From positions 840,001 through 872,000 of the forward strand of contig NC_014408.1 in NCBI RefSeq assembly GCF_000145295.1: a DNA stretch of 32,000 nt, read 5' to 3'. The notes under the pieces were generated by a model. That model searched no databases and had not been told where the DNA came from. It saw only the letters and a program-made list of their open reading frames with translations. A program made the translations under genes and the position numbers. Within the stretch, counting starts at the first letter, position 1; each line of letters begins with the position of its first letter. Origin of the DNA: Methanothermobacter marburgensis str. Marburg (lineage in GTDB: Archaea > Methanobacteriota > Methanobacteria > Methanobacteriales > Methanothermobacteraceae). This document shows positions 1 to 32,000 of this stretch, in pieces.

Positions 1-3000
1 AGGCAGAGAAAGAGGGAAGGGCCATATTCAACCTATACCAGGGCGCCACAAACCCTGCTGTGAGTTCACTCCTTGAGGAACTCGCCCTTGGTGTTAACGG
101 TAAGGGACCCCTCACAAGGAGGATAGACGCGGTGATATCCCTCTACTCCTGGTCACTCAACTACGCCAACCTGCCATCAGGTGGGGCGGTTGCAGAGTTT
201 GAGAGGATAAACATCCCTGTGATCAAGGGGGTGCAGCTATACAGCAACTCAAGCCTCACAAACCCGCTGGGTGCCCAGTACGAATGGACATGGCAGGTCA
301 CGATACCCGGGTTCGAGGGTGTCTTCTCACCCATCGTTGTATCCTACACCGACGCATCATGGAACGAAGTTGTGGTACAGCCCGGCGTTGAGAAGATCGT
401 CAAACTGGCCGATGCCTGGGCAAGGCTCAGGGAACTCAGTAATGCAGATAAGAAAATCGCGGTGATACTCTACAGCTACCCGCCGGGTAAGGATGGGTTT
501 ACGGCATCATACCTGGACGTCTTCAGGAGCCTCCACGACCTCCTGGTGAAGCTCAACGAGACAGGGTACCGGGTTGAAAGGATACCCGACGTGGAGGAGC
601 TCTACAGGATAGTCTCAGAGTTTGGTAACAAGGGGACCTGGGCCCAGCCACTCCTTGAAAGGTACGTGAGTGAGCACAGGGCAGAACTGCAGGCCAGCGG
701 ACAGCTCCTTGATGTGCAGAAATACCTGGAATGGTTCAGCAAACTCCCTGAAAAACTCAGGTCAGAGGTCATATCAAAATGGGGGACCGCACCAGGCAAC
801 ATAATGACGGTGAACGGCAGCATCGTGATACCGGGTATAATGCTGGGGAACATCTTCGTGACGGTCCAGCCGGCACGTGGATGGGACGAGGTCACAGACT
901 ACCACAACCCCTACCTGCCACCACACCACCAGTACATAGCCTTCTACAGGTGGCTGGAGAACGTCTTCATGGCAAACGCAATGATACACCTTGGAACCCA
1001 CGGGACACTGGAGTTCCTCCCTGGAAGGATGATAGGGCTCATGGAGGATGACTGGCCATTCCAGCTCACAGGGATACCCAACATCTACCCCTACATAGTC
1101 TCAAATCCAGGGGAGGGTATGGTTGCAAAGGACCGGAGCGGGGCACTCATAATCGACCACATGACCCCTGCAATGGTTGAGAGCGGACTGTACGGTAAAC
1201 TCATTGAGATACATGACCTCATCCACCAGTACGAGAACGCCCTAAAGGTTGGTAACAGCCAGATACTCCCAGCCCTTGAGTCCCAGATCAGATCCAGAGC
1301 CTCAGAGATGGGCTTCAACATGTCAGGAAACTTCACAGATGCCCTGGAGAGGCTTCACCTCAGTCTCCATGAGATAGAATCAGACATAATCCCCCTGGGA
1401 CTTCACAGTCTCGGAAGGGTGCTTGAGGGTGAGGAGCTGGTTGAGGAGGTTCTCACCATAGCATCATCAAGGTCAGAGTTCCTGGAGAACATCAGGAAAA
1501 CCATTTACCCATCAAAGCCAGCCTACACTGAAATGCTTAAGGACCCCCTGAGATACAGCGACGAGATAGCCTCGGTTAAGAACCTTGCACGGACATGGAT
1601 CAGGAACATCATAAACGGCACTGCCCCTGCAGGTATAAACGGCACCGACCTTGAATTCATCAATGAGACAATCAGAAAGATACGTGGAAACACCGAATGG
1701 CAGAGCCTGCTTTCAGCCCTTGGAGGGGGCTTTGTGAGGCCAGGCCTTGCAGGTGACCCTGCATGGTGTGATGTGCTTCCAACAGGCGCCAACTTCTACG
1801 CCACCAACCCCAAGAAGATGCCAACAAAGGCCGCCTGGGAGACCGCAAAGAGAATCACAGACACCCTCCTTGCAGAGTACTACATGAAGCACGGAAAATT
1901 CCCTGAACTCGTCGGAATGGTGATGTGGGGTACAGAGCTTCTGAGGACCGATGGTGTTGCCATTGCAGAGTTCATGTACCTCCTTGGGGTTAAGCCACAG
2001 TGGAACACCAACGGTGACGTCAAACCGGAACCTGTCCTCATGGACGCATCAGAACTCAAGATCACAGTGAACGGCGTTGAGATACCAAGGCCACGCATCG
2101 ACGTATTTGTAACTGCTGTCACAGGTAACCAGCTCTGGATAGACCTCATGAACGCAGCTGTTAAGATGGCTGCAGAGGCAAATGACACCGAAAACTATGT
2201 TAAGAGGCACTACAGTGAATGCGGCTCACTGGACCGTGTATTCGGACTCAGGGGCCTTGTACTTGAGGGTACAGGGGTATCAGATATGACACCGGCAACC
2301 TCAAGGTGGAATACCAGCGCTGAACTTGCAGATGTCTACCTCTCAAGGGTCTCCTATGCCTGGAGGTCAACCCCTGGGGGAGTGGATATACAGCAGAACA
2401 GGGGCACCTTCCAGTATCTCCTGGGTAAGGTGAACCTCGTGACACAGAACCTGGACAGCACCTGGAGGCTCATTGACACAGACGACTACTATGACTGGTT
2501 CGGTGGAATGGTCCTTGCATCACGCCACCTCGGCGGCAACCCTGACACTGCACTGGTGGATATACGGAACAGGAACACAGTCACAGTTAGGACCGTTGCA
2601 GAGGAGATTGAACTTGAGGTGAGATCCCAGCTACTCAACCCGCGCTACATGGACTCACTCCTCAGCTCACCAAGCGGCTGGCTGGAATACGCCTCAAGGT
2701 ACAAGAATGTGTTCGGTGTGGCCGTCACAACGGGTGCTGTGAGCAATGAACTGTGGAACCAGCTTGCAGTGAACCTCCTGAGTGACAGATTCAGGGCATC
2801 AAGGGACTATGAGGCCGTTGCAACCCAGTCAATGATTGCCTGGGTACTTGAGGCTGCAAGGCGGAACATCTGGAATGCAGATAAGGCTGTCCTGCGGAAC
2901 CTTGCAAACCGCTACATTGAACTTGCCGGGCAGTATGGTGTGGTGTGCTGCCATCATACCTGTGCAAACATAGTCTTCAATAACTGGGTTGTTAAGGTCT

Positions 3001-3386
3001 CCTCAGTCAACCAGGCGTCCCTCAAAAGGTTTGCCGCAGCCCTTGCAGCTGCAACAGGCGCATCAGTCAATGTACCACAGGAAGGAGGTTCAGAGAATCC
3101 CGATCATTCAGGTTCAGATAGCAACGGTGAGAGCGCAGGGATGACAGGGCAGAGACCCTCAGGTTCATCAGGTGAATCATACAGTGGATCATCCGGTTCA
3201 GCGGCTGAAAGTCAGAGTTCAGCTACCCCTGGTGAAACAGAAAAGGGTGCTGAATCAGGTAAAGCCTATGAGGTTTCAGCATCAACCCAGAGCGGATCAT
3301 CAGAAACCCAGGTGCCACTTTACGCACTTCTCGGTGTTGTGGCCCTTGTGTTCCTGGTGGGATTCGGTTACTGGAGGGGCAGATAA
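1..3386 (+). CDS. cobN: CobN/Mg-chelatase-family large subunit homologue, 5'-truncated by the window edge, with a C-terminal Ser/Gly/Glu-rich linker and a single TM anchor
   Basis: The reading frame stays open from base 3 to the GTG at 60, so the gene starts upstream of the window. Family-typical motifs are HLGTHGTLEFLPG and NIYPYIVSNPGEGMVAKDRSGALIIDHMTP. The C-terminus has an S/G/E-rich tract of about 80 aa (nt ~3079-3320), then the hydrophobic helix LYALLGVVALVFLVGFGYW followed by RGR. Confidence 0.85.
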   Translation, partial: AEKEGRAIFNLYQGATNPAVSSLLEELALGVNGKGPLTRRIDAVISLYSWSLNYANLPSGGAVAEFERINIPVIKGVQLYSNSSLTNPLGAQYEWTWQVTIPGFEGVFSPIVVSYTDASWNEVVVQPGVEKIVKLADAWARLRELSNADKKIAVILYSYPPGKDGFTASYLDVFRSLHDLLVKLNETGYRVERIPDVEELYRIVSEFGNKGTWAQPLLERYVSEHRAELQASGQLLDVQKYLEWFSKLPEKLRSEVISKWGTAPGNIMTVNGSIVIPGIMLGNIFVTVQPARGWDEVTDYHNPYLPPHHQYIAFYRWLENVFMANAMIHLGTHGTLEFLPGRMIGLMEDDWPFQLTGIPNIYPYIVSNPGEGMVAKDRSGALIIDHMTPAMVESGLYGKLIEIHDLIHQYENALKVGNSQILPALESQIRSRASEMGFNMSGNFTDALERLHLSLHEIESDIIPLGLHSLGRVLEGEELVEEVLTIASSRSEFLENIRKTIYPSKPAYTEMLKDPLRYSDEIASVKNLARTWIRNIINGTAPAGINGTDLEFINETIRKIRGNTEWQSLLSALGGGFVRPGLAGDPAWCDVLPTGANFYATNPKKMPTKAAWETAKRITDTLLAEYYMKHGKFPELVGMVMWGTELLRTDGVAIAEFMYLLGVKPQWNTNGDVKPEPVLMDASELKITVNGVEIPRPRIDVFVTAVTGNQLWIDLMNAAVKMAAEANDTENYVKRHYSECGSLDRVFGLRGLVLEGTGVSDMTPATSRWNTSAELADVYLSRVSYAWRSTPGGVDIQQNRGTFQYLLGKVNLVTQNLDSTWRLIDTDDYYDWFGGMVLASRHLGGNPDTALVDIRNRNTVTVRTVAEEIELEVRSQLLNPRYMDSLLSSPSGWLEYASRYKNVFGVAVTTGAVSNELWNQLAVNLLSDRFRASRDYEAVATQSMIAWVLEAARRNIWNADKAVLRNLANRYIELAGQYGVVCCHHTCANIVFNNWVVKVSSVNQASLKRFAAALAAATGASVNVPQEGGSENPDHSGSDSNGESAGMTGQRPSGSSGESYSGSSGSAAESQSSATPGETEKGAESGKAYEVSASTQSGSSETQVPLYALLGVVALVFLVGFGYWRGR

Positions 3387-3391
3387 CCCTA

Positions 3392-3407
3392 TTTTATTTT
3401 TTTTATT
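3392..3407. terminator. Oligo-T/A tract between convergent genes; possible bidirectional archaeal terminator
   Basis: TTTTATTTTTTTTATT lies directly after the cobN-like stop (3384-3386) and just before the 3' end of the minus-strand ATPase gene (3417). No hairpin is present. Confidence 0.35.
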
Positions 3408-3416
3408 GAATGAAAA

Positions 3417-4292
3417 CTAGATACACCCCGTCTGATTCTCAAGTTCAACAATGACCCTTCTGAGGAGCTCTGAGTCGAGATTCCATTTATCCCCATGAAG
3501 CTCAATGAGGCCCCGAAGTTCAAGTTCCTCAAGTTCGCTGCTCCCTGCAGGTATTTCATCCCCTCCAAGGGGGCCCTCCTTTAAAAGACTCAATATATTC
3601 TTTTCCCTCAGGGTTAGGCTGTTAAGTTCAGCGATCCATGGGAAGGCTATCTGCTGAAACTTTGCCTTGAAGTTCTCCTCAAGGAGCACGGGGCCGTATA
3701 TGATTCCATCTGATAGTACATTCAGGAAGCTGTCAATGAATAGAGGCATACCATCTGTGACCTCATGGATATATTCTATTCCAGCCCTGACAGCCCTGAA
3801 ACCCGGTGCCTTGAGGCTGATGTACCTCTCTGTGTCTCTTTCTGTGAGGGGTGGCACCTCAACAACAGCCGCCCCTGGGAGTTCCTCCTGAATATCCCTG
3901 ATAAGTCCCTCGCTGTACCTCACTGCCACAGCACACCGCATGCAGTGCAGCTGCGACATCTTCCATGCATCAATTATGGATGACTTCTCAGGGGGCATGC
4001 TGTCAAGGAGCACATTCCACTCCACGGTTCTTGCAAGAACAGTTATCCTCCTGAAGTCAGGTATGCCCTCATGGGTCCTTCTGATATCGGTGCACCTCAT
4101 ATCAATGAAGGTTGTTCTTGTGGAGTTTTCCTCCTGGATTCTCCTGAGAATAGCGGTTTTTCCTGAGCCCATCTTACCCGTCACAACCACAAAGCCGGGG
4201 TCATTGAGGGCTTCATTAATCCTTCTTATCTCCTTTTCTCTTCCAAAAAAATCGTTTGTCCTGTTTAAAGAGATTATGGGCATTGAGGACAC
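3417..4292 (-). CDS. Archaeal-type (ORC/STAND-like) P-loop ATPase with a C-terminal wHTH-like domain; probably degenerate Walker B
   Basis: FFGREKEIRRINEAL is followed by the Walker A VVVTGKMGSGKTAIL, and VVEVPPLTERDTERYI is typical of the 'ATPase domain predominantly from Archaea' layout. I see no hhhhDE Walker B; the nearest match is WNVLLDS. The C-terminal LTLREKNILSLL...LELRGLIE looks like a wHTH. The gene lies 40 nt downstream of the CARF gene on the same strand. Confidence 0.8.
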   Translation of the reverse strand: MSSMPIISLNRTNDFFGREKEIRRINEALNDPGFVVVTGKMGSGKTAILRRIQEENSTRTTFIDMRCTDIRRTHEGIPDFRRITVLARTVEWNVLLDSMPPEKSSIIDAWKMSQLHCMRCAVAVRYSEGLIRDIQEELPGAAVVEVPPLTERDTERYISLKAPGFRAVRAGIEYIHEVTDGMPLFIDSFLNVLSDGIIYGPVLLEENFKAKFQQIAFPWIAELNSLTLREKNILSLLKEGPLGGDEIPAGSSELEELELRGLIELHGDKWNLDSELLRRVIVELENQTGCI

Positions 4293-4332
4293 TTTAATTC
4301 CTTATAGGTTAAGATGTGTCCATGAAAATGAT

Positions 4333-4935
4333 TTAAAGCACTGCAAGTTCGCCTGCAGAGGTTATTTCAAGTTTTTCACGGTCTATGAACCCCATGTCAC
4401 GGAGTTCCCTTATGTGGTTGTATGTCATCCCCCTGCTTATACCTATCTTGACTGCAAGGTTCTTAACCGATGTTTCACCGGCCTTGAGTTCCTCAAGGAC
4501 CTGTTTCTTGGTCTTGGAGATCCCGAAGCTCAGTATTGGGAGGTCTATGAGTTCACTGTCCTCCTCGGTCACGTACACTATGCGCTGGACATCATGGTTC
4601 CTGGCATAGCAGCCAAAGAGTGCACCGAGTGCCTGGGTCTTCCTGCCACCGCTTATGTTAACCACAACACGCCTTCCGTTGGCCCTTTCCTCATCTATGA
4701 TCTCAACCATGTCCTTTGCAATGGTGACAACATCATAAAGGCTTGTCTCAAATGTCGTTATCTCAACGAAGTTGCCCAGGGTGTCTCTGAGGACCTGTTC
4801 GACCTGTTCCTTCTCCCTTGGCGCCTTATCCTCCTTGAGCAGTACAACCTTCTTTGGTGAGAACTGTGTTATGCAGAACATCACCGGCTCAATGGAGTAT
4901 ATTGTGGATATCAGCGTTGTATCCATTATTATCAC
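4333..4935 (-). CDS. csa3: Csa3-like regulator: N-terminal CARF domain plus C-terminal winged HTH (CRISPR-locus-related DNA-binding protein family)
   Basis: A Rossmann-like N-terminus carries [15 protein letters not shown], a CARF-type GG-R/K-T loop. The C-terminus [30 protein letters not shown] is an HTH. The ORF opens at GTG 4935, but ATG at 4926 ([11 protein letters not shown]...) is the likelier start. Confidence 0.8.
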
Positions 4936-5293
4936 GTCCCTTAAGTTTTCCTATCCCAAAGATTTGTTCAGGGAAAACAATTCATTACATATGGTGTTAT
5001 CTTATTCTGATTATTCTATATATATTTTCCTCTATACAGATTGACATTCAGAAATGACTCCTTTTTTATTCTGAATCCTGGATATCTTGTAAGGTGTCAG
5101 TTAAAAGAGGGATATCCCACCTTACATTACACCGAATTTGCTCATACCATTCAGATGATGGGTGCTTTATGATGATTGCGCCATCATATGTCATGAGGTA
5201 TAATGAAGTTAATGGGTGAATGCAGAAAATTCATGATGAAAAATTGTACCACAATTCTTAAAAAATTTATTAATGTAAATGAAAACATTAACA

Positions 5294-5301
5294 TTTAAAT
5301 A
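5294..5301 (+). promoter_or_regulatory. TATA-box candidate (TTTAAATA) for the DUF2085 gene
   Basis: An AT-rich box sits about 60 nt upstream of ATG 5361. This is consistent with an archaeal TATA about 25 nt upstream of a TSS plus a short leader. Confidence 0.3.
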
Positions 5302-5360
5302 TAATGAGGTACTGATTAATTAATTGTCCTGATTGACATTTTAGAGATGGTGTTGTCCAT

Positions 5361-5687
5361 ATGAAACTGAAGTATCTGTGCCACAGAAAACCAGAGAGAA
5401 CATTTTCAGTAAGAGGTCACTATTTTCCTGTATGTTCAAGGTGTACGGGCATATATATGGGTGCATTTGCATACTTCCTATACGCATACCTCACAGTGAT
5501 TGAATATGACATCACACTGATAATAGTGGCGTTACTTATGATGGTGCCAACATTTCTAGACGGATTCACACAGCTGCTTGGTTACAGGGAAAGCAACAAT
5601 CTTCTGCGATTTTCAACAGGTCTTGCAGCCGGTGTGGGAATGGGTATACTCACAAAGGCACTGAAGTACTTCATACTCCATCTCTGA
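5361..5687 (+). CDS. DUF2085-family integral membrane protein
   Basis: The N-terminal CHRKPERTFSVRGHYFPVCSRCTGIYMG motif is characteristic of DUF2085, and several TM helices follow. Confidence 0.8.
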   Translation: MKLKYLCHRKPERTFSVRGHYFPVCSRCTGIYMGAFAYFLYAYLTVIEYDITLIIVALLMMVPTFLDGFTQLLGYRESNNLLRFSTGLAAGVGMGILTKALKYFILHL

Positions 5688-5718
5688 ACAATTATGGATC
5701 AAAAAAGAGGTTGATAAA

Positions 5719-6195
5719 ATGAGCTGGTGGGATGAACAGAGTTCAGCAACCAGGGCAGGTGTTATCATCGGGGCACTGTGTCTTGGTTTTATACTTGTTG
5801 TTGCAATAGGTGGGATGATGTCGCCAGATAACACCGCTACTGAAGCGCCCAGTGCAGAAAAATCAAACACACAGGCCCAATCTGAAATCAGGGTTGAGGA
5901 TATTGAAGTCGTCTCAGAGGGCTATGGAAGTTACTCTGTGAAGGGAAAGATCACGCCACTCAAGGACTTCTCCTACCTTGAGATGCATCTTAAGTGGTAT
6001 GACTCAGAGGGAAACCTGCTTTACGACAATCCACTCGCATGGAACATCAATGATGCGAAAGCAGGTCAGCCAGTTAAATTCAGCACCATGGACATCATTG
6101 ACTCAGGAACCCCCGTGAAGGTTGAACTGCTGGTATTCACTGATCTGGCGACTGACGATGACTCGGCCATATACAGAACAACCCTGAATGTCTGA
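5719..6195 (+). CDS. N-terminally anchored exported beta-rich protein, FxLYD-domain-like
   Basis: A GAGGT SD lies 8 nt before the ATG. The TM helix is GVIIGALCLGFILVVAIGG. The extracellular part contains WYDSEGNLLYD, which resembles the FxLYD motif. Confidence 0.7.
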   Translation: MSWWDEQSSATRAGVIIGALCLGFILVVAIGGMMSPDNTATEAPSAEKSNTQAQSEIRVEDIEVVSEGYGSYSVKGKITPLKDFSYLEMHLKWYDSEGNLLYDNPLAWNINDAKAGQPVKFSTMDIIDSGTPVKVELLVFTDLATDDDSAIYRTTLNV

Positions 6196-6210
6196 TGGAG
6201 GTGAATTGTA

Positions 6211-6525
6211 ATGAGTGATGCTGTAGAAACATCAAGGACACTTGAACTTGTCCTTGGGATAATTGGGGCGATCTTCGGTTTGCTTGGAGGTCTTTTTGCC
6301 ATCGTACTTTCGGTTTTCGGCTCTGAACTCCTCTATCTGGGTATCAGTGCAATACTGGCCTCCATTGTGGGGATCATAGGATCAGTATATGTGAGGAACA
6401 ACCCCAGAAGGGGCGGTGTGATCCTAATAGTCAGTGCTATCTGGCTTCTTATAAGCATATCTGCCTATGCAATCCCTGGAACAGTTTTCCTTGGTATCGC
6501 AGGTATTCTCGGGCTGATAAGATAG
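6211..6525 (+). CDS. Small integral membrane protein (3 predicted TM helices), function unknown
   Basis: A strong GGAGGTGA SD sits at 6197-6204. The protein is almost entirely hydrophobic G/I/L-rich helices. Confidence 0.7.
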   Translation: MSDAVETSRTLELVLGIIGAIFGLLGGLFAIVLSVFGSELLYLGISAILASIVGIIGSVYVRNNPRRGGVILIVSAIWLLISISAYAIPGTVFLGIAGILGLIR

Positions 6526-6553
6526 CCCCCATTTTATTTTTTTAACTGGAGGT

Positions 6554-7243
6554 GTGCATTTGAAAAGGTGCTCAAACTGTGGATCAGAAAACAGGAGAAA
6601 TGCTGTCTTCTGTTCCAGCTGCGGGTTTAAACTTAACTCAGGGGGGAGTAACAGCTGGTGGAAAAAGCAGAGCCAGACATCAAAGGTCCTAATAGCGATT
6701 ACAATCCCATTTATCCTGATTATTGCCATTGCGATTACAGCAACCGTATTTAGCGATTACGGTACTGAATCCGATTATGATAGTGTCGATGCAACTGGAG
6801 GGTCAGCGTTAACAGAATCATACCTAAATAAGTTCAAGGGCAATGGAATCTCATTCAGTTACCCCAAGACATGGACTATCTACACACCAGAAGATAAGAG
6901 TTCAGATGCCGTCGTTGATCTCAAATCTTATGATATGGGTATAAACTCCATCATGACCGTCTATAAAAAACCCTACACCCTTGATGCTGAAGCACTAAGG
7001 GACATCTGGCTTGAGGTATGTTATGAAAAAGGGGACACCGTGGAATATGTGAAGGAAATCAAGGTTGATGGCAACCGGGCATATGCCATAAAATCATTTT
7101 ATTATTCAAATGGATGCGGAGAGCATGAGTACATTGTATTCACAGACGGCACATATGAATACTCCTTGCTTTTCACATCTGATGACATCTCACTTATACA
7201 GGATGATATAGACACAATTATAAGGAGTTTCAGGGTTGAGTGA
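6554..7243 (+). CDS. Zinc-ribbon / TM / extracellular-domain protein
   Basis: The N-terminal double CxxC ribbon is CSNCGSENRRNAVFCSSCG, followed by the TM helix VLIAITIPFILIIAIAITATVF and an exported alpha/beta domain (GISFSYPKTWTIY...). GGAGGTG at 6548-6554 favours TTG 6560 (MKRCSNCG) as the true start. Confidence 0.75.
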   Translation: MHLKRCSNCGSENRRNAVFCSSCGFKLNSGGSNSWWKKQSQTSKVLIAITIPFILIIAIAITATVFSDYGTESDYDSVDATGGSALTESYLNKFKGNGISFSYPKTWTIYTPEDKSSDAVVDLKSYDMGINSIMTVYKKPYTLDAEALRDIWLEVCYEKGDTVEYVKEIKVDGNRAYAIKSFYYSNGCGEHEYIVFTDGTYEYSLLFTSDDISLIQDDIDTIIRSFRVE

Positions 7244-7799
7244 TATGGATTCCGACAGGATGATTCCGGTTATTGCAGCGGTTATGGTGGCTCTTCTGTT
7301 GACAGCCGGTGCACTGCAGCTACTCAGGGGTAGCAGTGTTCCAGAAGATAAAGATGAAGCGGCAACAGTTGAAAAAACCTCAGATGGATACCAGCTGAAC
7401 CTTCAGGCTGTCCTTGAACTTGCAGAGATGGACTCAGGTAACGGTACAGTAGAATACAGGGGATTCAACTTCACAGGCCCCCAGTTACTATACATCTTTG
7501 CAAGGGGGGTTGTGATGCTGGAACTCAATGAGACAGGAAAGATCCATGTGGGTGAATACAGTGGCCCTGAGGACCCCTATGGATTCATGGATACCGTTAC
7601 CCTTACAAGGAGCGAATACACCGATATGGCGGAGCGCACATACACATGGATGGACGCCAATGGCAGAAGCCCCAACCATGTTGGTATCTATGTTGAGGGA
7701 TCCCCCGACATAACCCCATCCCTTGCAAGGAAGATCTTCAGACAGGTTCTGGTTGAATACAGGAGGACAGGGACTCTACCTGAAGTGGTGAGTGCCTAA
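7236..7799 (+). CDS. Membrane-anchored protein with a pseudomurein-binding-repeat (PMBR)-like segment
   Basis: The TM helix is MIPVIAAVMVALLLTAGAL. LTRSEYTDMAERTYTWMDANGRSPNHVGI...ITPSLARKIFRQVL matches, from memory, the PMBR pattern (A-x-R-V-x-x-Y-x-E-x-N-x-R-x-P-N-x-V). The gene overlaps the upstream gene by 8 nt. Confidence 0.7.
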   Translation: MSDMDSDRMIPVIAAVMVALLLTAGALQLLRGSSVPEDKDEAATVEKTSDGYQLNLQAVLELAEMDSGNGTVEYRGFNFTGPQLLYIFARGVVMLELNETGKIHVGEYSGPEDPYGFMDTVTLTRSEYTDMAERTYTWMDANGRSPNHVGIYVEGSPDITPSLARKIFRQVLVEYRRTGTLPEVVSA

Positions 7800-7901
7800 T
7801 ACCCTTTTCTTTTTATAGAAAACTAATAACCATTGTTGAATAAACAAACTTTTATCCTCAAACTATCAAATGGGAAAATAGTGTACTAATGGAAGTTCAG
7901 T

Positions 7902-8588
7902 ATGCAGAGAAAATTGATCCTATCACTCATAATCACAGGAGCCCTAATCACGGTTTACCTGCTGAACCCCTCCCTCCACAGCACAGATAGGAACGAAGCT
8001 GTGGTTCTCGGCTCTGATAAGATGGGCACAGTTGAGAAACTTGGACCCTACGGGAACAGGGACTCAGAGGTGAAAATAGCCTACATAACAGGAGTCCACC
8101 CCCTTGAGAGGGACTCCCACAGGGCATTGCTGCAGGCCCTTGAGGAGAACCAGGATAAACTGAGGTACACGTACTTCGTATACCGGGTCAACGTTACATT
8201 TAAGCCGGAGGACTATGAAAAGGGGAGGATGGCAGGACAGCTCCTTGCACGAAGATACGTGGTTCCCGATGTATCCCGGGACAACTACAGCCTCGCAGTT
8301 GATGTGCACTCCAACAGGGGCAACTATGGTATGAGGAGGTTCGTTTTCACTCCACTCCCCCATGATCAAAGCAGGGTGATAGCCCTGAAACTTGCATCCA
8401 GGATCAGCTGGCTATCCTACTACTTCCCTGAGTCACAGACAAGCCCCGCCTATGTAACGGAACCCATAATTCAGGGGGGAACACCCGCCATACTGTATGA
8501 GAACTACATGTACCAGGACTACTCAAGAACCCTGGAACATGCCAGGGAGTTTGTAATAACCCTTGACTCCACTGACATCCCCTCATAA
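7902..8588 (+). CDS. Signal-anchored exported protein with an HxxE...H motif; possible zinc hydrolase or amidase (function speculative)
   Basis: The N-terminal hydrophobic anchor is LILSLIITGALITVYLL. The motifs ITGVHPLERDSH and AVDVHSNRG resemble the metal-ligand arrangement of M14/AstE-like or gamma-glutamyl hydrolase-like enzymes. This is motif-level evidence only. Confidence 0.65.
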   Translation: MQRKLILSLIITGALITVYLLNPSLHSTDRNEAVVLGSDKMGTVEKLGPYGNRDSEVKIAYITGVHPLERDSHRALLQALEENQDKLRYTYFVYRVNVTFKPEDYEKGRMAGQLLARRYVVPDVSRDNYSLAVDVHSNRGNYGMRRFVFTPLPHDQSRVIALKLASRISWLSYYFPESQTSPAYVTEPIIQGGTPAILYENYMYQDYSRTLEHAREFVITLDSTDIPS

Positions 8589-8705
8589 ACCCTGAAAGAG
8601 ACCATCCACAACCAGTGCCAGAGAAACCCTGAAAAAACGGGAGATCGGCATGAATGGATGACGAAACCGAGAAATTAATATACTCTTTTTTACATATATT
8701 ACACT

Positions 8706-8897
8706 GTGGTTCTGATGATACACTACAGAATGGATCAGCCAGATAGGGTGAGGTGCAGTGTCTGCGGTGGACTTGCAGATGAGGTTGAGGAGACATACCC
8801 TGAATCAGGGAACTTCATCCTGGTGATCTACAGGTGCCGCGACTGTGGCCATCTCGAGAAACGCCAGTACGGTAAACCCGTGAAGATTATTGATTGA
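8706..8897 (+). CDS. Small zinc-ribbon protein
   Basis: The two Cys pairs CSVCGG...CRDCGH are about 30 aa apart. A TTAATATA box at ~8677-8684 suggests a near-leaderless transcript. The start is uncertain (GTG 8706, ATG 8715 or ATG 8730). Confidence 0.55.
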   Translation: MVLMIHYRMDQPDRVRCSVCGGLADEVEETYPESGNFILVIYRCRDCGHLEKRQYGKPVKIID

Positions 8898-8906
8898 GGT
8901 GATCTT

Positions 8907-9596
8907 GTGGTTGATGTATGCGCTGCGAATGGATATGATGAGATATCAGAAAAACTGAAGACCCTGCTTGGACTTGAAAAGTCCCCGGTGGCTATAAAAC
9001 TCGTTCTAAGGGAGGATGACCTTCCTGAGGGCGTTGAAAAAATAGAGAAACCTGCAAGGCACTGTGAAATGGTCCAGATGGCCGCTGCAGGAAAATCCTT
9101 CTATGCAACGGCAGAGGCCCAGGCATGCAAGGGTGGTGCAGATGCCCTTGGAATAGACGAGGCGCCAGAGAAGGTCAAAACAGGGGAGTTCTACTACAAC
9201 CTTGGCCGCTTTGCAAGTTTTGCATCCGCCAAGAGGACCTTTGATGAGATACCATCCGTTGACCTCAGGTTCTACGCCGCAGTATACGCACCCCTCGAGG
9301 ATGCAACCTTTGACCCTGACGTCATAGTCATCATCTGCAACCCTGCCCAGGCAATGAAGATCTCACAGGCCCTCGTCTACACCCTGGGTGGCCGCGTTGA
9401 GGCAGACTTCTCAGGTATACAGTCACTCTGTGCAGACGCAGTTGCAGGCCCCTACATGAGGAAGAAGGCAAACATAACCATGGGGTGCAGCGGTTCAAGG
9501 CAGTACGCCGGTGTAAGGGATGATGAACTCATCGTGGGGCTCAACGGTGAGAACATAGGGTGTGTTGTCAACGCTCTTGAGGCAATAAGCCAGTAG
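8907..9596 (+). CDS. DUF169-family protein
   Basis: A GGTGA SD is 5 nt upstream of GTG 8907. The sequence pattern LLGLEKSPVAIKLV...PARHCEMVQMAAAGKSFYATAEAQACKGGADALGI is typical of DUF169. Confidence 0.85.
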   Translation: MVDVCAANGYDEISEKLKTLLGLEKSPVAIKLVLREDDLPEGVEKIEKPARHCEMVQMAAAGKSFYATAEAQACKGGADALGIDEAPEKVKTGEFYYNLGRFASFASAKRTFDEIPSVDLRFYAAVYAPLEDATFDPDVIVIICNPAQAMKISQALVYTLGGRVEADFSGIQSLCADAVAGPYMRKKANITMGCSGSRQYAGVRDDELIVGLNGENIGCVVNALEAISQ

Positions 9597-9618
9597 ACAC
9601 AACCTATAAAACCGTGGG

Positions 9619-9837
9619 GTGATGATTGTGGTTGAGACAAAGACCTTCAGGATCCTCGAGGATGTTGCTGACCTCGAGGAGAAGATAAAAAAGTATGAGA
9701 GTGAGGCAGACCAGGAACTTGTTATAAACTGGATCTATGACACCCTCGAGATCCTCAGGAGTGTGGGTAATCTCCTTGAGGAGATTGAGGATAGGCTGGA
9801 TCTTCTTGAAGAGGAGACCGAGGAAAAAGAATTCTAG
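9619..9837 (+). CDS. Small acidic coiled-coil protein, function unknown
   Basis: The protein is Glu/Leu-rich with a heptad-like sequence (LEEKIKKYESEADQEL...LLEEIEDRLDLLEEETEEKEF). A GGGGTGA SD precedes it. The start is ambiguous among GTG 9619, ATG 9622 and GTG 9628. Confidence 0.5.
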   Translation: MMIVVETKTFRILEDVADLEEKIKKYESEADQELVINWIYDTLEILRSVGNLLEEIEDRLDLLEEETEEKEF

Positions 9838-9839
9838 GC

Positions 9840-9887
9840 GCAGGGTCCCCCCTATTTTTTCTTTTAAAGAATAGTTCCAGACCCTGC
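9840..9887. terminator. Nested hairpin with an internal T-run between convergent genes (candidate bidirectional terminator)
   Basis: GCAGGGTC (9840-9847) pairs with GACCCTGC (9880-9887) as a perfect 8-bp inverted repeat. The inner arms CTATT (9851-9855) and AATAG (9870-9874) flank TTTTCTTTTAAAG. Confidence 0.5.
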
Positions 9888-9892
9888 TACAC

Positions 9893-10549
9893 CTATTTCC
9901 TTTTAACTCCAAAATATTCCCTTATTCTGAGGTAATCACTGTAGTGGTTTATATTTACAAGTTCAATGGGGTCTGATGCCTCAACACCGTACAGCCTGAT
10001 GCCATCATCCACCATCAAACGGAGCAGAGGATTTATATTTCCATCACCCATTGGAAGGTACCTTTTAAGGAGCTCTGAGCTCGCTGCAAGGGGCATCCCG
10101 AGGCCCTCGGCGCTATCAAGCCAGCCACTCATTCCCCTTGCAAGTACCGAAACCGTCTCAGAATCAGCGTGTTCACTGATCCTCCCCATGGTCTCAGGGG
10201 ATACTGCAGGCTGGTCTCCGGCGATACAGAGTATGATTTCGCCGGAAGCAGATAGAACACCATTGAGAAGTGATGCCGAGAGTGGAACATCCGCAGGATC
10301 GTTCCTCACAATCTCAACATCCAGACCTGATATCGCAGCCTCCACCTCCTCTGCGTGGTGGCCTGTTACAATGATGCACTCATCCACACCAGCCCTGAGC
10401 ACGGAATCCAGAGTTTTCTCTATTACAGTAACTGAGTTGAGGGGGAGCAGTAATTTGTGGACAGGCTCAAGGCCGAGTTCCTGCATGTCCCTGCACATAC
10501 GGCTACCCCTCCCTGCCGCCGTAACAACAGCTGAGATCAACTCCACCAC
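9893..10549 (-). CDS. MobA-like (NTP_transf_3 type) nucleotidyltransferase
   Basis: The N-terminal VVTAAGRGSRM nucleotide-binding loop and CIAGDQP motif are typical of MobA/MocA-like NTP transferases. The GTG start directly abuts the TAG stop of the upstream gene (10550-10552). Confidence 0.8.
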   Translation of the reverse strand: MVELISAVVTAAGRGSRMCRDMQELGLEPVHKLLLPLNSVTVIEKTLDSVLRAGVDECIIVTGHHAEEVEAAISGLDVEIVRNDPADVPLSASLLNGVLSASGEIILCIAGDQPAVSPETMGRISEHADSETVSVLARGMSGWLDSAEGLGMPLAASSELLKRYLPMGDGNINPLLRLMVDDGIRLYGVEASDPIELVNINHYSDYLRIREYFGVKRK

Positions 10550-11737
10550 CTATGCCGGTTCAAGTCTGTAGATTCTGGCGTATATGGTTGTACCTGCACC
10601 TGAACCCGTCGTCCACATCTCAATGAGTACCGGGTACCTTCCCGTATTTCTGACCTTTATCCCGGTCGCCGGGTTGAATCCGAATAGAACCGCATGGAAC
10701 TCCCAGGTCATTCCCCTGGGGAGTGGCATCCCTGCGTCAGTTACAACGGCCCTGAGGGCCCTTGCAGGTGGACATGAGCCGTGGGACGCGTATCCACCTG
10801 GGGCCTTGGGGTCCCTTGATGCAGTGAACCTGACGGTCTCCTTACCTGAACCCTCACTTCCCGGTGGAATCACAGTGCCATTCCATGCCGCCGCGAATGC
10901 CCTTGCATTGAAGGCCCTCTTGTTATCATCATACTGGGGATATGAGCCCAGGTAGCTCACTGCAGATGATACCAGGACCTTCCTGTAGCCCCCCGTGTAC
11001 ACCATGACAGGCGACCCTGAGGGGTAGTTCTCCATGTACTCAAGGACATCCTTGCCAAAGAGTTCCTCTATCCTCGCTGGTGAAACAGGGAGCCTGCCAT
11101 CGCTGAAGTTGGAGAGCTGGTAGTCCAGAACTATCTCGTCACCATCATCAGCCCTTCTGAACCACCTCTTTATCCTGTTAACTGATTTGTACCTGTGGGG
11201 GACGGTGCTGTTGCTTATACTATCTGCAGGGACAAATCTAACCTTCCTTCCGTTCTCAATGATATCCATACCATTGCTTCTCTTGACCCCATAGGTGTAG
11301 GGTGTCTTGTAGGCCCAGAGGAAGACCGGTGGCTCCTGAACCACCAGTTTACCCCCTGAAACCCTCAGTACCCCAGGACCGTCCACAGTGGATCTTCCTG
11401 AGGGGTCCATCCCGGAGGTCATCTCGGATATCGGGACATGCACGGCCCCTGTGAGGACCGCTTGGAGGAGGTTCCCGGGGTCCATGTAGTTGAATTCATC
11501 AAGTATGTAGTCCGGGTGGAGTATGAGAGGGACGCTCCTCACCCGGGACTCATCGATGACATCCTGGCCCTTCAGTACCGTGCTTCCAGGCTCAAGGGCA
11601 GCTATCTCCACTGGATCTTGGGGTTCAACACTCCCCTCAATGTATGCACCTGATGCTGTTATGATGGCTGCCACAATAACCAGAAAAATGATGTGCTTAC
11701 CTGATATAATCCTCTGCATATCTGAATCCCCCCTCAC
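10550..11737 (-). CDS. N-terminally membrane-anchored exported protein with a VanW-like C-terminal domain carrying an SHGSC motif
   Basis: The TM helix is HIIFLVIVAAIITASGAYI. The C-terminal WNGTVIPPGSEGS...GGYASHGSCPPARALRAVVTDAGMPL...EFHAV...IKVRNTGRYPVLIEMWTT...TIYARIY parallels, from memory, the VanW-family pattern (PGE-FS ... GGG-C-Q-S-LY-A-AG ... H ... F-N-t-pi-I). The likely start is ATG 11719, after a GAGGGGGG SD. The gene overlaps the ligase gene's 3' end. Confidence 0.8.
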   Translation of the reverse strand: MRGDSDMQRIISGKHIIFLVIVAAIITASGAYIEGSVEPQDPVEIAALEPGSTVLKGQDVIDESRVRSVPLILHPDYILDEFNYMDPGNLLQAVLTGAVHVPISEMTSGMDPSGRSTVDGPGVLRVSGGKLVVQEPPVFLWAYKTPYTYGVKRSNGMDIIENGRKVRFVPADSISNSTVPHRYKSVNRIKRWFRRADDGDEIVLDYQLSNFSDGRLPVSPARIEELFGKDVLEYMENYPSGSPVMVYTGGYRKVLVSSAVSYLGSYPQYDDNKRAFNARAFAAAWNGTVIPPGSEGSGKETVRFTASRDPKAPGGYASHGSCPPARALRAVVTDAGMPLPRGMTWEFHAVLFGFNPATGIKVRNTGRYPVLIEMWTTGSGAGTTIYARIYRLEPA

Positions 11738-14714
11738 CGATTATGAGTACGGTGTCATCTGGTTCTGCAATTTCAAGGGCCTTACTGACGGCCTCCTCAA
11801 CCTGTTCACGGCTCGCTCCAAGGGTCCCAGCACCAGCACGTTTTCTGCTGGATTCTATATGGACCACCCTCTTACTCAGGATACTGGAGGCTCTCCTTGC
11901 AGCATAGGAGGCCGGTATAACGGTGTCGGCATCCTTCAGGAGCGATGCGATTTCCAGGTCCCCATCGATTCCACTCTCAGATGCCACGGTGTTTACGACT
12001 ATCAGCCTTCCATCGGTACCTTTAAGTTCCTGCATCACCGCCCTCACGCCGGCCGGGTTGTGGGCGTAGTCAAGTATGACCCGTGGTGAGTCCATCAGCT
12101 TCTGGAACCTTCCCCTCACACCACTGAATGACTCAATTCCCCTCACTATATCATCCATGTCCACGCCAAGTGACCATGCAGCGGCAGCGGCTGCCAGTGC
12201 ATTGTAGACATTGAAGATCCCTGGTGTCCTGAGTTTCACATTCCTCATCTCGGAGCCTATCACCAGTTTGAATCCATCTGCAGATGCCTCCAGTGCCATA
12301 ACCTCAGGCTGGGGTCTCCGGTAGCCGCAGACACACTGGTAGTCCCCCAGGTGCCCCATGGTCCTGCGAGTATATTTGAGGTTGTTGCCACATTTGGGGC
12401 ATTCCCTCCCCTCTGGCATGACCGGGGCCGACTCCATACTCTGGATACCGTAGAGCACCGCTCTCTCCTCCCTCAGTCCCTCTGCGAATGATGCGACGAT
12501 GGGGTCATCGGCGTTGAGTACTATGACCTCTGCTGTATCAATGATCTCCCTCTTGCATTCAATGTAATCAGAGAACCTCCTTCCACCTGAAAGGTGGTCC
12601 CTTGATATGTTGGTTATGACGCCCACTGAGACCCCTGAGAGAAGGGCTGATTGCCTTATCTCACCCCTCCGCCCGAATGTCCCTATCTCAACCACCGCCA
12701 CGTCCCCAGGGAGTCTTGCCTGAAGGGCCGGTACCAGTTCGGTGTTGCCCTGTATGCTGAGGTGGTGCTCTGGCACAGTCTTTCCAGCAGCCCTAATTAT
12801 GGATTTGAGAATACCGGTGGTCGTGGTCTTTCCATTGGTCCCTGTAACTCCAACCACCGGTTTCTCAACAGGACACATATTCAGGACGTCCTCAACACCT
12901 ATCACATCAGCGTCAAGTCCACTGATAAGGTCAAGAACCCTTCTGTTATTCTCGAGGGCCGGTGTGATGGCTATGGTGCCAGCGCGCCTGAGGACATCCA
13001 TGCTGTGACCCCCAAGGTCAAGTTCTATTCCCTCCTCCCTGAAGACATCCTCGAGGGGTGTGCTTTCCTTCAGATCCGAGACAATTACCCGGTAACCCCT
13101 GGCCCTGAGGTTCCTTGCCATGAGGCTCCCCACATTTCCGCAGCCTCCAAGAACAACTATGGAGTCCCTCATTGACTCTATGGCCCTCTCAATATCATCC
13201 CTCACATTATCATAGGCGTTGACAACCCCTGGGCCCAGGTGTAGTACAGTATCCCCCTTTTCTGCGATTTCAAGCGCCCTCCTTATGCTATCATATACAC
13301 TCTCGGTCTTTATGGTTTTATCCCTGCCGGCACCCCCTTCAACCTCAGAGGCCGCTTCCATGTCAATCTTACCTGTTGTCTCATTCTTGCCGCTCACAAT
13401 TAATACATCAGCTCTTTCACCCAGTATCTGGCCTATCCTGTATTTGTCCCTCACTGTGAGGGTGTCAGGGTTGTCCAGGCTTATTATCAGCCTTCCCTTG
13501 AATTCAATGCCCTCAAAGAGTTTCTCCATGCTCTCAGGGTTGTGGGCTGCGTCCATATAAACAGGCACACCATCAACCTGATCTATGAATTCGAATCTAC
13601 CCTTTATACCCCTAAATTCCTCTAATGCATTTTTAATATCCCTAATGTCAAATCCGAGTACCAGTGCAACGGTTATGGCTGCAAGGGCGTTCTCCACATT
13701 GAAGAGACCCGGTACCCTGAGTTTTATCCTCTCTGTAAGGGGCCCGATATGGATCACACCATCATGTTCCCCACAGTTTAAAGATCCGCACATGCTGCAG
13801 AGGGCAGTCGGTATCTCTGAGACCTTCAGTGTGAACTCTGAGCCCTCAAGACCCATGAGGTCTATGTCTGTTGCGCTGACCTGTGGTTCTGCCGAGCCAC
13901 TGAAGGTTCTGTCCATGAACTCAACTTTCCTTTCATTTCCCAGACCATAGACAACACTTTTAACCTCAAGGTCATCCAGGAGCCCTGCGATTACCGGGTC
14001 ATCTCCACAGAGTACCAGAACACCCTCCGGGGCTATGAGGTTCTTTATTGAGAAGTTTCTCTCAATGTATTCGTCGTAGTCCCTGAACTCATCCATGTGG
14101 TCTGGTGTGAGGTTTGTCACAACACCAGCCACTATTTCAAGGCCATCAGCCATCCTTATGGTCCCATGTGGGAGTTCAAACACGGCCATGTCCCTGTTAC
14201 TCACATCACCATTCACCACAAGTTCAACGAGTCCCTCAATGACCAGTGAGTCCTGGATCGATGAGAATGACACCGTCCTGTAGCGTGAGGAAAGTATGTG
14301 GTCTATCATGTTGGTGGTTGTTGTCTTTCCGTCTGTCCCTGCAACTCCCACCATGGGGATGCCTATGAGCTGGTTCAGGACCCTCCCGATATCTGATGTT
14401 GTTATGTGAATAAGATCCTTCTCCACACTCTCCAGCATCCCCCGTACCGGTGCATCAGAGGGGATGCTGGGTGATACGAAGACGGCGTCGGCCCAGAGCA
14501 TGTCCTCAATCCTGTGACCCCCTAACCTGAACCTTACACCCTCCCTTTTCATTTCATCTATTCTCTTCCTGGCCTTGGGGGGCAGTTCATCCAGTTCCCT
14601 GAGGTCATTCACAAGCACACTGTTCCCAAGGTGTCTCAGCAATCTTGCGGCGGGTCTGCCAGCGTTTCCAGCTCCAAGCACAAGCACTTTCATGTTCCTG
14701 ATCAATTTATGCAC
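11697..14714 (-). CDS. Tandem fusion of two complete Mur-ligase-family modules (MurD/MurT-like); candidate pseudomurein peptide ligase
   Basis: Module 1 has MKVLVLGAGNAG (Rossmann), VGVAGTDGKTTTT (P-loop), CSMCGSLNCGEH and YMDAAHNPES. Module 2 has IVVLGGCGNVG, VGVTGTNGKTTTT, CPKCGNN...YQCVCG (Cys4 ribbon) and ILDYAHNPAG. The alternative start ATG 14693 (MKVLVLG) is likely. Confidence 0.9.
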   Translation of the reverse strand: MHKLIRNMKVLVLGAGNAGRPAARLLRHLGNSVLVNDLRELDELPPKARKRIDEMKREGVRFRLGGHRIEDMLWADAVFVSPSIPSDAPVRGMLESVEKDLIHITTSDIGRVLNQLIGIPMVGVAGTDGKTTTTNMIDHILSSRYRTVSFSSIQDSLVIEGLVELVVNGDVSNRDMAVFELPHGTIRMADGLEIVAGVVTNLTPDHMDEFRDYDEYIERNFSIKNLIAPEGVLVLCGDDPVIAGLLDDLEVKSVVYGLGNERKVEFMDRTFSGSAEPQVSATDIDLMGLEGSEFTLKVSEIPTALCSMCGSLNCGEHDGVIHIGPLTERIKLRVPGLFNVENALAAITVALVLGFDIRDIKNALEEFRGIKGRFEFIDQVDGVPVYMDAAHNPESMEKLFEGIEFKGRLIISLDNPDTLTVRDKYRIGQILGERADVLIVSGKNETTGKIDMEAASEVEGGAGRDKTIKTESVYDSIRRALEIAEKGDTVLHLGPGVVNAYDNVRDDIERAIESMRDSIVVLGGCGNVGSLMARNLRARGYRVIVSDLKESTPLEDVFREEGIELDLGGHSMDVLRRAGTIAITPALENNRRVLDLISGLDADVIGVEDVLNMCPVEKPVVGVTGTNGKTTTTGILKSIIRAAGKTVPEHHLSIQGNTELVPALQARLPGDVAVVEIGTFGRRGEIRQSALLSGVSVGVITNISRDHLSGGRRFSDYIECKREIIDTAEVIVLNADDPIVASFAEGLREERAVLYGIQSMESAPVMPEGRECPKCGNNLKYTRRTMGHLGDYQCVCGYRRPQPEVMALEASADGFKLVIGSEMRNVKLRTPGIFNVYNALAAAAAAWSLGVDMDDIVRGIESFSGVRGRFQKLMDSPRVILDYAHNPAGVRAVMQELKGTDGRLIVVNTVASESGIDGDLEIASLLKDADTVIPASYAARRASSILSKRVVHIESSRKRAGAGTLGASREQVEEAVSKALEIAEPDDTVLIIGEGGFRYAEDYIR

Positions 14715-14860
14715 CCATAGATCTCTTTTAAGTTAAAAGTATTCATGGTCATGAAGTAATAGTTATTATCAATCCAGATTTTCCCGGATGCTAAAGAAAT
14801 ATGCTGTCCAGTTATTAATTATGGGTTATTCATATATACCACTTACGCAGGTGATGCTGT

Positions 14861-16072
14861 TCATTCACAGGAGGAGATCTCCTCGAGTTTTTCCTGGACC
14901 CTGATTATCCTGTCCTGACCGTTTCCACCCACGAAGATCCTCCTGTATTTCCTGGAAAACTCAAGGACCATACCGGGGATTTCATCAGGGTCATCAACCG
15001 TTATGACCTCTGATGGGATTTCAAGGCCCTCAAGGTATTCCATTACCATGTCAACCGTGTCCTCAAGGCCAGGGAATATCACAAGGACCTCCGGTGGTGA
15101 CTCTGCAACCTCATCAAGGATACGGAGGCGCCACTCCTCTGACCTCCTGGGGGTCCCGATGAACATGACATCGAATTCTGATTCTGAGAGTACTGCCCTC
15201 AGGGCATGGGGGTTGTCGGTTTTACCTGCCACAACATATGCTCCGTTAATGATGAAGGACCTTATACGGCCCCTCACAGGCTCGAAACCGGCAAGCCCTT
15301 CCCTTATGATATACTCTGGAACCCCAAGATACCTGAGGGCCTCTGATGCGGCCCCTGCGTTCAGTCTGTTGAATCCACCCTCAACCCTCAGGGGCCCGGT
15401 GTACTCACTGTAGGTCCTGAGAAGCCGGGGAGCCTCCCTGAGTTCTCCATCTGACTCCGCGGGGCCGACTACAGCATCCCTTCCCTTCAGAAATTCTGCC
15501 ACCATCCGCCTGTAGTTCTCCATTGACCCGTGGAAGTCCATGTGGTCCTCGCCAAGGTTTGTGAGGACCACGAGGTCAATATCAAAGCACTCTGATGCGA
15601 ATTCCAGGGTCATATCGCAGACCTCCACCACCAGGTAGTCGAATTCCTCCTCAGATGCCCTTAAAAAGAGTTCTGTGTAACCCTCAAATCCGCCGCCAGC
15701 ATTTCCGCCAAGAAGCACCCTTTCACCTGCACATTCAAGTACATGTGCCATCATTGTGGCTGTTGTGGTCTTTCCATTGGTCCCTGTGACCACAATGGTT
15801 TTGGGCTTCCTGTGGCCCTCAAGGACCCTGCAGAGGAGTTTATCCCTGAACCGCTCCATGAATTCAGTTTTTATCATTGATGGGCTGATTACAACCGCAT
15901 CTGCAGCCCCTATCTTTTCCGTGTCATGAAAGCCAAGGTCAAGGTCAACTCCCTCAGGTTTTGCAGGGATTTCGCGCCGTATGTCACTTGCATATACGCT
16001 GTGACCCCTTCTCTTCAGTGACTCAACTGCCCTTAAACCCTCAGCTCCAAGTCCCAGCACCGCAACCCTCAT
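14861..16072 (-). CDS. MurD-like Mur-ligase-family protein; candidate pseudomurein peptide ligase
   Basis: A GGTGA SD lies 4 nt before the ATG. Motifs are MRVAVLGLGAEG (Rossmann), VVTGTNGKTTTATMM (P-loop) and a C-terminal domain with GKTDNPHALRAV, a variant of the DxAHNP motif. Confidence 0.9.
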   Translation of the reverse strand: MRVAVLGLGAEGLRAVESLKRRGHSVYASDIRREIPAKPEGVDLDLGFHDTEKIGAADAVVISPSMIKTEFMERFRDKLLCRVLEGHRKPKTIVVTGTNGKTTTATMMAHVLECAGERVLLGGNAGGGFEGYTELFLRASEEEFDYLVVEVCDMTLEFASECFDIDLVVLTNLGEDHMDFHGSMENYRRMVAEFLKGRDAVVGPAESDGELREAPRLLRTYSEYTGPLRVEGGFNRLNAGAASEALRYLGVPEYIIREGLAGFEPVRGRIRSFIINGAYVVAGKTDNPHALRAVLSESEFDVMFIGTPRRSEEWRLRILDEVAESPPEVLVIFPGLEDTVDMVMEYLEGLEIPSEVITVDDPDEIPGMVLEFSRKYRRIFVGGNGQDRIIRVQEKLEEISSCE

Positions 16073-16092
16073 TGCTTCACCGATATTAACTG

Positions 16093-16341
16093 TTAATCGT
16101 CTCCTGAATCCTCATCATCAGAAACCCCATATTCCTCCTTGAGCTGGGCTATTATATCCTCGTTCTTTGAAACCTCTGGTCTGAGAGGTTTTTCCTCTTC
16201 CTCCCTGGACCTCTTACGTTTACCTATAAATACAATCAGCAGGATGATCGCTACAACCGCAAGGATCACAGCCACCGCAGTTAATATAACCTCCAAGCTC
16301 ACAGGCGGAGTTTCAGAAGCTGCCCCGGGTCCCATTACCAC
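16093..16341 (-). CDS. Small single-pass membrane protein with a strongly charged, acidic cytoplasmic tail
   Basis: The TM helix is LEVILTAVAVILAVVAIILLIVFI, followed by GKRKRSREEEEK and ...GVSDDEDSGDD. The stop is 20 nt upstream of the ligase ATG. The start is ambiguous (GTG 16341 or ATG 16335). Confidence 0.6.
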   Translation of the reverse strand: MVMGPGAASETPPVSLEVILTAVAVILAVVAIILLIVFIGKRKRSREEEEKPLRPEVSKNEDIIAQLKEEYGVSDDEDSGDD

Positions 16342-16349
16342 ACCTCAGT

Positions 16350-16359
16350 TTTATATAAA
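16350..16359. promoter_or_regulatory. Palindromic TATA element (TTTATATAAA) readable as TTTATATA on both strands
   Basis: It lies between the divergent genes at 16341 (-) and 16413/16517 (+). On the plus strand it sits about 50 nt upstream of the SD GAGGTG (16399-16404). A second AT box, ATATATAT (~16370-16377), could serve the minus-strand operon. Confidence 0.35.
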
Positions 16360-16516
16360 TAATCATACAATATATATCTTACATGATAATGAAGGATAGA
16401 GGTGGACAGGGGGTGCAGAGTACATACTTCTTTTTGCAGCCATCATAATAATCGCAGTTGCAGCCCTCTACATATACAGCTCCTACTTCAAAATCCCGGG
16501 AAACGAGACAGTTGAG

Positions 16517-16945
16517 GTGAAGCTCACAATAACAAACATCGGCCCATCAAAGAGTGTCTTTATCTATGAGGCCAATAACACCACCGGTGGTGGTAGCAGG
16601 CACATCGTATCGGGGGACCCTGGTAATCGCTTTTTCCTCCTCCAGCCAGGTTCAAGCATGACCTTTAACCTTGGCCGGATGAGTGCCGGAACCAGCTTCA
16701 CGATTGAGGGTGGTGTCGGTGATCCAAGAAGAGGCGCGAGCGACCTCAAGGGTATAGGCCAGATGGGGAGGTGGACACTGAAGATAGGAAACCAGACCTA
16801 CTCCTGGACCATCAGCGGCCCGTTTGACTACCGTAAGAACCCCACCGGAAGTGTCCTCATGTCATTCTCCATAGCAGGGGGCGGAGGATCACCCTTCAGG
16901 TTCACCGCAGACCAGGCCCAGGTGCGGGGTAACGTATCAAGGTAG
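16517..16945 (+). CDS. Exported beta-rich (CARDB-like) protein; the annotated ORF probably lacks its N-terminal anchor (see frameshift finding)
   Basis: VEVKLTITNIGPSK is typical of the first strand of CARDB-like domains. The frame is open back to 16400 and encodes a TM helix but has no canonical start. An SD plus GTG at 16413 sits in another frame. Confidence 0.6.
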   Translation: MKLTITNIGPSKSVFIYEANNTTGGGSRHIVSGDPGNRFFLLQPGSSMTFNLGRMSAGTSFTIEGGVGDPRRGASDLKGIGQMGRWTLKIGNQTYSWTISGPFDYRKNPTGSVLMSFSIAGGGGSPFRFTADQAQVRGNVSR

Positions 16946-17446
16946 GTGCCAGGGATGAAAAAATACAGGAAGGCCACCTTCGGTGCCGGATGCTTCTGGG
17001 GAGTTGAGGATGCATTCAGGAGAATCAGGGGTGTTGTATCCACCCGTGTGGGGTACATGGGGGGCCACATGAAAAACCCCACCTATGAGGATGTCTGCAC
17101 CGGACTTACAGGGCATGCAGAGGTTGTTGAGGTCACCTTTGACCCTGCCCTTGTAAGCTACAGTGAGCTCCTCGATGTCTTCTGGAGCATCCATGACCCC
17201 ACAAGCCTCAACAGGCAGGGGCCGGACGTGGGTGAGCAGTACCGTTCAGTGATATTCTACCATGACGATGAACAGAGGAGGCTGGCAGTGGAGTCAAGGA
17301 GGAAGCTTGAGGAGTCAGGGAGGTTCACTGGGAAGATCGTGACGGCCATTGAACCAGCAGGTACCTTCTATGAGGCCGAGGACTACCACCAGCAGTACCT
17401 CGAGAAGAACAGGACACAAAGATGTTATCTCAGGAGGCTACTCTGA
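16946..17446 (+). CDS. msrA: Peptide-methionine (S)-S-oxide reductase MsrA
   Basis: The GAGCFWGVE active-site motif and downstream GYMGG...NPTYEDVC...HAEVV...DP...NRQG.D.G.QYRS are canonical MsrA. The likely start is ATG 16955 ([16 protein letters not shown]). Confidence 0.9.
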
Positions 17447-17485
17447 GGGCACTGCCCTGAAATAGAAGGTGAGGTGAATGTTTAA

Positions 17486-19159
17486 ATGAAGGAGGTCAGG
17501 GATGATGTTGCACTGGTCCTCTGCGGTGAGGCCGGGCAGGGGATACAGACCGTTGAGGCACTCCTTATAAGGGCCTTCAGTGCCACGGGGTACCATATAT
17601 TCTCCTCCAAGGAGTACATGTCCCGTGTGCGTGGCGGTGAAAACTCCACACTCATAAGGGTCTCGTCAGGGCCTGTGAGGGCATTCGTGGACCGTATAGA
17701 TGTCCTCTTTGCCCTGAGCCCGGGAGCAGTGGACCACCTGAGGGAGAGAATCAACGGGACGCTGATTATTGCAGATAAGAGCTTCGGTGAGGAGGACGCC
17801 ATTGACCTTCCCATACTGGAGGAGGCTGAGAAACTGGGGGGGCGGATATTCGCCAATGTTGTGGCTGCAGGTGCCGCGGCCCGTCTCTTCATGGTTGAAG
17901 AGAGTGTCTTTGACGATGCCGTAAGGTCACTGTTTGAGCGTAAAGGGCCTGAGATCCTCAATGCAGACCTTAAGGCTGGCAGAAAGGGGTATGAACTTGG
18001 TGAGGAACTAAAAAACCACCTGAGAGTCTCTGTTGAACCGGACCCCTCTGTCAGGAAACACGTAATCCTCAACGGTACTGAGGCCGTGGGCCTCGGGTGT
18101 ATAGCAGGGGGGTGCAGGTTCATGTCATCCTACCCCATGACCCCCTCAAGCCCCCTCCAGATATTCATCGCAGAGAATGCCGATGAATTTGATATGGTAT
18201 TTGAGCAGGCTGAGGACGAGATTGCAGCCATAAACATGTGCCTTGGAGCGTCATATGCAGGTGCCAGGTCACTTGTTGCAACCTCAGGGAGTGGTTTTGC
18301 CCTCATGGAGGAGGCCGTGGGCCTTGCAGGGATGATAGAGACCCCTGTTGTCATATACATTGGTCAAAGGCCCGGGCCGGCGGTTGGTCTCCCCACGAGG
18401 ACGGCCCAGGAGGACCTGAACCTGGCCCTCTATTCGGGACCCGGAGAGTTTGCAAGGAGCATATTCGCCCCTGGGAAACTCGAGGATGCTCCTGAAATAG
18501 CGGCCCATGCATTCAACCTTGCAGACAGGTACCAGATACCCGTCTTCATACTATCAGACCAGTACCTGGCGGACCTCTACTACAACCTCCCGGCACCTGA
18601 AATCAGAGTGGAGCCAGAGTATCATATCATAGAAACGGATGCCAGCTACAGGAGGTTCAGCCTCACAGAGGAAGGTATCTCCCCCCGGGGGATTCCAGGC
18701 TACGGCTCTGGACTTGTACGTGTTGATTCAGATGAACATGACGAGGACGGCTTCATAACAGAGGACCTCAATATAAGAATGAGAATGGTTGAGAAGAGGA
18801 ATCTGCGCCTTGAAATGCTCAGGGACGATGCACTCCCACCTGAGGTCTGGGGTGACGACTCCAGTGCAGTGATATGCTGGGGCTCCACCTACTGGCCTGT
18901 GAGGGAGGCCATTGAGTCATCTGATGCCGAGGTCACCATGGTGCACTTCAGTCAGGTCTACCCCCTGGCACCTGATACCCGTGAGCTTCTCGAATCATTT
19001 GATGTGACAGCCGTCGTTGAGAACAACTACCGGGGACAGTTTGCTGATCTCCTTAAACTTGAGGCCGGCTTCGAGGTTGACCATCGACTCAACAGGTACA
19101 ATGGTATGCCCTTCAGTGTTGAGGAGATAAGGAAATTCATAGGGGAGGTTTTTGAATGA
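17486..19159 (+). CDS. 2-oxoacid:ferredoxin oxidoreductase alpha subunit (gamma-alpha fusion type)
   Basis: The N-terminal gamma-like domain is [16 protein letters not shown]. The alpha domain is [26 protein letters not shown]...[11 protein letters not shown] strong GGTGAGGTGA SD precedes it. Confidence 0.9.
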
Positions 19160-20022
19160 AACCCGAGGACTATGACCTTGAGGCAGACGTGGCATGGTGC
19201 CCTGGTTGCGGTAACTTTTTGATTCTCCGGGCCCTCAAGATGGCCCTTGCAGAACTTGATATACCACCTGAGAGGCTGGTGCTTGTCTCAGGTATAGGTC
19301 AGGCAGGTAAGCTCCCCCAGTACCTGAAGTGTAACTACTTCAACGGCCTTCATGGGAGGTCCCTCCCGGCTGCTGTGGCAGTAAAGGCCGTGAACCCTGA
19401 GCTCACCGTTATCGATGTGAGCGGTGATGGCTGCATGTACGGTGAGGGCGGCAACCACTTCATCCACAACATAAGGAGGAACCCTGATATAACAAATATC
19501 GTCCATAACAATATGGTCTATGGCCTCACAAAGGGGCAGGCGTCCCCCACCAGCCAGCCTGGCTTCAGGACCCCTGTGCAGGTTCACGGTGTCTTTGAGG
19601 AGCCCTTCAACCCCCTCGCAGTGGCCATTGCCCTTGGGGCCACCTTCGTTGCCCGGGCCTTTGCAGGTGATATTGAGAGGACCAGGGACATTCTCGTTGA
19701 GGCCATCAGGCACCATGGCTATGCCCTCGTGGATATCTTCCAGCCCTGTGTGACCTTCAACCGTGTCAACACGTTCCAGTGGTTCCGTGAGAACACCTAC
19801 TACACTAACCATGACACGTCAGACAGGACGCTTGCCTTTGAGAAGTCCCTTGAGGGTTACGGTTCAGGGAAGTTTCCGCTGGGTATAATCTACCGTGCTG
19901 ATGGTGGAGCCACATTTGAGGAGAACCTCAGTATATACCATAGGGATGCAACTCCACTGTGGAGGAGGAGGCATGATCCTGGTAAGCTGAAGGCCCTCCT
20001 TGAATCAAAGAGGATGCTTTAA
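19156..20022 (+). CDS. 2-oxoacid:ferredoxin oxidoreductase beta (TPP-binding) subunit
   Basis: Motifs are [11 protein letters not shown] and the TPP motif [40 protein letters not shown]. An ATGA start/stop overlap with the alpha gene indicates translational coupling. Confidence 0.9.
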
Positions 20023-20072
20023 TATGTATTTTAATTGACCATGCTTTTAAGCATTGCACTGGAGAATCTGGT

Positions 20073-20417
20073 ATGGAAGTCAGGCTTTACATAACAGAGG
20101 GTGACATTGAGGACCACCATGTCTTCAGGGAGAAACTCAGCCTTTCAGGTCTCAGCTGGAGGCAGACTGACCTCGAGGATGCAGATGCTGTGATAATCCT
20201 TGCAGGCCTCTGGGGAACCATGAAAGAAAGGATAATGGATGATGTTAAAAGGGCCCTAAAACTCTCCAAGCCCATAATAACCGTGAGGCCCTATGGCCTT
20301 GAGAACGTGCCTGTGGAACTTGAAAAAGTGAGTTCAGAGATTGTTGGATGGAACCCCCACTGCATAGGGGAAGCCATTGAGGATGCAGTTAATCCAGAGG
20401 AGAGGAATCAAACCTGA
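20073..20417 (+). CDS. MTH538-type TIR-like domain protein (DUF1863 / ThsB-like family), stand-alone
   Basis: The 114-aa protein has the pattern VRLYIT...[14 protein letters not shown]...[22 protein letters not shown]......IVGWN. This fits the flavodoxin/TIR-like DUF1863 family founded by M. thermautotrophicus MTH538. Confidence 0.75.
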
Positions 20418-20502
20418 AATTGATGCAGTTAATCACAGATTAAAATCAGAGTTAAATGAAATCATGATATGGTGAATCCAGAGGATAAGAATTAAGCCTG
20501 AA

Positions 20503-20535
20503 TGAAAAAATAAAGGGGGTTGGCCTCTTTAGGCC
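20503..20535 (-). terminator. Stop-codon-spanning hairpin followed by an oligo-U tract
   Basis: GGCCT (20522-20526) and AGGCC (20531-20535) form a stem with a 4-nt loop. On the minus strand it is followed by CCCCCTTTATTTTTTC. Confidence 0.4.
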
Positions 20536-21074
20536 GATGATTTAACCACAAACATGCCGGGTTTCCTTGATGTGGGGTGGTATATCTTGTTGTAGCCACT
20601 GTAGTTATAGTCCACCCAGCTTCCACCGCTGTACACCTGTACTGTACGGTGTCGTGGTGACATGCTCGTGGCGTACTGTATTATACGCACCTTCTTCCCG
20701 GCTGATGTGAGTTTTTTATATAAGTATTCACTCATAGCCCAGCAGTCCCCTATGTCTGGATCATAACGGTACGTGCTGGTGCTGTAGGCCGCCCGTACCC
20801 TCTTTTTCTTGTAGTACTTATATTTCTTGTAGTACCTTTTCTTCACACTGGTACGGTACGTAGCCTTGACCTTCTTCCTGTAGGTCTTTTTATATTTCTT
20901 GTATTTCTTGTACTTGTATGCGGCGTCAACCTTCACAGGTTCCGCCTTTATGGTCTGTGTTTTTGCCACTATTTTTGCGTTTTCTGTTCCAGTATTTGTT
21001 GCCTCACTGATGGGCACTGAACCCACAGTGAACATCAGTGCAAAGAGCACTGTGACTGCTTTGAATCGCGTAAT
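20529..21074 (-). CDS. Secreted Lys/Tyr-rich protein with a C-terminal transglutaminase-like (Cys-His-Asp) domain
   Basis: A signal peptide precedes a K/Y/R-rich tract of about 50 aa (KYKKYKKYKKTYRKK...YYKKYKYYKKKR). The following domain has GDCWAMSEYLY (Cys), SPRHRTVQVY (His) and SWVDYNY (Asp). The ORF track starts at GTG 21050. I extend it to ATT 21074 because GGAGG lies 7 nt upstream and this restores a complete signal peptide. Confidence 0.7.
   Translation of the reverse strand: MTRFKAVTVLFALMFTVGSVPISEATNTGTENAKIVAKTQTIKAEPVKVDAAYKYKKYKKYKKTYRKKVKATYRTSVKKRYYKKYKYYKKKRVRAAYSTSTYRYDPDIGDCWAMSEYLYKKLTSAGKKVRIIQYATSMSPRHRTVQVYSGGSWVDYNYSGYNKIYHPTSRKPGMFVVKSSA
20763..20918 (-). repeat. Low-complexity coding tract (Lys/Tyr/Arg-rich) with degenerate short nucleotide repeats
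   Basis: The plus strand shows reiterated CTTGTA(G/T)T(A/T)(C/T)TT units. These translate on the minus strand to KYKKYKKYKK.../YYKKYKYYKKK. Confidence 0.6.
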
Positions 21075-21147
21075 TCTATCGCCTCCATGTCCAATACTAA
21101 CCCTTCAGGTCACTTAGGACACTGAGTCAATGGTTACATCATCATAG

Positions 21148-21155
21148 TATATAAA
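21148..21155 (-). promoter_or_regulatory. Consensus archaeal TATA box (TTTATATA on the minus strand) for the Lys/Tyr-rich protein gene
   Basis: The plus strand reads TATATAAA at 21148-21155. This predicts a TSS near 21123, upstream of the SD GGAGG (21082-21086) and the proposed start at 21074. Confidence 0.4.
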
Positions 21156-21487
21156 TGTTTCCATAAAATAAAAGCTCTGAGAGCTCCTTTAATCAAAAAA
21201 AGCCACCAGAATCCTTTTCTAATATTCAGATATTCTCTGAGAATCCATCCCACTTTATTTGAAGATAGGGACCATCATGGAATCCCATTTGGAGTTTAGG
21301 GGCAGAGGGGCTCCCCGATACGATGGAGATTCAGAAGGTAAATACTGTATAAAGAGTGACTTACAGGGCTTATTTCTGTTAAAGGAAGAACTAGAATGCT
21401 CAATAAATTAAAAGCAACATTAAAATGAAAATTTGAATTTAAAATGATTTTAAAGGCTTATATAAATCTAAAGAACTCTTTAAAGTG

Positions 21488-21536
21488 TCAAAAATGGAAA
21501 TAAAATTATTTGCGGGCTTTTAAAAATTTAGCCCGC
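21488..21536 (-). terminator. rad50 operon terminator: GC-rich hairpin spanning the stop codon, followed by U-tracts
   Basis: GCGGGCT (21512-21518) pairs with AGCCCGC (21530-21536) as a 7-bp stem with an 11-nt loop. Downstream on the minus strand is AAATAATTTTATTTCCATTTTTG. Confidence 0.5.
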
Positions 21537-24041
21537 CTTCTGTATGGTGGATACACCGTCGGACTTTTCAACCCGGTATATGTGGTCTGCAAGGTTTTCA
21601 AGTTCCTCCTCATGGGATACCAGGATTATCTGTCTGGCTTCAAGTTCATCGAAGATGTCTCTGAGCTTGTAGAGCTGCTCCTTGCTGAACCCATCGGTTG
21701 GCTCGTCCAGTATGAGTATATCAGACCGCACATCGGTGAGGCTCTGGACCACCATGTTGAGGGCGAGTCTGTAGGCAAGTGCTATGCTGGTCCTCTCACC
21801 ACCACTGAGGTACTCCAGGTTCTGTTCGTAGCCGTCCTGCTCCACAATGGGTGTGAAGTCCTCGTCAATCCGCACCGATTTATCCGGGTCATCCACAAGG
21901 ACCCTGAACCATTTCTGGAACCTCTCATTGAACTCATGGTTTATCTGTGCCATCACATGGGTCTCAATGTCAGCGAGTGCAGGGATGAAGTAGGATTCAA
22001 GCCAGGTCACATGATCATTCAGTTCACTGGCACGTTTTCTGAGTTTATTCTTTTCATCAATTTCAGCGTTAAGCCTTTTGATCTGATCATCTTTTTCCTC
22101 GATTTTTCCCCCAATGGATCCTATCATGTGTTTCTTCTTATCCCTTGATTCTTCACTTTTACTAAGTTTTTCACGGACCTCCCGTATACTGACCTCCACC
22201 TTCTCCCTGTTTTTGAGTGCCTCCTGGTTTTTCTTTATTTCCTCTTTCTTTTCAGCGATGATTGTAGCATTTTCCTCAATCTTCTGGAGGTTCTCTCCGT
22301 ATTCCCTGCTGGTTTCAGGGTTGAGTTCATGAATTCTTTTTTCAAGGTCCTCTATCTTCGAATCTGATGCTGAAAGTTCGCTGAAACAGTTCTTCTCCCT
22401 TTTAAGGAGGGCTTCCAGGTCCTCCTCAATTTTTCTGAAATGGGATTCCACATCCTTCAGTTCACTGATTATCCTTTCATTTTCCTTTATATCTGATTCA
22501 ATGCCTTTGATTTCTTCCTTCTTATTCTCAAGTTCCTTCTTTTTTTTCCCATATTCGGTTGTCTTCTTCTTAAGGTCCTTCCTGAGTCTACTGAGTTCTT
22601 CCCTAGACCGCATGTATTCTCTCACAGCTTCAAGGAGTTTGTTTTTATTTTCGATTTCAGCTTTGATCTCCTCTATGCTGGATTCAATTGAACCTTCCCT
22701 CTTCAGGGCATCATCGAGTTTATCAGTTATGTAGCTGGGGTCCACATCCTGGTCACATGTGGGACAGACACTTCTATCTCTGATGGACATGTAGGCATTT
22801 ATCTTCTCTGAGATGGCACCCTGCTCCTGCTGGAGCTTTGCTTTATCGTCCTCAAGTTTCGCTATATCAGCTTTCAATTCATCCTCACTGTATCCAGGAT
22901 CCTCAAGGGACTCCAGTTTTCCTATCTCTGATTTGAGGTCGTCAATCTCACCCTTAATTGTGGTGATTTCACGTTCCACATTGTCCATGACACCTGAAAG
23001 GGTCTTAAATTGATTCTTAAGACCTTCAAGCTTGGTAGTAGCATCTCTGAACCTTTCATAGTCATCTCTGATGGATTTTTCCTCATCCTTCATCTTTTCA
23101 ATATCATTTCTGAGTGAATCATGTTCCTCCTGAAGCTTTTTCCTCAAATCCTTGCACTTCTGAAGTTCATCCATGGATTTCTTATATTCTTCCTCTATGT
23201 CCCTGTTTTTCCTCTTGAGACTATCTGAGAATGAACTCAGGTTTTCAATTTCATTCTTGAGGGATTCTATCCTATCTTCAGCAGCCCGAATCTTGTTTTC
23301 CTCCTTTTCGAGTTCTTCAAGTTCCAGTTCGAGTTTGCTGATCTCATCCTCGATTTCTTTGAGTTCAGCTTCGAGATTTTCCCTCTCAGATTCCAGTTCC
23401 CCCTTCTCAGTGATAATATTGTTGAGCTCATTTTTCTTATCATCAAGGTCGTAGGATCTATCCTCAAGGCTTTCTGCGGATCTCCTAATTTTCCGCGAAA
23501 GCAACCTGGCATTATCCGCTGCTCTGCTGTACTTCTCAAGGTCGAAGGCCTTTCTGAGCCTTTCAAGCCGCTCATTTTTTCCGGTCTCTATTATGCTCTT
23601 CATCTGCTCCTGTGGGGTGAAGACCGCGTAACGGTATATCCTGCTCCTGGCCCTTGGATTCAGGGGTTCCCTGTAACCCAGGATGTTAAGTACCTCGGCC
23701 TTCAGTTCCTTTGCAGAGAGTTTCCTTCTCCCTGTGGGTGTTCTGATGTAGAGTTCCCCCTGCTGCACCCCTGAGGCGGCCCTTTTAAGTTCCCGGTAGA
23801 TGGTGTACTCTGCACCGTCAACAGTGAAGGTGAGTTTGACTGAACCTGAATTTGCTGTAGCCCTCAGAAGGCTGTCACCCCTCTGGTCACCCAGCCCGAA
23901 GAGTGCGAATTCTATTGCAAGTAGAAGCGTCGTCTTACCTGAACCTATATCGCCCTCAAATAGGGTCACTCCATCATCAAACTCGACAGTTCCTGATTCA
24001 TAGCTCCTTATGTTCCTGAGTTCAAGTGAATTGATAATCAA
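21528..24041 (-). CDS. rad50: Rad50 DNA double-strand-break repair ATPase
   Basis: Motifs are Walker [21 protein letters not shown], a long E/K-rich coiled coil with the zinc hook SVCPTCDQ, the signature [17 protein letters not shown] and Walker [11 protein letters not shown]. The start is TTG at 24041, preceded by a GGTGGTGA SD. Confidence 0.95.
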
Positions 24042-24114
24042 AGAGTATCACCACCAGCATATCAGTTACCTGGATTCACCCGAGAGCAGGTCAACACCAT
24101 CATCTCTCCTGAGG

Positions 24115-25380
24115 TCATCGGTTATCATCATCCAGATTCACCCCCATGACGGCCTCTGCTTCCTCAATGACCCTCCTCTCATATTCTTCCTTCTTCTCAC
24201 CGGGGGCCATCTCATTCTCAAGTTTCCTGAGGAGTTCAACCGCCAGTGAGTCGCCCCTCTTCATGAGACTTTTGTTTCTGATGTCAAGGCCGGAGAGTTT
24301 CTCCCTGAAGATTCTCCTCTCAAGTGCGGGGATGTCACTCTCAGCGACCCTCACCTTCTGTATCTCACGGGTGCTGAGGCCGTGCCTGTTGATCTGGACA
24401 ACACGGGCCCCCCTGGATTCAAGTTCCCTCCTTATCCATGCTGAATCTATGTCCGAGGTCCTGCCTGAGCTGAGCTCACCCCGGATCTTGAACATCACAA
24501 CCTTTCCCTTAACATCGTGTTCTCCCATTTCCCTGCCTATGAGGAGGGATGCGTCATGGGAGTTCTTACCTGTAACATCACATTCTATGTATTCAAATTC
24601 AGCTGGCATTATAACCCTGAACTGGGGTGTTTTTGCCTTTTCCCTGAATTCAACAAGGTAGTACCCCCTCTTCTCTCCCCTGGCGTTCTCCTCAAGGTCC
24701 CCTGCATATGAACCGAAGAGTGCCCCCGGGTATACTATAGGGCCGTAGCCCTCCTCCATGTAGCAGCCCCTCCTGTGGACGTGGCCCCCTGCATAGTACT
24801 CAAGGCCACGGGGGAAGAGGTTGAGGTCGATGGAATCCATCTCTGCAAAATCAACGGGTTTGAACTGGGTTATGGCGCTGTGGAACAGGAATATCCTGAA
24901 GCCGTCCTCGGCCTCAAGGACCTCCCTGTCAAGGTTTCTGAAGTAGTCAACCTCCAGCGCCCTTGACCTCCCTGATAAACCAGTGATCTTTGCCCCGGTC
25001 TTCTCATCCACTGTGAACTCCAGTCCCAGCTTCTTCCCGGGGATGGGGCGCACAACCTTCTCTATGACCCCCGCGGTTTCCAGTATGTCTATCATGGAGG
25101 TGTTTGATGGGCTGTAGTCGTGGCTACCATAGTTGACGTAGATTGGGACCCCCTCATCCCTGACCCTCCTGAGTTCCAGGGTGGCCCTCTTGACGGTCTC
25201 CATGTTTGGGATGTTGGAGTGGAAGAGGTCCCCCGCTATTATCATGAAGTCGACGTCATTCTCCAGTGCATCATCCAGTGCCATCCTGAAGGCCTGGAAT
25301 TCCAGTTCCCTGAGTTCAGGCTGTTTCTGGGCCCCCAGGTGGCAGTCTGATAGGTGCGCGAATCTGTACATCAGTTTCAC
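24115..25380 (-). CDS. mre11: Mre11 nuclease (calcineurin-like phosphoesterase)
   Basis: Phosphoesterase motifs are [25 protein letters not shown] and GGHVHRR. The likely start is ATG 25371 (MYRFAHLSD), because the GAGGTGA SD overlaps the herA stop. Confidence 0.93.
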
Positions 25381-25381
25381 C

Positions 25382-26908
25382 TCATCCTATGAATTCGATG
25401 TCCCCCTCATCTTCATCCTCATGATCCATGGATTCAATGAACTCCTCAAAGAGTGGTATCTTCACGGGTACCGCGAACTTTGTGAATATGCTGCTAACTA
25501 TGGCCTCACCCTTATCCAGGCTTGCTATTGCCCTGTTGTCATCTGAGAGGTCCTGGGAGGCGCTTCCTATTATCTCAGCCCTCTCCTGGGCCATCTCATT
25601 CCCCAGGATTATCTTGGTGTTCATGTTTGCAAGGACCGTCCTGGGGATGAGGCTTACGAGCTGGGTTATGGCGACCAGGCCTATGTTGAATTTACGGCCC
25701 TCCCTTGCGATGGTGCTGTAGATGTTGTTTCCCTGCCTCTCAATGACCTCCTTTCCAAGGACACGGGGGGCCTCCTCTATCACTATCCCTATGACGGGTT
25801 TTCGCCTGAGCTCCCCTGTGGACTTGTACTTCTGGTACCTCCTGAAGATCTCACCGGATATCACGCTCCCAACGAGGAGTTCCGCCTCGCCCATGAGCCT
25901 GGATGTGTCCACCACGACTATCTTTCCCTCCTCAAGCTGTGATACTATGTCCTTTATGGTTGAATCCCCCCCTGTCTCCCGGAATACGCCTCCACGGGAC
26001 TTTATCTCACCTGTATCCTCATCCAGGTAGACACCGAGGATCACATCGAAGACCCTCCGGAGGACGCTCAGTGTTCTGGGGTCCACATTTTCAACGGCTT
26101 CACCACCAACGATTCTGATGATCCACCCATCACCGTACATTTTATGGTACTTTGCAATTGCCTGCTCCTGGGGCTGTGTGAACGGTATTATACCCTCAAA
26201 GTGCTCAGGTCTCAGTGTCCTCAGGTTTATGGCGAGTGTGTTTCCACCGACCGGTGCATCCGGGGAGTAGTAGACCACGTTACCTGACGGGTGCTTTCCG
26301 AGTCCTGCCTCGTTCCTCCCATAGTACTCGTCGTGGGGGTCCAGCACCAGCATGCCCACGCGGTCCATCTCCGCCAGGCTCCAGAGCATGACCTTCACAA
26401 GGTTACTCTTACCCCTGCCTGTGGTTGCAGGTATGAGGATATGGTGGGTTATGGCGTCAACCGCATCAATGTAGACTGGTGTCTCCAGGACCTTTGAGCC
26501 GCTCCTCACATTCCCAAGGAAGACCGGATTGCGGGGCTTTTCAAGGAAATCAAGGTCCCCATCCCTTATCCTCCTGACCTCCCCGAAGAACCCCGGGAGG
26601 CGTTTGGGTAGCATTGGCTCCCCATCCCTCACATGGAGTATGGGGCGGGCCTCTGCGATGATGTAGTTCCGTAGTTCGGGTTCAAGGAACTCCACGTCCC
26701 CGCTGTAGCCCTCAAGGTTGAAGCCTGATGCAAGCTCCCTCATCCCCTGGGGTATCTGGGACCTGTATTTGAGGTCCTTGACCTGGAGTATCGTGTAGCC
26801 ATCCCCCTCAGCGACAAGGAGGTCCCCGAGTTCCACCTGTTCACCTGATTTCTGCCTTATGAGTACCGCGGCCGTTTCACCGCCTATTATCTGTCCTGCA
26901 GCTTCCAT
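25382..26908 (-). CDS. herA: HerA hexameric DNA helicase/translocase (FtsK-HerA superfamily)
   Basis: An N-terminal HAS-barrel-like region precedes Walker [14 protein letters not shown] and Walker B-like [10 protein letters not shown]. The ATG directly follows the nurA TGA stop. Confidence 0.93.
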
Positions 26909-27973
26909 TCAATCCTCTCCTGCATACCTGTTCAGTTCGTCATGGTAGTTAATGGTCTCCAGCTCATCCCTTATACCTTCAAGGACCTCCCGGGACCTGA
27001 TCTGTGATAGGAGCCTCCTCCTGTATATCTCCACCTCATCCCCTGAGACTCTGGCCCTCATATCCACGTCCACCAGGCCGTAGGGGTAACCCGGGAAGCA
27101 TGCATCCCTGGCGTTCTCTGAGAGGGCTGATGCCACTACCTGTGCATCATCCCTTCCGCACTCTCCAAGGATGTCCATCCTGAATATCCGCCCTGCGGGG
27201 TTCAGCTTAACCGCCGTGAGGGTTGTTGCCCTGTCTGTCCTCACGGCTATGGGGTGGTAGCACCATGGCCCCTCCATACCCATCTCTGAGGCAAGCCTCC
27301 CTATGGCTGCAAGGAGTGAGATTGAGGTGGTCGTGTAGAGGGTGCATGTCTTTGAGAGTCCGGCAATATGGATATCCCCTGACTCCTCCCAGAGTTTTCT
27401 TATGTAACTGTTCTCCTTCTCAAAGGATGCCTGCAGTGATCCGTCCCTGACCAGTATATCGCCATCCTGGAGTTCATCCAGCGCCCTCCGTGCCATGCTC
27501 CACTCTGCGAATCGCCTGGGAAGGCCCTTGAGGGTTGACTCATCAAACAGCTCTGCATCGCCAAGTTCCAGGTGAAGATCCTCCTCATCAGGCAGGAATT
27601 CCCTGTAATCCTCCATGATGGGGTGGATCTGGAATGTGCACATTTCATTCCCCGGGTGGATCCTCATGACCGATAGGAACTCAACCACCGGTGGTATCTC
27701 TGGCTGGATCCTCCTGGTCCCCATGAAGAGGCCCAGTGCAACCCTGTTGAGCTGGACCGATATGGTTGGCCCCTCCAGTATGGGGCTGTTGCCGCCGTCT
27801 ATGAAGGCCATGCGCCTCTCTTCTCCTCCTTTGATGGACAGGAAATTATCCCTGCTGAATTCATGCACCCTGTATCTTGCTGACCTGAAGTATGGCCTTC
27901 CGATATCTGACCTCACGGTAGCCTGGAGGGTCTCTGCAATCCTATCAAAAATGTCCAATAAAAAATCCCCCAT
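26909..27973 (-). CDS. nurA: NurA 5'-3' nuclease
   Basis: Motifs MAFIDGGNSPIL and ILVRDGSLQ match the NurA catalytic Asp motifs. The gene sits immediately upstream of herA in the conserved archaeal operon. Confidence 0.85.
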   Translation of the reverse strand: MGDFLLDIFDRIAETLQATVRSDIGRPYFRSARYRVHEFSRDNFLSIKGGEERRMAFIDGGNSPILEGPTISVQLNRVALGLFMGTRRIQPEIPPVVEFLSVMRIHPGNEMCTFQIHPIMEDYREFLPDEEDLHLELGDAELFDESTLKGLPRRFAEWSMARRALDELQDGDILVRDGSLQASFEKENSYIRKLWEESGDIHIAGLSKTCTLYTTTSISLLAAIGRLASEMGMEGPWCYHPIAVRTDRATTLTAVKLNPAGRIFRMDILGECGRDDAQVVASALSENARDACFPGYPYGLVDVDMRARVSGDEVEIYRRRLLSQIRSREVLEGIRDELETINYHDELNRYAGED

Positions 27974-28004
27974 GTAAATGTTTAATGTTGAATAAGAAAT
28001 AAAT

Positions 28005-28012
28005 ATTATAAA
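28005..28012 (-). promoter_or_regulatory. TATA-box candidate (TTTATAAT on the minus strand) for the nurA-herA-mre11-rad50 operon
   Basis: It lies about 32 nt upstream of the nurA ATG (27973). This implies a very short leader. Confidence 0.4.
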
Positions 28013-28077
28013 TAGTTTGTGGTTTTTAATTGAATGGCCTTGTCATCTGACCGTTCCAGGGATATCCGGGCCCTTAC

Positions 28078-28602
28078 CTACTCCTCCGGCTCAACGATGA
28101 CGGCTGTGCCGTAGGCAAGGATCTCCTGCATTATGTCGGAGATGGAGTCTGAGTCAAAACGGACGCTAATAACAGCATTCGCCCCCAGTTCACGGGCATG
28201 GTCAAGCATCCTCTCAAGGGCCTCCTGCCTTGAGTGCTCCATCATGGTGACGTACTCCTTGATCTCACCACCCACGATGGACCTTAAACCGGCGCCTATC
28301 TGGCCCCCAAGGCCTCTGCTCCTCACGGTGAGGCCATAGACGAATCCAAGTGTCTCAACTGCCCTGTGGCCAGGTACGTAGTTGCTTGTAACGTAAACTA
28401 TGTCACCGTGCTCCTCAACCACCGGCGCCCCCTTTCTTTCCTCAAGCTTCGTGCCGCACTCGTCACAGAAGTTTGAGTCAGCCCCGTACTCCTTACCGCA
28501 GTTTGGACAGAATTTCTCTGCTGATGCGGTGCTTGTGGAGGGTGCTTCCCCCCTGCCTCTACGCGCAGCCAGTCTCCTCTTCATCTCTTCGCTTGTAACC
28601 AT
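28078..28602 (-). CDS. Zinc-ribbon fused to a YbjQ/UPF0145 domain
   Basis: The ribbon CPNCGKEYGADSNFCDECG is followed by the YbjQ-type sequence GGEIKEYVTMMEHSRQEALERMLDHARELGANAVISVRFDS. The ORF is open to 28710, but ATG 28602 (MVTSEEMKRRL), with GGTG 5 nt upstream, is the likely start. Confidence 0.8.
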   Translation of the reverse strand: MVTSEEMKRRLAARRGRGEAPSTSTASAEKFCPNCGKEYGADSNFCDECGTKLEERKGAPVVEEHGDIVYVTSNYVPGHRAVETLGFVYGLTVRSRGLGGQIGAGLRSIVGGEIKEYVTMMEHSRQEALERMLDHARELGANAVISVRFDSDSISDIMQEILAYGTAVIVEPEE

Positions 28603-28624
28603 AATAACACCATAAATATTTCTA

Positions 28625-29950
28625 TTGCAGATGTATAATAAGGTTACCATGAGATCAAGCATGCCACACTCAGGGGTTAGGGGGGCAGTGGAGAGGGTCA
28701 AGGGCTTCATCCCCGGGATAGCAGTGCCCTACATCCCCCTTATCATCATAGGTATGCTCCTCATCATTAAACCATACTACCTCTTCCCGACACATGGGGA
28801 CCTGGACTTCCATCTTGTGAGGGCCAGGGAGATAATGATCAACCCATCCTATGGCCTCCTATGGGACTACCTGGTCTACTATCCCATGGGGAGACCCCTG
28901 GGCCATCCCCCACTGCTTCACGTGATACTTGCAGGACTCTGGGTCCTTGGAGGTGTGAGGTTCGCCCACTCCATCATGTGCATACTCCAGATACTCATCA
29001 CCATATTCACGACCTCATGGGTGGCCTCCAGGTGGTATGGCAGGAGGGCCGGCCTCATAGCAGGGACCCTGGTACTTGCATCCCCACGCCCGGATACCCT
29101 CTCCGTTATAATGCCCGCAGCCTACATACCTGTACTCATGGTCCTCACGGTTTACCTCCTGTCAGAGGACCGGCTCTCCGCTGCTGTAACAGGTACCCTT
29201 GCACTCTGGACCCACTTCATAGCACTCATAACAGTCGTCCCCGCGGTGCTGGCAGACGGTGTGAGGAGAAACCTCAAGGTGCTCCTCCTGCTCCTCCCAT
29301 CCTTCATATTATGGTGGGCCTACTTCCTCACAGCGAGGGGCGCCCCATCCGAGCCTGTGAATGGTGGCTACTTCAGCATCGGCTGGCTTGTGTTCCTCAT
29401 ACTTCTATACTTTGGGGTCCCTGGGCTCTACCTTATAAGGGGGCGGAGGGAGTTCAGGCCCCTCGTGGCCTACATTCTCACAGTGCTCATTGCAGAGATC
29501 CTCTTTGATGACGTATCAAGGGGGCTGCAGTACGTGGCACTCCCGCTGGCAGTGGTGGGTGGATACACAGGTTCAAGGTTAATCGACAACCCCTCAGGGG
29601 CTGTAAGGCTGGTTACCGGGATCCTCATCATCTCATCGGCCACTGTATTCGTCGAACAGCTCCTTCTAACTGATATATGGTGGTCTGATGCTGATATACC
29701 ATTTGAGAACCGATACTATCCCCTTAAGGAGTACATTGACATCCATACATCCCCTGATGACGCGGTATGGGCCTCTGGTTCAGTTGCTGATAAGGTTGCC
29801 TGGATGACCGGGAGAAGGGTTTCAAATGGGCGCTACGGGCCTCCTCCCGGTTTCAGGGAGACGCACCAGGATATCAACATCTACAGTGAGGATGGGGGAT
29901 TCGTGGTGAGGGATAAAAAGAACAGTACTGTGGCTGTTATAGACCCATAG
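28625..29950 (+). CDS. Polytopic membrane protein (about 9 or more TM helices) with a C-terminal soluble domain; possible GT-C-type glycosyltransferase (speculative)
   Basis: There are many hydrophobic helices. An acidic first-loop motif, THGDLDFH, follows TM1 as in GT-C enzymes. The roughly 110-aa C-terminal domain is hydrophilic. The start is ambiguous among TTG 28625, ATG 28631, ATG 28649 and ATG 28661. Confidence 0.75.
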   Translation: MQMYNKVTMRSSMPHSGVRGAVERVKGFIPGIAVPYIPLIIIGMLLIIKPYYLFPTHGDLDFHLVRAREIMINPSYGLLWDYLVYYPMGRPLGHPPLLHVILAGLWVLGGVRFAHSIMCILQILITIFTTSWVASRWYGRRAGLIAGTLVLASPRPDTLSVIMPAAYIPVLMVLTVYLLSEDRLSAAVTGTLALWTHFIALITVVPAVLADGVRRNLKVLLLLLPSFILWWAYFLTARGAPSEPVNGGYFSIGWLVFLILLYFGVPGLYLIRGRREFRPLVAYILTVLIAEILFDDVSRGLQYVALPLAVVGGYTGSRLIDNPSGAVRLVTGILIISSATVFVEQLLLTDIWWSDADIPFENRYYPLKEYIDIHTSPDDAVWASGSVADKVAWMTGRRVSNGRYGPPPGFRETHQDINIYSEDGGFVVRDKKNSTVAVIDP

Positions 29951-29961
29951 TATGGGTATGT

Positions 29962-32000
29962 TTATCTTCTGACCTTTTTCTTAAGATCAATTCCCAGCTG
30001 TTCAAAGGTTTCAAGTATCCTCTCATATTTTGTGTCGTCCATCTCCCCATCCCGTGCCACTATCCTTATCTCTGCCACTGCATCAACGTCACTGAAGTCC
30101 TCGCTGATGGTCCTCTTGATCCTGATGATATTTGACATGTTTTCAAGGGCGGTGGTGAATTCCAGTTCAATCCATTTAATGTGCCCATTCTCATCTTCCA
30201 CTAGCTCATCTTCCACTAGCTGCAGTACCTCACCCTCTGTGAAGTCCGGCATATCCTTCCCATCAACCCTTAGCTTACCCTTCTGTATACCCTCATCTAT
30301 GACCTCTCTGAGTTTCTCCTTAACGATTTCAGGTTCACACCCCATACCCCTGTACTTCTCCGTATATTCTCTCAGTATCTCAATTGTTGCCATTTTCATC
30401 CGGGCCCGTTTTTCAAGTTCACCAACACCTATATCTATGGCATCAGGGGGGCACTCCTCACAGAGTTTTGGATTAACTATTATTTCGGGCGGCTTCAATG
30501 AGACACTGCAATCCTCACCGATATGTCTGCACTTTGGGTCGCCTGGGTCGCCTTCCAGTACGCCGAGCCCAAAGAGCCTCCTCTTCACACCCTTCCTTAT
30601 TGCTTCCTCCAGTACACTAGGACTCATTATCCTCATGGCACCGGGTGTGGTGTGGAAGCTCCTGAGTATCCTCTCTGTCTCAATATAGTCTTCCTGAAGG
30701 TATTTCCTCTCGATTATCACAGGATCCAGGGATTCAAGGAGTTTATCCTCCTCAATGAGCCTGCTTTTTATCTCATAGTCAACCTTCACATCTGCACCGT
30801 AGCTTGCCATCCCAAGGTCTATCCTTTCAAGTCCTGAACGTGAGGGTACAAATACCATCCTGTAAAGGTTCCTTATACTCTCCCTGTCCTCAGCTGAGAC
30901 TGACTTTATCTTCTCCCTCACCTCCCTTTTCTGTTCATCTGTAAGGGAGAGTTGCCTGTCTGATTCAACAGCCATCCAGGCAAGTTTTGTCTTTATGTGT
31001 TCAACAAGCTGGTACCTGTGTGTATCATCCGCCTTGAGGAATATCAGGGTATTCTTGTAGACCCTGGGCTTTTCGCCCTTAAACTCAAGGAAACCAGTAC
31101 AGTCATCGGCGTCCTCAAGTACTATGAGCTTGAGTTTCATGTCATCAGGGACATCGGAGGCGGAAGATGGCCAGATGTAGACACTGAAAATCTTCTTACC
31201 TGTTATCTCGCCGAGAAGGCGCCTCTCCTCATCCCTGACATCCTCATCCCTTATGTTCTCCTTCTTCCTGAGGACTATGGCGTTGAGGTTGGCCTCAGCA
31301 GAGAAGTAGTAGAGGTCCACCTGCTTGTGTATGTAGAATAGCCTCTCAATCATCATGTTGAGGGCCCCGTCTATGATGGACATGGGGATCTCAGACTCCA
31401 GGCAGGCCATCTTTATATCCCTTATGGTTGCACCGTCCCTTACCCCTCCCCCTGAGAATGAGTACAGGAATATTGATCTCGCTATCCTTGTGCCTATCAT
31501 GTAGGGCTCGTACCCCCTGAGTTCCCTGTCAATGATCCTGGCACCTGCATCGGGGGATGTTATATCGGCGGCTATGATGCTATCAAAATTGTTACCTGTG
31601 AACCTCAGGAACTCCCTTTTGAGGTTACCTGACTCCAGTGGAAAGTCTGATAGCCTTATAACTGGTGTGCTGGATGATATGAGCCGGTTCACCACCATGG
31701 CAAGTAGTCTCAGCACACCCCTTGTCCTCTGGAAGTTTGGGAACGAACCCCATCTCTCATAGAGGACGTCTATAACCTCTGGCTGGAAGGGGTAGCTCTT
31801 CCTGAATACCTCACGATAGTCGGCTGCGTTCATACCCTCAGGGAGGATGCCCTCAGATTCTGCCTTTTCAGTGAACTCCGCTATAACATCAATGGCCGCT
31901 GATTCATCCACCCTCTTAAACAGCCTCTTCCTTATGACAGAGTAGATCTCGTCGTCCTCGACGGGTGTGAAGATCTTCTCTGTCCTCCCCAGAACCTTTG
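29962..32000 (-). CDS. DUF499-family (COG1483-like) ATPase, 5'-truncated by the window edge
   Basis: The frame stays open from 31911 to base 32000 (..KVLGRTEKIFTPVEDDEIYSVIRKRLFKRVDESAA..), so the listed GTG is internal. The motif SFPNFQRTRGVLRLLAMVV is typical of DUF499. Confidence 0.85.
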   Translation of the reverse strand, partial: KVLGRTEKIFTPVEDDEIYSVIRKRLFKRVDESAAIDVIAEFTEKAESEGILPEGMNAADYREVFRKSYPFQPEVIDVLYERWGSFPNFQRTRGVLRLLAMVVNRLISSSTPVIRLSDFPLESGNLKREFLRFTGNNFDSIIAADITSPDAGARIIDRELRGYEPYMIGTRIARSIFLYSFSGGGVRDGATIRDIKMACLESEIPMSIIDGALNMMIERLFYIHKQVDLYYFSAEANLNAIVLRKKENIRDEDVRDEERRLLGEITGKKIFSVYIWPSSASDVPDDMKLKLIVLEDADDCTGFLEFKGEKPRVYKNTLIFLKADDTHRYQLVEHIKTKLAWMAVESDRQLSLTDEQKREVREKIKSVSAEDRESIRNLYRMVFVPSRSGLERIDLGMASYGADVKVDYEIKSRLIEEDKLLESLDPVIIERKYLQEDYIETERILRSFHTTPGAMRIMSPSVLEEAIRKGVKRRLFGLGVLEGDPGDPKCRHIGEDCSVSLKPPEIIVNPKLCEECPPDAIDIGVGELEKRARMKMATIEILREYTEKYRGMGCEPEIVKEKLREVIDEGIQKGKLRVDGKDMPDFTEGEVLQLVEDELVEDENGHIKWIELEFTTALENMSNIIRIKRTISEDFSDVDAVAEIRIVARDGEMDDTKYERILETFEQLGIDLKKKVRR
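30191..30220 (-). repeat. Perfect 15-bp tandem duplication inside the DUF499 CDS
   Basis: TCATCTTCCACTAGC occurs at 30191-30205 and again at 30206-30220. The duplication is in frame and encodes LVEDE-LVEDE. Confidence 0.9.

Follow-up and report, generated by a model that had tools for sequence, protein, structure and literature searches.

A pseudomurein Gene Cluster 1 locus of Methanothermobacter marburgensis and its probably outward-facing, divergent VanW-type protein PmurA

Gene content and layout of the locus

The window analysed is a 32,000-nt stretch of Methanothermobacter marburgensis str. Marburg (NC_014408.1, positions 840,001 to 872,000 of the forward strand). Five head-to-tail minus-strand ORFs were verified in it at the coordinates claimed in the initial annotation, together with the gene junctions, the 146-nt spacer, and the terminal hairpin described there (Table 1).

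Table 1. Features of the locus; positions are those of the window
Feature	Position (nt)	Strand	Basis or remark
Nested hairpin (GCAGGGUC...GACCCUGC), then U-tract	9822..9887	-	Sequence and fold; between convergent genes
PmurB (Mfer334 family), MobA/MurU-like nucleotidyltransferase, 218 aa	9893..10549	-	NF053639
PmurA (Mfer335 family), 395 aa	10550..11737	-	NF053640
PmurA, C-terminal VanW-like domain, residues ~271-395	10553-10927	-	Profile-profile comparison
PmurA, signal anchor, residues ~10-33	~11639-11710	-	Topology prediction
Double ligase pMurD1::pMurC, 1005 aa	11697-14714	-	ORF
pMurC half, residues 520-1005	11697..13157	-	NF053645
pMurD1 half, residues 8-514	13173..14693	-	NF053646
AT-rich spacer, 146 nt	14715..14860	-	Sequence; between pMurD2 and fusion ligase
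pMurD2, MurD-like pseudomurein peptide ligase, 403 aa	14861..16072	-	NCBIfam NF053647
Small single-pass membrane protein, 82 aa from GTG 16341	16093..16341	-	ORF; first gene of the operon
Putative archaeal promoter region	16342..16385	-	TATA-like boxes read from sequence

A gap of 20 nt separates the TAA that ends the 82-aa ORF from ATG 16072 of pMurD2, and GGTGA is located 5 nt before this start codon. The stop of the double ligase is overlapped by the PmurA start by 41 nt (GTG 11737) or 23 nt (ATG 11719), and GTG 10549 of PmurB directly adjoins the TAG of PmurA (10550-10552). Judged solely by spacing, this tight coupling suggests a single transcript; a second, optional start may lie in the AT-rich spacer, a possible internal promoter. 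The spacer is also 146 nt long at locus L001 and is longer at L004, but most other lineages have 4-14 nt or fused genes at this place, so it is not conserved. Upstream of the first gene, TATA-like boxes are located at about 16371-16378 (GATATATA) and at 16352-16359 (TTTATATA), in a putative promoter region shared with a divergent plus-strand gene. The hairpin 3' of PmurB has a folding energy of -28.1 kcal/mol (z = -2.29) and is followed by UUCUUUUUCC; it is real, with a modest margin over chance, as 5/200 shuffles fold equally well. It is a probable bidirectional terminator. Rfam and tRNA scans of the window gave no matches, and sigma-70 and terminator scans, which use bacterial models not meaningful for an archaeon, gave no enrichment.

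In the product of the first gene, an acidic N-terminus is followed by a TM helix, the stretch KRKRSR, and an acidic tail that includes the motif LKEEYG. Its likely start is ATG 16335 (80 aa), behind GAGGTG and the TTTATATA box. No family was matched above any cut-off in Pfam or NCBIfam. Small TM proteins conserved upstream of pMurD2 were sought by architecture; genuine homologues built like this one were found at only three out of 66 loci (L001, L006, and L017), and the other matches were spurious ORFs. With this distribution the protein is a lineage-specific add-on and not a conserved cluster member.

pMurD2 scored 554.2 bits against its NCBIfam model (cut-off 550), with residues 1-396 aligned to a model of 405 positions, and contains the Pfam domains Mur_ligase_M and MurD-like_N. 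It is located upstream of PmurA in nearly all loci compared. For the N-terminal half of the double ligase, NF053646 was recognized as the best family (E 5e-145), but its 483.7 bits are below the curated cut-off of 610; position and fusion partner fit pMurD1. The motifs GAGNAG, GTDGKTTT, and DAAHNP are found in this half. As the pMurD1 model begins at residue 8 of the 1005-aa ORF, ATG 14693 is more probably the start of the double ligase. The pMurC half scored 649.9 bits (cut-off 560) over residues 520-1001, and its translation contains a four-Cys zinc-ribbon insert (CPKC...CVC), CPKCGNNLKYTRRTMGHLGDYQCVCG; a four-Cys Zn-ribbon insertion was described for Mfer336 (PMC10117817). Full-length homologues of the fusion, of about 1000-1200 aa, occur across Methanobacteriales, and the fusion was noted as early as 2021 (PMC10117817). 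The earlier description of three complete ligase modules is only approximate. GxGxxG and GT(N/D)GKTTT are indeed present in all three, but pMurD2 has GKTDNPHA instead of DxAHNP, and Mur_ligase_C was not found in it by the Pfam scan.

PmurB scored 273.6 bits against its NCBIfam model (cut-off 260) and 78 bits against Pfam NTP_transf_3, a fold in common with MurU/MobA-like nucleotidyltransferases. It directly follows PmurA in 77 of 80 loci. The M. ruminantium orthologue, assayed in 2026, is reported to be structurally similar to MurU (PDB 4Y7U) and to act on a UDP-linked wall precursor, but has a smaller pocket that was proposed to take glutamate in place of MurNAc-1-P; the assays were run with analogues of UMP-Glu and are not wholly conclusive (PMC12996149). 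A role of the MobA-like gene in UDP activation of glutamate was already proposed in 2021 (PMC10117817).

Relationship to the published pseudomurein cluster

Four of the five proteins matched NCBIfam models of pseudomurein biosynthesis, namely pMurD2, the pMurD1::pMurC fusion (with the pMurD1 half below its curated cut-off), PmurA (Mfer335), and PmurB (Mfer334), and the assignment to a pseudomurein stem-peptide system thus held. The same five-protein set is described in the literature (PMC10117817, PMC11915815, PMC12996149), as Gene Cluster 1, type 1A, with Methanothermobacter as named example (Subedi et al. 2021, PMC10117817), and as cluster B (Lupo et al. 2025, PMC11915815). Gene set and order are identical to those of the published cluster, pMurD1 and pMurC are annotated as fused or overlapping, the Mfer335-like and Mfer334-like genes are present, and the taxonomic restriction is the same, with nothing essential different. 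Additions of this locus are the upstream 82-aa gene, confined to a few lineages, and the 146-nt spacer, absent from most. The cluster, including both non-ligase genes, was published in 2021 and 2025, and assays of PMurB and PMurC followed in 2026 (PMC12996149), so it is not the largely undescribed module that had been supposed, but a further instance of a curated, published system.

The order pMurD2-[pMurD1/pMurC]-PmurA-PmurB is near-universal among 80 related loci, and PmurA and PmurB stand alongside the pMur ligases in essentially all related genomes. Among 185,579 species genomes, 209 loci were found, and the best 80 of the 209 were all Methanobacteriales-type records. The proteins are about 91-98% identical to those of the closest genome, MAG Kamch4336-1-MF-09. 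A PmurA profile recovered 70 clusters among 1.84 billion representative proteins (HMMER), and only one of them, P0265, could not be recognized as a relative or fragment of PmurA. P0265 is a marginal match, an NHL-repeat-like protein aligned over a 45-residue stretch. Both results agree with confinement of the cluster to pseudomurein-type methanogens.

Topology and C-terminal domain of PmurA

PmurA scored 537.2 bits against NF053640 (cut-off 400) and matched no Pfam family above threshold. An N-in/C-out signal anchor was predicted in 32 of 36 homologues, in which a 19-residue hydrophobic segment (Kyte-Doolittle 1.95-3.24) lies between a K/R-rich flank on the N-terminal side and an acidic one on the C-terminal side, and the AF2 model (pLDDT 89.8) has a helix at residues 13-34. 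With this orientation, the body of roughly 350 residues would be outside the membrane, and PmurA is predicted to be an extracytoplasmic, membrane-anchored protein and not a cytoplasmic enzyme. Lupo et al. (2025) predicted neither TM segment nor signal peptide for the PmurA orthogroup (PMC11915815). The anchor is followed by a beta-rich middle region and by the C-terminal part, which carries the motif S-H319-G-x-C322-P-x-x-R326-x-L-R329. C322, H319, R326, R329, N364, and W375 are invariant in the family down to 28% identity.

VanW was the only recurrent weak Pfam match of PmurA, found in 11 of 36 members with best E 0.0038; PmurA of the window reached 12.1 bits against PF04294, under the Pfam gathering threshold of 27, and the family consensus brought no gain over single sequences. 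When PmurA was aligned in hhalign with a diverse VanW-domain profile of 24 sequences from five phyla, the score was 37.0 (P 1.2e-4, probability 55%) over 105 columns, spanning PmurA residues ~271-380. None of 300 column shuffles reached this score (mean 14.6, sd 2.6, max 25.2; z 8.6), and five decoy families and the N-terminal part of PmurA scored 12-18. The C-terminal domain alone gave P 3.5e-5 (probability 72%), and P was 5.4e-5 for the most divergent PmurA set. An earlier, narrow profile of VanW-B only had been marginal (P 0.046; 5/200 shuffles).

In the alignment, C322 falls on the catalytic cysteine of VanW (GGGxCQ) and starts helix 322-334, the counterpart of VanW-B helix 127-139. DSSP states of two independent AF2 models agreed in 73% of aligned columns, compared with 35 +/- 8% (max 55%) in 272 offset controls. 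Invariant columns of both families coincide at N277, G320, C322, L328, and N364; R329 meets VanW R148 only in the alignment made with the narrow profile. The catalytic His and Asp of VanW align with variable PmurA columns, W345 and N354. PmurA therefore lacks a triad of VanW type, and only the family-specific H319 could serve the cysteine as His partner.

The C-terminal ~125 residues of PmurA thus appear to be a divergent VanW-type domain, and tests of topology, profile-profile similarity, and secondary structure upheld the description of the 395-aa protein as anchored, exported, and VanW-like. Taken as a whole, the locus is probably the canonical Gene Cluster 1 (cluster B) of Methanothermobacter with PmurA as an outward-facing, divergent VanW-type protein. 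Beyond these comparisons, no bacterial relatives of PmurA were found in an exhaustive HMMER search of 1.84 billion proteins, the PmurA profile matched no PDB sequence, a Foldseek search of the model against BFVD returned nothing, and a scan of viral contigs for VanW was negative. Foldseek against the PDB gave nothing either (best E 0.015, TM about 0.1), a result that is uninformative because VanW structures are absent from the PDB.

Possible role of PmurA

A second family of bacterial L,D-transpeptidases (LDTs), discovered recently, has VanW as its catalytic domain; its members are TM-anchored ectoenzymes with a catalytic Cys and have carboxypeptidase activity too (C. difficile Ldt4/Ldt5; Bollinger et al. 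2024, PMC11348318; PF04294). PmurA shares with them the N-terminal TM anchor and extracytoplasmic domain, a co-linear profile similarity of about 105 residues, the conserved Cys at the N-terminus of a central helix, and the order of secondary structures. Both also belong to peptide-cross-linked glycan walls in which a terminal residue is released on cross-linking. In addition to its score under the Pfam threshold and the variable His and Asp columns, PmurA differs by a 4-residue insertion with an invariant His right before the Cys (SHGxCPxxRxLR, compared with GGGxCQ in VanW), and by its own beta-rich middle region in place of the PG_binding_4 and G5 domains. Unlike VanW LDTs, PmurA in its candidate activity would act on an all-L peptide containing gamma and epsilon bonds.

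As family membership and literature show, pMurD2 and pMurD1::pMurC act in the cytoplasm as ATP-dependent Mur-type ligases that extend UDP-linked glutamate to the stem peptide, with PmurB tied to production of the UDP-Glu starter. PmurA would act on the exported stem peptide via a thioacyl-enzyme intermediate. Most likely it would cleave off the terminal residue of the donor stem and pass the acyl group on to the amino group of the stem beside it, forming a cross-link; alternatively, it may only trim the stem as a carboxypeptidase. PmurA is accordingly put forward here as a tentative candidate for the pseudomurein cross-linking enzyme, a divergent archaeal cysteine transpeptidase of VanW type. 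No such proposal was found in the literature searched, where no transpeptidase orthologue is reported in these archaea.

A VanW-like ectoprotein with another function, be it a carboxypeptidase or endopeptidase that matures and turns over the wall by cutting stem peptides, an enzyme joining other molecules to pseudomurein, or a non-catalytic wall-binding scaffold of the synthesis machinery, is rather unlikely, but it would account for the missing His and Asp. Carboxypeptidase activity is known in VanW LDTs, many VanW proteins are without LDT activity, and it was detected in only three of the seven non-C. difficile VanW proteins tested (PMC11348318). The absolutely invariant Cys-centred motif argues for catalysis, and the strict one-copy co-occurrence with precursor-synthesis genes fits core biosynthesis better than turnover. 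The cross-linking candidates to which the literature falls back are transglutaminase-like proteins, which are linked to neither cluster.

That the VanW likeness is convergent or spurious, and PmurA a methanogen-specific invention of unrelated fold, is improbable. The score under the Pfam threshold, the lack of bacterial relatives by HMMER, and hhalign probabilities of only 55-72% would fit this explanation, and the comparison covers profiles and predicted secondary structure. Against it, no shuffle and none of the six decoy profiles came near the score, invariant residues of both families coincide, independently predicted secondary structures are in register, and the membrane-anchored ecto-topology is common to PmurA and VanW LDTs.

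The only published reading makes PmurA a glutamate kinase, a phosphotransferase of the cytoplasm that depends on ATP and produces the first intermediate of UDP-Glu as direct partner of PmurB (Subedi 2021, PMC10117817; Cha 2026, PMC12996149). It agrees with the translational coupling of the two adjoining genes and with the turnover of ATP to ADP and AMP by recombinant M. ruminantium PMurA (PMC12996149), but is very improbable given an anchor that places the protein body where there is no ATP, a specifically VanW-like C-terminal domain, a high-confidence model unlike any kinase or NTPase in the PDB, no detection of Glu-P in the direct test (PMC12996149), and the lack of any NTPase signature or kinase family in Pfam and NCBIfam, the sole P-loop-like stretch, GSEGSGKE (residues 293-300), being not conserved.

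Cross-linking has so far been without a cluster-linked, pseudomurein-specific enzyme candidate, and the signal-anchored, VanW-like PmurA with its invariant Cys offers a concrete hypothesis, testable by one mutant. Should PmurA be the cross-linking enzyme, the cytoplasmic glutamate-kinase assignment would be wrong, and extracellular cross-linking would have a common origin with a bacterial wall enzyme of Firmicute type, as the Mur ligases do, in contradiction to the current statement that murein cross-linking enzymes lack archaeal counterparts. The role of PmurA would also bear on the debate over shared ancestry of murein and pseudomurein. The enzyme would also be an extracellular, methanogen-specific drug target, of interest for rumen methane mitigation and gut Methanobrevibacter.

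In the bacterial dcw cluster (ftsI-murE-murF-mraY-murD-ftsW-murG-murC-ddlB), as known from E. coli and B. subtilis, Mur ligases of the cytoplasm share their transcript with a transpeptidase that is anchored in the membrane and faces outward. The place of PmurA within the Mur-ligase operon parallels that of ftsI (PBP3). The dcw transpeptidase is a serine PBP, whereas the PmurA candidate is a Cys enzyme. The archaeal cluster, unlike dcw, is split in two, with Cluster 1 here and MraY, pMurE, and the ATP-grasp ligase elsewhere, and its pathway starts from UDP-Glu instead of UDP-MurNAc.

Gene layout and protein identities

The five minus-strand ORFs lie exactly where the initial annotation had placed them, and its junction details were upheld on re-reading of the sequence. 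The ATG of pMurD2 (16072) has GGTGA 5 nt upstream and is preceded by a 20-nt gap. An AT-rich spacer of 146 nt (14715-14860) follows, the double ligase and PmurA genes overlap by 23 or 41 nt, and the TAG of PmurA adjoins the GTG of PmurB at 10550/10549. A nested hairpin (-28.1 kcal/mol, z -2.29) with a U-tract after it is located 3' of PmurB, between convergent genes. Of the starts, that of the 82-aa ORF is more likely ATG 16335, with a TTTATATA box and GAGGTG before it; for the double ligase, ATG 14693 is the most likely one.

NCBIfam carries curated equivalog models made for the pseudomurein system, and matches to them are listed in the table. The pMurC half of the fusion has a four-Cys zinc ribbon, a feature described for crystallised Mfer336, and PmurB has a MobA-like NTP_transf_3 domain (Pfam). 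The DxAHNP-type C-domain ascribed to each ligase does not hold for pMurD2, which has GKTDNPHA instead and in which Mur_ligase_C was not recognised in the Pfam scan. The 82-aa protein had no match above threshold in Pfam or NCBIfam. The products of the cluster are ligases that act on the stem peptide in the cytoplasm, a UDP-linking nucleotidyltransferase, and a VanW-like protein that faces outward and has an invariant Cys.

Features of the window and of compared records (L001-L080, related loci with PmurA relatives; L084, L085, L090, L092, and L096-L098, bacterial VanW-domain records)
Feature	Position	Strand	Remarks
CobN-like chelatase gene	60-3386	+	runs off left end of window
STAND/AAA_16 ATPase	3417-4292	-	
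Csa3-type CARF regulator	4333-4935	-	adjoins STAND/AAA_16 ATPase
228-aa protein	7902-8588	+	N-terminal signal-like segment, HPLE...H motif; zinc-carboxypeptidase-like by eye
DUF169 (PF02596) gene	8907-9596	+	convergent to PmurB
PmurB, 218 aa		-	"pseudomurein biosynthesis protein PmurB", 274 bits (cut-off 260)
PmurA, 395 aa		-	"Mfer335 family protein PmurA", 537 bits (cut-off 400)
pMurC half of 1005-aa protein	residues 520-1001	-	650 bits (cut-off 560)
pMurD1 half of 1005-aa protein	residues 8-514	-	484 bits, below the 610 cut-off; best family by far
pMurD2, 403 aa		-	NCBIfam 554 bits (cut-off 550)
Divergent neighbour, 142-aa ORF	16517-16945	+	frameshifted region 16384-16520
Rad50-Mre11-HerA-NurA operon	21528-27973	-	
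DUF499 antiphage-like protein	29962-31911	-	weak match
D2::D1 fusions, Methanobacterium clade	~5600-8400 each in L013, L014, L016, L019, L021, L023, L029, L031, L032, L035, L055		
Ser-type VanW proteins	L096:618-2606, L097:1206-2603, L098:891-2627		

Distribution and earlier descriptions of the cluster

When one genome per species was scanned, PmurA relatives were found at 209 loci, and HMMER, run exhaustively against 1.84 billion representative proteins, gave only 70 clusters, mostly fragments. The best 80 of the 209 loci, compared at the ORF level, are all Methanobacteriales-type records, with a Methanothermobacter MAG as the closest (93% identity). The proposed association of PmurA and PmurB with the ligases was confirmed, as PmurB is directly 3' of PmurA in 77 of these 80 loci and pMurD2 is upstream of PmurA wherever the contig reaches. 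The 82-aa gene has to be dropped as a cluster partner; true homologues (MGPG..., TM helix, basic stretch, LKEEYG, acidic tail) precede pMurD2 at no more than 3 of 66 loci. In about one third of the 80 loci, pMurD1 and pMurC lie between pMurD2 and PmurA in three states: 13 loci have the D1::C fusion of the window, 11 have a separate pMurC and a D2::D1 fusion (about 930 aa), and others have no fusion. Different lineages have thus fused the three ligases in different pairings. The D1::C fusion is genuine and common, since Methanothermobacter, Methanobacterium, and Methanobrevibacter all have full-length forms (980-1200 aa).

Locus L007 (JBNGDB010000006.1), labelled "Methanomicrobiales archaeon", has pMurD2-PmurA-PmurB, and its neighbouring genes are 69-76% identical to those of Methanothermobacter; it is probably a mislabelled Methanobacteriales MAG. 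About 68 of the 80 loci have the DUF169 gene just 3' of PmurB and in the opposite orientation (L002-L080; 43-98% identity), and neither published description includes it in the cluster (PMC10117817, PMC11915815). About 150-350 nt upstream of pMurD2 in seven Methanobacterium loci (L028, L037, L043, L053, L054, L060, L061), a conserved stretch translates as ...ALSLLVLRFFLF...FSLCHHDKF. It seems to be a non-coding conserved element or an antisense feature, not a real small protein.

The locus is the ordinary, already-known pseudomurein Gene Cluster 1, for which Subedi et al. (2021, PMC10117817) required the invariable ORFs Mfer334 and Mfer335 together with C/D-type ligases, "annotated as being fused/overlapping", and with Methanothermobacter as the named type 1A example. 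There, Mfer334 was proposed for the nucleotidyl-transfer step and Mfer335 for a phosphoryl-transfer step. The same gene set was found independently as "cluster B" by Lupo et al. 2025 (PMC11915815), and Cha et al. 2026 (PMC12996149) assayed PMurB, PMurC, and PMurE; PMurD gave no product. The initial annotation's view of a largely undescribed module with unassigned nucleotide activation is therefore out of date. Overall, its observations stood, as did synteny and the VanW-like exported PmurA; novelty and the role of the 82-aa gene did not. The residual value of the locus is in the reinterpretation of PmurA alone.

Topology, fold, and possible role of PmurA

Reports on the topology of Mfer335 conflict, with a membrane insertion domain in PMC10117817, 0 TM and no signal peptide in PMC11915815, and an "NTPase domain" in PMC12996149. 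In 32 of 36 aligned members the N-terminus is rich in K/R and is followed by a hydrophobic segment of 19 residues and then an acidic one; the other four appear to be truncated gene calls. The positive-inside rule predicts that about 350 residues are outside the membrane.

The AlphaFold2 model (pLDDT 89.8, pTM 0.80) has no significant neighbours in PDB or among viral-protein structures, as expected of a VanW-like protein because PDB holds no VanW structure; VanW was described as a fold without solved relatives (Bollinger et al. 2024, PMC11348318). VanW was the only recurrent weak Pfam match, with a best E of 0.0038 and hits in 11 of 36 members, and every hit placed PmurA ~274-303 on the start of the profile. 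In hhalign, a narrow VanW-B family profile was marginal (P 0.046; 5 of 200 column shuffles reach the score). A diverse alignment built with 16 plasmid-borne VanW-domain genes that span five phyla scored 37.0 (P 1.2e-4, probability 55%, 105 columns; z 8.6 against 300 shuffles with mean 14.6, sd 2.6, and maximum 25.2). The C-domain alone reached P 3.5e-5, and a set of the 14 PmurA sequences that diverge most reached P 5.4e-5; scores were 12-18 over 6-26 columns for the PmurA N-terminal part and for five families taken as decoys from the same loci. An AF2 model of VanW-B was predicted independently and laid against the PmurA model by means of the structure-blind alignment; DSSP states agreed at 73% of columns, against 35 +/- 8% (maximum 55%) in 272 offset controls, with every major element in register, including a helix starting at the aligned cysteine. 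Aligned invariants include N277, G320, C322, L328, and N364, and R329 in the narrow-profile alignment only. C322 falls on the GGGxCQ cysteine, which is required for transpeptidation (PMC11348318).

The motif S-H-G-x-C-P-x-x-R-x-L-R is invariant down to 28% identity, and it may resemble SHGC(I/V)R(M/L) of the unrelated YkuD L,D-transpeptidases. In actinobacterial VanW-domain proteins (Nocardia, Rhodococcus, Streptomyces), Ser replaces the catalytic Cys of other VanW domains (GGGISQ, GGGVSA). Bacterial VanW reference genes (L084, L085, L090, L092) are often beside wall-peptide enzymes, namely M15 (VanY-like) metallopeptidase, M23 peptidase, class E sortase, and Lgt.

Sequence and models suggest that PmurA is a divergent VanW-type enzyme located outside the cytoplasm, and it is a testable candidate for the missing pseudomurein cross-linking step. 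C322 would form a thioacyl intermediate with a donor stem, the terminal residue would be released, and the acyl group would be handed to a neighbouring stem. In bacterial dcw clusters, the transpeptidase gene ftsI is embedded among Mur ligase genes, a direct precedent for a putative transpeptidase gene in this position. Enzymes of the VanW type are Cys transpeptidases with a TM anchor, and they can trim terminal residues as well (PMC11348318); cross-linking of pseudomurein was described as needing terminal-residue removal and Glu-Lys linkage formation (PMC2812497). In the literature, no transpeptidase orthologue is known in pseudomurein archaea and unlinked transglutaminases are only postulated; a link between VanW and PmurA/Mfer335 was not found in the literature searched.

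Less ambitiously, PmurA may be a stem carboxypeptidase. A VanW-like protein with a non-cross-linking role is quite possible, as two defining VanW residues, His and Asp, are not conserved in the PmurA alignment; the invariant His319 is within a four-residue insertion immediately N-terminal to the Cys. The VanW-type reading contradicts the published proposal of an ATP-dependent cytoplasmic kinase, which is weakened. Such a role is hard to reconcile with the predicted extracytoplasmic location of most of PmurA. Pfam and NCBIfam scans, homologues included, gave no NTPase family, and the sole P-loop-like string, GSEGSGKE, is not conserved in the family alignment. ATP hydrolysis was the only activity reported for PMurA and needs controls. 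The predicted glutamyl phosphate was not detected (PMC12996149), which also counts against the kinase. A spurious resemblance to VanW is unlikely given the shuffle, decoy, and secondary-structure controls.

Other features of the window

Compared with its L001 orthologue, the divergent neighbour carries a frameshift. At 16409-16413 the window has G5 and L001 has G6, reading MIMKDRGGQGGAEYILLF..., and with G5 the signal-anchor helix (AEYILLFAAIIIIAVAALYIY) is not in the frame of ATG 16384. The explanation is a homopolymer sequencing error, a pseudogene, or slippage-dependent expression. The 228-aa protein had no Pfam or NCBIfam match even at E 1. Three genes separate it from PmurB, and among the loci this position is kept only in L001. 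It may be OG0000169, the Sec-exported, pseudomurein-specific "Zn peptidase" reported near the cluster in M. thermautotrophicus (Lupo et al., PMC11915815).

Follow-up and report, generated by a model that had tools for sequence, protein, structure and literature searches.

The enzyme that cross-links pseudomurein outside the cell has been sought since the polymer was first described, and the only published candidates are transglutaminases encoded by unclustered genes. To our knowledge, pseudomurein methanogens have neither penicillin-binding proteins nor YkuD enzymes. The question raised by the locus described here is whether a gene situated among those for pseudomurein biosynthesis in Methanothermobacter marburgensis str. 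Marburg could encode such an enzyme. The window, i.e., the whole stretch of DNA analysed, comprises 32,000 nucleotides (positions 840,001 to 872,000 of NC_014408.1), and coordinates are given within it. A first-pass annotation had proposed that the gene encodes an exported VanW-like protein with an SHGSC motif, acting as the pseudomurein transpeptidase or as a remodelling enzyme.

The gene, its family and its neighbours

The open reading frame occupies positions 10550..11737 of the minus strand, exactly as annotated at first pass, and encodes 395 amino acids from a GTG start. The motif strings that had been picked out (PPGSEGS, PGGYASHGSCPPARALRAVVTDAG, EFHAV and IKVRNTGRYPVLIEMW...IYARIY) are all found in the translation, and PGGYASHGSCPPA is encoded at 10763-10801 (previously given as ~10764-10801). 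The ATG at 11719 is more likely to be the start, because it is preceded by the Shine-Dalgarno-like GGTGAGGGGGG and because the closest homologues are 389 amino acids long; the gene would then extend over 10550..11719 (minus strand) and its product would comprise 389 amino acids beginning MQRIISGKH. Residue numbers refer to the 395-amino-acid version (from the GTG at 11737).

The protein matches NF053640, “Mfer335 family protein PmurA,” with 537.2 bits (NCBI curated cut-off 400), residues 19-394 being aligned with profile positions 1-378. This full-length equivalog match, together with the 232 homologues recovered in a homologue search, identifies a conserved gene rather than a chance open reading frame. 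All named homologues among the 232 belong to Methanothermobacter, Methanobacterium, Methanobrevibacter or Methanobacteriaceae, and none of the 232 carries a Pfam domain. When 1.84 billion representatives were searched exhaustively with a HMMER profile, only the family and its fragments were returned, without relatives outside it. Two sequences from that search (P0179 and P0186) were rejected as informative relatives, being low-complexity repeat proteins, as was P0134, apparently an assembly chimera joined to an adhesin-like protein. The family, which corresponds to OG0001147 of Lupo et al. 2025 and to Mfer335 of Subedi et al. 2021, has been reported only in pseudomurein producers (PMC10117817). 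The protein has the same restriction to pseudomurein methanogens and the same N-terminal membrane segment, does not differ structurally, and is a member of this family.

Immediately upstream on the minus strand is the gene for a fused pMurD1-pMurC pseudomurein peptide ligase (11697..14714), in which pMurD1 corresponds to amino acids 8-514 (NF053646, 484 bits) and pMurC to amino acids 520-1001 (NF053645, 650 bits), and in which Pfam detects Mur_ligase_M and Mur_ligase_C domains. The stop codon of the ligase gene (TAA, 11697-11699) lies within the start of the Mfer335/PmurA gene: the overlap amounts to 23 nucleotides from the ATG (11697..11719) or 41 nucleotides from the GTG. Downstream, the TAG of the Mfer335/PmurA gene (10550-10552) touches the GTG start, at 10549, of the gene for the MobA-like nucleotidyltransferase PmurB/Mfer334 (9893..10549, minus strand; NF053639, 274 bits against a cut-off of 260; NTP_transf_3). 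A pMurD2 ligase gene is found farther upstream on the same strand (14861..16072; NF053647, 554 bits against a cut-off of 550). The overlap and the abutment from which the first-pass annotation had deduced co-expression are confirmed by the coordinates, operon linkage is supported, and translational coupling of the ligase and Mfer335/PmurA genes is likely. The position between a Mur-type ligase gene and the PmurB gene is common to the family and is kept in L003, a ~40%-identical relative; in the most distant homologue, P0136 (L001/L002), the Mur genes do not adjoin. Bacterial dcw clusters have a comparable arrangement, with ftsI beside murE.

A hydrophobic segment, IIFLVIVAAIITASGAYI (residues ~16-33; 11639..11692, minus strand), comes after the positively charged N-terminus and is predicted to be a membrane anchor with N-in/C-out orientation. 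It is conserved in all full-length homologues, in which it is preceded by two to six basic residues and followed by a net acidic flank, and residues 13-36 are modelled as a helix by AF2. Since this conserved anchor obeys the positive-inside rule, the remaining ~360 residues are placed outside the cell, in agreement with what had been proposed from the first reading. Lupo et al. predicted neither a transmembrane segment nor a signal peptide for OG0001147 (PMC11915815). A type-II membrane-anchored protein with its ~360-residue body predicted outside is one element of the explanation preferred here, which, taken as a whole, seems probable by a modest degree. The first part of that body (residues ~40-250; 10988..11620, minus strand) is an alpha/beta domain, predicted to be extracytoplasmic, which is modelled with high confidence by AF2 and has ten invariant positions in the alignments: G51, G97, P121, P136, W192, D213, R215 (in FSDGR), F227, Y234 and Y247. 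It has no match in Pfam, PDB or BFVD, and its hhalign comparison with VanW remained at the level of the controls.

The C-terminal domain and VanW proteins

The order of motifs in the C-terminal region had been likened to that of VanW domains. Residues ~251-395 (10553..10987, minus strand) are here described as a divergent VanW-like domain on the basis of hhalign, agreement of secondary structure and weak Pfam matches. With large alignments, the VanW side consisting of 120 genuine PF04294 proteins, hhalign aligned the last ~135 residues with VanW at Prob 96-97% and E 2.6e-10 to 1.8e-9. The VanW proteins were gathered by querying a protein database with VanW-like sequences, and only the database proteins returned, all of them already annotated as PF04294, were used. 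Controls (reversed, column-shuffled and N-terminal domain) gave E 0.02-0.7 and scores of 10-21, compared with 51-55 for the real alignments. With smaller alignments (A1 vs A2) the register was unchanged at Prob 71.6% and E 3.5e-5. The register was again the same with the VanW-B subfamily alone, for which E 0.088 fell short of significance; a significant match was obtained only against mainstream (YoaR-type) VanW proteins.

Although the hhalign scores are far above those of the controls, the Pfam VanW profile (PF04294) gives 12.1 bits against a gathering score of 27 (E 0.14), in a partial match of residues 274-303 with profile positions 2-31. VanW was the sole recurrent sub-threshold Pfam match, in 10 of 34 members (best E 0.0082); by Pfam, neither the family consensus nor any of six divergent members gave a VanW match. 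Plain HMMER in the large database (1.84 billion representatives) made no connection between the Mfer335/PmurA and VanW families.

The domain begins with R274-x-x-N277 ... W285-N286-G-T-x-I-P-P292 (10855..10918, minus strand), which matches the VanW pattern R-x-x-N-I ... N-G-x-x-x-x-P-G-E. In the alignment with the VanW protein P0309, the pairs are R274-R76, N277-N79, N286-N88, G287-G89, P292-P94, G320-G131 and C322-C133, and nine conserved VanW positions in all (R-x-x-N, N-G, P, G-x-C, G and N) are kept in register. Comparison of two independently built AF2 models (pLDDT 89.6 and 89.9), one of this protein and the other of a VanW protein, showed co-linear secondary structure, with 96 of 125 aligned residues (77%) in agreement, whereas shifting the alignment reduced this to 20-46%. 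With Foldseek, the full model gave no match at E<0.001 in PDB or BFVD, neither of which contains a VanW structure for superposition, and a PDB sequence search with the protein gave only noise (E ~0.8). The model of a genuine VanW protein likewise found no PDB match by Foldseek, so the missing structural matches are uninformative about VanW membership. Taken together, the alignments indicate that the VanW resemblance is real remote homology, below the level that Pfam detects.

The first-pass annotation had considered the function of the VanW family to be poorly defined, a view overtaken by a 2024 study in which VanW domains proved to be L,D-transpeptidases whose triad is Cys-His-Asp (PMC11348318); the earlier suggestion of acyl transfer is thereby strengthened. 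The VanW L,D-transpeptidases are Cys-dependent and are anchored by an N-terminal transmembrane helix (PMC11348318; PMC12729407). Compared with these enzymes (PF04294; C. difficile Ldt4/Ldt5, Bollinger et al. 2024), the archaeal protein has the same layout (an N-terminal transmembrane anchor, one or more accessory domains, then the putative catalytic domain outside) and the same order of secondary-structure elements, and both are linked to wall peptide metabolism. It differs from them in having an N-terminal domain with no relation to PG_binding_4 or G5, a shorter beta-hairpin ahead of the Cys helix, and a helix that reads CPxxRxLR instead of CQVSSTLYNA. In addition, the host is an archaeon, and the peptide on which the protein would act is all-L and contains gamma/epsilon bonds.

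Invariant residues and a putative reaction

The SHGSC string forms part of the motif H319-G-x-C322-P-x-x-R326-x-L-R329 (10751..10783, minus strand). All 126 bona fide members have H319 and C322, the most distant (P0136) among them, and Gly320, Arg326 and Arg329 are also absolutely invariant; most members have a single Cys. D309 is a further invariant acidic residue. C322 opens the central helix (322-334), of which it is the first residue, and aligns with the catalytic Cys in GGGVCQ of VanW; in the VanW model, C133 is the second residue of helix 132-145. Thus the Cys singled out at first pass is both conserved and in register with a catalytic residue. The other members of the VanW triad are not retained. 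The segment with the catalytic His (ERHxH) falls in a 13-residue gap of the Mfer335/PmurA alignment, and the catalytic Asp (G-x-D-A-T-V, or DATV) is not conserved: the aligned position is T, S, N or D, and the neighbouring position 346, which is D, E or G, is not invariant. On account of this deletion and this lack of conservation, the catalytic machinery, if there is any, would be rearranged relative to VanW, with His319 at Cys-3 as a new invariant residue. The His of EFHAV had been put forward as a dyad partner, and this was rejected because H348 occurs in only 10 of 128 sequences.

The SHGSC string had also been likened to the motif of YkuD-type L,D-transpeptidases, which is HG...SxGC(h)R, not (S/T)HGC; here the motif is HGxCP. 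Among 34 members there was no YkuD (PF03734) match at E<=10, and a relationship with YkuD was rejected; nor did any Mfer335/PmurA member give a sequence or profile match to these enzymes. The VanW and YkuD folds are different and not superimposable (PMC11348318). The features in common are a His-Gly pair and a Cys close together, and extracytoplasmic Cys/His chemistry is plausible in both.

Given these features, the role favoured here, with moderate confidence and by analogy, is Cys-dependent acyl transfer, as a transpeptidase and/or a carboxypeptidase, on pseudomurein stem peptides that have been exported. The body of the protein would be outside the cell, where pseudomurein is assembled; the N-terminal alpha/beta domain may bind pseudomurein or its lipid-linked precursor, and the C-terminal domain would be a divergent member of the VanW fold, the second family known among the L,D-transpeptidases of bacterial peptidoglycan. 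If the reaction resembles that of the VanW enzymes, Cys322 would attack the stem peptide at the bond preceding its terminal residue, whereby that residue would be released and a thioester formed on Cys322. The thioester could then be resolved either by the amine of a neighbouring stem peptide, yielding a cross-link (transpeptidase), or by water, resulting in trimming (carboxypeptidase). As the VanW His segment is deleted, the VanW histidine would not be the general base; this would most likely be the invariant His319, three residues upstream of Cys322.

Alternative readings and other wall enzymes

The strongest alternative, which is held to be unlikely though well worth consideration, is that the fold derives from VanW and the protein is not a cross-linker: it could trim or remodel pseudomurein stem peptides by hydrolysis, as a carboxypeptidase or an endopeptidase, or it could be a non-catalytic subunit for wall binding or scaffolding in which the VanW triad has been lost. 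The loss of the VanW His and Asp is consistent with this, as are the observations that VanW and YkuD L,D-transpeptidases also show carboxypeptidase activity and that some genuine VanW proteins show no L,D-transpeptidase activity (both PMC11348318; PMC12729407). These organisms moreover have other candidates for cross-linking, namely exported transglutaminases and a sortase-E-like gene. A purely structural role leaves the absolute invariance of His319, Gly320, Cys322, Arg326 and Arg329 unexplained. For a trimming hydrolase, the first chemical step would be identical to that of a transpeptidase.

It is improbable that the protein resembles VanW through convergence or by accident, with D309, H319 and C322 belonging to an unrelated fold, for example as metal ligands in a metallopeptidase or as a redox site. 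Asp/His/Cys sets can indeed serve as metal ligands, and such a view could appeal to the absence of a match at Pfam level and of Foldseek matches in PDB or BFVD, and to the fall in hhalign probability to 72% with smaller alignments. It does not account for a profile-profile score far above every control, for a single register across the whole domain with its nine conserved positions, or for the co-linearity of two independent models, and the absent PDB matches carry no weight when a genuine VanW model has none either.

Least probable is the reading in the literature, proposed in PMC10117817, according to which PmurA is a cytoplasmic kinase or NTPase that uses ATP to phosphorylate glutamate, the reaction with which stem-peptide synthesis would begin: the gene is clustered with those for cytoplasmic Mur-type ligases and PmurB, and recombinant PMurA from M. 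ruminantium showed ATP hydrolysis in vitro, but the expected Glu-phosphate product was not detected (PMC12996149), the conserved N-in anchor predicts that the body lies in the ATP-free exterior of the cell, and the homology of the domain is with an extracytoplasmic transpeptidase. A Walker A or NTPase domain was rejected: the 34 members compared with Pfam and NCBIfam gave no match to a kinase or NTPase family, just 2 of 126 members contain a Walker A pattern, by chance and at sites that are not homologous, and the conserved “SGKE” aligns with the PGExFSF motif of VanW. The family itself was already known; what is new is the reading of its members as putative extracytoplasmic VanW-like Cys enzymes, which contradicts that of a cytoplasmic glutamate kinase carrying out phosphoryl transfer.

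Carried further, the preferred reading of a Cys-dependent acyl-transfer enzyme leads to a more specific and distinctly tentative proposal, namely that Mfer335/PmurA is the pseudomurein cross-linking transpeptidase, an archaeal offshoot of VanW that was acquired or shared together with the Mur-type ligases and whose centre was rebuilt (His at Cys-3 replacing the VanW His and Asp) for an all-L, gamma/epsilon-linked stem, the name “PmurA, glutamate kinase” then being wrong. If true, this would connect murein and pseudomurein biosynthesis in evolution at one more point besides the Mur ligases and MraY, and would correct a functional name that is now spreading through genome annotation. A universally conserved, cluster-encoded and predicted outward-facing protein with a VanW-type Cys is a concrete, mutable target for the cross-linking question. 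It may also be a target for inhibition in gut and rumen methanogens, because VanW L,D-transpeptidases are sensitive to meropenem, and Cys enzymes to reagents that react with thiols.

Other Cys-dependent proteins have extracellular pseudomurein peptides as their known or proposed substrates: the endoisopeptidases PeiW and PeiP, and exported transglutaminase-like proteins. The transglutaminases are the current candidates in the literature for cross-linking and are favoured by Lupo et al. (PMC11915815). No similarity of the Mfer335/PmurA protein to transglutaminase or papain-like domains was detected. The genes for PeiW, PeiP and the transglutaminases are located outside the pseudomurein biosynthesis clusters, whereas the gene described here is located inside one.

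The PmurA gene and its cluster

The gene under study is a minus-strand open reading frame (10550..11737) with a GTG start that encodes 395 amino acids, present as the first-pass annotation had given it and containing every motif string quoted there (PGGYASHGSCPPA is encoded at 10763-10801). As an ATG at 11719 is preceded by GGTGAGGGGGG and the three nearest homologues are each 389 amino acids long, the true product is probably a 389-residue protein beginning MQRIISGKH; the 395-residue numbering is used for all residue positions. The protein belongs to NCBIfam family NF053640, “Mfer335 family protein PmurA” (537 bits, cut-off 400).

The 5′ end of the gene shares 23 nucleotides with the 3′ end of the ligase gene (stop codon TAA, 11697-11699), and its own stop codon TAG (10550-10552) directly abuts the GTG initiation codon of the gene downstream, which bears out the operon linkage proposed earlier. 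According to NCBIfam, the downstream neighbour is PmurB/Mfer334, a MobA-like nucleotidyltransferase; the upstream neighbour (11697-14714, minus strand) is a 1005-residue fusion of pMurD1 and pMurC; and the second gene upstream is pMurD2. In bacterial dcw clusters, ftsI, the gene for a membrane-anchored transpeptidase, directly adjoins murE; thus, by analogy, a position between Mur-type ligases and PmurB would be compatible with an extracytoplasmic enzyme. The locus corresponds to pseudomurein “Gene Cluster 1” of Subedi et al. 2021 (PMC10117817) and to “cluster B” of Lupo et al. 2025 (PMC11915815). Within the fused ligase, the pMurC half has a CxxC...CxC zinc-ribbon-like insertion (residues ~767-794, weak Zn_ribbon match) and the pMurD1 half contains the string CSMCGSLNC. 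A DUF169 (COG2043) gene adjoins PmurB divergently in the window (8907-9596, plus strand) and at the locus of a relative about 40% identical (L003, 8096-8782), which suggests conserved synteny.

The PmurA family is already catalogued, and its published functions are proposals. A phosphoryl-transfer step was proposed by Subedi et al. (PMC10117817), and glutamate phosphorylation was hypothesised in a 2026 paper in which the recombinant Methanobrevibacter ruminantium protein hydrolysed ATP and Glu-phosphate was not detected (PMC12996149). For Lupo et al. (PMC11915815), the group is a hypothetical, uncharacterised protein, and exported transglutaminases are the preferred cross-linking candidates. 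These organisms have no PBP-like genes (PMC2812497; PMC10117817). In the literature searched, VanW was nowhere connected with pseudomurein, and the link to the VanW transpeptidase fold described here appears to be unreported there.

Relationship of PmurA to VanW proteins

A word-indexed search returned 232 homologues, none with a precomputed Pfam domain; the named ones all belong to Methanothermobacter, Methanobacterium, Methanobrevibacter or their relatives. When 1.84 billion cluster representatives were searched exhaustively with a HMMER profile, the family and its fragments were all that came back. One metagenomic sequence from the profile search, P0134, joins the N-terminal family domain to an adhesin-like beta-helix; it was rejected as an alternative architecture, being probably an assembly chimera.

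The likeness to VanW noticed earlier falls short by Pfam, where the match is partial (12.1 bits, cut-off 27; residues 274-303 on profile positions 2-31). VanW is the sole Pfam family to recur across members (10 of 34, best E 0.0082), any other being matched by at most four of the 34. The likeness holds when profiles are compared: against 120 mainstream YoaR-type VanW proteins, hhalign gave a probability of 96.1-96.9% (E 2.6e-10 to 1.8e-9) over the whole domain. The register was unchanged with smaller alignments (34 PmurA members; 71.6%, E 3.5e-5) and against 120 VanW-B subfamily proteins alone (E 0.088, not significant); both VanW sets had been annotated beforehand as PF04294. The real comparison scored 51-55, the controls (reversed query, eight column shuffles and the PmurA N-terminal domain) 10-21 (E 0.02-0.7). 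In the alignment with a genuine VanW protein (P0309), R274 pairs with R76, N277 with N79, N286/G287 with N88/G89, P292 with P94, G320 with G131, C322 with C133, G342 with G166 and N364 with N182; VanW R76, N79, G131, C133, G166 and N182 are invariant or almost so.

AlphaFold2 models were built for PmurA from its family alignment (pLDDT 89.6, pTM 0.81) and for P0309 from its own (pLDDT 89.9). DSSP states are identical at 96 of the 125 aligned residues (77%; 20-46% in shifted registers), and both models run strand, helix, strand, strand, hairpin, Cys-helix, three strands. In PmurA the hairpin is shorter and the central helix starts at the cysteine (C322, helix 322-334); in P0309 the cysteine comes second in the helix (C133, helix 132-145). 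Foldseek gave no significant match for the PmurA model in the PDB or BFVD, which is uninformative because the genuine VanW model also has none in the PDB, in agreement with the published description of VanW as a fold with no solved relatives (PMC11348318). Sub-threshold PDB matches common to both models (DNA polymerase III beta subunit 6ap4, herring PGM5 6y8y/6y8z, AcpS) hint faintly at similar local structure, alone not significantly.

The putative active site and the proposed reaction

Two alignments (34 diverse members and 128 sequences) share the C-terminal invariants R274-x-x-N277, W285-N286-x-T288-x-x-P291, D309, H319-G320-x-C322-P323-x-x-R326-x-L-R329, P340-x-G342 and N364; D213 and R215 (FSDGR) are among those of the N-terminal domain. 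All 126 bona fide full-length members keep His319 and Cys322, including the most distant, P0136 (AAHGCCPPARALR), so the cysteine is conserved as anticipated, and the mature part of most members has no other cysteine. The histidine of EFHAV (H348), once suggested as dyad partner, occurs in just 10 of 128 sequences. The motif is HGxCP, and the YkuD-type reading of its SHGSC string was mistaken. The P0136 gene (6001-7179 at loci L001 and L002) has no adjoining Mur ligases or PmurB and is flanked by a TP_methylase gene and a MoaA-like radical SAM gene.

VanW function, described earlier as poorly defined, is now that of L,D-transpeptidases with a Cys-His-Asp triad (PMC11348318). In VanW alignments, the histidine lies in ERHxH and the aspartate in G-x-D-A; the 13-residue segment bearing the former is absent from PmurA and the position of the latter is variable, whereas the middle glycine of VanW GGGxC is an invariant histidine in PmurA and the helix after the cysteine bears two invariant arginines. 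Because these two defining catalytic features are missing while the putative nucleophile and, it appears, the scaffold are retained, PmurA is treated here as a divergent VanW relative with a probably rebuilt active site rather than a plain member. The original observation is confirmed and its interpretation partly supported.

As L,D-transpeptidase catalysis is formally the same chemistry as the pseudomurein peptide step, a mechanism can be proposed. His319 would activate Cys322, which would form a thioester with a stem peptide, releasing the terminal residue; a second stem's amine would then resolve the thioester to give a cross-link, or water would do so, trimming the stem. The N-terminal domain, for which no relatives were detected (Pfam, Foldseek PDB, HMMER profile search, hhalign against VanW), may place the enzyme on glycan or a lipid-linked precursor. 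A less likely but by no means negligible alternative is that the protein, with this same fold, is just a hydrolase or is non-catalytic.

The published proposal of a glutamate kinase is disfavoured by the predicted topology, the lack of any nucleotide-binding signature and the VanW homology. All full-length members have an N-terminal hydrophobic stretch flanked by 2-6 basic residues towards the N-terminus and by net acidic residues towards the C-terminus, so the positive-inside rule predicts an N-in/C-out anchor and an extracellular body, in keeping with the exported, membrane-anchored architecture envisaged earlier. Only 2 of 126 members show a Walker A pattern, and the two sites do not correspond; the conserved “SGKE” is matched in the alignment by VanW PGExFSF; and Pfam and NCBIfam gave no kinase or NTPase family match. 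The predicted external body, the scarcity of Walker A and the lack of such matches argue against a cytoplasmic ATP-dependent kinase. A spurious VanW similarity, with His, Cys and Asp serving another function, is disfavoured by the far lower control scores and the co-linearity of the models. The VanW link makes the question of pseudomurein cross-linking directly testable.

Other genes in the window

A 228-residue protein (7902-8588, plus strand) has a hydrophobic segment near its N-terminus and an H-P-L-E ... D-V-H-S-N pattern that recalls the ligands of zinc carboxypeptidases, with no sequence match in Pfam, NCBIfam or the PDB. Since it lies a few genes away from PmurB, this protein may be OG0000169, the pseudomurein-specific “Zn peptidase” of Lupo et al. 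(PMC11915815), and could provide or trim stem-peptide substrates. Also near the biosynthesis cluster is a 187-residue membrane-anchored protein with pseudomurein-binding (PMBR) repeats (7236-7799, plus strand; PF09373, E 3e-16). The product of 6554-7243 (plus strand) has an external PsbP-like domain (PF18933, E 3e-12) besides a membrane segment and a zinc ribbon at its N-terminus. On the minus strand, a Csa3-type CARF/HTH regulator (TIGR01884, E 2e-55) adjoins an AAA/STAND-like ATPase, the pair lying at 3417-4935, and the Rad50-like, Mre11-like (Metallophos), HerA and NurA genes at 21528-27973 form the usual archaeal DNA end-resection operon.
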